Translations under genes and position numbers: made by a program | Shown: positions 1 to 22,967 of the stretch, piece after piece | Layout of the letters: every line of letters begins with the position of its first letter | How positions within the stretch are numbered: position 1 is the first letter of the stretch | Notes under the pieces: generated by a model | The model's input: only the letters and a program-made list of their open reading frames with translations | What the model was told of the DNA's origin: nothing | The model's database searches: none | IMG/VR virus record: IMGVR_UViG_2687453563_000005 | Source: a virus | Taxonomy: Duplodnaviria > Heunggongvirae > Uroviricota > Caudoviricetes | Length of the DNA stretch: 22,967 nt | Strand: one strand, 5' to 3'

Positions 1-753
1 TTAGATTCCCTGGTGAGTAAGAATTTTACTTTCTGAACTCCTCTGAGAGTATTGACTTGGAGAAACACCAAAATAACGTCTAAATACATAAGTAAAGTAT
101 GAGACACTGGCATAACCACAGACCTTAGCTACTTTACTAATAGGATAACAACGAGTGCTGAGTAAATATTCAGCCATTTGCATCCTCTCATCAAGTAGGA
201 TCTTACTGAATGATACCCCCTCTTCTTTCAATTTCCTCTTTAGTAAACTTTCGCTGAGATATAATCTTGATGATATATCCTTAAGATGCCATGGTGCAGA
301 TAAATCCGTATGAATAATCGTTTTAACTTTAGCCCCTGTGCTTTTCAAACATCCAAACAGAAATACTCCAAATTGTTTTTCAGAAGAAAATGCAGAGAGA
401 CATGTAAAAGCAATAGACTCATCAAAAATTTCTATATATTCAGCACAGTGATTAGCCCAACTAATTAATCCTTTAATTAAACTGAAGTCAGCAAAGTTTA
501 TTTTTAAATAAGATGGATATTCCCTACAATCAGAAATATCCCTTAAGTTATTAGCTTTCAAATAGCGACTAATAAACTCAGCGCCAAAATCCGCCACTAT
601 CACTCTTTCAGGATATGTCAGGAAAAAATCTCTATAGCTAGAGTCGACAAGTACAGATAAACCTCTATCCAGAAACACACTCTCTTTTCCGAAATAAACA
701 TCAAAGGACTCCAAAATCAATATAACTGAACATGTAGTTGCCATATCATCCAC
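1..753 (-). CDS. AraC-family transcriptional regulator, AppY/GadX-like, complete 250 aa; AT-rich gene
   Basis: C-terminal AraC-type HTH region (WHLKDIS...SESLLKRKLKEEGVSFSKILLDERMQMAEYLL...SYFTYVFRRYFGVSPSQY) resembles prophage/virulence AraC regulators such as AppY; TAA stop at 1..3; visibly AT-rich. Confidence 0.8.
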   Translation of the reverse strand: MDDMATTCSVILILESFDVYFGKESVFLDRGLSVLVDSSYRDFFLTYPERVIVADFGAEFISRYLKANNLRDISDCREYPSYLKINFADFSLIKGLISWANHCAEYIEIFDESIAFTCLSAFSSEKQFGVFLFGCLKSTGAKVKTIIHTDLSAPWHLKDISSRLYLSESLLKRKLKEEGVSFSKILLDERMQMAEYLLSTRCYPISKVAKVCGYASVSYFTYVFRRYFGVSPSQYSQRSSESKILTHQGI

Positions 754-1186
754 CCAATTTAACTGAAACCAGGATGAAGTATATGCATATAAAGTTCACT
801 CTGCCAAACTTCAGTATAAAAAACCACATAAAAAATAGGGTGTGATAAAAAATACCGTAAAAATAAAGCAAAGGATTATAAATTCCGTTACAGTTACAAA
901 TGATACTAAAGAAACAATTCCTTAGAAAACCTTATTTACAGCCAATAAGTAAGACACTTATATGATATCAAGTTTTCATAAAACATAACTAGGCTAAATA
1001 GCTGCGCCTAATACCGCTACACTTTTGCCAGCCCATGTTTGCCTCCGGGTATTGACCCCTTCTCTACGCAACTTCAGTTCCCACCACCAACTTTGCGGCA
1101 GCTTTGTAGGATCAATGTCTAAAAGAATAATGGTGACCGATAAGAAAACGACTGAATAACTGCAGATTTTCGGTAATGACTCCAAC

Positions 1187-1690
1187 TTATTGATAGTGTT
1201 TTATGTTCAGATAATGCCCGATGACTTTGTCATGCAGCTCCACCAATTTTGAGAACGACAGCGACTTCCGTCCCAGCCGTGCCAGGTGCTGCCTCAGATT
1301 CAGGTTATGCCGCTCAATTCGCTGCGTATATCGTTTGCTGATTACGTGCAGCTTTCCCTTCAGGCGGGATTCATACAGCGGCCAGCCATCCGTCATCCAT
1401 ATCACCACGTCAAAGGGTGACAGCAGGCTCATAAGACGCCCCAGCGTCGCCATCGTGCGTTCACCGAATACGTGCGCAACAACCGTCTTCCGGAGACTGT
1501 CATACGCGTAAAACAGCCAGCGCTGGCGCGATTTAGCCCCGACATAGCCCCACTGTTCGTCCATTTCCGCGCAGACGATGACGTCACTGCCCGGCTGTAT
1601 GCGCGAGGTTACCGACTGCGGCCTGAGTTTTTTAAGTGACGTAAAATCGTGTTGAGGCCAACGCCCATAATGCGGGCAGTTGCCCGGCAT
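1187..1690 (-). CDS. insB: IS1 InsB frame (made as InsAB' fusion by -1 frameshift)
   Basis: 167 aa translation ...[61 protein letters not shown]... is IS1 InsB; overlaps insA as expected. Confidence 0.85.
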
Positions 1691-1884
1691 CCAACGCCAT
1701 TCATGGCCATATCAATGATTTTCTGGTGCGTACCGGGTTGAGAAGCGGTGTAAGTGAACTGCAGTTGCCATGTTTTACGGCAGTGAGAGCAGAGATAGCG
1801 CTGATGTCCGGCGGTGCTTTTGCCGTTACGCACCACCCCGTCAGTAGCTGAACAGGAGGGACAGCTGATAGAAACAGAAGCCAC
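1609..1884 (-). CDS. insA: IS1 InsA (transposition inhibitor / N-terminal part of InsAB' transposase)
   Basis: 91 aa translation [43 protein letters not shown]... is the InsA zinc-finger/HTH protein. Confidence 0.9.
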
Positions 1885-2103
1885 TGGAGCACCTCAAAAA
1901 CACCATCATACACTAAATCAGTAAGTTGGCAGCATCACCAGATTTTCGCTCGAAACCTTCCTGTCAGATCCATAGCGAATCAAGTGCTGAATGTCACAGT
2001 ATCGAACAGAAAACAGTGACGATCTAACCCTTCAAGAATATTCTACGATTGTTCTGTTTAGGAAAAGCAAGGCGGGAAGTCGGGAGATAAGTCATTGATA
2101 AAG

Positions 2104-2169
2104 TGGCGGAGAGAGGGGGATTTGCCCCCCCGGTAGAGTTGCCCCTACTCCGGTTTTCGAGACCGGTCC
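2104..2169 (-). other. Degenerate 3' fragment (~66 nt) of a tRNA-Ser (serU-like) gene; probable att-site relic, not a functional tRNA
   Basis: Reverse complement reads ggaccggtctcgaaaaccggagtaggggcaactctaccgggggggcaaatccccctctctccgcca: anticodon-stem to CCA end of a long-variable-arm tRNA-Ser, but the T-loop TTCAAAT is changed to GGCAAAT and the 5' part is absent. Confidence 0.5.
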
Positions 2170-2303
2170 AATCATCAAACGAAACATAAAATTAGCTCAC
2201 ATTATGAGGAAAAGTATCTTTTATGTACTATGTAAATTCAAAGGCTTAGCCTCATTTCTCCGATGGTTTTCTCAACACTACTGGTTGTGAGCCCTTGCAA
2301 TGA

Positions 2304-3122
<819 letters not shown>

Positions 3123-3141
3123 GTCTTTAAGTGATAAGCAT

Positions 3142-3189
3142 AAACCGCAGCACGTCATGCATACGTCGTGTCTGCGGTTTTTCTTTTTT
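3142..3189 (+). terminator. Rho-independent terminator-like hairpin after the GIY-YIG gene
   Basis: aaaccgcagcacg...cgtgtctgcggttt imperfect stem followed by tttttctttttt. Confidence 0.5.
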
Positions 3190-3374
3190 GCTTACACGGT
3201 GTCTGGTTCTTCTGGCCACTCAATATCAGGTGCAGTTGATGTATCAACACGGTTCAGCAACACCCGATACTTTTTCCATGCGGCCAGTAACGCTTTCTCT
3301 TCCTCCGTTGCGATTTCCAGCTCAACAACAGTCTGAACGTACCGGGAACAGCCTCCTTCAGAGCTTGAAGGATA

Positions 3375-6300
3375 TCAATGTTCGCTTCCTGTTAACTGCC
3401 CGACAAGTGCAACCAGTTCGCTTACCTGATTTTCCAGAGTGGTGATCCGGGTGCCTGCTGTTGCCAGATTTTGACGTAGCGTTGTGTTTTCCTCTTCCAG
3501 CGCGGTAACGCGATCATCTGTTTCACGGGCGACCTGAACAAGTAAGCCCGTCACGGCGGCGTAGTCAACATTCAGATAACGCGTTTCTTCACGTAATTCA
3601 TTGCCGTCAACCGTTGGTCCCTGCAACTCTTTACCGTAATGAGTGAATGAGCCTACCGCTTCCGGTATTGCCTCCATTGCTTCCTGTGCAATAACACCAG
3701 CGTAAGGCAGTCCGTTTTCCTTAAGTGTGTAGGTGTACCCGTTCATTTTACGGATAGCTTCGGTTGCGTCACTGATAATCTGAATATTGTCTTTCAGCTC
3801 GCGGTCTGATAACTGATTCAGTGTTGTACAGTTAATAGCACCGTTTACATCAAACAGCTGACCTGACGATGTTTTTTGAGCATAAAACAGATACGCGGCA
3901 GTCGTTCCAACCTCAAAAACGTTTTGTCGATCACCTGAACCCCACACCTTGACAGCAAATGGTAGTTCTGTATTACCTAAGTTCTGTAAAACAAAACGAT
4001 TGCCAGTCCCTGTTTGTTTTGTAAGGGTTAAATCAACAGTTGAGTTAACCTCATCCTTGTTGATAGTGAGCGCCTGCGCTGTAGCCCCGTTAACAGCACC
4101 TGTTTTGAGTTGAACCGCGCCGTCATTACCATTTAGCAGTATCTCAGCTCCGCTAAAGAAATTTTTTAGCGATAGCATCTTACTTACGCCGACTGATGAA
4201 CCCAACGCCCACGCGAGAGAATTACCGGTGCTATCAAACCCACGTACAAAGCAATCCATTTTGCTATAGTCTGACGTGCTTCCAAGGACATCAATCCGCC
4301 CTCCGCCAGATTTTATCGGGTTAGATGTGGTTAATGACCTGACAGCAATATCGGTAGATGAATTGAGATCGTCTACTGTTAGTAATTTCTTCCATTCCTG
4401 CGTCGTTCCATTTTCAATTGTTCTTCCCCAAAAACCGGAATTGCGGCCTCCGAACTGCACAGCATAATTTTTACTAAATTGAACATGAATGCCGCCAAGA
4501 ACCATAGAGCCTGCCGGGCCGTTTGTACTGCCTGCAATTGATCTAAATTTGTCGACGTTATCAGTATGCTGAGCGTTCCAGTCATGACCTGTTAATGTTG
4601 CAATTCCTGAGTTAGCTGTAATTAACCCAGACGCTTTAAGATTCTGCACATCAATTCTGTCGTTTGCGAAATTATATGCAATTGCGTTACTAACGCTTCC
4701 GGCATCATCATAATCGCGTTTCTGAATAAACCAGTCGCCAGCATTAGCAATGAGAGTATAAGTAGGCGTGTTAGCCGGGCGATCTGTTTCATTAAATCTT
4801 ATTGCTGGGTTAGCGCTCCTTATTTGTAAAGGTTTTTCAACCGTTGATTTCAGTATCGCACTATCTACAATTAAATTACCTTCTGAATTAAGGTTTAGAT
4901 ATTTTGAAGCACCAGTTGAACCATCGTATGTAAACCTTATTGTTAATTGACCTGGCTCATTTGATAAAGTTTCAACATACATATCAGCACCAAGACGCAC
5001 AGTGCTGTCAGTTGCTAACAGTCTTGTATGGAGAATTCCACTAGATGTGTATGTATTGGTCGAATCACTATATCTATCAAGAAATAGACTGTTAAGTTGA
5101 GGGCTGTTGTTCCTACCTAAGCCAAGATTCGTTCTGGCACCATCAACAGTTGCCGCATTAGTGCCTCCTTGTCCAATAGGTAATGGAACCCATGACGATC
5201 CGTTATGGCAACCCCACAATCCAGATGTTGACACCTGAAGTCGTGGCGCTGATGGTGAGTAATTCGAATAAACGTAAGTAGTCGATTCGCCTTCTTCAAT
5301 TCTTTCTGTTAATACTATTTTTTTCCATACACTCCAACCTTGTGTGCTGGTATATATCCTTCTATAAAGAATTGATGAATTGTTATATACAAAATAGCTC
5401 TGGATACAACCATCACTACCATTAGCACCAGTTCTTTGCACTAACAATGCACCAGCAAGCTGTATCGGGTAATTTAGTTCTGGCTTTGCGTTGGCAGACA
5501 TTGGTTGGTAATAAAAACCGGCTGTAGTACCTTTTATATCGTTTAAGTTCGTATTCGCATCAAGGCCAGTTTTTGCTTCAAACATGACTTCAAGTTTAGA
5601 GCGCGCTGTACTTGCATCATTCGCCCCTGTGCCACCTTGCGCAACTGCGAGCGGTTGCCATCTACCAGCTTTAGGGTTAAATGCGCCCCACTGACCGTCA
5701 GCATCAACCTGTAAGTAACAGCCGTCCGCCTGAACGTCAGTAGATAAAATGATGGTTCTTGTGTCGCTTGAACGCTGAAATCGGATAACCTCATCTTTTC
5801 TTGCGTGGCGTGTCCATTGCGGGCCTATTGTCGGATTCCAGCGATAAGTATAAAGCGAGCGCGTAGCCCATCCCTGAAATACACCTGTATACGCTGGTGT
5901 TCCATCTACCTGACTAATAAACCCCGTAAGACTGCTTTCACCGGATGCAATCGATGGAAATCCTTTTGCATTACTCATAATGCGCATAAATCCGATATAC
6001 CCTGATGGGTTGCCGGAAATATCAGGACAATCACGCGGGGCTGAGCCAAGACCGATATTATCGCCAACAATTAATTGCGCCTGGTTGCGATAATTAAGTG
6101 CGTCCGCCGCAGATTTCGCCGCGTTTGTTTCACTGGATTTAGCATTAGTTTCGCTGGCTTTAGCGTTTGTTTCGCTGCTCTTTGCTGCTGCCTCGCTATT
6201 TTTCGCGTTGGTTTCTGATTTTTTGGCTGCTGTCGCGGAGTTTGCCGATGCAGTTTGTGAGTCTGCTGCCGCCTGTGCGCTGTTACCCGCAATATAAAGG

Positions 6301-7082
6301 CGTCCGTCCTGCATCTGCTGCAGCTTCACTGCCCACATGCTGTTCAGGTTATTATTTGTATCAACCTGAACCTTCTGTATCTGCTGGATCGCTGCACTCT
6401 GGTCTTCCAGTTTCTTATTGACGGTCTGTGTTATTTCATTGCTGACATCCGTTATGGACGTCCTGATTTCAGTCAGGTCAGGCGCAAGCTGACCGTTATC
6501 AATCTGCGTCCACAGCTCCTGAGCCAGATGGGTTTTCCCTATCCGGATATTAAACGGGCGCGGCGGCAGGTTATCCACCACCACCGAGGCCAGATACTGC
6601 GAGGTGGTTTTGCCCTTAATGGTGATGTCTTTTTCCGTCACCCAGCCACCATTACGCTGTATCTGAACCAGCAGGCGAACTTCCGACGGATTCCGGTCCC
6701 CCTTTGAGGTGGTTTCCACCAGTGCCTGCACGCCGAAGGTAAAGCGCAGACGGTCGATGTTTGCAGACGTAATGGTGCGGGTGATCGGCGTGTCATATTT
6801 CACTTCCGTACCCAGCACCGTCTCGGAGCCGGAGGATTCAAACCCCTCCGGCGGTGTCTGCTCCTGCTCACCGGCACGGAACACCACCGTGACACCGGAG
6901 ATGTTGGTATTCCCCTCAGTGTCCAGCACCGGCGTACTGTTCAGCAGCTCGCTTTTTAATCCATCCACCGGACCTTCAACCGGCCCTTCGCTGATGGCAT
7001 CGATCACACTCAGCAGCTGCGTGGACTTCAGGTTGTCCTTCGCTTCGCGCGGGGTATGCCCCTTACTGCTGCCTTTACCCAT
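3375..7082 (-). CDS. Mosaic tail fibre protein (1235 aa): lambda J-like N-terminus, short J C-region segment, Stf-like SETNAK repeats, fibre domain, C-terminal S74-type intramolecular chaperone
   Basis: Starts MGKGSSKGHTPREAKDNLKSTQLLSVIDAISEGP... (lambda J N-terminus as recalled); then MWAVKLQQMQDGRLYIAG (J C-region-like); AAKKSETNAKNSEAAAKSSETNAKASETNAK repeats; C-terminus ...SDRELKDNIQIISDATEAIRKMNGYTYTLKENG... typical of autocleaving chaperone domain. Confidence 0.8.
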   Translation of the reverse strand: MGKGSSKGHTPREAKDNLKSTQLLSVIDAISEGPVEGPVDGLKSELLNSTPVLDTEGNTNISGVTVVFRAGEQEQTPPEGFESSGSETVLGTEVKYDTPITRTITSANIDRLRFTFGVQALVETTSKGDRNPSEVRLLVQIQRNGGWVTEKDITIKGKTTSQYLASVVVDNLPPRPFNIRIGKTHLAQELWTQIDNGQLAPDLTEIRTSITDVSNEITQTVNKKLEDQSAAIQQIQKVQVDTNNNLNSMWAVKLQQMQDGRLYIAGNSAQAAADSQTASANSATAAKKSETNAKNSEAAAKSSETNAKASETNAKSSETNAAKSAADALNYRNQAQLIVGDNIGLGSAPRDCPDISGNPSGYIGFMRIMSNAKGFPSIASGESSLTGFISQVDGTPAYTGVFQGWATRSLYTYRWNPTIGPQWTRHARKDEVIRFQRSSDTRTIILSTDVQADGCYLQVDADGQWGAFNPKAGRWQPLAVAQGGTGANDASTARSKLEVMFEAKTGLDANTNLNDIKGTTAGFYYQPMSANAKPELNYPIQLAGALLVQRTGANGSDGCIQSYFVYNNSSILYRRIYTSTQGWSVWKKIVLTERIEEGESTTYVYSNYSPSAPRLQVSTSGLWGCHNGSSWVPLPIGQGGTNAATVDGARTNLGLGRNNSPQLNSLFLDRYSDSTNTYTSSGILHTRLLATDSTVRLGADMYVETLSNEPGQLTIRFTYDGSTGASKYLNLNSEGNLIVDSAILKSTVEKPLQIRSANPAIRFNETDRPANTPTYTLIANAGDWFIQKRDYDDAGSVSNAIAYNFANDRIDVQNLKASGLITANSGIATLTGHDWNAQHTDNVDKFRSIAGSTNGPAGSMVLGGIHVQFSKNYAVQFGGRNSGFWGRTIENGTTQEWKKLLTVDDLNSSTDIAVRSLTTSNPIKSGGGRIDVLGSTSDYSKMDCFVRGFDSTGNSLAWALGSSVGVSKMLSLKNFFSGAEILLNGNDGAVQLKTGAVNGATAQALTINKDEVNSTVDLTLTKQTGTGNRFVLQNLGNTELPFAVKVWGSGDRQNVFEVGTTAAYLFYAQKTSSGQLFDVNGAINCTTLNQLSDRELKDNIQIISDATEAIRKMNGYTYTLKENGLPYAGVIAQEAMEAIPEAVGSFTHYGKELQGPTVDGNELREETRYLNVDYAAVTGLLVQVARETDDRVTALEEENTTLRQNLATAGTRITTLENQVSELVALVGQLTGSEH

Positions 7083-7142
7083 TCCTCACGCTCCATAAAT
7101 GACAAAACCGCCCGCAGGCGGTTTCACATAAAACATTTTGCA

Positions 7143-8069
7143 TCAGCGACCAATCACCACAACCTGACCACCGTCCCCTTCGTCTGCCGTGCTGATCTCC
7201 TGAGAAACCACGCGAGACCCCACGCGCATTTCCCCGTACAGAACAGGCAGAACATTGCCCTGGGCAACCATGTTATCCAGTGAGGAGAAATAGGTGTTCT
7301 GCTTACCGTTATCCGTTGTCTGTGTACGGGGAGTTCTGGCTTTCGGTGCCAGCATCTGCGCCACACCACCGAGCACCATACTGGCACCGAGAGAAAACAG
7401 GATGCCGGTCATACCACCGGTCCCAATGGCTGCCCCCCATGCTGCAAGGGTGGCTCCGGCGGTAAAGAATGATCCGGCAATGGCGGCAGCCCCCAGGACA
7501 ATCTGGAATACGCCACCTGACTTGGCCCCGGCGACTCTGGGAACAATATGAATCACAGCGCCATCAGGCAGAGTCTCATGTAACTGCGCCGTTAATATGT
7601 GCTGTTTGAGTTGACTTTCTTTTGCCGCATAGCCGTCACTTTTGCCGCGATATGGCCCCTGGTAATGTTCAGCAAACAGAACGCGTTCTGTTGCGGGAAA
7701 ATATGCGCGCAGACTTTCTTTATTACACCCGTTCCATCGTCCGGACGGCTTCGCCCAGATAATATGGTTAAGAACGTTGAAACGTTCACGCATCATGATC
7801 TCGATATCAGATGCGAGGCGATGTCCACAGAACAGGTAAAGGCTTCCGGCAGGTTTCAGCACCCGCCAGAACTGAGCCAGACAGTGGTCCAGCCACTTCA
7901 GGTAATCTTCGTCCCCTTTCCACTGATTGTCCCAGCCGTTGGGTTTCACCTTGAAGTACGGCGGATCGGTAACAATCAGGTCAATGGAATCATCAGGCAG
8001 GGACTGAATAAAATGCAGGCAATCAGCGTTGATTAAATCAACACTGTTTATTTTTACAGTATTTTTCAT
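7143..8069 (-). pseudogene. In-frame chimera: N-terminal fragment of a DNA N6A/N4C methyltransferase (~160 aa, DPPY motif) fused to C-terminal ~145 aa of lambda-like tail assembly protein I; junction near 7590
   Basis: N-part has IVTDPPYF and post-motif-IV region but no downstream FxGxG SAM motif; C-part TAQLHETLPDGAVIHIVPRVAGAKSGGVFQIVLGAAAIAG...VVVIGR matches lambda gpI C-terminus as recalled; lies immediately upstream of the J-like gene as I does in lambda. Confidence 0.65.
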
Positions 8070-8218
8070 GGATCAGTAAGCGTAACTCTGGTAGGCTCAC
8101 TCTGCTTTTGCGCTAAAGCAGTGGGCCGTGGTTCGCTTGTGACCAGTAAGCATGAGCGAATGGCTGGCAGGTGCTACCAACACCCACCAGCCGCCCATTT
8201 TCACAAATTAAAAGCCCT

Positions 8219-8413
8219 TCATTGCTGAAGGCGTCTGTAACAGCCGAACTGGTAATCTGCCAGCCCCGCCATAACCAACTGGGTCAGTATTAACTGACAG
8301 CGTTCGCGTGAAAGGTATGTGTTTTGTGCAATCTCCCCGACTGTTGCCGGTTCGATGCTTAATTCATTAAAAACAACTTTCGCCGTTTCTGTCATATCTT
8401 GCTGTTTTAGCAT
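8219..8413 (-). CDS. Small hypothetical protein (64 aa), possible winged-helix fold; divergent from KAP NTPase gene
   Basis: ORF only; no recognisable motif; could also be a remnant of a deleted late gene. Confidence 0.3.
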   Translation of the reverse strand: MLKQQDMTETAKVVFNELSIEPATVGEIAQNTYLSRERCQLILTQLVMAGLADYQFGCYRRLQQ

Positions 8414-8536
8414 GTCTTTTTACCTTCATGGTTAACATGACATACCAATAACTCTTGTCTAAAAAGCCAGCAAGATAAAAAATCAGTATTCACTACCACC
8501 AGCGTGTTTACCGTACTGCACCAGGTTTACAGGTAC

Positions 8537-8562
8537 AAAAAAACCCGCTCGACAGCGGGTTT
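8537..8562 (-). terminator. Hairpin with 7-nt U-run on the minus-strand transcript
   Basis: aaaaaaacccgctcgacagcgggttt: 6-bp GC stem, 4-nt loop, A7 on plus strand giving U7 on minus strand. Confidence 0.4.
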
Positions 8563-8685
8563 AAGCTGTGTGGCGAAGTAACCACTCTTAACAGATTACA
8601 AGAATTTTTGCGGACCGCGTTAATGATTTTTAATCCCAAAGTCGTATTATTCGTTTTTTACTGTAGGAGTTAATAGGTTTATATT

Positions 8686-10017
8686 ATGTTAGATACACTA
8701 TCTTTCACTGAACGTGACGAGTTCCAACGAAGAAACATCGCTGAAAATATCATCAAGTTGCTAAAACCAGAGGCAGACATTTCACCACTGGTAATAGACG
8801 GCGCATGGGGAACAGGGAAAACAGAATTTAGTATCAAACTGAAAAATCTCATTATTGAGCAAGAAACTGAATCTAAAGTTGTTTATATTGATGCCTTTAA
8901 AGGGGATCATGCAGAATCTCCATTACTTCTCATAACCTCTGCAATTGCCAGCATTTTGCCTGAGGAAGAAAAACAACACTTCATTAAGAGATCTCTTCCT
9001 GCAATTCGCTTTGGTTTAAAAACGGTACTAAAAGCTGGTGCAGGTTGGTTTTTACGACAGGAGGCTAGTGAAGTTGCCGAAGAATTCCAAGATGCGATGA
9101 AGAAAGCAAGCAATGCAGCAATAGATGGGACTATTGAAAATTTGCTTGAAGACCATATGGACTCAGAGAAAAACATAAATTCACTTAAATCCTGCATCGA
9201 AAGCATATCAAAAAATCAAAAAATCGTAATTATAATTGATGAATTAGACCGATGTAAGCCGAGTTTTTCAACAAATGTCATTGAAACAATAAAACACATT
9301 TTTGACATCAATAATGTCTTTTTTATTTTAGTTACAAACACAGAACAATTAAAAGCATCTATAAATCATATTTATGGTTATAGCATTAACTCACAAAAGT
9401 ATCTTGACAAGTTTATAAAATATACCATCACGCTTCCAGATACATGTTTGATAAATGGTCACAACGTATGTAAAGCCTCTGTTATATATTGGGATTACCT
9501 TGTAGAAAAAACAAGGTTATTGAATAAAATCAATAGATTATCAGGTTACTTTATCCGTGATTTAATTCAACGAACCAACTTATCATTACGTGAAACACAA
9601 ACATTTTCACGCAATCTTAACATTTTCCAACTGTTAAACGACGATGAGAACAAAAGCAGTGATCCTTTAATAAATATGATCTTTGTCGTAGCTGCCTTCA
9701 TACATTGCTTTGGTAACAAGGAAAAACTAAAACAAGAAATTACCGCTGAATCTATATCTTATTTAGCAGACCTGCTTAACATAAAAGAAATACCTTATTC
9801 TTATGAGAGAAGATCGCAAATCCCTGAAATATCGATTGTATTCTTCGGAATAATTAAAGACAGTATTACTCTTAATGAGCGATTTGCCCCTAAAAGTGAT
9901 GAAGAACTTAAAAAATTCACAAATGTTTATACTGATTATGAACACATAAATTTTTGGAGTACTACACCCAGAGAGTTATTGATAAAATATATTAATCAAA
10001 TGTCATTCATCCAGTAA
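8686..10017 (+). CDS. KAP-family P-loop NTPase (443 aa), AT-rich, apparently soluble
   Basis: Walker A GAWGTGKT near residue 40; Walker B-like VIIIDELDRC near residue 185; composition far more AT-rich than flanking phage genes; opposite strand to the Q operon. Confidence 0.8.
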   Translation: MLDTLSFTERDEFQRRNIAENIIKLLKPEADISPLVIDGAWGTGKTEFSIKLKNLIIEQETESKVVYIDAFKGDHAESPLLLITSAIASILPEEEKQHFIKRSLPAIRFGLKTVLKAGAGWFLRQEASEVAEEFQDAMKKASNAAIDGTIENLLEDHMDSEKNINSLKSCIESISKNQKIVIIIDELDRCKPSFSTNVIETIKHIFDINNVFFILVTNTEQLKASINHIYGYSINSQKYLDKFIKYTITLPDTCLINGHNVCKASVIYWDYLVEKTRLLNKINRLSGYFIRDLIQRTNLSLRETQTFSRNLNIFQLLNDDENKSSDPLINMIFVVAAFIHCFGNKEKLKQEITAESISYLADLLNIKEIPYSYERRSQIPEISIVFFGIIKDSITLNERFAPKSDEELKKFTNVYTDYEHINFWSTTPRELLIKYINQMSFIQ

Positions 10018-10047
10018 ATAATACGCCCCATGCAGGGGCGTATTATT
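10016..10047. terminator. Bidirectional rho-independent terminator shared by KAP gene and Q (overlaps Q stop codon)
   Basis: aaataatacgcccc-atgca-ggggcgtattatt: 13-bp perfect inverted repeat with 5-nt loop, A/T-rich on both sides. Confidence 0.6.
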
Positions 10048-10414
10048 AAACGTCCAAATCTAATGTTAGATCTAGCATGGAAAGGCAGCCATCAATAAAT
10101 CCTTCGGCTAGCTGTATTTCTATACGTATCAATTTCTCATCTTTTTTACGAGCCTTGGCGAGCTTTCTTTTAGAGATACCGTATAGGTAATGGGCAACAA
10201 GAAGCGAATGTTCGTCCGGCCTTTTTTGCTTTAGATGAGCAAGACAACCTTCAATAATTAAGGCATCACTATCCGAACAAGCCAAGCGTTTCTTGCTTGT
10301 ATAGGGAAGAAGTCCCTTAAACCCAGCGGCTATAGGTGAATAATCAACGCCTGAACTATCACTCGCCGCCCATGCCCCCCAACGCTCCAGAACCATCTGA
10401 ATATCACGCATCAA
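10046..10414 (-). CDS. Late-gene antitermination protein Q (phage 82/21-type Q family, 122 aa)
   Basis: MMRDIQMVLERWGAWAA...SPIAAGFKGLLP... resembles QuuD-type antiterminators as recalled; last gene of the cro-to-Q operon. Confidence 0.75.
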   Translation of the reverse strand: MMRDIQMVLERWGAWAASDSSGVDYSPIAAGFKGLLPYTSKKRLACSDSDALIIEGCLAHLKQKRPDEHSLLVAHYLYGISKRKLAKARKKDEKLIRIEIQLAEGFIDGCLSMLDLTLDLDV

Positions 10415-10428
10415 CTTTCTCCACCAAA

Positions 10429-11424
10429 TCAGGCTAGCACACCAATTGCCAACACACGGTCGATAAAACGAAATATCAGCTCCAGCTGGGAGCCATACTT
10501 CTCTTCAAATGCCACGGTATCCGCATGCAGCTCGTCGTGATGCTTTCTGCACAAAGGCAACACAAAGAGGTCATGCGCTTTTGTACTCATTCCCCCCTGA
10601 CCGTGGCCTATCAGGTGGTGGGGATCATCAGCAGGCTTTCCACAACATGCACACGGCTGTGTCTTAACCCAGCGCGTGTACTTTTCATTAACCCAGCGGC
10701 GACGTTTGGGGCGTAACATAAAAGACTCCGGCGACTCCGGTTCCACTTTCAGCGCCAGCACCTTTTTCGCTTTATCCTGCATGATGCTGGTGGCTGGAAC
10801 CGAAGGCACAAGGTCACTTTCCCGGGTGACAGACGGCACAACAGGCTTCGGTAATCTCAGTGCCTTACGGGCTGCGCTTTCCGGTAAGGCATCCGCCAGA
10901 TCATTACGAACCAGCCACCAGCACAGTTCCGGCATTGTCACAACGTGACTATCATCAAAACCGAGATCCCGACGCACAACAGACAACACCCAGCGGGCAC
11001 AGTTATCCGTTGCCATTGATTCCAGCCGTTCCGTGAACTGATCGCGCAGTTGGTTATCGCAGTGCCAGCACAGACGGATTGCGCCAGGCGCGTGTCGCAT
11101 TGTGGTCATGTTCTCGCTGTGCCAGTTGGAATGAGGCCACTGGCAGCCTTTTTCACGAAGTAACCAGCTTTCAAGACATTCCACGCCACCAGCACGACGG
11201 ATCACTGCCTCATTGCGGAACACGGCCCGAACGGCAGGATCATCCGCCAGCGGTTGTGATGCCGCCGGAACGGCACCACTGGCGAAAGATGAATAACGTT
11301 CCGGCTCAGGCTCCAGCAGTACACGCCCCTGCATAAACAGGGGCATCAACTCTGAACCTGGCCTGAACAATACGATCCCCATACGCGGGGCAATTTCAGG
11401 GGTCAGTAGTGCTCTCACGGTCAC
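10429..11424 (-). CDS. Phage protein with C-terminal HNH/zinc-finger-like motif (DUF968/NinG-like), 331 aa; GTG start as drawn, true start uncertain
   Basis: C-terminal CACCGKPADDPHHLIGHGQGGMSTKAHDLFVLPLCRKHHDELH has Cys/His spacing typical of HNH-type modules; nin-region position. Confidence 0.55.
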   Translation of the reverse strand: MTVRALLTPEIAPRMGIVLFRPGSELMPLFMQGRVLLEPEPERYSSFASGAVPAASQPLADDPAVRAVFRNEAVIRRAGGVECLESWLLREKGCQWPHSNWHSENMTTMRHAPGAIRLCWHCDNQLRDQFTERLESMATDNCARWVLSVVRRDLGFDDSHVVTMPELCWWLVRNDLADALPESAARKALRLPKPVVPSVTRESDLVPSVPATSIMQDKAKKVLALKVEPESPESFMLRPKRRRWVNEKYTRWVKTQPCACCGKPADDPHHLIGHGQGGMSTKAHDLFVLPLCRKHHDELHADTVAFEEKYGSQLELIFRFIDRVLAIGVLA

Positions 11425-11425
11425 C

Positions 11426-12235
11426 TCAATGAACGGTATCGAGCAGCTTTAACAGCTCAGGGAATCGGGATTCGAAGAAATGCGGCTGCGTCTCGCGCGG
11501 ATTTGCAGGACTGGTGATGTTCTTGCCGAACATGCAGCCTTTCGCCGTCAGCGACCAGAATTTTTTGATGTTGTTAATCGCTGTACGGCTGTATCGTTCG
11601 CGCTGTTCGACGATCCCCAGCTTCGCCATCTGGTGATATGCCTGATTAGCCGTAAGGCGGATACCATACTGTTTCAGCAGTGCACTCAGCGACAGTGTCG
11701 GGCGACTTGAGCCATCAGGCGCGTCAGCAGGAGCATCAATGGCATAGCGCGGTGCCAGATTCGGTAAGCCAACAGCCTCCTGGAGTTTCTGACAGGCCCC
11801 AAGCACTGAAGAGTTAGACAGGTTTAACTCCCTGCGCATAAAGTCCAGCAGAATCACGCCAGCCTGCATCTTGTCAGCAGCCTGCCCGGATAATTTTTCC
11901 GGTGCGCTGGTTACCATATCGAAAGTACGGATCACCTTCAGATGGAATGACGGGCTGATCCACATTGCATAGGCATACACCAGTTCTTTGCAGACATACG
12001 TCCCCTGGTTATTTCCGCCATTAATGACGCTAACTGGTTGATTTTGTTCCAGAGGCGGAATTCCACCCTCGGTGAAAAGTTGTTCAATCAATTCACAGGT
12101 TTGCTTATTGGAGAGCCAGTATTTCGGGCGGTTTTTTTGTTCTCCCCCGGCTGCCCTGTGCAGATCGTTCAGGCTGTAACGCCCATAAGCATCACGACGA
12201 ACTTCAATACCATCAATGACCATCAGATTATTCAT
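11426..12235 (-). CDS. KilA-N domain protein (antirepressor-like), ~269 aa
   Basis: MNNLMVIDGIEVRRDAYGRYSLNDLHRAAGG...PKYWLSNKQTCELIEQL fits KilA-N; GAGGAG Shine-Dalgarno 9 nt upstream of the ATG at 12235 (the ORF-track start at 12268 overlaps rusA). Confidence 0.7.
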   Translation of the reverse strand: MNNLMVIDGIEVRRDAYGRYSLNDLHRAAGGEQKNRPKYWLSNKQTCELIEQLFTEGGIPPLEQNQPVSVINGGNNQGTYVCKELVYAYAMWISPSFHLKVIRTFDMVTSAPEKLSGQAADKMQAGVILLDFMRRELNLSNSSVLGACQKLQEAVGLPNLAPRYAIDAPADAPDGSSRPTLSLSALLKQYGIRLTANQAYHQMAKLGIVEQRERYSRTAINNIKKFWSLTAKGCMFGKNITSPANPRETQPHFFESRFPELLKLLDTVH

Positions 12236-12254
12236 ACTTCGTTTCTCCTCTTGA

Positions 12255-12644
12255 TCAGGCGGCTGCACCCGCCGTTTTCTCGTACTTACTGATAGTGATC
12301 TCGACCTTCCCTTCCGGGATAACCGGTCCCCACTCCACCAGCATTCTTTTCACCTGGCTGTCGTCTTCCCACACACCCGCGTGGGTCAGGGCGTCAAACA
12401 GCGCCTTGTTATAGTTGTCCAGATCGCGGATCCGGTTATCCGGAGGAAACAACACGATCTCCACTGAAGCAGGTGCCGACGTTGGTTTCGGCAGACGACG
12501 TAACTGCTCAACTATTGCTGTGCACGCCGCACTTTGGAATTTTCGCCCCGCCGCGCTTATCAGGCTCTTACCAGCAAATGCCCCTTTGTTGGGGTGTCGC
12601 CAGTAGGTGTTCACGCTGGGTGGAAAAGGCAGAATCAGCTTCAT
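12255..12644 (-). CDS. rusA: RusA-family Holliday junction resolvase (129 aa)
   Basis: LPFPPSVNTYWRH, RDLDNYNKALFDALTHAGVWEDDSQV match RusA signature; ATGA start/stop overlap with upstream gene. Confidence 0.85.
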   Translation of the reverse strand: MKLILPFPPSVNTYWRHPNKGAFAGKSLISAAGRKFQSAACTAIVEQLRRLPKPTSAPASVEIVLFPPDNRIRDLDNYNKALFDALTHAGVWEDDSQVKRMLVEWGPVIPEGKVEITISKYEKTAGAAA

Positions 12645-12967
12645 ACTTTCAGCCCCCTCTCATGTAACCAGTGGGCTGCACGCAGCCTTGCGTTTTCCTC
12701 ACCGGCAAGCAGTGAGCGGATAATCCCGACCGCCTCGCTGTCGTCGTCCTTCACCGCGGTATGAAGCGTGATCCCCCGGGCCACACCACGCTTTATCGTG
12801 ATGACGCCTTTTTTCTCCAGTGCGCGAAGATGCTCCACCGCTGCATTCACCGAACGGTATCCCAGCATGGTTGCCACCTCCTGATTGGTTGGCGGGAAGC
12901 CGCGTTCTTTCTGATAAGAAATCAGCATATCCAGCACCTGCTGCTGGCATTGAGTTAACGTCGTCAT
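12641..12967 (-). CDS. LexA N-terminal DNA-binding-domain homologue lacking the S24 peptidase domain (108 aa)
   Basis: MTTLTQCQQQVLDMLISYQKERGFPPTNQEVATMLGYRSVNAAVEHLRALEKKGVITIKRGVARGITL aligns along the LexA winged-helix domain; no Ser/Lys protease region follows. Confidence 0.7.
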   Translation of the reverse strand: MTTLTQCQQQVLDMLISYQKERGFPPTNQEVATMLGYRSVNAAVEHLRALEKKGVITIKRGVARGITLHTAVKDDDSEAVGIIRSLLAGEENARLRAAHWLHERGLKV

Positions 12968-13617
12968 GCCGCCATCTCCCTGACCAGTTTTTCTGCCTGC
13001 TGGCGAATCTGCGCCAGAAAGGCCTCACCACATGCCTCAAGTTCATCGCGCCCGATGTAGCTGATTGCCGGTCCCTTCCAGGTCTTGTCGAAAACAGCAA
13101 TAGCACCAGCGAAGAAAGCGCCTGTCGGCACCTGCTTCTCATCCTTCGGGATAAACCAGGCAGGCAGTTCAAAACCAATACGCCCGCGAATAAAAGCAAT
13201 ATGATCTACATCTTCCGGCCACCACACTTCGCTGGTGGCAGCTTTGATCAGGAAAACATAGCGCCCGCCTTTATCACGCATGGCACTGGCATGCTTCATG
13301 ATGTAACGCATGCCGGTGATGTATTGCCCCTCATGCTGACTGGCGCGGCTGTATGGGGGATTACCAAAGGCAGCACCTTTAAGCTCCGCAAGGCGTTCTG
13401 ACCAGTCATGCGCCAGCGCGTTGTCTTCCGCCGTGTAATACGCAGCACATTTGGCGTTATCACCGTCAGTGAACAGATCCAGAACAAACGGGCCAAACAG
13501 GGTGTTAATTCCCCAGAAAATGTTGTCCGGCGTGCGCCACTGATCGCCCACTTCCTTCAGTTCATGGGCTGGTTTGTTCCGCAGTTCCACCAGCGCCTGG
13601 CAATATTTATTACTCAT
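12964..13617 (-). CDS. Phage orphan DNA N6-adenine methyltransferase (Dam-like), ~217 aa
   Basis: FGNPPYS motif IV and overall phage Dam-family resemblance; start ATG at 13615..13617 overlaps upstream stop; no adjacent restriction gene. Confidence 0.8.
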   Translation of the reverse strand: MSNKYCQALVELRNKPAHELKEVGDQWRTPDNIFWGINTLFGPFVLDLFTDGDNAKCAAYYTAEDNALAHDWSERLAELKGAAFGNPPYSRASQHEGQYITGMRYIMKHASAMRDKGGRYVFLIKAATSEVWWPEDVDHIAFIRGRIGFELPAWFIPKDEKQVPTGAFFAGAIAVFDKTWKGPAISYIGRDELEACGEAFLAQIRQQAEKLVREMAA

Positions 13618-13907
13618 TAAGCCCCCACGTAATTCCCTGAGAGATACCACTCTTCACCTGATGCAGCCCGCTTACCCTGGCGACGCGCCTTACGCGTTAA
13701 CCAGCCTTCTGCTTCCAGCCGTGCGATAGCCGTTCTGACGGTACTCATCCCCGCGCCAATCTGACGGGCAATGGTTTCAATTGATGGCCAGCACACACCT
13801 TCGTCATTACTGAAATCAGCCAGGCGGGCCATAATTGCCACGCTGGATAACTTCATGCCTGATGCAGCGCAACCATCCCATACATAGCCGGTTAATTTAG
13901 TGCTCAT
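13617..13907 (-). CDS. Small winged-helix DNA-binding protein (96 aa), possibly replication- or regulation-related
   Basis: SIETIARQIGAGMSTVRTAIARLEAEGWL HTH-like segment; function not assignable from sequence alone. Confidence 0.5.
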   Translation of the reverse strand: MSTKLTGYVWDGCAASGMKLSSVAIMARLADFSNDEGVCWPSIETIARQIGAGMSTVRTAIARLEAEGWLTRKARRQGKRAASGEEWYLSGNYVGA

Positions 13908-13916
13908 GACCGACCT

Positions 13917-14255
13917 CTATTTCCCTGAATTTACGACGAAACTGTTCGAGCGGGCTGAAGCACTCATGCTCATAGCCTTCGCGGAGGTAGATAACCCGTT
14001 GTGTTTCCGGTTCCCAACGAATGACTCTGACGGGCACTCCGTAGTGATCTTTGAACCAGCGGTTAACTTGTCGCAAAGGACTGTCTCCTTCTGCCGGTTG
14101 AAATCACCCACAGCCCACTCTGCAAAGCTGTGGGTTACAATTTCCCTGTCACCTGGTACATTTACTGCATAGCAATACTCCACCTTCGCTTTTCCACCCG
14201 GTACAGGAAGCGCAATCAGTTGCGAGCGACGGTAGTGTGTTGTTAAACTGTTCAT
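13917..14255 (-). CDS. Hypothetical protein (112 aa), translationally coupled to upstream gene
   Basis: ATG at 14253..14255 overlaps the upstream TGA (ATGA); no motif recognised; contains an 8-bp inverted repeat cccacagc/gctgtggg at about 14110..14137. Confidence 0.4.
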
Positions 14256-14866
14256 GCGTTAGTTTCTCCACAACCAGAAGCAATCGACGCCACGACGCCC
14301 GGAGCTGCACACTCGCGGGCGTCATTACTTTCTGAAATGCAAAAAATTTTGTAGACAAGTGCTGCATGCTCCTGCAGCTTCGAAATTGAGAGATACAGCT
14401 CGTCGTTAATTGCTGTCTTCTCATGCGGTTCCACTACACCGTCTTCGATTGCTGAACGAATCTGTTTTGAATAACTGCCGATCTGTTCAATGACTTCCAG
14501 CAGACGCTGGTTAATATCGGCGTTGTCCACATCCTCGACGTCAGGAAGAGACACAAAGACGCCATTTGCAGACTGCGCCACAGCGTCAGCAATGAAGTGA
14601 GTTCCACCAGCACGTTGCAAAATCATTGCCCATCCCAGCGGGAAAATCTGATCGCCATCGGCACGAAGGCGGTTAAATAATGCGTTCTCTGTTACATCCA
14701 GCCAGTCAGCTGCTTCAGCGTAACCCCCCGGCAACGCTGCGATAGTTTTTCTGACAGCTTTCACGTACCACTCAGGCTGTTTTTCTACTTTCCAGTGATG
14801 CTTACCCACGGTTAGCCTCATCGTTCTGTGGTTTCTGTTAATCGATTTATCCATTAGATTTTTCAT
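14252..14866 (-). CDS. CII-like/YdaT-like phage regulatory protein in the post-cro position (~205 aa; start uncertain, ATG at 14866 or 14854)
   Basis: Sits directly downstream of cro as in lambdoid prophages; family assignment from position and general resemblance only; ORF-track start at 14923 is a GTG inside cro. Confidence 0.5.
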
Positions 14867-15047
14867 AAAGCTCAGGTTTAAATGGCAACCGTCCGCAAGT
14901 TCTATATGCAGCTTCTGCTGCACGTCCTTTTGGAATTAACTGGCCCGGACGGTTTCGCCACTGATAAACGGCTTCAGTTGTTATGCCGAAAAAAGCAGCA
15001 ACTTTCTCAATACTGCCGAAGTAGCTTTCGATATCGTCAGTTGTCAT
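14847..15047 (-). CDS. Cro-like repressor (66 aa, YdaS/Cro-type HTH)
   Basis: Small HTH protein (FGITTEAVYQWRNR) transcribed divergently from the cI-like gene. Confidence 0.7.
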   Translation of the reverse strand: MTTDDIESYFGSIEKVAAFFGITTEAVYQWRNRPGQLIPKGRAAEAAYRTCGRLPFKPELYEKSNG

Positions 15048-15144
15048 ACGCCCTCCAAACTAAGTTTTATTAGATGCTAATTACAAATCTATCTTTGGTC
15101 AATAAAAACTAAGATTACTTAGCAATTAAAGAAATGGTGCTCCT
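15048..15144. promoter_or_regulatory. cI/cro divergent promoter-operator region
   Basis: 97-bp AT-rich spacer between divergent repressor genes with repeated CTAAG/CTTAG motifs (aactaagtttta, attagatgctaat, aactaagattacttag). Confidence 0.4.
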
Positions 15145-15771
15145 ATGGAAACGGTTGGTCAGCGTATAAAAGCTCTGAGAAGAGTTACCAGAACGTCCCA
15201 GAAAGAATTGGGTAAATTTTGTGGAGTAAGCGACGTTGCTGTGGGGTACTGGGAGAAAGACATCAATACCCCTGGTGGGGAGGCACTTTCGAAATTAGCG
15301 AAGTTCTTCAATACGTCAATAGATTACATTCTTTATGGTGCTGAGTTTGAAGGCAAACTCGTCACAAACATGCGCAGAGTTCCTGTAATATCGTGGGTTC
15401 AGGCTGGGCAGTTTACTGAGTGCAGGGCAGCAGAAGTGTTTAGTGAAGTGGACAAGTGGGTAGATACATCATTAAAGGTTGGTGATAACTCATTTGCATT
15501 AGAGGTTAAAGGTGACTCCATGACTAACCCTAATGGCCTCCCAACAATACCAGAAGGCGCAACAGTGATTGTAGATCCAGATGCAGAACCTCGTCATGGA
15601 AAAATAGTCATCGCTCGACTTGATGGAACAAACGAAGCTACAGTAAAAAAATTAGTCATCGATGGCCCTCAAAAGTTTTTAGTACCATTAAATCCTCGGT
15701 ATCCCAACATCCCTATCAATGGTAATTGCCTTATCATTGGTGTAGTCAAAGGAGTTCAATACGAACTCTAA
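15145..15771 (+). CDS. CI-type prophage repressor: XRE HTH plus LexA-like S24 peptidase domain (208 aa)
   Basis: N-terminal HTH (IKALRRVTRTSQKELGKFCGVSDVAVGYWE) and C-terminal autocleavage domain with GDSM serine motif and downstream Lys (VKKLV). Confidence 0.9.
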   Translation: METVGQRIKALRRVTRTSQKELGKFCGVSDVAVGYWEKDINTPGGEALSKLAKFFNTSIDYILYGAEFEGKLVTNMRRVPVISWVQAGQFTECRAAEVFSEVDKWVDTSLKVGDNSFALEVKGDSMTNPNGLPTIPEGATVIVDPDAEPRHGKIVIARLDGTNEATVKKLVIDGPQKFLVPLNPRYPNIPINGNCLIIGVVKGVQYEL

Positions 15772-15934
15772 GGCCTCTCTTCTCTAACTAAGGCACCGAA
15801 CTAAGAAAAGTTTGGTGTTTTCTCTTGCCATGACAACTAAGTTAAGTTAGATTTTATATCAAAGATAACGAACAGGCAGGACGCCCACGAAGTAGCCGCC
15901 TGGGGCATATGAAGTCCAGGATGATTCGTTAGCA

Positions 15935-15960
15935 ACAAAAAAGCGCCCTACAGGACGCTT
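15935..15960 (-). terminator. Rho-independent terminator for the 16002..16523 gene
   Basis: Minus-strand RNA forms aagcgtcc/gggcgctt stem (one mismatch) with tgta loop followed by UUUUUUG. Confidence 0.45.
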
Positions 15961-16001
15961 AGCTCTTTAACAATCTGGGTATCATCCAACCAATGCAAGA
16001 T

Positions 16002-16523
16002 TTAAGGAATCCAAGGCGAATTCAGATCTCGCCCCAACTCACGTAATGATCTTGGTCGTTCGTACATCGGATTTTTTTCCATAAGAAATTTATTTTCACA
16101 GTGAAGGCAACGGCTTGTAAGAAAATGAGAAGTTTTACCTACTGGAAGCGGATGAAGTATCGATTTTATATTTTTGGAATAACAAAGTGGGCACAGATGC
16201 ACAGTTATTTCTTTTCCACTCACAATTTCATTTTTAGAGTAAACAAAAGCACCAGAGTCAAGCTGATCAAGGACATATCCTTCTACCTTGGCACAAAAAT
16301 CTTCAAACTCTGCAATTTTTGCTTTGAGATGCATCACCTCTTCATCACGAAGGCGGATCGCATCGCCAAGAGAGAAGCATTCTGCCTGAAGCGTGATTAG
16401 TTTGTTCTGGAGTTCAATGGTTGCAGCTTTAACTTCTGCATCCGTTTTCGCGTCATTAATAACCTTAGCAAGACCGGCAGTCTCCTTTATAGCGGCCATA
16501 GCCGCAGACAGTTCAGCTATCAC
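16002..16523 (-). CDS. Hypothetical protein (~165-173 aa): N-terminal coiled coil, C-terminal CxxC...CxxC zinc-ribbon-like motif; AT-rich moron beside cI
   Basis: Heptad-like N-terminus; CPLCYS...CLHCEN cysteine pairs; own terminator; composition differs from flanks; GTG at 16523 or ATG at 16499 as start. Confidence 0.5.
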   Translation of the reverse strand: MIAELSAAMAAIKETAGLAKVINDAKTDAEVKAATIELQNKLITLQAECFSLGDAIRLRDEEVMHLKAKIAEFEDFCAKVEGYVLDQLDSGAFVYSKNEIVSGKEITVHLCPLCYSKNIKSILHPLPVGKTSHFLTSRCLHCENKFLMEKNPMYERPRSLRELGRDLNSPWIP

Positions 16524-16855
16524 GTTGAATACTCAGCTAGTTGTTGGGGATATCCAGATTAACCAAATCCTTGTTGTTGGGGAATAACTAGGTCCACCTC
16601 GCCTGATGTGGCTAAAAGCAGGCACATAACAGCTAAGTATTTTCAACCAGAGAGAATCCTTAGCGTTGTGGTGAATGCGGCTCAGCGCACGCGGGTTAAG
16701 GTTGAGGCTGACAGTCGACCTTCTGTGGATACCCACCCGCCTGGTGTGCAACCTTCGCCAGGCACCGGGAGGCACCCGGCACCACAACTTTATGCTGTGT
16801 GTAGTCCTCGCGGTACCAGTTTGTACACTTGCTTCCGGCTGGTACCGCTCTTTTT

Positions 16856-16944
16856 ACAAAACAGAGAAGAACATCACCGGACGACGGGCTCATAACCCAA
16901 TCCATCCGGGCGGCTGCCACCGCAGGTGTTCTTCTCTGTTTTGT
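16856..16944. repeat. 18-bp perfect inverted repeat (acaaaacagagaagaaca / tgttcttctctgttttgt) enclosing ~53 bp; a second 9-bp inverted repeat (cggtaccag/ctggtaccg) lies just upstream at 16811..16848
   Basis: Read directly from the sequence; located about 50 nt upstream of the YfdP-like start. Confidence 0.6.
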
Positions 16945-16992
16945 GGAGAAACCAACCGACCTTGCAGGGTCGATATGATTAGGAGCAGAAAA

Positions 16993-17355
16993 ATGGCTAG
17001 CGAACGCAGTACTGATGTGCAGGCATTTATTGGGGAGCTGGACGGCGGCGTATTTGAAACCAAAATCGGCGCAGTTCTCAGTGAAGTCGCTTCCGGTGTG
17101 ATGAACACGAAAACCAAAGGTAAGGTCTCACTCAACCTGGAAATCGAACCATTTGATGAGAACCGTGTGAAAATCAAACACAAACTCTCATATGTTCGCC
17201 CGACTAACCGCGGGAAAATTTCCGAAGAAGACACCACCGAAACGCCGATGTATGTCAATCGCGGTGGTCGCCTGACTATTCTGCAGGAAGACCAGGGACA
17301 ATTACTGACTCTTGCCGGTGAACCTGACGGAAAACTCCGCGCAGCAGGTCATTAA
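16993..17355 (+). CDS. YfdP-like prophage protein (120 aa)
   Basis: AGGAG Shine-Dalgarno 7 nt upstream of ATG at 16993; the longer 16675 ORF-track start is rejected; family call from memory of the CPS-53 yfdP/yfdQ gene neighbourhood. Confidence 0.5.
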   Translation: MASERSTDVQAFIGELDGGVFETKIGAVLSEVASGVMNTKTKGKVSLNLEIEPFDENRVKIKHKLSYVRPTNRGKISEEDTTETPMYVNRGGRLTILQEDQGQLLTLAGEPDGKLRAAGH

Positions 17356-17420
17356 TATCGTTCTTAATTAACCGATTATTTATCTCATCACTGAATATCT
17401 TTATATAGTGAGGACTTATT

Positions 17421-18245
17421 ATGTCTCAGAACTTAGACGCAACCGCAATTAATCAAATCCATGCCCTTATTTCTGCTCAGGGTGTTAATGAAATTATCAG
17501 TAAGATTGGTGCCGATGCTGTGGCATTGCCTGAGAATTTCCGCATTCATGATCTGGAAAAATTTAATTTAAATCGCTTCCGTTTCCGTGGTGCGCTTTCC
17601 ACTGCCAGCATCGATGACTTTACCCGTTACTCTAAAGATCTTGCAGATGAAGGCACCCGCTGCTTTATCGATGCCGATAATATGCGAGCCGTCAGTGTGC
17701 TTAACCTGGGTACTATTGATGAACCAGGTCACGCAGATAACACCGCCACACTCAAACTGAAAAAGACAGCACCGTTCTCTGCTCTGTTGTCTATTAACGG
17801 CGAGCGTAACTCCCAGAAGTCACTAGCAGAATGGATTGAAGACTGGGCAGACTATCTTGTGGGCTTTGATGCTAATGGTGACGCTATTCAGGCAACAAAA
17901 GCGGCTGCGGCTGTCCGTAAAATCACGATTGAAGCAAACCAGACCGCTGATTTTGAAGATAATGACTTCAGCGGCAAACGCTCCCTGATGGAGTCTGTCG
18001 AAGCGAAGACCAAAGATATTATGCCTGTGGCATTTGAATTTAAATGCGTTCCGTTTGAAGGCCTGAAAGAACGTCCGTTTAAATTACGCCTCAGCATTAT
18101 CACTGGCGATCGTCCTGTACTGGTTCTGCGCATTATTCAGCTGGAAGCAGTGCAGGAAGAAATGGCTAACGAATTTCGTGATCTGCTTGTTGAGAAATTC
18201 AAGGACAGCAAAGTAGAAACCTTTATTGGTACTTTCACCGCCTGA
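17421..18245 (+). CDS. YfdQ-like protein (DUF2303 family, 274 aa)
   Basis: Length and sequence character consistent with the CPS-53 YfdQ family as recalled; GAGGA Shine-Dalgarno upstream. Confidence 0.65.
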
Positions 18246-18257
18246 TTTCATTACTGC

Positions 18258-18279
18258 AAATGCCCCTGCGGGGGCATTT
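18258..18279 (+). terminator. Hairpin (aaatgcccc-tgcg-ggggcattt) after the yfdQ-like gene; possible partial terminator
   Basis: 9-bp perfect stem with 4-nt loop; only a short T-run follows. Confidence 0.35.
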
Positions 18280-18372
18280 ATGGAAACGTAATTGACTCAA
18301 TAATCGCCGGATGGTGAGGGCTTCCTTTTACCAGAATTCAGCGCGGTGCAGCGCATATACGTGGAGAACAAA

Positions 18373-18909
18373 ATGTCATTTATTAAAACTTTTTCCGGGA
18401 AGCATTTTTATTATGACAGGATAAATAAAGACGACATCGTTATTAACGATATCGCGGTTTCTCTTTCAAATATCTGTCGCTTTGCAGGGCATCTTTCACA
18501 TTTCTACAGCGTTGCCCAACATGCGGTGCTTTGCAGCCAACTGGTACCGCAGGAATTTGCTTTTGAAGCGTTAATGCATGATGCAACAGAAGCGTATTGC
18601 CAGGACATCCCGGCGCCACTGAAACGCCTTCTTCCTGACTATAAACGGATGGAAGAAAAAATAGATGCAGTAATCCGTGAGAAATACGAGTTGCCCCCGG
18701 TTATGAGCACGCCCGTGAAATATGCCGATCTCATCATGCTGGCAACCGAACGCCGTGATCTCGGGCTTGATGATGGCTCTTTATGGCCTGTACTGGAAGG
18801 TATCCCGGCAACAGAGATGTTCAAAGTTATTCCACTGGCACCGGGCCATGCCTACGGGATGTTTATGGAACGCTTCAACGAGTTATCGGAATTACGCAAA
18901 TGTGCATAA
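18373..18909 (+). CDS. HD-domain phosphohydrolase (YfbR/YfdR-like 5'-deoxynucleotidase family), ~178 aa
   Basis: H...HD...D pattern (FAGHLSHFYSVAQHAV...ALMHDATEAY...D); GGAG Shine-Dalgarno before ATG at 18373. Confidence 0.7.
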   Translation: MSFIKTFSGKHFYYDRINKDDIVINDIAVSLSNICRFAGHLSHFYSVAQHAVLCSQLVPQEFAFEALMHDATEAYCQDIPAPLKRLLPDYKRMEEKIDAVIREKYELPPVMSTPVKYADLIMLATERRDLGLDDGSLWPVLEGIPATEMFKVIPLAPGHAYGMFMERFNELSELRKCA

Positions 18910-19778
18910 CTCATGTAGTTAGTTTTTCTGGCGGGAGAACATCCGCATATCTTGTTCACCTGATGGAAGAACAAAGAAAGGCTGGCAATAACGTCTGCTA
19001 CATCTTTATGGATACCGGTTGCGAACATCCGCTGACATACCGCTTTATCCGGGAGGTTGTGAAGTTCTGGGACATACCACTAACTGTGTTACAGGTCGAT
19101 ATAAATCCTGAGCTTGGGCAGCCAAATGGTTATACAGAATGGGAGCCAAAGGATATTCAGACACGAATGCCGGTGCTTAAACCGTTTATGGACATGGTTA
19201 AAAAGTACGGCACGCCATACATCGGCGGCGCGCTCTGTACTGATAGGCTAAAACTCATCCCTTTCACAAAATACTGCGATAACCATTTCGGGCGAGGTAA
19301 TTACATCACATGGCTGGGTATTCGTGCAGACGAACCCCGTAGGCTGAAACCGAAATCGGGCGTCCGGTATCTTGCCGAGCTGTCAGATTTTGATAAGTCG
19401 GATGTTATCCGGTGGTGGCGAAAACAACCTTTTGATTTGCAAATCCCGGAGCATCTCGGGAACTGTGTTTTCTGCATCAAAAAGTCAACGCAAAAGCTGG
19501 GGCTTGCATGTAAAGACGAACCAGGTCTGATGCGAGTTTTTAATGAGCTGGTTACAGGCAAACACGTCAGGGATGGTCATCGCAGAACAGGTAAAGACAT
19601 TATGTACCGTGGTCACCTGACGCTTGACGGAATTGCCAGAATGTCTGCCAACAGCGACTACAGAAATTTGTATCAGGCGATGGTACAGGCCAGGCGATTC
19701 GATACCGGCTCGTGTTCAGAGTCATGTGAAATCTGGGGTGATCAATTGGAATTGGAATTCAAAGAGGTAGGGGTATGA
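18900..19778 (+). CDS. PAPS-reductase-like PP-loop ATP pyrophosphatase family protein, ~292 aa
   Basis: PP-loop motif VVSFSGGRTSAY near N-terminus; ATG at 18900 overlaps the HD gene stop (ATGTGCATAA), indicating translational coupling. Confidence 0.75.
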   Translation: MCITHVVSFSGGRTSAYLVHLMEEQRKAGNNVCYIFMDTGCEHPLTYRFIREVVKFWDIPLTVLQVDINPELGQPNGYTEWEPKDIQTRMPVLKPFMDMVKKYGTPYIGGALCTDRLKLIPFTKYCDNHFGRGNYITWLGIRADEPRRLKPKSGVRYLAELSDFDKSDVIRWWRKQPFDLQIPEHLGNCVFCIKKSTQKLGLACKDEPGLMRVFNELVTGKHVRDGHRRTGKDIMYRGHLTLDGIARMSANSDYRNLYQAMVQARRFDTGSCSESCEIWGDQLELEFKEVGV

Positions 19779-20119
19779 CAACCGAAATTAACTACCATGC
19801 ACTGCTTGAGCGCGCACGGAATAAAGTGCAGAGCATTGAGTTCGCCTTAACACAGAGTGCATTCGCTGAGATTCGCGCTGAGCTTGAAAATGATTTAGAA
19901 CTGGCACGGATTGCACTGGCATCTCTGGAAGTTGAGCCAGATGAACGCGCAGCCTATGAATTATTTATGGAAAAGCGTTTCGGTAAAACAGTCGATCGTC
20001 GGAGAGCAAAAAACGGCGATAACGAATACATGGCATGGGATATGACTCTCGGTTGGATCGTCTGGCAGCAACGAGCTGGTATCCATTTTTCAACAATGTC
20101 ACAGCAAGAGGTGAAATAA
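19775..20119 (+). CDS. Hypothetical phage protein (114 aa)
   Basis: ATGA overlap with the upstream gene and TAATG overlap with xis; no motif recognised. Confidence 0.5.
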   Translation: MTTEINYHALLERARNKVQSIEFALTQSAFAEIRAELENDLELARIALASLEVEPDERAAYELFMEKRFGKTVDRRRAKNGDNEYMAWDMTLGWIVWQQRAGIHFSTMSQQEVK

Positions 20120-20469
20120 TGGAGCCATACAGCCTCACACTCGATGAGGCCTGTCATTTTCTCAAGATATCCAGACCGACTGCCATTAACTGGATACGCA
20201 CAGGGCGTCTTCAGGCAACACGCAAAGATCCCACTAAGAATAAATCTCCTTACCTCACAACACGACAAGCCTGCATTGCGGCTCTTCAGTCTCCGCTGCA
20301 TACTGTCCAGGTGAGCGCGGGTGATGGCATAACAGAGGAAAGAAAATGTCACTCTTCCGCAGAGGTGAAATATGGTACGCCAGTTTCACATTGCCGAACG
20401 GTAAAAGATTTAAACAGTCTCTTGGAACAAAGGACAAAAGGCAGGCGACAGAACTCCATGACAAGCTAA
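20119..20469 (+). CDS. xis: Excisionase (AlpA/Xis-family HTH), ~116 aa
   Basis: [34 protein letters not shown]; resembles P22 Xis as recalled; 3' end overlaps int in another frame. Confidence 0.75.
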
Positions 20470-21509
20470 AGGCTGAAGCATGGCGGGTCAGCAAACTTGG
20501 TGAAATACCTGATATAACGTTCGAGGAAGCGTGTGTCAGGTGGCTTGAAGAGAAAGCACATAAAAAATCACTGGACGATGACAAAAGCCGGATCGGATTC
20601 TGGCTTCAACATTTCGCAGGAATGCAACTAAGAGACATTACTGAATCAAAAATTTATTCAGCAATGCAGAAAATGACGAACCGGCGTCATGAGGAAAACT
20701 GGAAACTCAGGGCAGAAGCATGCAGAAAAAAAGGGAAACCTGTTCCAGAATACACGCCAAAACCAGCGTCCGTTGCAACGAAGGCTACGCATCTTTCATT
20801 TATAAAGGCCCTACTAAGAGCCGCAGAGCGTGAATGGAAAATGCTGGATAAGGCACCAATTATTAAAGTGCCTCAACCAAAGAATAAACGGATCCGCTGG
20901 CTGGAGCCCCATGAAGCACAAAGGCTGATTGATGAATGTCCGGAGCCATTAAAGTCTGTTGTTGAATTTGCACTGGCAACAGGCTTAAGACGCTCGAACA
21001 TCATCAACCTTGAATGGCAACAAATAGATATGCAGCGCCGGGTGGCATGGATAAACCCAGAAGAGAGTAAATCAAACCGCGCAATCGGCGTTGCGCTGAA
21101 TGATACTGCATGTCGCGTTTTGAAAAAACAAATCGGGAATCATCACCGTTGGGTATTTGTGTACAAGGAAAGCTGTACCAAACCAGACGGAACGAAAGCG
21201 CCAACAGTAAGGAAGATGCGGTATGACGCAAACACAGCCTGGAAAGCGGCGCTGAGACGGGCTGGTATTGATGATTTCAGATTTCACGACTTGAGACACA
21301 CCTGGGCAAGTTGGCTGGTTCAAGCCGGAGTCCCGTTGTCAGTGTTACAGGAAATGGGAGGCTGGGAGTCTATCGAAATGGTTCGTCGATATGCTCACCT
21401 TGCACCTAATCACCTTACCGAACACGCACGGCAAATAGACTCGATCCTGAACCCATCGGTCCCAAATTTGTCCCAGTCAAAAAATAAGGAAGGTACTAAT
21501 GATGTGTAA
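20346..21509 (+). CDS. int: Tyrosine integrase, P22-Int-like (387 aa)
   Basis: N-terminus [48 protein letters not shown] and catalytic HDLRHTWAS...RRYAHL motifs; GAGGAA Shine-Dalgarno; next to thrW, the P22 attachment site. Confidence 0.9.
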
Positions 21510-21523
21510 CTTATTGATTTAAA

Positions 21524-21569
21524 TGGTGCCGATAATAGGAGTCGAACCTACGACCTTCGCATTACGAAT
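21524..21569. other. Probable att core overlapping the 3' portion of thrW; extent approximate
   Basis: Integrase 3' end lies 15 bp from the tRNA 3' end; P22-type att cores overlap the tRNA 3' part by about 46 bp; partner copy not found in the window. Confidence 0.4.
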
Positions 21570-21599
21570 GCGCTGCTCTACCAACTGAGCTATATCGGC
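21524..21599 (-). tRNA. thrW: tRNA-Thr (anticodon CGT), thrW
   Basis: Reverse complement gccgatatagctcagttggtagagcagcgcattcgtaatgcgaaggtcgtaggttcgactcctattatcggcacca folds as a 76-nt cloverleaf with CGT anticodon and CCA end. Confidence 0.9.
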
Positions 21600-21713
21600 C
21601 CTGAAAGGACATGTTCACGAACGTGAATCACGGTGGACAAGGTTAAAACTAACCGGGCGATGCGTCAATGGCCTTGTGAATCAAATGGCTACTTTTGCAT
21701 CACCCGGTTTTAT

Positions 21714-22967
21714 TTACGCACGAATGGTGTAATCACCAATACCGATCCACTTGTAAGTGGTCAGTGCTTCCAGCCCCATTGGGCCACGCGCGTGGAGTTT
21801 TTGTGTGCTTACCGCCACTTCCGCACCTAGTCCAAACTGGCCGCCGTCGGTAAAACGCGTAGAGGCGTTAACGTAAACAGCGGACGAATCCACTTCGTTA
21901 ACAAAACGCTGGGCGTTGCGCATATCGCGGGTCAGGATCGCATCGGAGTGTTGTGTGCCGTGTTCACGAATATGGGCGATGGCATCGTCAAGATCACTGA
22001 CGATTTTGACGTTCAAATCTAATGACAGAAACTCATCGTCATACTCTTCCGCTTTAACAGCCACCACCTTCGCGGGGCCTGTCTGCAACTGCGCCAGCGC
22101 AGCTGCATCTGCGTGTAATGCCACGCCGCTTTCCTCCATTTGTTTGCTTAATGCGGGCAGGAAGCTATCGGCGATGTTTTTATTCACCAGCAACGTTTCT
22201 ACCGTATTACATGTGCTCGGACGCTGAGTTTTCGCGTTGACGATCACTTTTAATGCTTCAGCAATCTCTACACTTTCATCAACATAAATATGGCATACGC
22301 CTATACCACCTGTGATCACCGGGATCGTCGACTGTTCGCGGCACAGTTTATGCAAACCAGCGCCACCACGCGGGATCAGCATGTCGATGTATTTATCCAT
22401 ACGCAGCATTTCACTGACCAGCGCACGGTCAGGATTATCAATCGCCTGCACGGCACCCACCGGTAAGCCACAGGATTTCAGGGCGTCCTGAATCACCGCC
22501 ACCGTTGCCGCGTTAGTGCGACAGGTTTCTTTACCGCCACGCAGAATCACTGCGTTACCGGTTTTCAGGCACAGCGAAGCGACATCAACCGTCACGTTCG
22601 GGCGCGCTTCATAAATCACGCCAATAACCCCCAGCGGTACGCGACGACGCTCAAGACGCAGGCCGCTGTCCAGTACGCTGCCATCGATTACCTGCCCCAC
22701 CGGATCGGCGAGGTTACACACCTGGCGCACATCATCGGCAATGCCTTTCAGCCGTGCGGGCGTCAGTGCCAGACGGTCAAGCATCGCTTCGCCAAGGCCA
22801 TTGGCACGCGCGTCAGCAACATCCTGGGCGTTAGCGTTGAGGATGATTTCGCTTTGTGCTTCCAGTTCATCGGCGATTTTTTCCAGCACGCGATTTTTTT
22901 CGCGGCTGGAGAGTTGCGCTAATTTATACGAGGCTTGCTTCGCGGCAATGCCCATTTGTTCCAGCAT
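21714..22967 (-). CDS. proA: Gamma-glutamyl phosphate reductase ProA (417 aa, complete; start codon at window edge)
   Basis: Translation [50 protein letters not shown]... is near-identical to E. coli ProA as recalled. Confidence 0.95.

Follow-up and report, generated by a model that had tools for sequence, protein, structure and literature searches.

The window analysed in this study (22,967 nucleotides of IMG/VR virus record IMGVR_UViG_2687453563_000005, Caudoviricetes) carries a lambdoid prophage whose integrase adjoins the tRNA gene thrW. Near the other end of the window, past the tail-fibre genes, lies the 3' part of a different tRNA gene, serU. This raises the questions of whether the serU-like fragment marks the distal end of the element and how DNA of one attachment site came to lie in a prophage integrated at another. 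Displaced tRNA 3' copies, capture of host DNA of the specialised-transduction type and mosaicism of integration modules are all textbook features of temperate phages. The features of the left-hand part of the window that bear on these questions are as follows.

1–753, minus strand: gene of an AraC-family regulator, part of a mobile block; annotated as such in relatives.
994–1049, plus strand: terminal 56 bp of an IS630-family element; 98% identical to positions 1501–1556 of locus L011, the end of an IS630-family copy.
1050–1171, minus strand: captured yodB-serU spacer, distal part; 94.3% identical to K-12, with a SNP haplotype specific to the fossil copies.
1172–1939, minus strand: IS1 of 768 bp that splits the captured spacer; an IS1A transposase is annotated in an identical relative.
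1940–2103, minus strand: captured yodB-serU spacer, proximal part, directly 3' of serU; 98.3% identical to K-12 over 1939–2169.
2104–2169, minus strand: 3' 66 nt of serU (anticodon arm, variable arm, T arm, acceptor 3' strand and CCA); 64/66 identical to K-12 serU.
2170–2348, plus strand: phage arm (179 bp) of the fossil attR, the upstream region of the GIY-YIG gene; about 99% identity at 100% coverage in MB15 and RMDEC332, and also found in PM4.
2349–3122, plus strand: gene with a LEM-3-like GIY-YIG domain (Pfam PF22945, E = 2e-14), b-region cargo beside the fossil.

The reverse complement of window positions 2104–2169, GGACCGGTCTCGAAAACCGGAGTAGGGGCAACTCTACCGGGGGGGCAAATCCCCCTCTCTCCGCCA, matched nucleotides 25–90 of K-12 serU, which encodes tRNA-Ser(CGA), at 64 of 66 positions without a gap, the reference being the annotated tRNA-Ser of the K-12 locus (L002). 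The sole two mismatches were adjacent, a change of TT to GG at T54 and Psi55 in the T-loop. The anticodon loop of the fragment was CGA, its 3' end was CCA, and the 5' 24 nt of serU, comprising the acceptor 5' strand and the D arm, were missing. The earlier note had described a minus-strand, serU-like 3' part with a CCA end, two T-loop substitutions and no 5' half, and the alignment bears this out. The remaining E. coli tRNA-Ser genes shared only 44–47 of the 66 positions with the fragment, so that the assignment to serU exceeds chance by far.

No tRNA gene was called at this place by standard tools. ARAGORN, run on the whole window, reported thrW only (21524–21599, minus strand) and no tRNA at 2104–2169, and Rfam gave no tRNA match over 2104–2169 at gathering score. 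In E-value mode, Rfam returned a tRNA-Sec match of 22 bits on the fragment, which is below threshold. The absence of a call by either program is what a chance resemblance or a low-complexity artefact would give. Such a reading can be dismissed, however, given the 64/66 match to serU together with 278 bp of flank at 94–98% identity (E = 1e-113) and the much lower scores of the other tRNA-Ser genes. Another sub-threshold Rfam match, to the family "Plastid-psbI-rps4 3'UTR", was found at 2107–2158 on the plus strand (31.8 bits, E = 7e-5); it is most likely an artefact, the model resembling an antisense trnS/tRNA-Ser.

With only nucleotides 25–90 present, the fragment cannot form a complete cloverleaf, and the invariant T54-Psi55-C56 is altered in the T-loop of the window from GGTTCAAATCC to GGGGCAAATCC. 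As far as sequence can tell, no tRNA function is plausible for the relic. The T arm also varied among its sister copies. Among 30 copies in IMG/VR, the wild-type TT was found in 17, GT in 2 and GG in 8, while 2 had a 1-nt deletion in the C run and 1 had an IS186 insertion. TT was kept in the genuine serU attR copies of MB15 and PM4, and the anticodon stem-loop was intact in all fossil copies compared. From this decay series it follows that the GG of the window is a late, lineage-specific change that arose without tRNA constraint. The relic decays neutrally. The copy with the insertion (L022, IMG/VR 2537561945_000005) contained CATAAGCGCTAACTTAAGGGTTG, which we take to be an IS186-like end, about 310 bp past the IS630'/spacer junction described below and inside the fossil T arm. 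Its insertion point lay within a GGGGG-N7-CCCCC stem-loop. IS186 prefers targets flanked by G/C, with which the site in L022 agrees.

The DNA on the 3' side of the fragment was also derived from the serU locus. Window positions 1939–2169 were 98.3% identical to positions 4001–4231 of the K-12 locus L002 (E = 1e-113), and positions 1050–1172 were 94.3% identical to positions 3888–4010 of the same locus. The flank of the fragment is the 278-bp yodB-serU spacer, colinear with the K-12 DNA immediately 3' of serU, where 278 bp is the length of the captured flank minus the IS1 and one copy of its target duplication. A 173-bp query that included the serU-proximal 164 bp of the spacer was present in 5398 of 5426 complete E. 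coli genomes. The IS1 is bordered by an 8-bp target duplication, AGATTTTC, at 1164–1171 and 1940–1947. It was absent and the spacer was uninterrupted in EC21Z-078, O157:H7, ev099 and mEp332. Its insertion is a late, secondary event. The possibility that IS1 had joined the serU flank to the thrW island was considered and rejected, as the element is a simple insertion with an 8-bp duplication and is missing from EC21Z-078, O157:H7 and the phages.

At its distal end the spacer runs directly into the last 56 bp of an IS630-family element. The inverted repeat of this remnant, CTAAATAGCTGCGC, points to the AraC side and recurs at L011 2603–2617; the break lies within the element, 56 bp from its end, and marks the start of the host spacer. 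The junction reads TTTGCCTCCGGG up to the point of fusion and TATTGACCCC beyond it, and the string TTTGCCTCCGGGTATTGACCCCTTCTCTAC represents it. It was identical in all copies examined, namely those of the relatives, ev099, mEp332 and 30 IMG/VR contigs, and had no match among the GTDB species-representative genomes. Moreover, the SNPs within 60 bp of the junction were common to all fossil copies and missing from the chromosomal copies. The identical junction and the haplotype found only in the fossil copies point to a single capture event. Because it coincides neither with an att site nor with the end of an insertion sequence, the fusion is best read as an illegitimate capture junction.

Comparison with genuine lysogens of serU identified the fragment further. 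A chimeric query, in which K-12 yodB and the complete spacer were followed by window positions 2104–2700, matched the true serU locus of MB15 and RMDEC332 from end to end at 98.6–98.9% identity, and PM4 had the same junction at serU as MB15. The GIY-YIG proteins at the serU attR of PM4 and in the relatives of the window share one protein accession, WP_000355482.1. The order in MB15 is yodB, spacer, serU', GIY-YIG gene, complete prophage, integrase, three ORFs, intact serU and mtfA. WP_044325874.1 of MB15 is an example of a serU-type Int. When aligned with the attB of K-12, the duplication at attL and attR of MB15 extended from GGACC to CCACT, which is about 68 bp, and the identity block started in the 5' strand of the anticodon stem. 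Save for the TT/GG difference, the window fragment and its right-hand arm are identical to the serU attR sites of MB15 and PM4. The fragment thus equals the block that is duplicated at both ends of the MB15 prophage, and it is flanked as an attR should be, by a phage arm on its 5' side and by 278 bp of chromosomal DNA from downstream of serU on its 3' side. Its position is different: the relic is found between paoD/yagP' and thrW-proA rather than at serU, without a partner attL and without a cognate integrase. By these alignments the fragment is a genuine serU attR, the non-functional fossil of a temperate phage that integrated at serU.

Two other origins for the serU-derived DNA were evaluated against the same lysogens. 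The first, that the 278-bp flank is a long stretch of attP homology carried by serU phages, was rejected, as the attL of MB15 leaves the host spacer 2–3 bp past the CCA. This divergence limits the identity of the phage attP to about 68 bp. The second derives the fragment from a phage-encoded tRNA-Ser gene whose 5' part was lost. Phages of this group do carry tRNA genes, such as those for tRNA-Gly, -Thr and -Arg in SerU-LTIIb, and tRNA-Ser is annotated over weaker matches in several phage records. However, their tRNA genes are located near the Q/lysis region and not at the end of the b-region, the 5' limit of the fragment coincides with that of the att identity block in genuine serU lysogens, and the 278 bp on its 3' side are the chromosomal flank of serU, all of which makes this origin extremely improbable.

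Variation was also observed around the serU arm itself. In PM4 (L013 5779–6284), the stretch from zinT to the serU attR had no annotated yodB, and the match to the spacer began 447 bp from serU, which suggests a deletion on the yodB side of the serU prophage. In two loci where the GIY-YIG arm occurs away from serU DNA (L009 and L010, at about 3975–4000 in each), the arm still ended in GGACCGGTCTCAAAAACCGCAG, of which 20 of 22 positions were identical to the serU anticodon arm (window 2147–2169), followed by unrelated sequence. One of these prophages is at ssrA and the other at thrW beside a lipase gene. Their GGACCGGTCTCAAAAACCGCAG end has the appearance of a degenerate attP-type core that stayed behind in the b-region.

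Whether the fossil attR is also the boundary of the resident element depends on the attachment site at thrW, for which two features of the right-hand part of the window are needed.

20346–21509, plus strand: tyrosine integrase of the SfIV/P22 type, belonging to the resident element; 100% identical to SfIV Int and 90% to SPN9CC Int, with the Pfam domain Phage_integrase.
21506–21569, minus strand: identity block at the int-proximal junction of the thrW prophage, made up of 46 nt of the thrW 3' end and 18 bp downstream; exact 64-bp copies are in L001, L003 and L015.

The integrase adjoins thrW (21524–21599, minus strand), which is followed by proA. The earlier statement that a P22-like integrase sits at thrW holds, the protein being identical to the Int of Shigella phage SfIV and 90% identical to that of the P22-like SPN9CC. 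Within the window the thrW 3' end occurred only once, as the earlier note had also reported. The search beyond the window, in contrast, located the partner. The 64-bp repeat, GTAACTTATTGATTTAAATGGTGCCGATAATAGGAGTCGAACCTACGACCTTCGCATTACGAAT, recurred 490–553 bp to the left of window position 1, as read in three related genomes (L001 17518–17581, L003 18286–18349 and L015 1501–1564), where it lies between yagP' and an IS3 remnant. L001 and L015 were 100% identical to the window over all shared parts, and L003 was identical over window positions 1–1172 and 99.7% identical over 1939–3500. The placement of the left-hand repeat is taken from these relatives, the best coverage of the window in the genome collection being 73%. 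As the repeat is found beyond the AraC block and not at 2104–2169, the serU relic is located about 2.6 kb inside the thrW prophage and not at its end, contrary to what the earlier note had proposed; the partner had been missed because it is just outside the window. About 0.78 kb of this distance is due to the later IS1, and the AraC regulator and IS remnants occupy the interval between relic and repeat.

It could still be argued that the fragment is the true distal boundary, created by chromosomal recombination, through an inversion or translocation, between a thrW prophage and a serU prophage, and that a serU attR is now the terminus of the element. The relic is indeed a genuine serU attR with host flank, and the early region (yfdP/Q/R, cI, cro, ymfL and DUF4222) is common to the window prophage and the serU prophage of MB15, so that homology for an exchange exists. 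Against this, in the relatives the partner of the thrW repeat lies about 2.6 kb beyond the relic, the host flank gives way to the IS630 remnant after 278 bp instead of continuing to yodB, and the neighbours of thrW are in K-12 order, with paoABCD-yagP' to the left of the element and thrW-proAB-phoE to its right. In addition, the 173-bp flank query matched the chromosome of the relative WCHEC020031 at a second place, presumably its own serU locus, and the entire block is present in phage genomes that carry lambda int. A boundary at the fragment is contradicted by these observations and very unlikely. The gene order at thrW, the second flank copy and the occurrence of the block in phages mean that no chromosomal rearrangement is needed. 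The suggestion that the relic implies either a hybrid of two elements or a rearrangement accordingly stands in its first part, in that a second att event of the serU type took place, and falls in its second, the thrW locus being collinear with K-12. A double inversion between prophages resident at thrW and serU was likewise considered and rejected, on account of the second flank copy in WCHEC020031, the collinearity of thrW with K-12 and the presence of the block in free phages.

The fossil attR and its host flank were found to be part of a shared block, IS3'-AraC-IS630'-spacer-serU', which is about 1.65 kb long without IS1. Its outer limit is an IS3 remnant, 235 bp inward of the thrW repeat, and its inner limit is the serU core. 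In the lambdoid phages ev099 (47,224 bp) and mEp332 (46,206 bp), window positions 3–1172 and 1939–2165 were contiguous at about 98% identity, so that host sequence is joined to a hybrid att site in both phages. The order in ev099 is xis, lambda Int, lambda attP core, IS3 remnants, AraC, IS630', spacer, serU' (62 nt) and tail-fibre genes. The lambda attP core of ev099, GCTTTTTTATACTAA, is at L006 2825, directly after int. The use of the serU core as attP by ev099 was rejected, given its lambda Int and the position of its lambda attP core. In the phage search, the spacer and fragment were also matched in PhiR70_1. The AraC regulators of ev099, mEp332, O157:H7 and the IMG/VR contigs were 97–100% identical to that of the window in amino acid sequence. 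In O157:H7, the same block is in a prophage remnant adjacent to thrW, and the AraC part of the block was present in 644 of the 5426 complete E. coli genomes. The context of the block was inspected in about 6 of the several hundred genomes that hold it.

PatE (z0321), a regulator of acid resistance and of the LEE, is located on OI-8 (PMC10877973, a review). The AraC gene at 1–753 is probably an orthologue of PatE, as suggested by that review and by its position in O157:H7 only. In O157:H7 6535WT, a P4-like satellite lies directly outside the AraC/IS3' block (L005 1–11036). Its genes include those for an integrase, a polarity suppression protein, an ogr/Delta protein, a primase-helicase and an ABC-three-component defence system. 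A 47-bp thrW repeat follows at L005 11198–11244, and the satellite and this repeat together indicate tandem elements at thrW.

On the left of the junction, the block was associated with at least three integrase types: the lambda type, the SfIV/P22 type and a relative with 55% identity (IMG/VR locus L021). The window integrase and the lambda-type Int of ev099 had about 20% identity over a local match of 159 amino acid residues. In the window, the SfIV/P22-type Int was the only integrase, and none of the serU type was found. The resident integrase is unrelated to the serU relic.

On the right of the junction, the same capture junction was followed by three arms, which are the GIY-YIG type, an O157 variant of the GIY-YIG type and the LT-IIb/ev099 type. 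All started 61–66 nt from the CCA end, which is the 5' edge of the serU-derived block. Two of the three recur at genuine serU attR sites: the GIY-YIG type in MB15 and PM4, and the LT-IIb type in the prophage KU052038 (SerU-LTIIb), whose attR arm resembles the one beside the fragment in ev099 and mEp332 and whose annotation contains a 62-nt tRNA-Ser pseudogene beside yodB. Together with the intact anticodon stem-loop of all copies, these arms raise the possibility that the 344 bp of serU-derived DNA still act as a portable homology patch or attB-like site, at which phages with the block swap their tail-fibre and cargo arms with serU prophages. Such an exchange could be homologous or mediated by the Int of serU phages, and a phage that targets serU could also integrate into the fossil. 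If so, a captured att scar would drive the exchange of host-range modules, including those of O157:H7. However, inheritance from different attR donors would give the same arm boundary, the SNPs in the 344 bp are too few to map crossovers or points of arm exchange, and the window holds no serU-type integrase. Continued activity of this DNA is thus a tentative and rather doubtful proposal. It is a functional extension of the explanation favoured here rather than an alternative to it.

That explanation, for which we estimate a probability of roughly 0.82, is that a fossil serU attR and 278 bp of captured host DNA lie in the non-essential stretch between the tail fibres and the int/att module of a lambdoid thrW prophage with a P22/SfIV-type integrase. 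The proposed sequence of events is as follows. A phage whose attP carried about 68 bp identical to the serU 3' end first integrated at serU, as the comparison with genuine lysogens shows, and in doing so placed the displaced host 3' copy beside its tail-fibre/GIY-YIG arm on the yodB side. One illegitimate recombination would then have linked a point in the spacer 278 bp away from serU with internal sequence of an IS630 that was carried by a phage beside AraC, by which the attR and its host flank became phage DNA. This step may have occurred by aberrant excision of the serU lysogen, of the type known from lambda bio, which is the simplest route, or by exchange with an infecting or co-resident phage. 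The block of about 1.65 kb subsequently spread among lambdoid phages, as its present distribution shows, probably with integration modules being exchanged on its left and tail-side arms on its right. Finally, one phage with the block integrated at thrW and decayed there; in the lineage of the window, IS1 entered the captured spacer and the T-loop changed from TT through GT to GG.

The arrangement seen today would result from aberrant excision, from recombination of a phage with a prophage resident at serU, or from the capture of a longer stretch that was later shortened by deletion. The AraC/IS3' part may be either phage cargo or a host islet. As to the relic itself, its sequence would still allow a residual role, either as a substrate for recombination or as a serU terminator acting on late read-through.

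serU is a known site of prophages and islands (PMC9729726, PMC7545054), among them the Stx1d prophage "serU-yodB" (PMC9729726). In the literature searched, serU was described as such a site and this relic was not. Similar to the displaced tRNA 3' copies at serU prophages, such as Stx1d "serU-yodB" and SerU-LTIIb (KU052038), the relic starts in the 5' strand of the anticodon stem, runs through CCA, lacks a 5' half and has the sequence block and phage arm of a genuine serU attR. Different from them, it is neither at serU nor at the edge of an element, has no partner attL or cognate integrase and is carried in phage genomes that use other integrases. A further displaced tRNA 3' copy is ptwF of K-12, at the end of CP4-6.

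The relic also resembles the products of aberrant excision in lambda bio and lambda gal, where a hybrid att site and contiguous host DNA are found in packaged genomes, as they are in ev099 and mEp332, and where the far end of the captured DNA is likewise an illegitimate junction. Here, however, only 278 bp of non-coding host DNA were kept, the junction is inside an IS630 remnant, and the lineage that carries the captured DNA is replication-competent, circulates in nature and took up other int/att modules later; the excision event is a reconstruction. The exchange of int-attP cassettes of the lambda, P22/SfIV and other types among lambdoid phages offers a third comparison, as the same b-region block was found beside lambda int/attP in ev099, beside SfIV/P22-type Int at thrW in the window and beside the 55%-identical Int of IMG/VR L021. 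In this case a readable scar of an earlier att site has survived with its host flank, which is usually not preserved.

The relic is thus a natural case in which an att scar and the adjacent host DNA were captured once and now circulate in lambdoid phages and in prophages of E. coli, including O157:H7. No new mechanism is involved; it is a well-resolved example of ordinary but tidy phage mosaicism. Such a relic can mislead programs that call prophage boundaries or predict att sites from tRNA genes, as it misled the earlier reader on the end of the element. The identical junction is in turn a handy lineage marker for the b-region module that carries the probable acid-resistance regulator PatE.

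The remainder of the window is that of a decayed prophage. Window positions 3375–7082, to the right of the GIY-YIG gene, contain a tail-fibre-assembly remnant and a J-type tail-tip/fibre gene, and a decayed lambdoid early region extends between the tail genes and the integrase. No head or terminase genes were found in the window, from which it follows that the prophage is defective. In an ORF at 7143–8069 on the minus strand, an N-terminal DNA methylase domain is followed by the C terminus of lambda tail assembly protein I, and the ORF is evidently a deletion junction. The gene at 8686–10017 on the plus strand, opposed to the neighbouring phage genes, encodes a KAP-family P-loop NTPase (Pfam E = 9e-71), which could be defence-type cargo. 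In the prophage early region, a match to the Rfam family STnc100, a gammaproteobacterial sRNA, was found at 16635–16857 on the plus strand, with a score of 49.1 bits against a gathering threshold of 47 bits.

What the first reader, a model, noticed from the sequence alone, without database searches (positions are those of the whole stretch)
7143..8069. In-frame methyltransferase::tail-protein-I fusion marks the breakpoint of a large deletion
A single ORF begins with a DPPY-motif DNA methyltransferase N-terminus that lacks its SAM-binding motif and ends with the C-terminus of a lambda-like tail assembly protein I, directly upstream of the J-like gene. This is the footprint of a deletion that removed the rest of the methylase, lysis, packaging, head and most tail genes, which would explain why the prophage is cryptic. 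The fusion keeps reading frame, so a chimeric protein may still be made.
Basis: partly seen in the sequence, partly recalled or inferred. Interest (0 to 1): 0.5.

Follow-up and report, generated by a model that had tools for sequence, protein, structure and literature searches.

The report
Deletion scar fusing two prophage genes
A roughly 19-kb deletion in a decaying E. coli prophage joined the front half of a DNA methylase gene, in frame, to the back two-thirds of a lambda tail gene; this is an ordinary decay scar, but the same prophage family has strikingly repeatable deletion end-points beside its replication origin.

Summary
Window 7143..8069 (minus strand) is one 308-codon ORF. Codons 1-158 are identical to the first 158 of a 350-aa prophage N6/N4 DNA methyltransferase. 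Codons 159-308 match lambda gpI residues 74-223.

The junction lies exactly at 7595|7596, on a codon boundary, with no microhomology. An intact relative at the same thrW/proA site carries 19,064 bp between the two break-points: the rest of the methylase, lysis, packaging, head and tail genes up to K, and the start of I. Only near-identical copies of this fusion cover both halves, so it is a deletion scar and not a natural two-domain protein.

The scar is lineage-specific. It appears in at least 24 draft or metagenome contigs and in none of 5,426 complete RefSeq genomes.

It was not the first lesion: the neighbouring J gene was already a double in-frame chimera. It is not the last either: the window has a second scar at 13672-13675.

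Expression was not tested. The ORF is the second gene behind a late-promoter-like and terminator-like pair.

Side result, more interesting than the finding: dozens of independent deletions in this prophage family, including E. coli K-12 CPS-53 yfdO, start at two nucleotide-precise sites next to the ori iterons. Eleven of 12 DNA-defined scars are in frame.

The parts
7143..8069 (-). Chimeric ORF, 308 aa, about 33.6 kDa: methyltransferase(1-158)::gpI(lambda residues 74-223)
7596..8069 (-). Methyltransferase-derived part (codons 1-158). It keeps motif IV (DPPY, aa 35-38) and lacks the C-terminal half with motif I (FFMGSGST, aa 309 of the 350-aa parent).
   Evidence: 100% aa identity to WP_000799667 residues 1-158. 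DNA is 99.9% identical to L001/L004. Pfam profile positions 1-104 of 221 only.
7143..7595 (-). gpI-derived part (codons 159-308 plus stop). It equals the last 150 of the 190 aa annotated in relatives, which is lambda gpI residues 74-223. It contains the hydrophobic helices H1/H2, the plug and the beta-strands. The N-terminal domain is lost.
   Evidence: Identical to the C-terminus of I in L002; PDB 8IYK_I alignment; hydrophobic segments around aa 188-206 and 224-233; domain description from PMC11101478
7595..7596 (.). Deletion junction D1: a blunt join without microhomology, falling between codons 158 and 159. It removes 19,064 bp relative to the intact relative L004 (L004 937..20000).
3375..7082 (-). 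J-like gene immediately downstream, itself a chimera. It comprises the J N-terminus (7082..6541), a J middle piece (6543..6284) and an Stf-like tail fibre with an S74 chaperone domain (6291..3375). Both internal junctions are in frame, and the internal J deletion is 1,920 bp.
8219..8413 (-). 64-aa ORF (weak winged-helix matches) that precedes the methylase gene in intact relatives too
8541..8673 (-). Promoter-like hexamers (8673..8646) followed by a strong terminator-like hairpin with a T-run (8562..8541). The arrangement looks like a lambdoid late promoter PR' with its terminator tR', upstream of ORF64, the fusion and the J chimera. This reading is an inference.
   Evidence: The number of promoter-like sites in the region does not exceed the shuffled controls, so only the position is suggestive.
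8686..10017 (+). KAP-family P-loop NTPase on the opposite strand, between Q and the late-promoter-like element. It is also present in intact relatives.
10046..10414 (-). Antiterminator Q family gene (the annotation of the matching gene in relatives; Pfam Phage_antitermQ in the loci). It would be needed for read-through into the fusion ORF.
13617..13907 (-). Second deletion scar in the window: O-like replication protein(1-78)::PerC(last 18 aa), in frame. The junction lies at 13672-13675 (TTAC microhomology), and 1,135 bp are missing, including the ori iterons.
21524..21599 (-). tRNA-Thr (CGT) next to proA. Relatives annotate a tRNA-Thr and proA at the same position beside their prophage, so this marks the prophage end.

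Best explanation
The ORF is the scar of a single illegitimate (homology-independent) deletion of about 19 kb inside a lambdoid prophage integrated next to the tRNA-Thr gene beside proA.

One break fell after codon 158 of the late-operon N6/N4 DNA methyltransferase gene. The other fell before lambda-numbering codon 74 of tail gene I. The ends were joined blunt, at a codon boundary, so one 308-codon frame runs through the joint.

The deletion removed:
- the methylase C-terminal half, including the SAM-binding motif I;
- holin, endolysin and Rz;
- two accessory (non-core) genes;
- both terminase subunits, portal, protease, and the head decoration and capsid genes;
- all tail genes through K;
- the N-terminal domain of I.

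The product cannot be a methyltransferase, because half of the fold and the cofactor site are gone. It cannot act in tail assembly, because no tail is left. If made at all, it would be a 33.6-kDa protein carrying the hydrophobic H1/H2 helices and plug of gpI behind a truncated methylase domain. It would be transcribed only when the retained Q protein antiterminates the late-promoter-like unit upstream (inferred).

The scar arose once, in a prophage whose J gene was already a chimera. It has been inherited in one E. coli lineage, where further deletions have since nibbled the early region.
For: **Each half matches a separate intact gene.**
- Methylase side: 99.9% DNA identity and 100% protein identity over 158 aa.
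- I side: 99.97% DNA identity to L002 and identical protein over 150 aa.

**An intact relative has the missing genes.** L004, at the same tRNA-Thr/proA site, has 19,064 bp and about 24 genes between the two points.

**No natural two-domain homologue.** Among 2,134 homologues, only a protein differing from this fusion by one residue (P0016) spans both halves.

**The junction is not an assembly artefact.** The exact 308-aa protein is in NCBI as a 'hypothetical protein' and was found on 24 contigs from NCBI, ENA and Logan.

**Order of events.**
- L005, L007, L008, L009 and L014 carry the fusion with an intact O-like gene and PerC, so this deletion predates the window's second one.
- L002 keeps L-K-I together with the same J chimera, so the J chimera predates the fusion.

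**Domain content:** Pfam and PDB results.
Against: There is no direct evidence against the explanation.

Caveats:
- The true ancestor is not in hand. The 19,064-bp figure and the gene list come from a relative whose I/J region is only 94.9% identical.
- Accessory-gene content between the lysis genes and the terminase differs among relatives.
- With no microhomology at the joint, the joining mechanism is undetermined.
- Expression and any activity of the chimera are untested.
Confidence: 0.95

Rival explanations
1. The ORF is a genuine single two-domain protein (methylase-like N-terminus plus gpI-like C-terminus) of an intact phage type.
For: The frame is continuous and the ORF starts with the natural methylase start codon.
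Against: - All other hits cover only one half.
- Both halves are truncated versions of complete Pfam domains.
- Intact relatives separate the two halves by 19 kb.
- Carrier loci have no head, packaging or lysis genes.
Confidence: 0.01
2. The junction is an assembly or scaffolding artefact that joined two contigs of one prophage.
For: None of 5,426 complete RefSeq E. coli genomes carries the junction.
Against: - The same exact protein and junction occur on 24 contigs from independent NCBI, ENA and Logan assemblies, up to 139.8 kb long.
- A shorter annotation of the same fusion (P0011) sits on a 4.86-Mb record.
- There is no shared repeat at the junction that could mislead an assembler.
Confidence: 0.02
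3. The scar has been co-opted. The in-frame chimera is expressed and kept by selection, for example as a membrane-active or exclusion factor using the gpI H1/H2 helices, or to keep translation and so transcription running into the downstream J/tail-fibre chimera.
For: - The frame is kept exactly at a codon boundary.
- 11 of 12 DNA-defined scars in this prophage family are in frame (and the annotations).
- The fusion is unchanged (at most one amino-acid difference) across carriers, while the early region keeps decaying.
- The repressor, Q and a late-promoter-like element are retained.
Against: - The carriers are nearly clonal (99.97-100% DNA identity), so conservation says little.
- The sample for the in-frame bias is small, and the bias is partly expected from stop-codon constraints on TAA/TAG-containing microhomologies (my reasoning).
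- Sister lineages L003 and L016 have deleted the I region altogether.
- There are no expression data.
Confidence: 0.06

Closest known systems
E. coli K-12 cryptic prophage CPS-53 (KpLE1): the yfdM / tail-fibre junction and the N-terminally truncated O-like (yfdO) pseudogene
   Same: It is a remnant of the same prophage family, sharing yfdN (PerC), the O-like gene and yfdP-yfdT. It has a methyltransferase fragment abutting a tail-fibre fragment, and a truncated O-like gene. The break in its O-like gene is at the same nucleotide-precise site as the window's second scar.
   Different: The K-12 methylase fragment is the Dam-like early gene (yfdM), not the late N6/N4 methylase. The junction partners differ. 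K-12 lacks the MTase::I fusion.
Bacteriophage lambda tail tip protein gpI (PDB 8IYK, 8XCG)
   Same: Residues 159-308 of the fusion equal lambda gpI 74-223, with two substitutions. This stretch covers H1/H2, the plug (159-175) and the beta-strands that thread through gpJ (PMC11101478).
   Different: Residues 1-73 of the N-terminal domain are lost. There is no K, L, M or H, and no intact J to assemble with.
Prophage late-operon beta-class N6/N4 DNA methyltransferase, 350 aa (WP_000799667; Pfam PF01555; distant structural relatives include M.RsrI 1NW8)
   Same: The first 158 residues are identical, including DPPY. The upstream context is the same: Q, KAP NTPase, 64-aa ORF.
   Different: Residues 159-350, including motif I, are lost.
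Survivors of 'replicative killing' (RK-) of non-excisable lambda prophages (Hayes laboratory)
   Same: This is an experimentally established selection for mutations and deletions that inactivate O, P or ori in trapped prophages (PMC6022878). It gives a rationale for why so many scars in this family end in the O-like gene.
   Different: It concerns the early-region scars (window 13672), not the MTase::I junction. Nucleotide-precise recurrent end-points did not turn up in the papers I searched.

Membership tests
N6/N4 DNA methyltransferase (Pfam PF01555, beta class) | Catalytic motif IV (D/S)PP(Y/F) | tested here: met
   DPPY at aa 35-38
N6/N4 DNA methyltransferase (Pfam PF01555, beta class) | Complete methyltransferase domain | tested here: not met
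   Only profile positions 1-104 of 221 match. The full-length relative matches 1-220.
N6/N4 DNA methyltransferase (Pfam PF01555, beta class) | AdoMet-binding motif I (FxGxG) | tested here: not met
   FFMGSGST lies at aa 309-316 of the 350-aa parent, and the fusion ends the methylase part at aa 158.
N6/N4 DNA methyltransferase (Pfam PF01555, beta class) | DNA methylation activity | not testable with these tools
   Would need methylome sequencing or an enzyme assay. Activity is expected to be absent.
Lambda tail tip assembly protein I | N-terminal domain (Pfam PF06805 Lambda_tail_I) | tested here: not met
   Only profile positions 57-83 of 83 match, at 23.7 bits against a cut-off of 23.8. Intact I scores 68.8 bits. 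Lambda residues 1-73 are missing.
Lambda tail tip assembly protein I | C-terminal H1/H2 helices, plug and beta-strand region | tested here: met
   aa 159-308 align with lambda gpI 74-223, with two differences, E = 9.9e-90.
Lambda tail tip assembly protein I | Gene order K-I-J within a complete tail module | tested here: not met
   K, L, M, H and the other upstream tail genes are absent. The downstream J is an internally deleted chimera.
Deletion scar (fused pseudogene) in a defective prophage | Each side of the joint is collinear and near-identical to separate genes of intact relatives, with intervening DNA present there | tested here: met
   99.9% and 99.97% DNA identity; 19,064 bp intervening in L004 at the same attachment site
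Deletion scar (fused pseudogene) in a defective prophage | No independent (divergent) homologues with the fused architecture | tested here: met
   Only P0016, which differs by one residue, covers 100% of the query. The other listed hits cover about 50%. Only the best 120 of 2,134 hits were listed, but two-half hits would outrank one-half hits.

The most novel reading that the evidence does not exclude
The fusion may be one product of a non-random decay process in this prophage family, not a random accident. Two observations suggest this.

(i) Fixed scars are overwhelmingly in frame: 11 of 12, including this one. That hints at selection for uninterrupted translation through the prophage operons.

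(ii) Many deletions start at two nucleotide-precise sites, CAGGGTA|ACCGC and ACGGCTA|TCGCA. Both lie in the O-like replication gene, about 55 and 110 bp from the ori iterons.

The two sites could be origin-specific nicks or RNA-DNA primer transition points. These would turn into double-strand ends when a trapped prophage fires its origin. The phage's own origin would then drive its domestication.
Probability: 0.25. Interest if true: 0.65.

Novelty: new member of a known kind. Interest (0 to 1): 0.25.

Why it matters
The fusion itself matters little. It is a textbook prophage-decay scar. It is useful as a lineage marker and as a warning that 'DNA methylase' or 'tail assembly protein' annotations of this ORF are wrong.

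What could matter is the context it led to. Closely related strains, 99.97-100% identical in the flanks, carry at least nine different deletions of one prophage. Almost all are in frame.

More than 80 distinct truncated or fused proteins in public data (82 of about 107 scored), including E. coli K-12 yfdO, break at two exact positions next to the ori iterons. If that reflects a site-specific nick or primer start at a lambdoid origin, two things become directly testable:
- how trapped prophages are disarmed;
- possibly, where leading-strand synthesis starts in this origin type.

Tried and rejected
- **Hot spot at methylase codon 158: rejected.** Other methylase-N::X chimeras in E. coli (fused to Rz, K, Lom, protease, J, lysozyme, tail-fibre assembly) break at about aa 163, 184, 203, 211, 219, 244, 284, 296 and 304.
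- **I-side 'chimeras' P0017-P0020 and P0024: not relevant.** They are internal duplications of I, not fusions.
- **Hairpin or cruciform at the O-gene hot spots: no support.** Folds are weak, with z-scores from -1.7 to +0.4 against shuffles.
- **Sequence-specific cutters (my comparison of recalled recognition and cut positions with the junctions).** None places the cut where the junctions require it, which is after GGGTA on the coding strand. Checked:
  - BstEII-type GGTNACC;
  - EcoRII/Dcm-Vsr CCWGG (an EcoRII system sits next to one remnant);
  - RusA cutting 5' of CC;
  - IS608-type cleavage 3' of TTAC;
  - I-TevI CNNNG;
  - Hin/Gin-type crossover sites;
  - integron GTTRRRY.
- **IS-mediated adjacent deletion: rejected.** No IS is left at any junction. 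One fusion (P0165) appears, from my recollection of the IS3 orfA sequence, to join to the interior of IS3 orfA and not to an IS end.
- **Promoter scan.** The number of sigma-70-like sites in 6900-10500 is not above shuffled controls. Only the position of one site next to a strong terminator is suggestive.
- **Rfam.** Nothing matches near the fusion.
- **Literature.** No description of the hot spots was found.
- **Not run.** Structure prediction and the all-representatives HMM search were skipped, because the DNA-level evidence was already decisive.

Full report
**1. What is there**

The window carries a 308-codon ORF on the minus strand at 7143..8069.

Pfam finds two truncated domains in it:
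- The first 104 of 221 profile positions of N6_N4_Mtase, at aa 29-133 (E = 1.7e-16).
- The last 27 positions of the 83-position Lambda_tail_I model, at aa 157-182. The score is 23.7 bits, just under the 23.8-bit cut-off.

The intact relatives of each half give full matches: methylase 1-220 of 221, and gpI at 68.8 bits.

DPPY (motif IV) is at aa 35-38. The AdoMet motif FFMGSGST lies at aa 309 of the 350-aa parent and is missing.

Against solved structures, aa 159-308 align with phage lambda gpI residues 74-223 with two substitutions (E = 9.9e-90, PDB 8IYK chain I). The strand is minus.

**2. The junction**

Megablast against 5,426 complete E. coli genomes splits the region cleanly:
- Window 7596..8450 matches prophages with a full-length 350-aa methylase at 99.9%.
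- Window 6700..7595/6 matches intact tail I-J junctions at 99.9%.
- No complete genome spans the joint.

I aligned the window to its closest parents: L002 for the I side (99.97%) and L004 for the methylase side (99.9%). The switch falls between 7595 and 7596, with no shared bases.

In the reading frame this lies between codon 158 (Ile, last methylase residue) and codon 159 (Leu; residue 41 of the 190-aa annotated I, residue 74 in lambda numbering). The methylase part is identical to the parent over all 158 residues. The I part is identical to the last 150 residues of I in L002.

**3. What was deleted**

Strain VTB97432v (L004) carries an apparently complete relative next to the same tRNA-Thr gene beside proA, with the same early region (99.9% over 6 kb). 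In it the two break-points are 19,064 bp apart.

The interval holds:
- the methylase C-terminal half;
- essD, rrrD and the Rz-like lysis gene;
- two accessory (non-core) genes;
- small and large terminase, head-tail joining protein, portal, S49 protease, decoration and major capsid proteins, FI and FII;
- the tail genes down to L and K;
- the first 40 annotated codons of I.

The size and gene list are estimates. The true ancestor is not available, and accessory-gene content varies among relatives.

**4. Test of the refuting condition**

A search of 5.8 billion proteins with the fusion gave 2,134 hits. The only other protein covering the whole query is P0016, which differs by one residue. All other listed hits cover about 49-52%, meaning one half only. 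There is no sign of a natural protein with this architecture.

**5. Reality, spread and order of events**

The exact protein is in NCBI (for example EFD2088067.1, 'hypothetical protein'). It was read on 24 contigs from NCBI, ENA and Logan assemblies. A shorter annotation of the same fusion lies on a 4.86-Mb record. It is therefore not an assembly artefact.

Carrier loci are 99.97-100% identical to the window, apart from one metagenome contig (L011) with a mosaic early region.

Five carrier loci (L005, L007, L008, L009, L014) still have the intact O-like gene (313 aa) and PerC (164 aa). The MTase::I deletion therefore came first. The window's 1,135-bp HTH::PerC deletion at 13672-13675 came later.

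Other carriers have their own secondary deletions:
- L006: O-like::RusA.
- L010: ymfL::O-like.
- L012: ORF112::KilA-N.
- L013: KilA-N/DUF968.

Sister remnants at the same site lack the MTase::I joint and have different large deletions:
- L002: L::O-like, which keeps K and I.
- L003: O-like::tail fibre.
- L016: DUF4222::J.

L002 and L016 share the J chimera with the window. L003 keeps only its tail-fibre part. The chimera consists of the J N-terminus, a J middle piece and an Stf-like fibre, with both joints in frame. The prophage was therefore already tail-defective before the event under study.

**6. How it would work, if at all**

*Shown:* the frame is open from the natural methylase start to the natural I stop.

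*Inferred:*
- The ORF is the second gene after a promoter-like site (8673..8646) and a strong terminator-like hairpin (8562..8541). These resemble a lambdoid late promoter PR' and its terminator tR'.
- They lie downstream of the Q gene (10046..10414).
- A KAP NTPase gene is inserted on the other strand, as in intact relatives.
- An S24/LexA-type repressor gene is retained at 15145..15771 (annotation of the matching gene in relatives). Transcription would therefore follow SOS derepression and Q antitermination.

The product (33.6 kDa) lacks half of the methylase fold and the cofactor site. I infer from the domain results that it cannot methylate.

It keeps the part of gpI that forms two hydrophobic helices, the lumen plug and the strands that thread through gpJ in lambda (PMC11101478). 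With no tail to join, that part has no assembly role. Membrane activity is conceivable but untested.

**7. Comparison with what is known**

This is the usual way prophages decay. The closest textbook analogue is E. coli K-12 CPS-53/KpLE1, a remnant of the same family. It has a methylase fragment (yfdM) abutting a tail-fibre fragment, and a truncated O-like gene.

The fusion should not be filed as a methyltransferase, because the complete domain and motif I were tested and not met. It should not be filed as a tail assembly protein either, because the N-terminal domain and the K-I-J context were tested and not met. It meets all tested criteria of a deletion scar.

**8. What else turned up (beyond the finding)**

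*(a) In-frame bias.* Twelve scars were defined at DNA level. Eleven are in frame (annotations):
- D1 (the MTase::I junction);
- D2 (the window's HTH::PerC junction);
- the internal J deletion;
- the J::Stf junction;
- the scars of L002, L003, L006, L010, L012, L016 and P276M.

Only L013 is out of frame. The chance of at least 11 of 12 is 4.7e-5 if one third are expected in frame, and 3.2e-3 if one half are. One half is a fairer null for joints that contain TAA or TAG. The sample is small and was not drawn at random.

*(b) Two precise deletion end-points in the O-like gene.* The window's second scar, L003, L006, L010 and K-12 yfdO all break at one spot in the O-like replication gene. P276M breaks about 5 bp away. 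On the plus strand the site reads GCGGT|TACCCTGG, and on the coding strand CAGGGTA|ACCGC. It lies after codon 78.

In a 60-row sample taken at even steps down the ranking of complete genomes, all 12 truncated matches of this gene ended at query positions 317-325.

I then searched with the 78 N-terminal residues. Of about 107 scored short proteins that share the identical N-terminus (sequences):
- 55 diverge right after residues 78-80, with 44 distinct tails among the 46 that diverge right after residue 78;
- 27 diverge after residues 60-62, at the second site ACGGCTA|TCGCA, which L002 also uses.

The first base of the next codon is A in 54 of 55 cases at the first site.

Partners include RusA, DUF968, KilA-N, Q, small and large terminase, gpW and the late methylase. 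One (P0165) appears to be the interior of IS3 orfA, judged from my recollection of that sequence. Most partners carry ...GG.TA at the joint, and the same partner sites recur with both hot spots.

Events that keep the other side of the break also exist at both sites: K-12 and L010 at the first, P0257 at the second.

Three further loci, in different prophages, read CGCCAGGGTA| and then diverge. One of these prophages has a myovirus-type late region.

Both sites lie 8-10 bp from iteron-half-site-like xGACGx. They are about 55 and 110 bp from an array of at least six 15-bp iterons with an adjacent AT-rich stretch, the presumed ori.

*Mechanism: my best guess, at low confidence.* The sites may be a site-specific nick or an origin-specific primer RNA-DNA transition. 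This would become a double-strand end when a non-excisable prophage fires its origin. The end would then be joined through short imperfect microhomology. Survivors would be selected as in 'replicative killing' (PMC6022878).

I found no description of this in the papers searched.

**9. Verdict**

The junction is refined to 7595|7596. The finding itself is ordinary, a new example of a known kind. The recurrent ori-proximal end-points and the in-frame bias deserve separate study.

Noticed in passing
window 13672-13675 (= L004 27216/27217), and a second site at window about 13725 (= L004 27269/27270): There are two nucleotide-precise, recurrent deletion end-points in the O-like (HTH_36) replication gene: CAGGGTA|ACCGC after codon 78, and ACGGCTA|TCGCA after codon 60/61. 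They are used by the window's HTH::PerC scar, L002, L003, L006, L010 and E. coli K-12 CPS-53 yfdO, with P276M breaking about 5 bp away. About 80 distinct truncated or fused proteins in public data also break there. Both sides of the break are found retained. The sites lie about 55 and 110 bp from the ori iterons (L004 27003-27159). The mechanism is unexplained.
   Followed up: partly
window 7595|7596, 13672, 6541-6543 and 6284-6291; loci L002, L003, L006, L010, L012, L013, L016, L018: Eleven of 12 deletion scars defined at DNA level in this prophage family keep the reading frame. Only L013 does not. P = 4.7e-5 against an expectation of one third, and 3e-3 against one half. The sample is small and was not drawn at random.
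   Followed up: partly
window 3375-7082 (minus strand): The 'J-like' gene is a triple chimera: J aa 1-~181, J aa ~822-908, and an Stf-like tail fibre with an S74 intramolecular-chaperone domain. Both joints are in frame, and the J::Stf joint has an 8-nt microhomology (GCGGGTAA). The left end-point of the L003 deletion (window 6288) coincides with this joint.
   Followed up: partly
L002, L003, L016, L005-L014 (same tRNA-Thr/proA locus): Strains with 99.97-100% identical flanks carry at least nine different deletions of the same prophage. This is an unusually dense decay series within one lineage.
   Followed up: partly
proteins P0021-P0036, P0066, P0071, P0106: Many other E. coli proteins fuse the N-terminal part of the same late methylase to Rz, Rz1, K, Lom, head protease, J, lysozyme or tail-fibre assembly protein. 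The break-points are scattered between aa 163 and 304, so the methylase gene is a frequent but not site-specific deletion end-point.
   Followed up: partly
L011 (ENA ERZ27293264 contig k141_14387): The identical MTase::I junction sits behind a different early module (Ash, a 272-aa HTH_36 protein, no Dam). This suggests recombination with another lambdoid phage after the scar formed.
   Followed up: no
window 8686-10017 (plus strand): A KAP-family P-loop NTPase (443 aa) is inserted on the opposite strand between Q and the late-promoter-like element. It is conserved in intact relatives and could be a defence-type accessory gene.
   Followed up: no
window 2349-3122 (plus strand) and 1171-1939: A LEM-3-like GIY-YIG nuclease gene lies next to a truncated tail-fibre assembly gene, with an IS1 copy close by.
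   Followed up: no
window 16635-16857 (plus strand): There is an Rfam match to sRNA STnc100 (49.1 bits, gathering score 47) in the early-left region of the prophage.
   Followed up: no
L021 8804-11480 and L022 5553-8229: In another remnant that breaks at the first hot spot, a Dcm-like methylase plus EcoRII restriction enzyme and a SIR2-like gene lie just beyond the tail-fibre genes. The hot spot lies next to a CCWGG site, but the EcoRII cut position does not fit the junctions.
   Followed up: partly
proteins P0017-P0020, P0024: Variants of gpI carry internal tandem duplications of 48-100 residues across the hydrophobic helices. They occur on single contigs and could be real or assembly errors.
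   Followed up: no
window 21506-21569 and L002 1501-1564: A 64-bp exact repeat overlaps the 3' part of the tRNA-Thr gene. Its second copy lies about 550 bp beyond the left end of the window. It is probably the attL/attR pair that bounds the whole island.
   Followed up: no

Follow-up and report, generated by a model that had tools for sequence, protein, structure and literature searches.

A KAP-family NTPase gene carried as prophage cargo beside the antiterminator gene Q, a candidate single-gene anti-phage ATPase of Escherichia coli

A role in immunity was reportedly predicted for the KAP family of P-loop NTPases in 2004, and the mechanism of these proteins is still poorly understood. PifA, the KAP protein of the F plasmid, is responsible for the exclusion of phage T7, being triggered by T7 gp1.2 and gp10 and giving a membrane-leak phenotype. 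Transmembrane helices are located in or beside the NTPase domain of all eukaryotic and some bacterial members of the family. Single proteins with a KAP P-loop domain have been found to be protective in experiments, including EF_KAP, KAP NTPase proteins that protect Enterococcus in a Walker-B-dependent manner (PMC12632615), and Reve, a single-gene KAP plus AAA_22 protein from P4 satellites that protects E. coli (bioRxiv 10.64898/2026.02.27.708500). Other KAP-type ATPases belong to multi-gene systems, RdrA of RADAR (about 800-850 aa) working with the deaminase RdrB, and QatA (about 600 aa) needing QatBCD. In addition, 145 untested phage defence candidates, the PDC systems, have been defined from genes that lie within BREX, DISARM and type I RM loci (Payne et al. 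2024, bioRxiv 10.1101/2024.01.29.577857).

The DNA analysed in this study, a stretch of 22,967 nucleotides (hereafter the window), is the thrW prophage of E. coli YD786. An initial annotation, made from the sequence, had proposed a 443-aa KAP-family NTPase next to Q, and a single ORF of this length is indeed present on the plus strand at 8686..10017 (ORF list, Pfam and PADLOC), with Walker A (GAWGTGKT) located at residues 39-46 (nt 8800-8823, plus strand) and Walker B (VIIIDELDR) at residues 181-189 (nt 9226-9252, plus strand), in agreement with the family signatures GxxGxGK[ST] and hhhhDE/DLDR. The HMM search suggested at that time supports the family assignment, since residues 15-317 match Pfam KAP_NTPase (PF07693) at 9.4e-71 over profile positions 1-292 of 293, scoring 238.9 bits where the curated threshold is 20. 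Transmembrane helices, which are not obligatory for the family, are absent from the 443-aa protein: the Kyte-Doolittle maximum for 19-residue windows is 1.53, with values of 0.99 or less within the insert at 73-123, and no window reaches the usual transmembrane threshold. A transmembrane form was thus ruled out by hydropathy together with the AF2 model (pLDDT 81.7), and the earlier description of the protein as apparently soluble stands because the hydropathy stays below the threshold throughout. The missing helices leave KAP membership standing, because PifA is also without them.

After alignment of 49 KAP homologues, 57 residues were found to be invariant, including G39, G42, G44, K45 and D185-R189. 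A conserved insert lies between Walker A and Walker B (residues 77-177, nt 8914-9216, plus strand), and the protein ends with a hypervariable helical C-terminal domain (residues 318-443, nt 9637-10014, plus strand), for which the level of conservation is 0.35 against about 0.7 for the core; for most of the distant relatives, the alignment stops at about residue 345. The length of about 440 aa is kept across 269 KAP clusters (50% identity clustering). Within E. coli, the gene was found in 50 of 5,426 complete genomes (0.9%), which carry a total of 53 copies, all being full-length matches with 95.5-100% identity. All five alleles that were translated are intact, and dN/dS between E. coli alleles is 0.15-0.26 over dS up to 0.12, indicating that the gene is kept by purifying selection with dN/dS of about 0.2.

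As to defence families, the PADLOC profile PDLC04956 of PDC-S20 matches at 4.5e-177 with 588 bits, its positions 4-449 of 450 being covered by residues 3-442, and matches to three more profiles of PDC-S20 range from 7.8e-52 to 3.2e-29. By this near end-to-end match of one gene, in a family of about 450 aa with a KAP NTPase domain, the KAP gene is classified in PDC-S20, an untested-candidate defence family, and is of a known kind rather than a new one, in line with its earlier designation as a single-gene defence candidate. It differs from the genes by which PDC-S20 was defined in being prophage cargo located between Q and the putative late promoter PR', instead of being embedded in BREX, DISARM or type I RM systems. 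No partner gene constant across KAP contexts was seen in the loci compared. In a literature search, neither a paper naming PDC-S20 or WP_001542658 nor experiments on the KAP protein or PDC-S20 were found, and KAP is absent from the text of the DefensePredictor paper.

Among the described systems, PifA shares the KAP NTPase domain, the lack of transmembrane helices, the residence on a mobile element and the proposed anti-phage role, but is about 720-740 aa in length with a long C-terminal region, and only its NTPase domain aligns with the KAP protein (62.7 bits). Reve, as compared by description, carries the same two Pfam domains (PF07693 plus PF13401), gives ORC-like fold matches and is likewise mobile cargo in Enterobacteria. 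EF_KAP, in contrast, has a pair of transmembrane helices at its N-terminus and an effector region of 322 aa at its C-terminus, neither of which is present in the KAP protein; no recognisable effector domain was detected within its 443 aa. QatA is also a KAP-type NTPase, the weak similarity being around Walker B. Since a PDB sequence search gave no match at E <= 1, a fold search was used instead. The closest solved folds are RdrA (PDB 8fnt, 8fnu and 8hr8, with only 12-15% identity) and BrxC, both of which are defence ATPases, and the structural neighbours also include ORC/Cdc6, DnaA and TnsC, which are DNA-bound assembly ATPases.

The proposal that the gene is separately acquired cargo is borne out by comparison with the KAP-less phage 1720a-02. 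By blastn, window 8002-8631 corresponds to 2402-3033 of comparison locus L003 and window 10086-10500 to 3088-3502 of the same locus, and 1,454 bp in the window stand where phage 1720a-02 has 54 bp. The cassette thus delimited (8632..10085, GC 0.331) contains the KAP gene together with 54 bp of upstream DNA that belongs to it, an inter-stop hairpin and the last 13 or so codons of Q, and similarity to loci with other cargo stops at 8629-8640. The AT-richness noted before is confirmed, GC of the KAP ORF being 0.330 (GC3 0.284) against 0.54 for the backbone at 10429..14000. The antiterminator gene Q is located at 10046..10414 on the minus strand (122 aa; Pfam Phage_antitermQ PF06530, 3.1e-52), convergent with the KAP gene as described earlier, and belongs to the Q21/Q933W family (naming after bioRxiv 10.1101/651190). 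The C-terminus of KAP-linked Q alleles is, by alignment, 5 aa shorter than that of Q of the KAP-less 1720a-02, and Q genes without a neighbouring KAP diverge in the last 22-29 nt.

Between the KAP and Q stop codons lies a perfect inverted repeat (10017..10047), with a fold energy of -20.8 kcal/mol (z -6.2) on one strand and -21.5 kcal/mol (z -5.8) on the other, and its stem is kept by compensatory changes, ATGCCCC/GGGGCAT in Citrobacter and GGGCCC/GGGCCC in Cronobacter. This repeat is probably a bidirectional terminator or insulator of the convergent KAP and Q genes, the terminator role being inferred because its T-runs are weak. Hairpins on both sides of the gene, as noted before, are confirmed, but the one on the far side from Q (8541..8562) is part of the leader of the late operon (minus strand) and not of the KAP gene. 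An Rfam scan of 8000..10500 gave nothing significant. In a promoter scan upstream of KAP, of which the number of matches was not above the shuffled expectation, the sole plus-strand consensus match was TTTACT-17-TATATT (8657-8685), and it was rejected as the KAP promoter because its -10 abuts the ATG, at odds with the conserved N-terminus.

The position of the KAP gene, between the Q stop codon and the conserved putative PR'/tR' block, is used by other cargo in related prophages: TIR-TM (PADLOC 1.7e-57), a PDC-S42-like protein with a 140-aa protein, a DUF6731 protein with a 147-aa protein, and an SDH Clp-fold serine protease. All the alternative cargo lies on the KAP strand, and phage 1720a-02 has nothing in the slot, making five cargo types and one empty site in the loci examined. 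Three of the types, TIR-TM, PDC-S42 and PDC-S20, are recognised by PADLOC. Unrelated alternative cassettes, some of known defence types, thus occupy one position between core genes, as in the P2/P4 hotspots of Rousset et al. 2022, and in the loci examined the slot may be regarded as a defence hotspot, the defence copies there being recognised by profile; guilt by association is partly circular, because the slot neighbours are mostly candidates themselves. Neither the main text of Payne et al. nor the searched parts of its supplements mention this slot context, and the Tai paper likewise gives no account of the Q-to-PR' slot. The same Q-KAP arrangement was found in Citrobacter (65% identity), Enterobacter (50%) and Cronobacter (44%), and homologues in the slot of other genera or in 186/P2-like prophages show 40-65% identity. 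E. coli, Yersinia and Serratia have 186/P2-like prophages in which the order is cI-KAP-int, all on one strand, and Enterobacter carries a satellite-like int-primase-KAP element. A protein of 160-169 aa, considered as a possible partner, lies between cI and KAP in the Yersinia and Serratia prophages; it gave no Pfam family above threshold, and the E. coli loci of this arrangement lack it. Among deposited phage genomes no close KAP homologue was found, the best being 44.6%, in a Salmonella contig.

Beyond the slot, a putative PR' with Q-binding and pause elements was assigned to 8563..8631 on the minus strand by its position and by its conservation in a seven-locus alignment that takes in phage 1720a-02, Citrobacter and Cronobacter. 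A 15-mer, CGCGGTCCGCAAAAA, at 8605-8619 is invariant and exact across the Q21-family loci examined, and overlaps a candidate -35 (TTAACG, 8618-8613), which is followed by a candidate -10 (TGTAAT, 8595-8590) and then the invariant TAAGAGTGGTTAC. The block is conserved in all the Q21-family loci examined, KAP-bearing or not, and the order of Q gene, PR', pause element and terminator is as described (bioRxiv 10.1101/651190). The terminator scan identified a tR'-like intrinsic terminator of the late leader at 8541..8562 (minus strand), with a 9-bp stem including 5 GC pairs followed by TTTTTTT (fold -22.2 kcal/mol), the SfV counterpart of which is annotated between Q and orf47 as a 'putative rho-independent terminator'. 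Downstream of the leader is the first late-operon gene (8219..8413, minus strand), encoding a 64-aa homologue 100% identical to SfV Orf47, which gives a weak winged-helix signal with weak matches only to TrmB and DprA_WH, and then the 5' part of a methylase gene. The latter is part of a chimeric ORF at 7143..8069 (minus strand; Pfam N6_N4_Mtase plus Lambda_tail_I), in which residues 1-157 correspond to the N-terminus of a DNA methyltransferase, SfV orf48-like (PADLOC MTase_II 7.7e-74), and the remainder to the C-terminus of the lambda tail-assembly protein I; RefSeq has two pseudogene fragments in its place. In four loci the similarity to the methylase ends at window position 7596, and strain VTB97432v shows the undeleted arrangement. 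As judged from this comparison, a separate deletion near 7595/7596 removed the rest of the late region, joining the methylase to tail protein I.

Taking these observations together, we consider that the KAP gene, acquired prophage cargo in the slot between Q and PR', probably encodes a single-gene anti-phage ATPase expressed in the lysogen, a reading that we favour with some reservation. From the placement, Q-dependent late transcription would start downstream of the KAP gene and never cross it, and the KAP gene would need its own promoter; its expression would be possible in the lysogen, as for the relatives that 186/P2-like prophages carry between cI and int. The protein would then defend the lysogen singly against superinfecting phages, the NTPase engine (Walker A and B with the insert at 77-177) acting as an ATP-dependent oligomeric switch as in RdrA, and the C-terminal helical domain (318-443) acting as the specificity or sensor part. 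From the lack of a recognisable effector domain, the protein would either sequester or remodel a phage component directly with the energy of ATP, or perturb ATP or the membrane in the manner of PifA. Counting against this reading, upstream of the gene no confident promoter was identified, deposited phage genomes gave no close homologue, the AT-rich KAP DNA may be H-NS-silenced, and the gene is rare, occurring in only 0.9% of complete E. coli genomes.

The initial annotation had taken the KAP gene as a replacement of the late promoter and lysis genes, forming a defence module with the small divergent ORF at 8219..8413. In the window by itself the lysis genes are missing and this ORF is the nearest opposite-strand neighbour, but the comparative data already refute the replacement: the shared leader (putative PR', pause element and tR') is intact at 8541..8631, the missing genes went with the deletion at 7595/7596, and in 5 of 5 examined annotations of other KAP-bearing E. 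coli genomes, the KAP gene has Q on one side and a complete holin-endolysin-spanin-terminase block on the other. The small ORF, being a late gene that occurs in many KAP-less phages including SfV, adjoins KAP in only 8 of 50 KAP-bearing genomes and is missing from the other 42, and the Citrobacter small ORF is unrelated, so that it was rejected as a partner; the module is accordingly most improbable. Hardly credible is membership of a known multi-gene KAP system (Qat or RADAR) or orthology with PifA, for which weak PADLOC domain matches (QatA 7.8e-12, PifA 6.3e-18) and the structural resemblance to RdrA might speak. The score with NCBIfam QatA (NF041923) is 34.4 bits against a cut-off of 600, the PifA match spans only profile positions 13-255 of 720 instead of the full length, no RdrA profile matches at E <= 1, PifA, QatA and RdrA are each about twice as long as the KAP protein, and the neighbours are Q and late-operon genes beginning with Orf47, with neither QatBCD nor RdrB alongside. 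A passenger or decaying remnant, kept only because its cryptic prophage has become fixed in the chromosome, would agree with the defective state of the host prophage, which carries IS1, a large deletion and several pseudogenes, and prokaryotic KAP genes are said by Aravind et al. in 2004 to be prone to become pseudogenes. Such decay is very unlikely in view of the intact alleles and full-length E. coli copies, the low dN/dS, the constant length across clusters and the invariant residues described above.

A functional accessory gene with a role other than anti-phage defence, such as competition with plasmids or satellites, control of induction or maintenance, or another lysogenic-conversion trait exerted through an ATP-dependent assembly switch, is rather unlikely. 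Purifying selection and mobile contexts show usefulness to the element and not its purpose, the ORC/Cdc6, DnaA and TnsC neighbours are assembly ATPases on DNA, the protein lacks an effector domain, and even for PifA it has been argued that phage exclusion is not the primary function (quoted in PMC12632615). Against such a role stand the best-matching profile, that of a candidate family embedded in BREX, DISARM and RM systems, the TIR-TM and PDC-S42-like cargo in the same slot, the defence functions of RdrA and BrxC, and the hypervariable C-terminus, which is typical of immune sensors. Returning to the anti-phage reading, we extend it tentatively, as a possibility short of even likelihood, to the proposal that the interval from the Q stop to the PR' -35 might be a previously undescribed, orientation-locked defence hotspot insulated from late transcription, and that the 'mini-KAP' of about 440 aa might be a complete sensor-and-effector ATPase without a separate effector domain, acting via the insert at 77-177, the site of the membrane helices in other KAP proteins, with specificity from the C-terminal bundle.

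If the KAP protein protects lysogens, the PDC-S20 candidate becomes a validated system, and a minimal soluble 443-aa model becomes available for the mechanism of KAP NTPases. The comparative result on the slot is possibly more useful than the KAP gene itself: because the Q-to-PR' interval behaves like the P2/P4 hotspots, it could be used as bait for new defence systems of lambdoid prophages, its cargo including several proteins annotated without function, such as the DUF6731 pairs and the SDH-type protease. As a separate observation, the same prophage remnant retains a full-length PD-T4-3 gene, and this decayed prophage has thus lost its lysis and head genes and kept two defence-type cargo genes, KAP and PD-T4-3.

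The window is 100% identical to the E. coli YD786 chromosome and takes in a defective prophage of the lambdoid type, integrated at the tRNA-Thr next to proA. Going leftwards along the minus strand, the integrase and early genes are followed by the CI/Cro region, replication/nin-type genes (RusA, KilA-N, DUF968), the 122-aa antiterminator Q (10046..10414; Pfam Phage_antitermQ, 3.1e-52), the KAP gene on the opposite strand (8686..10017, +), a 64-aa ORF homologous to Orf47 (8219..8413, -), a chimeric ORF (7143..8069, -) and, further left, a J-type tail-tip gene, a tail-fibre remnant, a GIY-YIG gene and IS1. In good agreement with the initial annotation, the ORF listing gave a 443-aa KAP protein with Walker A (GAWGTGKT, residues 39-46) and Walker B (VIIIDELDR, residues 181-189) motifs, encoded at a GC content of 0.330 (GC3 0.284), where the neighbouring early region has 0.54; within the gene the GC profile falls as low as 0.275. 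The protein was also rightly described as apparently soluble, as no 19-residue hydropathy window reached the usual threshold for a transmembrane segment. Its assignment to the KAP family was confirmed by a whole-domain match to Pfam KAP_NTPase (9.4e-71) and an end-to-end match to the PADLOC PDC-S20 profile PDLC04956 (4.5e-177), and the RefSeq entry WP_001542658.1 is already named 'KAP family NTPase'. The PDC systems are 145 defence candidates, explicitly untested, recovered from genes lying inside BREX, DISARM and type I RM loci (bioRxiv 10.1101/2024.01.29.577857); a literature search found no mention of PDC-S20. The gene was thus real, sensibly flagged, already annotated and already a catalogued defence candidate, and what is added here is the anatomy of its cargo slot and its recurring mobile-element contexts. 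Identity with PifA or QatA was rejected, since the matches were limited to the NTPase domain and fell far under the family thresholds.

The borders of the KAP cassette were defined against phage 1720a-02, which is KAP-less and carries a Q 72% identical to that of the window. Window positions 8002-8631 and 10086-10500 are collinear with this phage, and 1,454 bp in the window take the place of 54 bp. Seven loci were aligned, namely four KAP loci of E. coli, phage 1720a-02, a Citrobacter prophage and a Cronobacter prophage. All seven share a block reading ...TTAACGCGGTCCGCAAAAATTCTTGTAATCTGTTAAGAGTGGTTACTTCGCCACACAGCT, with a terminator hairpin after it in every locus except Cronobacter; the terminator-like hairpin of the window lies at 8562..8541. 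The late leader is known to be arranged in the order Q gene, PR', pause element and terminator (bioRxiv 10.1101/651190), and by its position we take the TTAACGCGGTCCGCAAAAATTCTTGTAATCTGTTAAGAGTGGTTACTTCGCCACACAGCT block to be the late leader, with putative promoter and element assignments. This places the cassette between the Q stop codon and the -35 region of the putative late promoter PR', with the consequence that Q-dependent late transcription would begin downstream of KAP and never cross it. In E. coli, Citrobacter and Cronobacter, the Q proteins linked to KAP all end in LD(L/M)D-x (window 10046..10085, -), whereas the Q of phage 1720a-02 runs on with DWLLKK, so that the cassette junction falls within the final codons of Q. 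As the initial annotation had noted, KAP is convergent with Q and bracketed by hairpins: between the two genes sits a conserved hairpin, a perfect 13-bp stem (z -6.2) filling the 28 bp between the stop codons, and the stem is kept through compensatory changes in Citrobacter and Cronobacter. In the 96% alleles this hairpin is inverted (window 10017..10047 against 6332..6362 in L005 and 6332..6359 in L006, the loci of 2009C-3133 and M7424), with blastn matches of 28-31 bp on the opposite strand and a loop reading ATGCA in the window and TGCAT in both of those loci; this is the flip of a small palindrome.

The anatomical claims of the initial annotation, that KAP had replaced the late region and that the small ORF was its partner, turned out to be wrong. 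The gene is present in 50 of 5,426 complete E. coli genomes, and each of its 53 copies aligns end to end at 95.5-100% identity. In each of the five other genomes whose annotation was examined (XH988, 2009C-3133, M7424, 90-1 and VTB97432v), KAP has Q on one side and a complete holin-endolysin-spanin-HNH-terminase block on the other, and VTB97432v represents the undeleted counterpart of the window, with Q, KAP, Orf47, a full methyltransferase of 350 aa, EssD, RrrD, lysis protein and terminase. Against four comparator loci, the methylase homology of the window ends at 7596, and ORF 7143..8069 is an in-frame chimera (junction about 7595/7596; two pseudogene fragments in RefSeq) in which residues 1-157 of a DNA methyltransferase run into the C-terminus of lambda tail-assembly protein I. 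The chimera is the trace of a deletion that took out the remainder of the methylase gene along with the lysis and head genes and most of the tail genes, so the late genes were lost in a separate event. The small ORF 8219..8413 shares 100% identity with Orf47 of the KAP-less phage SfV, where it follows the terminator 3' of Q and precedes the methylase and lysis genes; it adjoins KAP in only 8 of the 50 genomes, and the Citrobacter ORF at the equivalent place is unrelated. We therefore reject it as a KAP partner and regard it as a late-operon gene.

Q genes of the window's family were found in 423 genomes, and the KAP-less loci sampled, from other E. coli prophages, carry other genes in the Q-to-PR' interval, always in the orientation of KAP: a PDC-S42-like protein of 287-289 aa with a 140-143-aa protein (EC21Z-078, 98219, and O103:H2, placed here because its annotation agrees and its second protein is identical), a DUF6731 protein with a 147-aa protein (MB19, TUM12357), an unannotated pair of similar sizes (313 and 149 aa, strain 1283), a TIR-TM protein (KK05-19; PADLOC, 1.7e-57) and an SDH-family Clp-fold serine protease (ECSD228). 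The intervals concerned lie at L030 1901..3455, L031 2052..3464, L032 1439..2978, L033 1554..2953, L034 1401..2955, L035 1568..2956, L036 2145..2960 and L037 1768..2763. In the loci sampled the slot thus behaves as a cargo hotspot, the same pattern as described for the P2/P4 defence hotspots, and several of the cargo genes have no known function and would count as candidate new defence systems.

The family formed by this protein's relatives is compact, with 269 clusters (50% identity, E <= 1e-30) nearly all of 430-470 aa. The Q/late-gene position is also occupied by homologues in Citrobacter (65% identity), Enterobacter (50%) and Cronobacter (44%), in prophages with differing lysis and packaging modules. 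In E. coli, Yersinia and Serratia, homologues of 40-47% identity have a 186-type cI repressor on one side and the integrase on the other; all three genes share a strand, so that KAP would be co-oriented with the lysogeny genes. A homologue of 46% identity in Enterobacter hormaechei belongs to a small integrase-primase(Toprim)-AAA_25-KAP-Ash element (L040/L041 3662..7323), and the protein is thus cargo of three kinds of mobile element. This last element is phage-satellite-like and adjoins genes for an AAA/nSTAND3 protein and an S8 peptidase. The Yersinia and Serratia 186-like prophages carry a 160-169-aa ORF between cI and KAP (L017 7494..7976, +; L027 6470..6970, +), which gave no Pfam family over threshold and one weak BRCT match (0.0037), and which could be a lineage-specific KAP partner; the E. 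coli cI-KAP-int loci are without it or have a 61-aa ORF instead (YdcA in the precomputed annotation).

The KAP alleles show dN/dS of 0.15-0.26 (dS up to 0.12). Among 49 homologues, 57 positions are invariant, including the Walker motifs, Q221, H228 and R302/R309, and N218 is nearly so. The core has a conservation of about 0.7, the insert that separates Walker A from Walker B (77-177) one of 0.66 and the C-terminal helical domain (318-443) one of 0.35, and most of the distant relatives can be aligned no further than about residue 345. The AF2 model is good (pLDDT 81.7, pTM 0.76) except for residues 113-154 within the conserved insert, and no effector domain is recognisable in the protein. The best-supported reading is that KAP would act as a lysogen-expressed, single-gene anti-phage ATPase, in which the NTPase part may be a conserved oligomerising engine and the C-terminus a fast-evolving specificity domain; beyond family membership, placement, selection and fold, all of this is what we infer. 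Precedents, likened by description and not by sequence, are the Enterococcus KAP proteins, whose protection depends on Walker B (PMC12632615), and 'Reve', a single-gene KAP plus AAA_22 system of P4 satellites (bioRxiv 10.64898/2026.02.27.708500).

Upstream of the KAP gene no confident promoter was identified. A CTGT-N8-ATAG motif at 8661..8676 (+) overlaps the AGGAG 5' of the start codon; compared by core only, it differs from the LexA-box core CTGT-N8-ACAG by one mismatch, which may be chance. Past the tail-fibre remnant and adjoining IS1, the 257-aa GIY-YIG protein (2349..3122, +; LEM-3-like in RefSeq) gave a full-length match to PADLOC PD-T4-3 (7.6e-140), reportedly validated as a single-gene defence by Vassallo et al. 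in 2022. The decayed prophage therefore retains two defence-type cargo genes. The left end of the remnant is flanked by a very AT-rich AraC-family regulator gene (1..744; GC about 0.33) and an IS1A copy (1187..1884), and partial LysR and integrase-core pseudogenes lie just beyond the window in YD786.

Follow-up and report, generated by a model that had tools for sequence, protein, structure and literature searches.

The replication initiator O of phage lambda binds DNA through its N-terminal domain, and its own gene holds the iteron origin just past that domain. The intact O protein of SfII-type phages is likewise an initiator with an iteron origin within its own gene after the DNA-binding domain, but it departs from lambda in its HTH_36/DnaD_N-like N-terminus, its 15-bp iterons and the lack of a P gene after it. 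No Pfam match to any phage O-protein family was obtained for this SfII-type O; it was assigned to phrog_391 ('replication initiation O-like', E 1e-135), and its C-terminus matched DnaD-like loader/replisome-organizer families. Eight copies of the 15-bp iteron were found within the intact O gene (L001 3941-4050; 0.19 expected), and in intact SfII-type relatives this origin lies inside O right after the winged-helix domain. The intact SfII and Kati contain only O and YfdN/PerC here, with no separate P/DnaC gene. The gene order in intact relatives is cro - ymfL (cII-like) - ymfM/DUF4222 - O - yfdN (perC-like) - dam - lexA-like - rusA - kilA-N - DUF968 - Q. The second close system, e14 of E. coli K-12 (ymfT-ymfL-ymfM-ymfN, oweE/aaaE), has the same early operon as the locus described here, with a 97% identical YmfM.

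The DNA analysed here (the window: 22,967 nt of IMG/VR record IMGVR_UViG_2687453563_000005) is very probably a grounded e14/SfII-type lambdoid prophage at thrW-proA, in which a 1,142-bp deletion fused O to yfdN and the origin was lost. By grounded we mean presumably replication-dead and non-inducible, the loss of replication being deduced from the sequence. One end of the whole window carries an integrase, tRNA-Thr and proA, the other an IS1 element and truncated tail genes, and no head, terminase or lysis genes were found across its length. Positions 12964-14255 are the middle portion of the pR early-right operon of an E. coli prophage, with all operon genes in this interval on the minus strand. 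Divergent from this operon is a CI-like repressor ORF (15145..15771, plus strand; HTH_3 and S24 peptidase domains, by Pfam on a Logan contig), the counterparts of which are annotated in relatives as repressor cI or LexA family. The operon is preceded by a promoter-like site (15102-15074, TTGACC-17-TAGCAT) resembling pR and begins with a Cro-like repressor (14847..15047, minus strand; PF14549 P22_Cro, E 4e-11). After 37 nt, between the cro stop (14847) and the GTG at 14809, comes the 185-aa CII-like regulator YmfL (14252..14809, minus strand; PF06892, E 1.6e-13), which scored 168 bits (cutoff 90) with the NF041471 YmfL equivalog and has the same start in the RefSeq coordinates of L003 and K-12.

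SfII, Kati and vB_EcoM-689R6 (two complete phage genomes and a partial genome record, respectively) are 97-98% identical in DNA to the window on both sides of the deletion and share its gene order and start-stop overlaps, but differ in having a full 313-aa O with iterons and a 162-aa YfdN/PerC. Over the part that aligns, the O' DNA shows no difference from that of e14, and in both elements O is cut after codon 78 and fused to downstream sequence. In e14, O' is fused to the large terminase with ~9.5 kb deleted, whereas here it is fused to the yfdN 3' end with 1.1 kb deleted. The two also differ in location, e14 being integrated in icd and the window prophage at thrW, and the latter, unlike e14, retains dam-lexA-like-rusA-kilA-DUF968-Q.

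At the O position the window encodes a 96-aa chimeric ORF, O'::'yfdN (13617..13907, minus strand; HTH_36, E 5e-12). By BLASTP, its first 78 residues match the winged-helix domain at the N-terminus of intact O with 100% identity, and residues 79-96 match the C-terminal 18 residues of YfdN/PerC (YfdN 145-162), also with 100% identity. Megablast covered the query fully in two pieces, with the best phage records ~1.1 kb longer than the window. In a three-way alignment, O 5' sequence gives way to yfdN 3' sequence at a 4-bp GTAA microhomology (13672..13675, minus strand), a recurrent site that we call O-A (CGCCAGGGT^AAC), with T^A between 13674 and 13673. A single deletion across GTAA, 1,142 bp relative to vB_EcoM-689R6, SfII and Kati, joined O codon 78 to yfdN codon 145 in frame. 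It took out the C-terminal 235 residues of O, three-quarters of that gene at its 3' end, and, from yfdN, 144 codons out of 162. The exact 96-aa protein occurs on two public contigs only, and among 5,426 complete E. coli genomes there was not one with the junction contiguous; the event is therefore recent and private to this lineage. The rarity of the junction in databases is the one feature that might suggest an assembly artefact, for which there is nothing specific. This is highly improbable, since the identical protein and gene order are present on two independent Logan assemblies, the join is clean, in frame and at a microhomology, and junctions of this type are found at this base in finished genomes, K-12 among them.

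The original prediction held that O and P are not recognisable between cro and the nin genes, which is true within the window, and that replication functions are either missing or carried by the two small proteins encoded there. The first alternative was right, the cause being the 1,142-bp deletion of O, origin and yfdN; the second was wrong, as the two proteins are an O/YfdN remnant and YmfM, neither of which supplies replication. The refuting condition that it named, clear homology of the small proteins to known O/P or DnaC-type replication proteins, holds for the 96-aa ORF, a clear homologue of the N-terminal domain of an O-type initiator, though as a remnant. Compared with phrog_391, it has the N-terminal HTH_36 origin-binding domain and lacks the ~170-aa C-terminal domain (DnaD-like/replisome-organizer) that follows the linker, which is deleted. 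Only three chance-level iteron matches were found in the window, none in the O region. The deletion took the iteron origin, the entire C-terminal portion of O, which recruits the replisome, and the bulk of yfdN. That the 96-aa winged-helix protein and the 112-aa YmfM form a novel minimal replication module in place of O/P, as their position at O/P and their intact frames with ribosome-binding sites could suggest, is scarcely credible when the former consists of two joined gene fragments, the iteron origin is absent, the latter is a reported division inhibitor with half of its ORF free of protein-level constraint, and the arrangement is private to one lineage. We consider the 96-aa product to be, in all likelihood, a DNA-binding stump without replication function. 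Being intact, in frame and preceded by a Shine-Dalgarno sequence, it may retain a residual DNA-binding role, e.g. interference at the origins of related phages.

The O-side breakpoint, CAGGGT^AAC, is also used in K-12 e14 ymfN, within 1-2 nt. The O-A site in its 20-30 bp context is GCGTCGCCAGGGTAACCGCAATG. Among 119 protein clusters sharing the O prefix, 54 diverge at residues 78-80 (O-A), each with a different downstream partner, and 19 diverge at residues 60-61 (O-B), again with different tails. In IMG/VR, distinct junctions were counted at O-A as left end (12) and as right end (6), at O-B (4) and at a site in RusA (6), against none at control positions 3-4 nt from the hotspot sites. Partner sites (n = 48) have T at -1 in 46 and A at +1 in 45, with G at -3 in 35 and C at +3 in 33; the preferences are symmetric and positions +/-2 are free. 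The junctions centre on T^A inside a weak palindrome, CGGNT^ANCCG. The flanking base is the left parent's at -2 and the right parent's at +2, which places the crossover within TA. One pairing, O-A with a DUF968 site, recurred: it involves four alleles of DUF968 and is present in two finished genomes. The window prophage carries a second large deletion, whose junction (7595..7596, minus strand) fuses an N-terminal DNA methylase fragment with the C-terminus of tail protein I, again at T^A, so that both window deletions, together with a deletion in a sister prophage, match the pattern. Of 58 mapped events, 57 are same-orientation deletions; the deletions span 1.1-28 kb with junction microhomologies of 2-7 bp. 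The first iteron lies downstream of both sites, ~58 bp from O-A and ~112 bp from O-B, and an iteron-like half-site, CGTC(A/G), precedes each of them. The T^A motif carries only ~6 bits of information.

Illegitimate recombination at short homologies with fixed endpoints was reportedly described by Michel, Ehrlich and Ikeda, in the form of deletion hotspots associated with fork arrest or topoisomerases. The hotspot resembles such events in having one fixed end, variable partners, 2-7 bp of microhomology and deletions only, but differs in its symmetric GNT^ANC at TA and in sites that serve as left or right end. Literature searches for hotspots at ymfN/oweE, or for deletion hotspots in the O gene, yielded no relevant report. 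To our knowledge, a symmetric GNT^ANC signature at TA, used at either end and recurring across natural prophages, has not been described previously.

Two readings of the hotspot were weighed. It is quite possible, though short of probable, that the sites are replication-pause or end-protection sites, from which copy-choice or microhomology joining proceeds to downstream homeologous sequence; this reading includes enrichment by selection for loss of the ori and lytic genes after abortive induction. Deletion-only events that always remove DNA downstream of O, over 1.1-28 kb, fit this well, as do the short microhomologies, and partners resembling O-A/O-B are what homeology-guided pairing predicts. 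The location of both sites shortly upstream of the first iteron, each after an iteron-like half-site, points the same way. However, matching to the left partner is seen at positions +/-3 and is slight or absent at +/-2, an odd pattern if base pairing drives the choice; O-A doubles as the right endpoint of leftward deletions; and the RusA site, far from the ori, is equally hot. The other reading is that DNA is broken and rejoined sequence-specifically at the T^A of palindromes like CGGNT^ANCCG, with repeated deletion between two such sites in E. coli prophages; we hold it tentatively, and it lies somewhat on the unlikely side. Dimeric nucleases, recombinases and topoisomerases are the candidate activities here. 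Sequence-specific break-and-rejoin is favoured by the recurrent divergence of O-prefix clusters at O-A and O-B with different tails, the recurrence of IMG/VR junctions at O-A, O-B and the RusA site with empty controls, and the symmetric base preferences of the 48 partner sites. It is also favoured by the confinement of the crossover to TA by the parental flanking bases, the O-A x DUF968 pair found across four alleles and two finished genomes, and the conformity of both window deletions and the sister prophage deletion. Against it, no enzyme was matched, with gyrase, Topo I, Pin and att sites all differing; inversions are expected of a palindromic core, yet 57 of the 58 events were same-orientation deletions; and with a ~6-bit motif, the preference for O-B over a better-scoring GTT^AAC 29 nt downstream is unexplained by the motif.

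Several known activities were compared with the sites and rejected. The gyrase Topo-Seq consensus has the centre GGCGGTAT-N4-ATACCGCC (supplement of PMC6379681). Gyrase subunit exchange was discarded on register, the consensus GG/CC being 10 nt apart compared with 4 nt in the junction motif; moreover, the quinolone ^GNNC^ rule is incompatible with a TA centre and inversions were not seen. EcTopoI cuts at T^A and requires C at -4 (PMC9352719), whereas G occupies that position in the hotspot sites, only 46% of which have C at -5. For Pin/Gin-type invertases, the e14 Pin (pix) sites AAACC-AA-GGTTT, with core ACC-AA-GGT, did not match, and secondary integrase sites were set aside since the att core at thrW bears no relation to the hotspot. 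A single-strand hairpin was dismissed, folding at the hotspot being no better than that of shuffled sequence (z = 0.12). RusA, which cuts 5' of CC, was excluded because the +2 base is the right parent's, placing the crossover within TA.

As first described, the locus was routine: compact phage genes overlap, orphan Dams are common and cryptic prophages lose replication genes. The loss of replication genes here is indeed ordinary prophage decay, apart from the hotspot breakpoint, which K-12 e14 and dozens of further prophage remnants share. That an unrecognised, sequence-preferring, deletion-only break-and-rejoin process acts at CGGNT^ANCCG-like TA in E. coli or lambdoid prophages and grounds prophages repeatedly is doubtful and on balance unlikely. 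If it were true, the O gene of e14/SfII-type phages would bear two of its strongest hotspots, one at codons 60/61 and the other at 78/79, just upstream of the origin, and the long-known K-12 e14 ymfN chimera, both window deletions and dozens of independent O' fusions would be products of one process. Should prophage inactivation in E. coli be channelled through a few base-precise sites that share a palindromic signature, prophage domestication would be partly directed and mechanistically specific, not random decay, and a portable 20-bp site would make it possible to test which activity is at work and how it relates to induction, quinolones or the SOS response.

The gene map itself needed correction, with an O'::'YfdN chimera in place of a new regulator and a DUF4222 gene overprinted on ymfM. 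The 112-aa ymfM ORF (13917..14255, minus strand) had no Pfam match and shares 109 of its 112 residues with YmfM of K-12, which carries the annotation 'cell division inhibitor'. YmfM has been reported as an inhibitor of cell division (e14, SOS-inducible, SfiC; bioRxiv 10.1101/2020.11.19.390815). Compared with Klebsiella phage L157, dN/dS in ymfM is 0.39 over codons 1-59 and 6.7 over codons 61-112, and the ORF behaves as protein-coding only over about its first 60 codons. Its 3' half is overprinted in a different frame by a 59-aa DUF4222 gene (13897..14076, minus strand; PF13973, E 8.6e-19; 67.3 bits, cutoff 27), which starts with TTG 8 nt after AAGGAG and is called by PGAP in relatives. A dN/dS of 0.03 indicates strong conservation in that frame by purifying selection. 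A programmed -1 frameshift from ymfM into DUF4222 was rejected given this separate start signal; the start in the Klebsiella phage is ATG, and the -1 frame is shut by a stop ~27 nt upstream of the DUF4222 start. The overprint touches the published ymfM filamentation phenotype, because a cloned ymfM ORF would contain nearly all of DUF4222 too.

Start-stop junctions of the ATGA/TAATG kind are common in phage operons. The original prediction described an unbroken chain of them from ymfL to rusA, implying tight translational coupling. Four of these overlaps, read in the sequence and the ORF list, were borne out: ymfL/ymfM (ATGA, 14255-14252), the 96-aa ORF/dam (TAATG, 13619-13615, 1 nt shared), dam/lexA-like (ATGA, 12967-12964) and lexA-like/rusA (ATGA, 12644-12641). 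The supposed link between the 112-aa and 96-aa ORFs is instead a 9-nt gap, from the stop at 13917 to the start at 13907. It is bridged by the DUF4222 ORF, which had been overlooked and overlaps the start of the 96-aa ORF by 11 nt, bringing the operon to four ATGA/TAATG overlaps and one of 11 nt. Intact relatives are annotated with identical boundaries, so the junctions are conserved and not due to chance. On this comparison, the overlaps appear as compact boundaries between genes, inherited with a well-known early operon of the lambdoid kind, and the TAATG before dam is presumably the former yfdN/dam junction. Translational coupling across the overlaps is plausible and may occur to some extent, though each downstream start has its own Shine-Dalgarno sequence.

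Downstream of the chimera lies an orphan phage Dam-type N6-adenine methyltransferase of 217 aa (12964..13617, minus strand; PF05869, E 1e-45). A 228-aa ORF from an upstream GTG was rejected in favour of the TAATG start. The translation shows the catalytic NPPY motif (FGNPPYS) and matched the TIGR01712 equivalog over its full length (256.5 bits, cutoff 97.05). The methylase had been called an orphan, and it proved to be of the standard phage TIGR01712 type, and none of the annotated neighbours was recognised as a partner endonuclease; its GATC specificity is a family-based assumption. PDB sequence searches with O and Dam returned nothing useful. The next gene (12641..12967, minus strand) encodes a 108-aa protein consisting of a LexA DNA-binding domain only (PF01726, E 3e-19). 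It matched TIGR00498 over residues 1-91 of the 203-position model (70.8 bits, cutoff 110.95) and lacks the S24 peptidase (autocleavage) domain, and is thus not a full LexA repressor. It is followed by a RusA Holliday-junction resolvase (12255..12644, minus strand; PF05866, E 7e-15). Dam, the LexA-like protein and RusA would probably be expressed only upon lifting of the CI-like repressor. Nothing notable sets this Dam apart from other TIGR01712/PF05869 orphan methylases, whose family cutoffs it far exceeds, and the orphan Dams of many Stx and lambdoid phages occupy the same position in the nin-like region.

The interval 12964-14255 lies on the minus strand and forms part of a lambdoid early-right operon. 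The original prediction was of an unbroken run of start-stop overlaps from the CII-like gene to rusA, implying tight translational coupling. Reading of the sequence against the ORF list confirmed four of these on the minus strand, namely ATGA at 14255-14252 (ymfL/ymfM), TAATG at 13619-13615 (96-aa ORF/dam), ATGA at 12967-12964 (dam/LexA-like) and ATGA at 12644-12641 (LexA-like/rusA), whereas the 112-aa ORF (stop at 13917) and the 96-aa "winged-helix" ORF (start at 13907) are separated by a 9-nt gap. The operon is nonetheless unbroken because this gap is bridged by a 59-aa DUF4222 gene (13897-14076, minus strand; PF13973, E 8.6e-19), which was absent from the first gene list and whose end overlaps the start of the 96-aa ORF by 11 nt. 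Identical gene boundaries are annotated in intact relatives, and the overlaps are therefore inherited gene junctions. Every downstream gene is preceded by its own Shine-Dalgarno sequence, so translational coupling across the overlaps is possible and not a necessity.

The products assigned were Cro (PF14549), the CII-like YmfL (NF041471, 168 bits), Dam (TIGR01712 equivalog, 256 bits against a cutoff of 97), RusA (PF05866), KilA-N (PF04383), DUF968/HNH (PF06147, PF16784) and Q (PF06530). The methylase is an ordinary phage orphan Dam with no unusual feature. Its family (12964-13617) is labelled 'phosphoadenosine phosphosulfate reductase' by PHROG (phrog_33262), a wrong name also found in the RefSeq annotations of SfII and mEp460, and in those of Kati and others. 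The neighbouring 108-aa LexA-like protein (12641-12967) is the LexA DNA-binding domain alone, without the S24 peptidase (autocleavage) domain; this gene is kept beside dam and rusA across many lambdoid and Stx phages, and its product could act as a competitor for SOS boxes.

As predicted, the replication genes O and P are not recognisable. When searched against phage genomes by megablast, the query was fully covered in two pieces, and the best records (Kati, vB_EcoM-689R6 and vB_EcoS-569R4) span approximately 1.1 kb more than the window. BLAST pieces and a three-way alignment assign window positions 12200-13675 to the yfdN 3' end and dam onward, and 13669-15100 to the O 5' end and upstream genes. 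Compared with vB_EcoM-689R6, 1,142 bp are absent, and the join lies within a GTAA microhomology (13675-13672). The N-terminal part of the 96-aa ORF (13617-13907) is 100% identical to O residues 1-78 and its C-terminal part is 100% identical to the last 18 residues of the PerC-like YfdN. This switch from O to yfdN at GTAA identifies the ORF as an in-frame O'::'YfdN fusion.

Intact O (313 aa) belongs to phrog_391 ('replication initiation O-like', E 1e-135); its N-terminal domain is HTH_36, and its C-terminal part resembles DnaD-like loader and replisome-organizer families. Its gene carries an iteron array with a 15-bp unit (CCGTCAAAATCTGAC or a variant of it; 8 matches versus 0.19 expected), with approximately 8 overlapping units at positions 3941-4050 of the vB_EcoM-689R6 record. 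The first lies about 58 bp past the breakpoint, and the array codes for the repetitive SDPSK-type linker of O. It is the presumptive origin of this phage family and, to our knowledge, had not been characterised previously. No iterons were found at the corresponding place in the window, so the origin and the functional part of the initiator have both been lost. A P/DnaC gene is absent from the family even when intact, since SfII and Kati carry only O and YfdN. Of the two explanations offered originally, the one in which replication functions are missing is correct, through the deletion of the iteron origin and the O C-terminal part, and the one in which two small proteins carry them is wrong: one is the O'::'YfdN chimera and the other is YmfM.

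The 112-aa ORF (13917-14255) shares 97% identity with the K-12 e14 YmfM, annotated as a cell-division inhibitor, whose cell-division phenotype has been described (bioRxiv 10.1101/2020.11.19.390815). The 3' half of ymfM is overprinted in the -1 frame by DUF4222, the two, which together span 13897-14255, sharing 160 nt out of frame (likewise in K-12 e14, with ymfM at 5323-5661 of the e14 record). DUF4222 starts with TTG, 8 nt downstream of a strong Shine-Dalgarno sequence (AAGGAG), and its Klebsiella phage homologue has ATG at the equivalent position. Nei-Gojobori counts between the window and Klebsiella phage ST101-KPC2phi6.3 gave a dN/dS of 0.03 for the DUF4222 frame, versus 6.7 for the overlapping ymfM codons 61-112 and 0.39 for ymfM codons 1-59. 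Purifying selection within the overlap therefore acts on the DUF4222 frame only, and the conserved genes are a YmfM core of approximately 60 aa and DUF4222, neither of which has a link to replication. A clone of the ymfM ORF alone also contains DUF4222 minus its last 20 nt, so the product responsible for the SfiC filamentation phenotype, assigned with such a clone, may need to be re-tested.

The picture so far is ordinary, that of a compact phage operon with a routine orphan Dam in a cryptic prophage whose replication module has been deleted. The corrected gene map (O'::'YfdN chimera, ymfM overprinted by DUF4222) is useful. What lifts the element above a routine prophage remnant, and merits follow-up, is a TA-centred, base-precise recurrent deletion endpoint common to K-12 e14 and the window. 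In a four-way alignment of the window, intact O, K-12 e14 ymfN and the O fusion of strain 2-101 (CP053785), the e14 junction between O' and terminase (CAGGGT|GATGG) lies within 1-2 nt of the window junction (CAGGGT^AAGCG). O residues 1-78, used as a protein query, retrieved 119 clusters, each of at most 137 aa, that diverged from intact O at residue 78 (43 clusters), 79 (8), 80 (3), 60 (12) or 61 (7), with at most 3 at any other single residue. Almost every cluster has a different tail, taken from the C-terminal portion of RusA, LexA-like, KilA-N, DUF968, Q, O itself, terminase, gpW or an IS and joined either in or out of frame. DNA-level scans of IMG/VR found 12 distinct junctions with O-A, the breakpoint at codons 78/79 (CGCCAGGGT^AACCGC), as the left end and 6 with it as the right end. 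As left ends, O-B, at codons 60/61 (ACGGCT^ATCGCA), gave 4 and a RusA site (CCGGAT^AACCGG) gave 6; shifting the position 3-4 nt upstream of the O-A or RusA site, as a control, gave 0. Such O' fusions are also present in finished genomes. In the C-terminal half of the vB_EcoM-689R6 O gene, residues 252 (GCGTC^AGCC) and 284 (CCGTC^AGCAC) each show at least 2 independent fusions (proteins P0130, P0132, P0142, P0144 and P0021) that break at C^A, not T^A, and there may be further hotspot classes.

Alignment of 48 partner sites at the junction showed T at -1 (46/48), A at +1 (45/48), G at -3 (35/48) and C at +3 (33/48). G at -4, C at -5 and G at +5 are also preferred, though less strongly, and the consensus is a palindrome, CGGNT^ANCCG, of about 6 bits in total. 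Fusion products take the -2 base from the left parent and the +2 base from the right, so exchange occurs within TA. O-A and O-B share right-hand sites in DUF968 (GCGGAT^ACCGTGG), RusA (CCGGTT^ATCCCGG) and aaaE (CCGGGT^AACGAT), and the O-A x DUF968 junction was seen with four DUF968 alleles. A weight matrix made without O-A ranked it second of 7,021 reference-region positions, a result with some circularity, as most of the partners had been chosen through their pairing with O-A. Same-orientation deletions (1.1-28 kb) account for every one of the 15 events mapped at the DNA level and for 57 of the 58 protein tails that were mapped.

Neither gyrase (Topo-Seq consensus), Topo I (C at -4), Pin (e14 crossover site), integrase (thrW att core), RusA (cut 5' of CC) nor single-strand hairpins could be fitted to the hotspot junctions. 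This leaves two readings. One is a break-and-rejoin activity with a sequence preference and TA as its centre, favoured by the symmetry of the motif and its free +/-2 positions. The other, favoured by the lack of inversions and the weakness of the motif, is that pause or end-protection sites feed copy-choice guided by microhomology, with selection for loss of the origin and lytic genes amplifying the outcome.

At one end of the window are IS1 and truncated lambda-like tail genes, and at the other integrase, tRNA-Thr (thrW) and proA; head, terminase and lysis genes are all missing. The junction of a second deletion, at 7595/7596, also falls at T^A (partner CCGGGTT^AACGG) and lies in a 308-aa ORF (7143-8069) that joins an N-terminal part of an N6_N4 DNA methylase to the last residues of a lambda-type tail protein I. 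The exact 96-aa chimera occurs in two public contigs only, and the contiguous O'::'yfdN junction in 0 of 5,426 complete E. coli genomes. A sister prophage in CP053785 occupies the same thrW site and is 100% identical over 13725-22967 and 99.97% identical over 1-7595. Its deletion differs in that codon 61 of O is joined to tail gene L (at GGCTATC|CGGCAGG; 12701 in NZ_CP053785.1, 13724/13725 in the window), and it has an additional ISVsa5 insertion. Neither arrangement could have given rise to the other, and the two prophages have therefore eroded independently from a single recent ancestor; the element is a cryptic prophage, eroded recently and repeatedly.

Between cI and the early-left operon, a region that often houses exclusion genes, a 173-aa ORF (16002-16523, minus strand) has paired CxxC motifs and no match in a Pfam search. 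Between Q and the tail remnant, a gene for a P-loop NTPase of the KAP family (PF07693, E 9e-71) is inserted on the opposite strand (8686-10017, plus), possibly as a defence or moron gene. The IS1 copy (1187-1884) and a gene with a LEM-3-like GIY-YIG nuclease domain (2349-3122) flank the prophage at its truncated tail-fibre end.

Follow-up and report, generated by a model that had tools for sequence, protein, structure and literature searches.

A probable Rip1-family defence gene in a self-contained cassette within the early-left leader of a defective Escherichia coli prophage

Introduction

The minus-strand gene found beyond the cI repressor gene in the DNA analysed here (hereafter the window, the whole 22,967-nucleotide stretch of IMG/VR virus record IMGVR_UViG_2687453563_000005) can be assigned to the Rip1 (ring interacting pore 1) family and is probably a single-protein, prophage-encoded abortive-infection defence carried in a self-contained cassette. 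The original prediction had proposed a moron with an exclusion or defence role, and this is now supported by homology to a structurally solved anti-phage protein; the anti-phage activity, trigger and pore formation of the window protein are likewise predicted from homology. Since the mechanism of the family was published in 2026, a new member such as this gene is in itself no surprise, and it is the cassette with its control module that is the less explored part.

Our account of Rip1 follows section 5 of a 2026 review (PMC13434031), which summarises Patel et al. (2026, Nature 651:1060). As described in that section, Rip1 came to light in a prophage of Pseudomonas aeruginosa, where its gene separates those of the small and the large terminase, and is non-toxic when alone; escaper phages carry portal mutations in the case of Pseudomonas phages and small-terminase mutations in the case of E. 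coli phages. Twelve monomers are arranged around the 11-mer ring of the small terminase, the C-terminal half touching the ring and the N-terminal amphipathic helices making a pore, and the complexes cause dye release from liposomes and holes in cells. Relatives are said there to be widespread in proteobacteria, chiefly in prophages (PMC13434031).

Results

The gene and its product

The features of the gene are as follows.

16002..16523, minus strand: rip1-like coding sequence, 173 aa, GTG start (open reading frame list, phrog_1244, 9oox, AlphaFold2, Foldseek)
aa 2-79 of the product: N-terminal helical hairpin
aa 84-150 of the product: C-terminal beta / four-cysteine zinc-ribbon domain
15935..15960, minus strand: intrinsic terminator of the cassette, 8-bp stem (AAGCGTCC-TGTA-GGGCGCTT) with a TGTA loop and a T6 run (terminator scan)

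The open reading frame (ORF) carries the RefSeq label WP_000559913.1, “hypothetical protein”. It had been read as an opposite-strand gene with its own terminator, and this is the arrangement found, the hairpin and a TTTTTT run lying at 15960..15935; with its own 5' module and terminator, and without a co-oriented partner gene, the layout is that of a single gene. The description of the gene as AT-rich holds in direction but is modest in degree, with a GC content of 41.4%, where the window as a whole has 46.9% and cI has 43%.

The start region consists of a GTG codon behind a weak GAG Shine-Dalgarno sequence. A longer ORF of 242 aa, as annotated for the homologue in phage PhiR49_1, was rejected, as an in-frame TGA lies upstream of the GTG in the window. 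The DNA upstream of the GTG, which is ~99% identical between the window and PhiR49_1 and non-coding, also speaks against the longer ORF, and divergence of a synonymous type begins at the GTG, with ~70% identity downstream and conservation at the protein level. Given the in-frame TGA and this change in alignment character, the sequence indicates that the GTG, or the nearby Met9, is the real start codon.

An AlphaFold2 model of the protein (pLDDT 91.9) has helices at residues 2-24 and 28-79 and, behind them, a beta-rich domain (84-150), in line with the helical N-terminus and zinc ribbon that had been expected. The CPLC...CLHC motif singled out at the outset corresponds to C111-P-L-C114 and C139-L-H-C142, and all four cysteines are invariant in 36 homologues. 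They are also invariant in the proteins of HK446, JBD30 and 689R2, their role as zinc ligands being a prediction; with these three proteins the window protein has in common the four cysteines plus a handful of other invariant residues, and in the homologue alignment it keeps all the family-invariant residues besides the cysteines. The hydrophobic moment (18-residue) peaks at 0.34 at aa 7-30, with values of 0.42 for HK446 and 0.35 for JBD30 in the same region. The N-terminal amphipathicity is modest (muH about 0.34) and, within the first 30 residues, close to that of the HK446 and JBD30 proteins, although such values are non-diagnostic.

Assignment to the Rip1 family

Homology search and structure prediction, which had been proposed as checks, both led to the same entry. 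In a phmmer search with the single window sequence, the only match among PDB sequences was 9oox_L, “ring interacting pore 1 (Rip1)” (E=1.8e-9), the alignment pairing window residues 5-151 with residues 15-160 of 164 and so covering nearly the whole length. A profile built from the 36 homologues matched 9oox over its full length with E=3.7e-20. When the AlphaFold2 model was compared with the PDB using Foldseek, 9oox_M and 9oox_L alone fell below E=1e-3, at a probability of 1.00; for 9oox_M the E-value was 8.6e-7 and the TM score normalised to the target 0.71, and for 9oox_L the latter was 0.52. The query-normalised TM scores are lower (0.39-0.55), which fits another orientation of the helices in the modelled free monomer than in the assembled state. 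According to its title, the 9oox entry is a cryo-EM structure of the Rip1 of Escherichia phage HK446 bound to the small terminase of phage T6.

The PHROGs collection gives the same grouping, with phrog_1244, a group listed there without a function, matched by the window protein (E=2.7e-52), HK446 gp37 (2.2e-53) and JBD30 gp30 (2.7e-61); the 689R2 protein also belongs there, and all four matches span E=1e-40 to 1e-61. Pairwise similarity is low, JBD30 gp30 matching the window protein at E=1e-12 (tblastn) with 29-30% identity and HK446 Rip1 with 25% identity only. At 25-30% identity to the characterised members, the range of triggers could differ, or activity could be lost. An exhaustive hmmsearch returned 2494 cluster representatives, nearly all of 145-180 aa and matching end to end, which points to a large family of single-domain architecture. 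Scans against Pfam, NCBIfam and PADLOC gave chance-level coiled-coil or zinc-ribbon matches only, and it should be kept in mind that PADLOC v2.0.0 dates from 2023 and predates the description of Rip1. The window protein had no SieB match in Pfam, PHROGs and NCBIfam and no Rex match in Pfam and PADLOC.

Zinc ribbons of the CxxC...CxxC kind are common in DNA- and RNA-binding proteins, and the product could accordingly be imagined as a nucleic-acid-binding regulator of the adjacent pL operon or of STnc100, its coiled coil serving for dimerisation only. The location of the gene inside a regulatory region would suit such a role, as would weak matches to an NF047363 zinc-ribbon regulator (E=0.11) and to an RNA polymerase subunit (6rfl_S, E=0.65). 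These matches are, however, at chance level when set against the full-length Rip1 match of the profile, and Rip1 is the sole significant fold match. In Pseudomonas phages, moreover, the gene lies between terminase genes and thus has no tie to the immunity region, and in the slot described below it is exchanged for unrelated cargo, unlike a dedicated regulator of a locus. We therefore consider a regulator very improbable and retain the assignment to Rip1, with which the location of JBD30 gp30 also agrees: it lies exactly between a small-terminase-like “DNA binding protein” gene and the large terminase gene, on the opposite strand, as in the review's description of Rip1.

Position within the pL leader

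The position of the cassette can be read from the following features.

15145..15771, plus strand: cI-type LexA-family repressor (ORF list, annotation; context)
15825..15853, plus strand: pL-like promoter TTGCCA-17-TAGATT (promoter scan), overlapped by the OL operator
15835-15852: OL operator AACTAAGTTAAGTTAGAT, matching the OR operators at 15058-15075 and 15108-15122 (repeat families D2, D3, D5)
15961..15975, plus strand (pL-sense): rrn-type boxA AGCTCTTTAACAATC, with the exact 12-mer GCTCTTTAACAA, directly after the terminator hairpin
16635..16857, plus strand: STnc100/PasD-family prophage sRNA element (Rfam RF02076, 49.1 bits against a gathering score of 47, E=6.3e-9)

A pair of operator-like CTAAG-N4-CTTAG sites lies between cro and cI, and another pair immediately beyond the cI stop codon. 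The palindromic cI operators are thus at 15058-15122 and 15799-15852, and the second of the sites after cI overlaps the -10 of the plus-strand promoter at 15825-15853. In the heteroimmune relatives PhiR49_1, SfV and SfIV the aligned pL position holds a near-consensus TTGACA-16-CATAAT. Taken together, the operators after cI, their overlap with the promoter and the promoter of the relatives identify this site as pL/OL. Judged by these sequence elements, pL/OL is located directly after cI, and the early-left operon (yfdP ... xis, int) runs rightward from there.

The gene had been described as adjacent to cI, and its distance from the cI stop codon is indeed only 231 nt, but the cI terminator and pL/OL intervene. 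On the sequence evidence, the cassette is inside the pL leader and convergent with pL, that is, antisense to it. It is flanked by a conserved 75-nt leader (15860-15935) and by the STnc100-family sRNA element (16635-16857), the latter forming the right-hand boundary of the cassette slot. Within the pL leader, a tiny ORF (15906-15929) is probably not real, as SfIV has lost its start codon.

The boxA 12-mer has a single exact match in the window and is also present in PhiR49_1; the 12-nt core used for this comparison is that of the rrnB boxA (PMC2176067). The site is probably a nutL-like element, and its position suggests that transcription from pL would become termination-resistant just before it enters the cassette.

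Repeats and the 5' control module

Upstream of the start codon, the following features were defined.

16540..16550, minus strand: proximal direct repeat TCCCCAACAAC (gene strand), starting at about the predicted +1 and forming the first part of a ~27-nt 5' UTR
16556..16561, minus strand: candidate -10 hexamer TAATCT, a putative site that a simple promoter scan did not call
16573..16583, minus strand: distal direct repeat TCCCCAACAAC, overlapping the predicted -35 region TTCCCC at 16584..16579
16594..16623, minus strand: conserved upstream block GCCTG-N-TTTT-N-CCAC-N-TCAGGC-N3-GTGG, also present in SfV, where minus-strand cargo is lacking

The two direct repeats reported upstream of the start were recovered as exact copies of GTTGTTGGGGA, at 16540-16550 and 16573-16583. 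Such a repeat is not significant by itself, and was rejected as evidence on its own, because about 25% of Markov-shuffled windows also contain an exact 11-mer that recurs within 60 nt; comparative support was therefore needed. We take the repeat as real because it is conserved across genera and because both copies change together. Protein similarity provided an unbiased set of 19 loci in other genera, where identity averages 77% over the 100 nt that precede the start codon, compared with 65% for the coding sequence and 19% for the next 100 nt upstream, which are unalignable; both repeat copies were present within two mismatches in 15 of the 19. In HK446 and 689R2 both copies have switched together to CCCCTACAG, and despite this change the spacing stays at 33-34 nt, which argues for one factor recognising both. 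The rip1 5' module of HK446 resembles that of the window in having the GCCTG...GGTGG block and two repeats 33-34 nt apart on either side of a -10-like hexamer; its repeats have the form ACCCCTACAG, where the window has TCCCCAACAAC, and flank TAAAAT, and the same variant form occurs in 689R2 with TAATAT.

The TAAT between the repeats (16561..16558) does not vary among 32 distinct upstream sequences; other versions of the -10 read TAAAAT (HK446), TAATAT (689R2) and TATAAT (L085). Taking TAATCT (16561..16556) as the register puts the -35 TTCCCC where the distal repeat starts and the predicted +1 where the proximal one starts. This candidate cassette promoter matches 6 of 12 consensus positions and would be weak, with the repeats at about -32 and +1. 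We infer that the repeats have a function within a conserved module of ~100 nt that comprises promoter and 5' UTR. Their suggested use as binding sites for a regulator gains from the conservation, the concerted change and the flanking -10-like TAAT, and stays a proposal as to role.

Two other roles were rejected. The repeats are not cI operators, as the cI sites are CTAAG-N4-CTTAG palindromes and the module also occurs in phages of different immunity. Nor do they form a structured RNA or riboswitch-like 5' UTR: over the 32 distinct sequences RNAalifold found no structure across the repeats, and only a 5-bp stem (GCCUG/CAGGC) far upstream, with one compensatory change. RNA pairing in the GCCTG...GGTGG block was itself rejected, since apart from one compensatory pair in L034 the changes there look like linked variants rather than covariation.

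Exchange of cargo in the slot

An alignment of the slot in five phages showed the terminator module and the 5' module with both repeats to be near-identical in the window, PhiR49_1, 689R6 and SfIV. The cargo between them is rip1-like in the window and PhiR49_1 and an unrelated 144-aa phrog_5286 protein in SfIV and 689R6, while SfV has a plus-strand ORF in place of the cargo and is without the repeats. The terminator module found 3' of the unrelated cargo in SfIV and 689R6 is the same as in the window, and it follows 47 of 49 phrog_5286 cassettes in IMG/VR. When IMG/VR was scanned with the repeat pair as a pattern, at least 120 loci were obtained, with Rip1-like cargo in 43 (23 distinct proteins) and phrog_5286 in 52; about 17 encode a small Pro-rich peptide and then a 150-170-aa protein with two transmembrane segments (2-TM), which has weak similarity to the “2TM effector” models of PADLOC.

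Within the Rip1-like cargo, mean pairwise identity declines from 69% over aa 1-56 to 48% over the zinc-ribbon domain (aa 83-150) and 15% in the tail, and there are mosaic alleles in which an identical N-terminal half is joined to differing C-terminal halves. This gradient and the mosaics fit a sensor under diversifying pressure, possibly the signature of an arms race.

Cassettes with different cargo are conserved up to the exact 3' edge of the proximal repeat, and beyond this point each cargo has its own ribosome-binding site. This sharp edge is one reason to consider a role of the repeats at the mRNA level, whether as an unstructured, CA-rich enhancer of translation or an Hfq/CsrA-type site, or else a role as a recombination arm of the cassette. 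The AAC-AAC-AAG triplets, the ACAAGGAU between the repeat copies, the lack of RNAalifold structure over the repeats and the GTG start with its weak GAG Shine-Dalgarno sequence would all be compatible with this. With TAAT as the -10, however, transcription would start downstream of the distal copy and leave it outside the mRNA; the joint switch to CCCCTACAG at a spacing of 33-34 nt points to one factor for both copies; and two copies would be needless for a pure recombination arm. A role in the mRNA or in recombination is thus a possibility to be kept in view, though not a probable one.

We tentatively propose, in the awareness that this goes well beyond the assignment of the gene and may well prove wrong, that the repeats, the TAAT and the GCCTG...GGTGG block form a portable module for interchangeable defence cargo, with a switch that is ON in lysogeny and OFF in the lytic cycle and so spares the phage's own rings. 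The cargo of such a module in enterobacterial temperate phages would comprise Rip1, phrog_5286 proteins and the Pro-rich peptide with its 2-TM effector, and the insertion site of the cassettes would always be in the pL leader immediately after an rrn-type boxA, with the cargo antisense to pL. The switch itself would consist of a factor recognising both repeats, together with head-on antiterminated transcription from pL. In the searchable literature, where the primary Rip1 paper is represented through the review, we found no description of the repeat-bearing module or of a pL-leader slot with at least three cargo classes.

Prophage setting and distribution

Over positions 15780-17000 the window matches the chromosomes of many E. 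coli isolates with 100% identity, one of them being NZ_CP033401, where this stretch is part of a defective SfV/CPS-53-like prophage at tRNA-Thr (thrW), next to proA. The remnant retains a tail-fibre gene, ymfL, cro, cI, the rip1-like ORF, yfdPQR, a PAPS-reductase-like gene, xis and int, and is without replication, head, terminase and most tail genes. This allele or a close one occupies the slot in about 371 of 5426 complete E. coli genomes (roughly 7%).

The loss of so many genes, and the IS1 and pseudogenes that flank the remnant, raise the question of whether the gene is an inactive passenger, a Rip1 homologue that is no longer expressed or functional. Against such decay, the ORF is intact and 100% identical in at least 16 complete genomes among the matches listed, the 90% cluster of the protein has 134 member sequences, and the four cysteines are kept along with all the family-invariant residues. 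The 5' module and the terminator are also intact and identical to those of inducible phages such as PhiR49_1, and cI is intact and would keep pL silent. An inactive passenger consequently appears unlikely, and a working Rip1-type defence the better reading of the preserved cassette.

Discussion

Combining the published mechanism with the layout of the cassette, the following course of events may be envisaged. In the lysogen, cI would hold pL off and the weak cassette promoter would make an mRNA with a short leader, so that Rip1-like monomers, harmless alone, could build up. Late in a superinfection, ring-shaped oligomers of the small terminase or the portal would nucleate a Rip1 collar, with the C-terminal zinc-ribbon domains docking around the phage ring and the N-terminal amphipathic helices assembling a membrane pore, leading to collapse of the cell before progeny phage mature. 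On induction of an intact relative, antiterminated transcription from pL would run head-on over the cassette and could silence rip1; that this silencing protects the phage's own rings is speculation. In the prophage of the window, which is without terminase or portal genes, the rip1-like gene would serve the host purely.

The closest parallel is HK446 rip1, also an antisense gene inside the pL operon of a lambdoid phage, whose product (gp37) is like the window protein in its length class, its two-domain fold and its four cysteines. The window protein differs in that its C-terminal tail (aa 151-173) is longer and in having Cys49, an additional invariant cysteine specific to its family, and while HK446 rip1 comes directly after N, the cassette of the window precedes the first pL gene, between the boxA-like site and STnc100. 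The Rip1 of P. aeruginosa Mu-like prophages (the JBD30 gp30 / D3112 orf25 type), the setting in which this defence was discovered, belongs to the same PHROG and is likewise a single gene opposite the surrounding lytic genes. Unlike the window gene, however, rip1 of the JBD30 type lies between the small and large terminase genes, away from the immunity region, and in JBD30 it has no CCCCAACAAC module upstream. Common to the window, HK446 and JBD30 is the antisense location of rip1 within a lytic operon.

The location next to the repressor gene had suggested a position equivalent to that of rexAB, but here the original prediction was not borne out. Lambda RexAB, an abortive-infection system that the prophage carries near cI and that is expressed in the lysogen, compromises the membrane and thereby kills; it consists of two proteins, RexB being a polytopic membrane protein, and is co-transcribed with cI from pRM, between cI and OL. 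The gene in the window, in contrast, encodes a single soluble-looking protein without homology to these, on the opposite strand and beyond pL/OL, in the early-left leader and convergent with pL. SieB of P22 and lambda is reportedly a superinfection-exclusion gene of the abortive-infection kind in the pL operon with its own lysogen-active promoter and antisense control. SieB is a membrane protein, and its likeness to the window gene is one of position only, without a sequence relationship. The position of the window gene is closer to the sieB type and to HK446 rip1 than to rexAB.

With regard to what is sensed, Rip1 resembles Avs1-3 and TerI, which are triggered by conserved late morphogenesis proteins (PMC13601566), in responding to conserved late morphogenesis (packaging) proteins. 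The Avs proteins, whose target is the large terminase, are large STAND NTPases in which the effector domains are separate, whereas Rip1 combines sensor and effector in one protein of ~170 aa.

The assignment provides a likely function for the “hypothetical protein” WP_000559913.1 and its relatives, with related genes present in many Enterobacterales prophages. It shows that enterobacterial genes of the Rip1 type travel as cassettes that share a highly conserved control region, and that the same slot takes other, likely membrane-targeting, cargo, such that the repeat module may serve as a handle for finding new single-gene defences downstream of it. The diversified C-terminal domains are natural variants with which the specificity of the trigger may be mapped, and the system allows us to ask what keeps a prophage from setting off the ring sensor that it carries.

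Alternative cargo genes behind the 5' module

The cargo gene differs among the related loci that share the repeat-bearing 5' module, the conserved region of about 100 nt upstream of the cargo gene. In roughly half of the repeat-bearing loci the slot inside the pL operon leader, behind the same module, holds an unrelated cargo, the 144-aa phrog_5286 protein (SfIV_36), as in two of the compared loci:

L003:2918-3352, minus strand, phrog_5286 cargo CDS
L005:2831-3265, minus strand, phrog_5286 cargo CDS

This cargo recurs in many IMG/VR loci (e.g., L082 and L092), with a distant 148-aa version in L043. Searches of Pfam, PADLOC and the PDB returned no match for the 144-aa protein, and we regard its gene as a putative defence gene, as yet undescribed. 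A third cargo class lies 3' of the repeat module in the IMG/VR loci L097, L094, L118, L028, L034, L098, L106, L081 and L113, and comprises a proline-rich peptide of 26-43 aa (consensus xDYEERHMPPFKRPEPPPKP) followed by a protein of 150-170 aa, in some loci with a second Pro-rich peptide ORF afterwards. The larger protein (MTRDDxIFDxxYSYxLEKMYFT...) has two predicted TM helices and weak PADLOC matches to "2TM effector" (E=0.005).

Conserved elements around the cassette

The surroundings of the cassette hold the following elements:

15058-15122 and 15797-15853, operator-like CTAAG-N4-CTTAG palindromes flanking cI on both sides
15906-15929, plus strand, 7-codon ORF ATGAAGTCCAGGATGATTCGTTAG in the conserved pL leader, GGGG upstream
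15961-15975, plus strand (pL-sense), boxA-like element AGCTCTTTAACAATC, which includes the 12-nt rrnB antiterminator boxA core as an exact match
16594-16623, minus strand, block GCCTG-N-TTTT-N-CCAC-N-TCAGGC-N3-GTGG, aligned in all related loci including the phages SfV and HK446
16635-16857, plus strand, match to the STnc100 sRNA family (RF02076) that exceeds the gathering score
16856-16944, inverted repeat with 25-nt arms, downstream of that match
16955-16974, further hairpin after the inverted repeat, immediately 5' of the yfdP start codon

The -10 of the pL-like promoter overlaps with one OL operator-like copy; the cI terminator hairpin contains another. The 7-codon ORF keeps its stop at the same place in SfV; it is probably not a gene, since its ATG is gone in SfIV. 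The cassette terminator hairpin is followed directly by the boxA-like element, an order matching that of rrn leaders; SfV has no such element at the aligned position. Because no N-like gene follows pL, the early-left operon may, judging from sequence, rely on antitermination by host Nus factors.

Upstream of the repeats, the GCCTG...GTGG block is kept across genera, also in loci lacking minus-strand cargo, and occurs as three linked haplotypes (GCCTGC/GCGAGG, GCCTGTC/GCTCGG and GCCTGG/GCGGC); in one locus, L034, both of its small stems show compensatory changes.

The chance-level control for the repeats themselves brought up two more 11-mers in the window that recur exactly, in direct orientation and within 60 nt: GCGTTTGTTTC (6121/6163) and TTAACCCAGCG (10664/10688).

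The STnc100 match ends 3' in a hairpin (16810-16848) and a T-run, and belongs to a GC-rich leader of about 400 nt, reaching 16990, with about 99% identity among SfV-like phages. According to a 2026 preprint (10.64898/2026.05.13.724894), STnc100 is related to the PasD sRNAs.

Gene content of the prophage remnant

The cassette is part of a larger element:

about 9700-21500, prophage remnant, bounded at one end by an IS1 plus a GIY-YIG gene, at the other by int plus tRNA-Thr

The remnant keeps cI, cro and the Rip1-like gene, while the tail-fibre gene is the sole morphogenesis gene left, and this gene content fits domestication of the defence cassette.

Follow-up and report, generated by a model that had tools for sequence, protein, structure and literature searches.

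A conserved three-way-junction RNA with a tRNA-like core in the yfdP operon leader of lambdoid prophages

The early-left leader of an SfV/ST64B/e14-type prophage

The DNA analysed here (the window, 22,967 nucleotides in all) contains the immunity region of a lambdoid prophage of the SfV/ST64B/e14 type. The genes for Q, a CII-like protein and Cro lie on the minus strand, and the repressor gene and the operon that begins with yfdP lie on the plus strand. After yfdP, the plus strand carries yfdQ (DUF2303), an HD-domain gene, a PAPS-reductase-like gene and the integrase gene, and the position of this operon is that of the pL operon of lambda. The landmarks of the region are as follows.

10046-10414, minus strand: Q (PF06530)
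14252-14923, minus strand: CII-like protein
14847-15047, minus strand: Cro (P22_Cro)
15145-15771, plus strand: repressor, HTH and S24
15825-15853, plus strand: candidate pL-like promoter, TTGCCA-17-TAGATT, from a consensus scan and a reading of the sequence
16635-16857, plus strand: STnc100 sRNA (Rfam RF02076), a full-length match including the terminator (49.1 bits, gathering score 47, E 5e-8)
16810-16857, plus strand: intrinsic terminator of STnc100, a 10-bp stem (GCGGUACCAG/CUGGUACCGC) with a 19-nt loop, then CUCUUUUUA
16993-17355, plus strand: yfdP, the first early-left gene, with its ATG at 16993 and the Shine-Dalgarno sequence AGGAG at 16982-16986
20346-21509, plus strand: integrase, the last gene of the yfdP...int operon
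21527-21599, minus strand: tRNA gene, beyond the integrase gene

The promoter-like site just after the repressor gene overlaps an operator-like sequence, ACTAAGTTAAGTTAG, similar to the CTAAG..CTTAG repeats found in the interval from cro to the repressor gene; judging from the sequence, we infer that this site may be pL. No N-like gene was found between the repressor gene and yfdP, either in the window or in mEp460, LLS, phiNP and Stx2a_1447.

The element described in this study lies in the leader of the yfdP operon, 45-50 nt before the first start codon, and an initial reading of the window made from the sequence alone (hereafter the sequence-only reading) had correctly located it upstream of a YfdP-like operon. 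An ORF of 173 aa without a Pfam match runs antisense between the pL-like site and the element. The sequence-only reading had also described a 9-bp inverted repeat immediately upstream of the large one, and had noted that a U-run is missing. The small repeat is present with a length of 10 bp (16810-16819 / 16839-16848), and the absence of a U-run holds for the large repeat but not for the small one, which runs into CUCUUUUUA. This small repeat is the intrinsic terminator that forms the 3' end of the Rfam STnc100 match at 16635-16857; both the terminator and the small RNA had escaped the sequence-only reading, and our consensus terminator scan likewise overlooked the terminator, solely owing to its 19-nt loop. 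The stem and the U run of the terminator are kept in 40 of the 41 distinct homologs. Of the large repeat, the STnc100 model takes in only the first 2 nt of the 5' arm, which places the large hairpin outside the family. STnc100 copies elsewhere are transcribed in uninduced lysogens, and RpoD-bound promoter regions have been shown for the copies of Salmonella LT2 (PMC5331693, PMC10794520). As the large hairpin starts at the U run of the STnc100 terminator, only read-through transcripts contain the element.

Fold and covariation of the leader element

A repeat search of the window recovered the perfect 18-bp inverted repeat (arms 16856-16873 / 16927-16944) that had been reported from the sequence, together with the inner ccgg...ccgg pairing (16877-16880 / 16906-16909). 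In RNA form the repeat grows to a helix of 20 bp (16856-16875 / 16925-16944), and in the minimum free energy fold this basal helix reaches 25 bp once the U run at 16851-16855 pairs with GGAGA at 16945-16949. The inner repeat corresponds to CCGGA (16877-16881) paired with UCCGG (16905-16909), which closes a first hairpin, A, and a second hairpin, B, follows it directly; the whole element is thus a three-way junction RNA at 16851-16949 on the plus strand. The arms of 25 nt that the repeat search also returned (16856-16880 / 16920-16944, 88%) run too far inward, into sequence that forms part of hairpins A and B. The parts of the element and its downstream flank are listed below, all on the plus strand.

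16851-16855: U run of the terminator, which in read-through RNA can pair with GGAGA at 16945-16949; UUUUU and GGAGA are both conserved in alignment A2
16856-16875: basal helix, 5' strand, 20 bp, holding the left 18-bp arm
16877-16909: hairpin A, with the closing stem CCGGA/UCCGG, G-C and A-U pairs, an internal loop and an apex
16885-16898: apex of hairpin A, CGGGCUCAUAACCC, identical in 14 of 14 nt to the anticodon stem-loop of E. coli initiator tRNA-fMet
16910-16923: hairpin B, GCGG-CUGCCA-CCGC, from the fold and from covariation in the late-type copies (described below)
16925-16944: basal helix, 3' strand, holding the right 18-bp arm
16945-16952: conserved GGAGAAAC after the helix, in alignments A1 and A2
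16957-16972: small G+C-rich hairpin, CGACC-UUGCAG-GGUCG, after the element and before the ribosome-binding site

Homologs have other sequences at the site of the small hairpin and form a hairpin there all the same.

The segment 16850-16950 folds with -51.2 kcal/mol, compared with -24.7 +/- 3.1 kcal/mol for 200 dinucleotide shuffles (z -8.5), and none of the 200 folded as well. Folding of both strands, which the sequence-only reading had proposed as a check, showed that the reverse complement of the single sequence in the window folds about equally well, and the strand was read from the homologs instead. In alignment A2, which comprises 41 distinct homologs with hairpin B removed, the basal helix has 20 bp in 41 of 41 sequences without a single indel, so that every homolog has the continuous duplex of about 20 bp or more expected of an RNase III substrate, 25 bp when extended. 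Paired cells make up 96.1% of this helix, and six of its pairs are altered on both sides (for example, from A-U to C-G, from G-C to C-G and from G-C to A-U); pairing fell to only 41-50% in a control in which the 3' partner was slid by 1-3 columns, and no shuffle reached the observed covariation score. The helix cells contain 66 G.U against 2 A.C combinations; therefore, the folded molecule is the plus-strand RNA and not the opposite strand or a DNA cruciform.

Hairpin A covaries as well. Its pair 34-58 is G-C in 21 sequences, A-U in 13 and G.U in 4, and its closing stem is wholly different, yet paired, in the copies from Klebsiella, Pantoea, Raoultella and Acidobacteriaceae. Between hairpin A and the 3' basal strand, the segment with hairpin B measures 12, 13, 14, 16, 31, 33, 35 or 37 nt in the homologs. 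Two conserved C.A juxtapositions occur in hairpin A, which the opposite strand would make G.U; we treat them as features of the internal loop, because the element is co-oriented with the operon wherever this was checked. A minus-strand reading was set aside on the G.U and A.C counts and on this co-orientation with the flanking operon. A boxA-like sequence, CGCUCUUUUUACAA, was also considered as a boxA/nut site and rejected, as its core GCUCUUU varies in homologs (GUCCUUU, GCCCUUU, GACCUUU). Taken with the fixed place of the element upstream of the first gene of the operon, the covariation and the strand-specific G.U pairs bear out the suggestion, first made from the sequence, of a structured leader RNA.

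Distribution and tRNA-sized relatives

The 101-nt element is present in 2807 of 5426 complete E. coli genomes (52%), with a median of one copy and a maximum of five per genome, nearly all of them chromosomal. It is carried by 71 phage records, including SfV, SfII, SfIV, ST64B, mEp460, cdtI, Stx2a- and Stx2c-converting phages, LLS, Citrobacter phiNP and one Klebsiella phage; SfV, SfII and SfIV are serotype-converting phages of Shigella, and ST64B is a phage of Salmonella. The K-12 copy lies in e14 upstream of xisE-intE, beneath the annotated 'gene' ymfH. Prophages of more than 12 genera of Enterobacterales keep the helix through compensatory changes; when one genome per species was searched, copies turned up in prophages of Citrobacter, Enterobacter, Kosakonia, Mixta, Trabulsiella, Buttiauxella, Leclercia, Phytobacter, Pseudescherichia, Pseudocitrobacter, Erwinia, Klebsiella, Raoultella and Pantoea. 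In most of these genera the order is the same, namely the terminator, the long helix with hairpins A and B, GGAGAAAC, a small hairpin, and a Shine-Dalgarno sequence with its ATG.

Similarity to the window starts only at 16810 in mEp460, cdtI and the Stx2c phages and stops at about 16969 in SfII, and at least five different genes follow the element, xisE being the one in e14. Mosaic exchange on either side leaves the element intact. The element is clearly under selection.

The most widely conserved part is hairpin A and not the long repeat. A block of 21 nt in hairpin A, GACGGGCUCAUAACCCAAUCC, is almost invariant; it recurs with unrelated flanking stems in phages of Klebsiella, Raoultella and Pantoea, and it is also found in an Acidobacteriaceae metagenome-assembled genome, in a prophage-like region beside a muramidase-like ORF. 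The apex within hairpin A, CGGGCUCAUAACCC, corresponds to positions 28-41 of tRNA-fMet in the standard numbering, that is, to three G-C pairs and the loop CUCAUAA, and its positions are each conserved in 36-41 of the 41 sequences. The tRNA-fMet sequence used for this comparison matches annotated tRNA-Met genes at 100%, with 4 copies per genome. Three G-C pairs in the anticodon stem are typical of initiator tRNAs. By a rough estimate, about 8e-5 matches of 14 nt to any E. coli tRNA would be expected by chance, a figure to be read with the fact that the likeness was noticed after the fact. Neither ARAGORN nor the Rfam tRNA model called a tRNA at the element, in the window or in the late-type loci, and neighbouring true tRNAs were called. 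Pairing of the CAU loop with a downstream start codon was considered and rejected: the 7-nt complement UAUGAGC occurs in phiNP-type phages and is absent from the window and the other types.

A second form of the element, which we call late-type, occurs as 43 distinct copies in viral contigs from two scans. Where the flanks were examined, these copies belong to the late region of other temperate phages, a few nucleotides beyond the CCA end of a tRNA gene; in Klebsiella phage 2 LV-2017, for example, the order is Q, STnc100, tRNA-Asn, tRNA-Arg, the element and a terminator. They are 70-71 nt long and consist of a 6-bp acceptor-like stem (GGCCUG/CAGGCC), hairpin A and a covarying hairpin B of 6-7 bp, without a D arm and without a T loop. 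The stem is directly followed by [G/A]CCA in 41 of the 43 distinct copies, and the third G-C pair of the apex is replaced by G.U. The copy in the window has no CCA end, and its long helix is followed by GGAGAAAC.

A covariance model, R1, was built from the tRNA-array copies alone, without the sequence type of the window. It matched the window at 16870-16934 on the plus strand with 44.3 bits (E 2.4e-8) over its full length (model positions 1-71), and in the alignment the two hairpins A correspond to each other, as do the two hairpins B, and the acceptor-like stem falls on the top 6 bp of the long helix. The model also finds the copies of LLS, phiNP, Kp4866-6, e14, ST64B, Pantoea, Raoultella and Acidobacteriaceae. 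The homology of the core in the window to the 70-71-nt tRNA-like RNA of phage tRNA arrays is near certain, as is the structure of the element. The small RNA gene that the sequence-only reading had offered as one possibility was half right, in that STnc100 lies adjacent upstream and the core is homologous to a tRNA-like RNA that stands free elsewhere.

A third type has a basal stem of only 5 bp and no CCA. One copy of this type (locus L147) follows a terminator and is flanked by a Q-like gene and a holin-like ORF, and the loci L261-L276 share its basal stem.

The element resembles several known RNAs in part. Like STnc100, which lies directly beside it and has PasD as a relative, it is a prophage RNA of early-left and late leaders; it differs in that the canonical STnc100 copy, downstream of stx2B, has no large hairpin after it, and in a Klebsiella phage two tRNA genes separate STnc100 from the element. 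The C4 antisense RNA of P1 and P7 and the CI RNA of P4 (clan CL00128) are likewise small tRNA-like RNAs in phage operon leaders; two hairpins and a basal stem that ends in a CCA-like sequence make up their structure, and they are cut out by tRNA-processing enzymes. The C4/CI models (RF01695 or related) gave no match at the element, with E cut-offs of 10 in the window and 0.1 in related loci, and the C4 model found a true C4 elsewhere in Stx2a_1447 (locus L131). In contrast to C4 and CI RNAs, the element has a loop with the sequence of an anticodon arm, and no complementary target sites were found for it; a search of four phages for a conserved complement of the hairpin A loop gave no shared site. 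Like initiator tRNA and tRNA mimics such as the thrS operator and viral tRNA-like structures, the element presents the 14 nt of an anticodon stem-loop, and the late-type copies add the size of a tRNA, a location in tRNA arrays and an acceptor-like stem with RCCA. Unlike a tRNA, it lacks a D arm and T loop and is passed over by tRNA finders, and the copy in the window lacks the CCA end.

A scan against Rfam 15 for a family of the element itself, also proposed by the sequence-only reading, gave only chance hits far below gathering scores, and at a permissive threshold the region 16400-17200 yielded STnc100 and chance matches to microRNAs and ribozymes only. We found no description of the element in the searchable literature. 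The new component is thus an element that resembles RNase III leader hairpins and tRNA-like phage RNAs and stands outside any described family, STnc100 itself being already known. Although about half of complete E. coli genomes contain the element, Rfam lacks a family for it, and database annotation often makes it a hypothetical protein (ymfH). Three previously unconnected things meet in it: STnc100 with its terminator, the early-left leader of N-less lambdoid phages, and a tRNA-sized RNA in phage tRNA arrays.

Possible processing and function

We propose that the element acts as a leader three-way-junction RNA from which RNase III releases a tRNA-mimic core, a scheme to which we give about an even chance as a whole. 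A transcript that reads through the STnc100 terminator would carry the element in the yfdP leader. In the sequence type of the window, a duplex of fixed length (20 bp, or 25 bp when extended) replaces the acceptor-like stem, and host RNase III may cut this long duplex in the read-through RNA. Duplexes of about two helical turns are substrates of E. coli RNase III, and RNase III hairpins of this kind are present in the lambda N leader and the metY-nusA leader. The cut would detach the leader with STnc100 and its terminator from the yfdP mRNA, leaving a new 5' end beside the small hairpin, which may be stabilising, and it would also free the tRNA-mimic core. In the tRNA arrays, tRNA-processing enzymes might free the core instead, as they do with the P1 C4 and P4 CI RNAs, which are tRNA-like RNAs cut out of phage leaders. 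In the third type, the basal stem of only 5 bp and the missing CCA imply that excision may not be universal.

Cleavage of the long helix by RNase III is evenly balanced in our judgement, and a 20-25-bp duplex of the kind that serves as RNase III substrate makes the processing site that had been suggested from the sequence plausible. Leader hairpins for RNase III are known from the lambda N leader, the early mRNA sites of T7 and the E. coli metY-rimP-nusA-infB leader. The element is like these in that a duplex of about two turns separates the first cistron from a non-coding RNA or terminator upstream of it. The metY operon has initiator tRNA itself in this upstream position, with terminators and the RNase III hairpin after it. 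No sequence kinship with these hairpins exists, and the duplex of the element differs from them in bearing a conserved three-way junction with a tRNA-like core. A search of the literature on ymfH together with RNase III returned nothing relevant. Even as a mere processing module, the element would mark a likely site of mRNA maturation in the yfdP operon.

A purely cis-acting leader structure is the main rival, though an unlikely one; without yielding any trans-acting product, it would shield or shape the 5' end of the yfdP mRNA, keep Rho from loading or adjust how the first gene is translated. The likeness to tRNA-fMet would then be a coincidence or a relic of descent from a tRNA gene. The pL-type, L147 and L265 copies lie about 35-75 nt before the first start codon whatever the gene (yfdP, an sb37-like gene, xisE or a holin-like ORF), a small hairpin and a Shine-Dalgarno sequence always come next, and the lack of a conserved base-pairing target fits such a role. 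Against this stand the 21 nt that are near-invariant across genera and even phyla, as in Acidobacteriaceae with unrelated stems, which far exceeds the needs of a stabilising hairpin, and the acceptor-like stem with RCCA that the core has in tRNA arrays. Furthermore, the core in Klebsiella phage 2 LV-2017 is followed by a terminator of its own, and hence it is no gene leader there.

If the core is released as our scheme supposes, it may act in trans, which we regard as less likely than the cleavage by RNase III. The freed core would act via a factor that recognises the initiator anticodon arm, candidates being a tRNA-fMet-specific nuclease such as VapC/MvpT, the P site of the 30S subunit and MetRS. 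One specific possibility, quite unlikely in our estimate, is that the core is a phage decoy of the initiator anticodon arm that occupies host factors or is cut by them, thereby shielding translation initiation during infection or induction. Its source would be the earliest read-through RNA of the early-left operon; in other phages, tRNA arrays of the late region would supply it. The prime candidates to be decoyed would be the PIN-domain toxins VapC/MvpT of Shigella, Salmonella and many other bacteria. VapC/MvpT cleave tRNA-fMet at the anticodon stem-loop. According to a review, these toxins cleave structures like the anticodon stem-loop in general (PMC7180214). In a variant of the decoy, the core would engage the 30S P site. 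A functional mimicry of the initiator anticodon would give a lead on how temperate phages cope with host toxins that target tRNAs, or on how they manipulate the initiation of translation; should the decoy or the P-site reading be true, about half of E. coli genomes would carry a new class of RNA counter-defence or translation modulator.

We consider it decidedly improbable that the element is a processive antiterminator resembling the put RNAs, in which the nascent hairpins would bind RNA polymerase and allow an N-less phage to read through early-left terminators or Rho sites. The element holds the putL/nutL position in the pL-side leader of N-less lambdoid phages and has two hairpins with invariant unpaired bases, just as the put RNAs of HK022 form two stem-loops in the early leader of an N-less lambdoid phage, and the authors of the LLS paper noted the absence of N and proposed a put-like mechanism (PMC12315714). 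However, it has no similarity to the pL/pR region of HK022, in which model R1 matches nothing; blastn-short against the HK022 immunity region gave only chance matches of 8-14 nt, and R1 found no match in loci L004 and L005. Unlike put, the element has a long enclosing helix and occurs as a single copy per phage, with none in the rightward operon. It also lies downstream of the one clear terminator of the leader, no strong terminator candidates were seen in the operon, and the core occurs in late operons that already have Q and in CCA-ended tRNA arrays. The antitermination site that the sequence-only reading had listed among its options thus found no positive support.

That the large hairpin itself halts transcription, as a conditional terminator or attenuator, is highly improbable: it is a very stable leader hairpin whose distal right arm is U-rich (GUUUUGU), but no U run follows 16944, our scan gave no plus-strand terminator there, and the U-rich stretch is part of the helix and varies among homologs, many of which read GUUGUGU.

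A miniature inverted-repeat transposable element, or a DNA palindrome bound by protein or extruded as a cruciform, is scarcely credible. Long terminal inverted repeats about 89 bp apart and a presence in many genomes speak for the miniature insertion that the sequence-only reading had listed, but no direct repeats or target-site duplications flank the element (CUCUUUUU|ACAAAAC...GUUUUGU|GGAGAAAC), and the compensatory changes in the arms with strand-specific G.U pairs fit an RNA helix instead. The search for further copies in the same genome, proposed as a sign of mobility, returned the median of one copy per genome, and every copy examined lies in a prophage operon leader. Relatives with the same flanking genes and no element, which the sequence-only reading had named as grounds for refutation, did not appear; all 46 of 46 phage records with yfdP-yfdQ at an identity of at least 95% carry it, and none of the phage records with a close yfdP homolog was without it.

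A protein-coding reading of the region is hardly tenable either. RefSeq places ymfH of K-12 over the e14 copy and hypothetical proteins over copies elsewhere, and in the window an ORF at 16675-17355 crosses the element in frame with yfdP; however, the substitutions are paired across the helix and do not fall at third codon positions, the segment with hairpin B varies by lengths that are not multiples of three, and a terminator lies within the region. The ymfH-like ORFs are probably not genes.

Sequence surrounding the structured RNA

A full-length match to the small RNA STnc100 (window 16635-16857, + strand) lies directly 5' of the nested inverted repeat, and the small inverted repeat mentioned in the sequence-only reading is the terminator of STnc100. 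Phages of the mEp460 type have a diverged version that retains the CGUUGUGGUGAAUGCG and CACCACAAC motifs and receives no Rfam call. In the e14 element of E. coli K-12, the annotated ORF ymfH (locus L001, 2821-3132) overlaps both the structured RNA and the terminator of STnc100, and 'hypothetical protein' annotations also overlie the matching sequence in many complete E. coli genomes. Because the substitutions follow the pattern of an RNA helix, ymfH and similar ORFs are probably not real genes.

In the window and its homologs, hairpin B of the structured RNA (loop 16914-16919) and the small hairpin downstream of it (loop 16962-16967) often share a UUGCAG/UGGCAG-like loop; in some homologs, a near-identical hairpin is present twice (GGCGGUUGCAGCCGCC).

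In two related phages, the antirepressor region also gives small RNA matches:

L003 21-97, - strand (ST64B), and L131 7895-8083, + strand (Stx2a_1447): isrK and C4 antisense RNA matches, respectively

These matches indicate that such phages carry several predicted leader-embedded small RNAs.

A complement and distant copies of hairpin A

One site in the window is complementary to the apex of hairpin A, the tRNA-fMet-like arm of the structured RNA:

18699-18708, + strand: GGUUAUGAGC, a 10-nt perfect complement of the apex, within the HD-domain gene

Another 6 nt can pair nearby, and the computed energy of the whole interaction is -21.5 kcal/mol. This complementarity may be due to chance, as no equivalent site was found in LLS, phiNP or ST64B.

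A 21-nt block of hairpin A occurs exactly in an Acidobacteriaceae metagenome-assembled genome (L146 2556-2615, - strand, and L263), that is, in a distant phylum, within a G+C-rich prophage-like region and adjoining a muramidase-like ORF. The stems that flank the block in these copies are wholly different.

Repressor flanks and probable prophage end

The remaining features concern the repressor region and the more distant parts of the window:

15780-15860 and 15055-15125: repeats resembling operators (CTAAG..CTTAG, ACTAAGTTAAGTTAG), flanking the repressor gene on both sides
16002-16523, - strand: 173-aa ORF, antisense within the presumed pL leader
21527-21599, - strand: tRNA gene directly past the integrase gene
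3375-7082, - strand: 1235-aa ORF, a very large one, lying in the half of the window away from the structured RNA

The right-hand operator-like repeats overlap the sole promoter-like site found (15825-15853), and together they probably represent OL/pL. The 173-aa ORF, which has no Pfam match and to which a terminator-like site at 15960-15941 (- strand) belongs, resembles a moron. LLS lacks this ORF, and in mEp460 other genes occupy the corresponding position. The tRNA gene, apparently tRNA-Thr (anticodon CGU, as read from the Rfam alignment), is probably the attachment site that marks the prophage end.

Follow-up and report, generated by a model that had tools for sequence, protein, structure and literature searches.

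The HD-domain gene yfdR is best described from the CPS-53 (KpLE1) region of E. coli K-12, where it stands in the order yfdP-yfdQ-yfdR-yfdS-yfdT. K-12 YfdR is a weak 5'-deoxynucleotidase with low affinity for nucleotides, and it binds domain I of DnaA (Noguchi & Katayama 2016; PMC4776307). The yfdQRT/yfdQRS set, which includes yfdQ and yfdR, inhibits initiation at oriC when overexpressed (PMC4776307). These published activities, DnaA binding and inhibition of initiation, are a host-takeover type of function. Deletion of yfdQRST in K-12 is without a replication phenotype, and the yfd genes of CPS-53 affect the stress tolerance of K-12.

The PP-loop gene that follows yfdR in the DNA described here has its closest described counterparts in phages. 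Under laboratory conditions lambda can do without ninC, whose product is annotated as 'PAPS reductase'. The gene lies between ninB and ninD in the early-right nin region and overlaps each of them by 4 nt. In Vibrio, transfer of the 44E38.1 phage genes p0018, which encodes a PAPS-Dam protein, and p0019 allows a phage to escape Dnd (Piel et al. 2022; 10.1101/2021.05.05.442762). This anti-Dnd phenotype was seen with the two-gene insert and not with the PAPS domain alone (10.1101/2021.05.05.442762). Anti-defence hot spots regulated by Aca also contain PAPS-reductase genes. Three DNA phosphorothioation systems, Ssp, Dnd, and BREX type 4, use SspD, DndC, and BrxP, respectively, as their PP-loop ATP pyrophosphatases. 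CysH is defined by a C-terminal catalytic cysteine motif, ECGLH, together with a degenerate, non-ATP PP-loop, and E. coli has its own cysH.

Both genes are thus already known: they are annotated in RefSeq, belong to described families, and occur in hundreds to thousands of E. coli genomes. The window, meaning the whole stretch of 22,967 nt that was analysed, holds them side by side in a defective lambdoid prophage integrated at thrW (Table 1). The window shares with K-12 CPS-53 the gene order yfdP-yfdQ-yfdR and the geometry of the stop/start overlap at the end of yfdR. However, the slot after yfdR is occupied by yfdS (DUF551, Ea22-like) in K-12 and by an unrelated, ninC-like PP-loop gene in the window. 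The integration systems also differ, with a P22-type integrase at thrW in the window and IntS at argW in K-12. As in lambda, the ninC-like gene overlaps both of its neighbours. Its place, however, is not the early-right nin region but the 'ea' region on the early-left side, where yfdR and a yfdT-like gene flank it.

Table 1. Features of the window around the yfdR/ninC-like pair
Feature	Position	Strand	Basis or remark
phage-type Dam methyltransferase, early-right block	12964..13650	-	Pfam PF05869 E 1.3e-45
S24/LexA-type repressor	15145-15771	same as yfdR/ninC-like pair	
yfdP	16993..17355	+	RefSeq YfdP in identical genomes; opens the conserved yfdP-yfdQ-yfdR cassette
yfdQ (DUF2303)	17421..18245	+	Pfam DUF2303 E 2e-92; PHROG 210
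yfdR, HD-domain 5'-deoxynucleotidase / DnaA-binding	18373..18909	+	K-12 YfdR 97% identity; PHROG 318; RefSeq
HD dyad H69-D70 of yfdR	18577-18582	+	
10-nt overlap of yfdR stop and downstream start, ATGTGCATAA	18900..18909	+	read from sequence; conserved module junction
ninC-like gene of PP-loop ATP-pyrophosphatase fold, annotated 'PAPS reductase family'	18900..19778	+	
PP-loop SFSGGRTS of ninC-like gene	18921-18944	+	
C189xxC192 of ninC-like gene	19464-19475	+	
C272-S-E-S-C276 of ninC-like gene	19713-19727	+	
yfdT-like gene	19775..20119	+	C-terminal identity to K-12 YfdT; PHROG 660; ATGA overlap with ninC-like stop
excisionase-like HTH gene	20035..20469	+	Pfam HTH_17; RefSeq annotation
tyrosine integrase adjoining the thrW attachment site	20346..21509	+	Pfam Phage_integrase E 3e-48
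tRNA-Thr	21524-21599		

The pair lies on the strand of the repressor, downstream of it and upstream of xis and int, which fits the early-left operon in which the first-pass annotation had placed the two genes. The YfdP-DUF2303-YfdR trio is kept in Citrobacter prophages too. On the right-hand side, the C-terminal 81 residues of the yfdT-like protein are 83% identical to K-12 YfdT and the N-terminus is different; judged from this comparison, the divergence is the right-hand breakpoint of the mosaic. Decay of the prophage is seen in a deletion-scar ORF (7143-8069), a nearby IS1, and a frameshifted neighbour. No complete genome covered at least 80% of the window in one place. An Rfam scan gave no match within yfdR or the ninC-like gene. 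Between 15500 and 21700, shuffled sequence gave more promoter-like sites than the window did, yfdR had none directly upstream, and a GC-rich hairpin between yfdQ and yfdR (about 18262-18278) fell below terminator criteria.

The HD gene encodes a protein of 178 amino acids, 173 of which (97%) match K-12 YfdR (b2361) without a gap. It matches PHROG 318, 'deoxyribonucleoside 5' monophosphate phosphatase' (E 2.4e-108), and RefSeq names it 'yfdR: 5'-deoxynucleotidase' in identical genomes. The Pfam scores stay below the cut-offs (YfbR-like, 24.8 bits vs 25.9; HD_3, 17 vs 22.5), and the nearest solved relative is the HD protein Atu1052 (2gz4; E 8.7e-12). H40, H69, D70, and downstream Asp residues are invariant in 12 YfdR homologues, down to 66% identity. 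By analogy with the nearly identical K-12 protein, YfdR of the window would act as a dNMP phosphatase and bind DnaA.

The PP-loop protein (292 amino acids) is the orthologue of lambda NinC (NP_040635.1), with 79% identity over 285/290 residues and all motifs conserved. It matches PHROG 424 (E 4.6e-89) and PHROG 33262 (E 1.3e-89). The first-pass annotation had correctly named the folds of the two proteins but had missed their identities as yfdR and the lambda ninC orthologue. It had also listed PAPS_reduct, DndC, and QueC as families to which the latter might be assigned. PAPS_reduct (PF01507) does score above its cut-off (35.5 bits vs 22.5), over residues 5-71 only. However, the DndC model is unmatched by the window protein itself, and no similarity to QueC was found beyond the shared PP-loop fold. 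The protein belongs to the PAPS-reductase/DndC/SspD branch of that fold. The motifs SxSGGRxS, DTGxEH, RxDExxR, GNCxFC, and CSESCE are present in it and invariant in 18 homologues of 51-79% identity, and the PP-loop is retained in 130 of 132 NinC-family homologues. Six cysteines are invariant in the family, namely C113, C126, and those of CxxC and CxExC, the last of which sits on a flexible C-terminal tail. Among sequenced phages, the family is found in 585 records, 341 of them from Vibrio phages.

Despite its annotation, the protein differs from CysH in its defining features. With the NCBIfam CysH equivalog NF002537 it scores 20.4 bits, where the cut-off is 154. The PP-loop is a canonical SGGRTS in the NinC family, whereas CysH aligns SSSFG at this position, and the ECGLH motif is absent from the protein, which has the tail GSCSESCEIW. 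PAPS and APS reductases are the nearest solved folds, and a PDB search with the NinC-family profile aligned only the N-terminal ~100 residues. In comparison with CysH/APS reductase structures (PDB 1sur, 6vpu, 2goy), the C-terminal halves differ (TM-score 0.33-0.47). Since the family combines an ATP-binding PP-loop and six cysteines with the lack of CysH hallmarks, the sulfur-assimilation label is probably wrong, and NinC-family 'PAPS reductases' of phages are probably misread as auxiliary genes of sulfur assimilation.

Instead, the nearest relatives among defence proteins are SspD, BrxP, and DndC. The window protein matches the SspD model (E 2.9e-14), although only at profile positions 2-125 of 277, that is, in the N-terminal half, and it matches the BrxP model at E 3.9e-4. 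When 18 NinC-family members were run through PADLOC, SspD was matched by 18, BrxP by 17, and DndC by 5. The likeness to these three enzymes consists of HMM similarity, the canonical PP-loop, and conserved cysteines. In contrast to them, the window gene is phage-borne and stands alone; annotation and searches of the window and of identical genomes showed none of the cognate partners SspA/B/C and DndA/D/E and no BREX genes. Given the SGGxxS PP-loop, the six cysteines, the missing CysH hallmarks, and these relatives, an adenylating enzyme is the most likely reading. The NinC family would most likely serve not sulfur assimilation but DNA modification or anti-restriction, and its enzymes possibly transfer sulfur.

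A link to anti-defence comes from Vibrio phage 44E38.1. The PAPS domain of p0018 (P0079) is 55% identical to the window protein over 96% of its length, and the likeness includes the PP-loop, CxxC, and the CSESCE tail. However, p0018 goes on into a C-terminal Dam domain, whereas the window protein stops behind the CSESCE tail. In the window, Dam (PF05869) has a gene of its own on the opposite strand, at a distance of 5.3 kb. PAPS-Dam fusions were found in P0079, P0090, and P0099. Among non-redundant contexts below 90% identity, Dam adjoins or is fused to the NinC-type gene in 16 of 94. The earlier proposal of a role in DNA modification or anti-restriction agrees with the best evidence on the PP-loop protein, namely the SspD/BrxP/DndC matches of its family and its homologue implicated in escape from Dnd. 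For the two enzymes as a pair, the proposal is not supported.

As the first-pass annotation had stated, the stop of the HD gene overlaps the start of the PP-loop gene. The overlap is read directly from the sequence and comprises 10 nt on the + strand, ATGTGCATAA at 18900-18909, with the two genes in different frames. The ATG of the PP-loop gene falls within the K-C-A codons of yfdR, and the TAA stop of yfdR ends at 18909. The homologues begin 2-5 residues ahead of VVSFSGGRTS, a position that only ATG 18900 fits, and RefSeq uses the same start. The Shine-Dalgarno sequence before it is weak (GGA, ~10 nt upstream), and coupling by termination and reinitiation is therefore plausible, so that translation of the ninC-like gene may depend on that of yfdR. 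Co-transcription is a reasonable assumption, and the conservation of the exact pair and its 10-nt overlap in 280 complete E. coli genomes speaks for real co-expression.

The same junction also serves other genes. K-12 has ATGCGCATGA at the equivalent site, and there it starts yfdS, which is unrelated in sequence. Across 80 yfdR loci in IMG/VR, the gene that starts at the overlap ATG was of the YfdS type in 71 and NinC-like in 7; the other two had only a short or disrupted reading frame at this ATG. Thus, one ATG in the last codons of yfdR starts whichever gene comes next, which makes the site a module-swap junction. Overlap with an upstream gene is also common on the ninC side. Of 136 same-strand, non-redundant NinC-family contexts, 80 overlap the upstream gene, whatever its kind, so that the overlap is not special to the yfdR/ninC-like pair. 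In lambdoid early operons, a stop/start overlap is the sign of a module junction and poor evidence of a functional partnership.

Genome counts show how far the pairing extends. Of 5426 complete E. coli genomes, 2947 have yfdR and 422 the ninC-like gene, with the two adjacent in 280. By comparison, yfdR is followed by yfdS in 2273, about 8 times as often. The adjacent pair also occurs in many IMG/VR prophages, and many genomes have both ORFs intact, at 100% identity. Isolate 2-101 of E. coli has yfdR split by an IS and an intact ninC-like gene. Within 154 non-redundant NinC-family contexts, the upstream neighbour is YfdR in 42, all at a NinC identity of 93-100%. The further upstream neighbours were an unknown 147-aa protein (12), NinB (12), Dam (7), SSB (6), and NinG (6). 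In Stx phages, the ninC-like gene is preceded by the 147-aa protein, which is unrelated.

Distant recurrence was searched for by family-alignment scans of genomes and viral contigs, by neighbour calling and clustering, and by tblastn of the flanks. No HD gene lay upstream of NinC homologues below 90% identity in 109 loci, where the upstream genes were NinB, phage Dam, NinG, and SSB, often with an overlap. By tblastn, a YfdR-like gene appeared anywhere in the flanks of only one of 123 NinC loci below 90% identity. The IMG/VR scan that started from yfdR reached no further than relatives with at least 97% identity and so covers close relatives alone. More divergent yfdR homologues from Enterobacter and Citrobacter (66-70% identity) are followed by small unknown genes, and no PAPS gene was seen in the two contexts viewed. 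YfdR-like proteins occur in 330 records of sequenced phages (Bacillus, Caulobacter, Rhizobium, and others), and the adjacent pair was in none of the sequenced phage records. Independent recurrence of the HD + PP-loop adjacency in distant relatives was thus not found, and the pairing of yfdR with the ninC-like gene is limited to a narrow group of E. coli prophages. The first-pass annotation had taken the overlap as the mark of a functional pair and had named a lack of joint conservation across related prophages as grounds for refuting it. Such a lack is what the counts show: adjacency is confined to NinC identities of at least 93%, and yfdS holds the place after yfdR in most genomes with yfdR.

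We consider it likely that yfdR and the ninC-like gene are two independent accessory genes that are co-transcribed in the early-left operon and joined at a standard recombination junction, and that they do not form a dedicated enzyme pair. In this view, yfdR closes the conserved yfdP-yfdQ-yfdR cassette, and the ATG in its last codons starts whatever cassette is found downstream. The downstream cassette is usually yfdS and is here the lambda ninC orthologue. The NinC-like enzyme would adenylate a nucleic-acid substrate with ATP, and sulfur, or another nucleophile, would then be transferred via a cysteine persulfide or an Fe-S site. The resulting modification of phage DNA would blunt modification-dependent restriction, such as Dnd or Ssp, and the separate phage Dam might be a partner of the enzyme.

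The opposing proposal joins the HD phosphohydrolase and the PP-loop enzyme in a translationally coupled two-step pathway of nucleotide or DNA modification, in which, for example, the HD enzyme processes a (deoxy)nucleotide and the PP-loop enzyme then adenylates or modifies it. Nucleotides are substrates of both folds, the second gene probably needs translation of the first in view of the 10-nt overlap and weak Shine-Dalgarno sequence, and the exact pair is carried by the 280 complete genomes as well as many IMG/VR prophages. However, the two genes adjoin only within a shallow clade, and an HD gene is missing upstream of all 109 more distant NinC loci and from the flanks of all but one of 123. 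The same ATG far more commonly starts yfdS, the ninC-like gene follows the 147-aa protein in Stx phages and NinB in lambda, NinC overlaps any neighbour that is present, and the ninC-like gene of isolate 2-101 is intact beside a split yfdR. Because the pairing is found only in a narrow prophage group, a dedicated two-enzyme system is unlikely, and we regard the coupled pathway as improbable. In the genomes that bear the pair, a lineage-specific cooperation of YfdR and the NinC-like enzyme may nevertheless have arisen. The prophage is defective (scar ORF, IS1, frameshifted neighbour), so both genes may rarely or never be expressed in this host. They could even be inert cargo of a decaying prophage, with no current function here. 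The lack of a promoter-like site directly upstream, the K-12 yfdQRST deletion without a replication phenotype, and the non-essential lambda ninC agree with this. In contrast, the ORFs are intact and identical in many genomes, all invariant catalytic residues are retained, and the CPS-53 yfd genes affect stress tolerance, which makes inert cargo quite unlikely.

Two further readings concern the PP-loop enzyme. Its Pfam and PHROG names, the nearest solved folds, and the literature, in which phage 'PAPS reductase' counts as an auxiliary metabolic gene, would all suit a true CysH-like PAPS reductase that boosts sulfate assimilation of the lysogen. This is extremely improbable in view of the low equivalog score, the PF01507 match to residues 5-71 only, the canonical PP-loop in place of SSSFG, and CSESCE in place of ECGLH. 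The recurrent adjacency or fusion to Dam and the placement among nin/ea DNA-transaction genes also speak against it, and E. coli already has cysH. The NinC-like enzyme could otherwise act on RNA, by tRNA thiolation or lysidine-type modification, and protect or retune tRNAs during infection. However, a Pfam domain search detected no tRNA-binding domain (THUMP, PUA, TilS C-terminal) in the protein, and its HMM affinities are to SspD, BrxP, and DndC rather than to tRNA enzymes. The domain found fused to NinC-type proteins, Dam, methylates adenine in DNA, and the system evaded in the Vibrio genetics restricts DNA. A role on RNA is accordingly doubtful to a high degree.

If the NinC family does modify phage DNA and so protects it from restriction, a gene class that is routinely scored as a sulfur-metabolism auxiliary in viromes would be an anti-defence DNA-modification enzyme. 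Lambda ninC offers an easy system for probing such a role in DNA modification or anti-restriction. A more specific and tentative idea, on balance unlikely, is that the NinC-family 'PAPS reductases' of lambdoid and Vibrio phages are stand-alone, ATP-dependent cysteine/Fe-S sulfur transferases that mark phage DNA and confer immunity to PT-dependent Dnd, Ssp, and BREX type 4. The putative mark would be phosphorothioate-like or a thio-base, made with host IscS and perhaps targeted by phage Dam. In this E. coli lineage, co-translated YfdR could add early-stage help to the phage, for example by dNMP hydrolysis or DnaA blockade. Another candidate role of YfdR, as an eraser of the m6-dAMP alarm of PUA-Cal-HAD defence, was set aside as pure speculation, since the preprint on this system reports no nucleotidase counter-defence. 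The Dam gene of the window (12964-13650) is part of the context and lies outside the pair; elsewhere, the Dam family recurs as a neighbour or fusion partner of NinC-type genes.

The overlap between the HD-domain gene and the PP-loop gene, reported in the first-pass annotation, is present in the sequence. Within ATGTGCATAA at 18900-18909, the PP-loop gene starts and the HD gene ends at its TAA stop, the two being in different frames. ATG 18900 is the sole start matching the N-termini of homologues and is also the RefSeq start. Both fold assignments were borne out. For the HD gene, PHROG 318 ("deoxyribonucleoside 5' monophosphate phosphatase") is matched at E 2.4e-108, with Pfam YfbR-like and HD_3 scores slightly below the cut-offs, and the PP-loop gene is above threshold for Pfam PAPS_reduct, over residues 5-71 only. 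Since both genes are already known, the locus itself is of little import. The HD gene encodes YfdR, which shares 97% identity with the K-12 CPS-53 protein and is named 5'-deoxynucleotidase in RefSeq. The PP-loop gene is the orthologue of lambda ninC (79% protein identity), a nin-region gene that is not needed for plaque formation.

The proposal that the overlapping genes form a functional pair for nucleotide or DNA modification is not supported, as the pairing is not kept across relatives. In 154 non-redundant NinC contexts, the upstream neighbour is YfdR in 42, all at NinC identity of 93-100% (overlap -10). It is NinB in 12, phage Dam in seven and NinG in six (overlap -4 in each case), SSB in six, and a 147-aa protein in 12, from Stx phages. 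YfdR is upstream of NinC homologues below 90% identity at 0 of 109 loci, and any YfdR-like gene is found in the flanks of just one of 123 such loci. Overlap with the upstream gene occurs in 80 of 136 same-strand NinC-family contexts, irrespective of the neighbour. The ninC-like gene of Stx-converting phages (92-93% aa identity) comes after genes for YfdP-like, DUF2303 and 147-aa proteins, yfdR being replaced. The 147-aa protein has no Pfam hit (phage PA2, locus L002, 3554-5881; loci L068-L083), and a 67-aa gene follows the ninC-like gene, again with an ATGA overlap.

The view from yfdR is similar. In K-12, yfdR is followed instead by yfdS (DUF551), whose product is unrelated to the PP-loop protein of the window. 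yfdS starts at the same ATG inside the last codons of yfdR (ATGCGCATGA in K-12 versus ATGTGCATAA in the window). Among IMG/VR yfdR loci, the next gene is YfdS-type in 71 of 80 and NinC-like in 7 of 80, each starting at this yfdR-internal ATG. Across 5426 complete E. coli genomes, yfdR is present in 2947, yfdR followed by yfdS in 2273, the ninC-like gene in 422 and the adjacent pair in 280. Divergent yfdR homologues of Citrobacter retain the order yfdP-DUF2303-yfdR, and small genes come next in both Citrobacter and Enterobacter. In E. coli isolate 2-101 (NZ_CP053785.1; 14849-16723 of locus L327), ISVsa5 (IS4-like) splits yfdR and the downstream ninC-like gene is intact; this prophage is otherwise identical to that of the window. 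The adjacency is shallow and specific to a lineage, with the two genes brought side by side where modules join.

K-12 YfdR has nucleotide affinities much below those of YfbR and binds DnaA via Phe46, in competition with DiaA and DnaB (Noguchi and Katayama, PMC4776307). It inhibits oriC initiation when multicopy yfdQRS or yfdQRT is supplied (PMC4776307). yfdQ, yfdR and the yfdT-like gene are all kept in the window.

The function of NinC-type "PAPS reductases" is a general question that is easily testable in lambda. Of 132 homologues encoded at the retrieved loci, 130 keep the PP-loop. Residues invariant in homologues of 51-79% identity include SxSGGRxS, DTGxEH, RxDExxR, C113, C126, GNCxFC and CSESCE. 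The AlphaFold2 model has a pLDDT of 83 and a pTM of 0.82, and the CSESCE cysteines sit on its low-confidence C-terminal tail. NinC-family members match the PADLOC models for SspD (18/18, best E 2.5e-17), BrxP (17/18) and DndC (5/18), which are PP-loop enzymes of DNA phosphorothioation; the SspD match of the ninC-like protein itself spans profile positions 2-125 of 277. Phage Dam is fused to some NinC homologues (P0079, P0090 and P0099); among 94 non-redundant contexts with less than 90% identity, it is fused or adjacent in 16. The Dam of the window prophage belongs to this same family, and is located 5.3 kb from the ninC-like gene on the opposite strand. P0079 corresponds to protein p0018 from Vibrio phage 44E38.1; transfer of p0018 together with p0019 allowed a sensitive phage to escape the host Dnd system (Piel et al. 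2022). According to a 2026 survey, anti-defence hot spots under Aca regulation include PAPS-reductase genes; in a 2024 paper, the lambda homologue is still given as uncharacterised. We infer that the NinC-like protein is probably an adenylating enzyme that depends on ATP, uses cysteine or Fe-S chemistry, and targets DNA so as to counter restriction.

A CysH-type auxiliary metabolic role, as assumed in virome papers, is very improbable and is contradicted by motif and threshold tests. CysH has SSSFG where the NinC-like protein has a canonical PP-loop, the ECGLH motif of CysH is missing, and the score for the CysH equivalog model is 20 bits (cut-off 154). A tRNA-modifying role agrees with the fold neighbours, which after PAPS/APS reductases include TilS, the [4Fe-4S] tRNA thiolases NcsA and TtuA, and LarE. 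It is at odds with the Dam fusions and the HMM affinities, and we give it little chance. The adjacent pair is absent from all sequenced phage records, and the phage host ranges of the YfdR-like and NinC families are different; a true two-enzyme pathway is improbable, and conceivable only as lineage-specific cooperation. That both genes are inert cargo of a decaying prophage in the present host is unlikely.

The element carrying this juxtaposition is a lambdoid prophage that is defective and sits at tRNA-Thr (thrW), adjoining proA. The region of the pair is 100% identical in many E. coli chromosomes, and none of the complete genomes of the collection covers at least 80% of the window in one piece. 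The plus strand carries the S24-type repressor, yfdP, yfdQ (DUF2303), yfdR, the PP-loop gene, the yfdT-like gene, an excisionase-like HTH gene and the integrase, in this order. The early-right genes (CII-like, phage Dam methylase, RusA, KilA-N and DUF968) and the gpJ gene are on the minus strand. Given this layout, the earlier label "early-left operon" is fair; no recombination genes are left.

Features of the prophage in the window
Feature	Position	Strand	Remarks
Chimeric ORF	7143-8069	-	Segment of an N6_N4 DNA methylase (N-terminal) joined to the C-terminus of lambda tail assembly protein I
KAP-family P-loop NTPase	8686-10017	+	PF07693, E 9e-71
Phage-type Dam methyltransferase	12964-13650	-	PF05869 (Pfam), E 1.3e-45; early-right block
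S24-type repressor	15145-15771	+	
ORF, 173 aa	16002-16523	-	Two CxxC pairs; RefSeq: hypothetical
STnc100 sRNA match	16635-16857	+	Rfam, 49.1 bits (gathering score 47)
HD-domain ORF (yfdR)	18373-18909	+	178 aa
PP-loop ORF (ninC-like)	18900-19778	+	292 aa
Third gene	19775-20119	+	yfdT-like; ATGA overlap with PP-loop gene stop

Contigs of about 48.4 kb and low coverage, assigned to Pseudomonas, Oceanobacillus, Shewanella, Bradyrhizobium and other unrelated taxa (L084, L086, L089-L091, L093 and others), emerged from the genome-contig scan. They carry ninB-ninC identical to lambda, with NinB upstream, and are apparently lambda DNA contamination of public assemblies.

The KAP NTPase gene is inserted between the nin-like and tail genes in the opposite orientation, and could be a moron or defence gene. 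The methylase/tail-I chimera looks like a scar of the deletion that made the prophage defective. The STnc100 match lies immediately upstream of yfdP, within the repressor-yfd cassette gap, and the 173-aa ORF runs antisense to the early-left direction.
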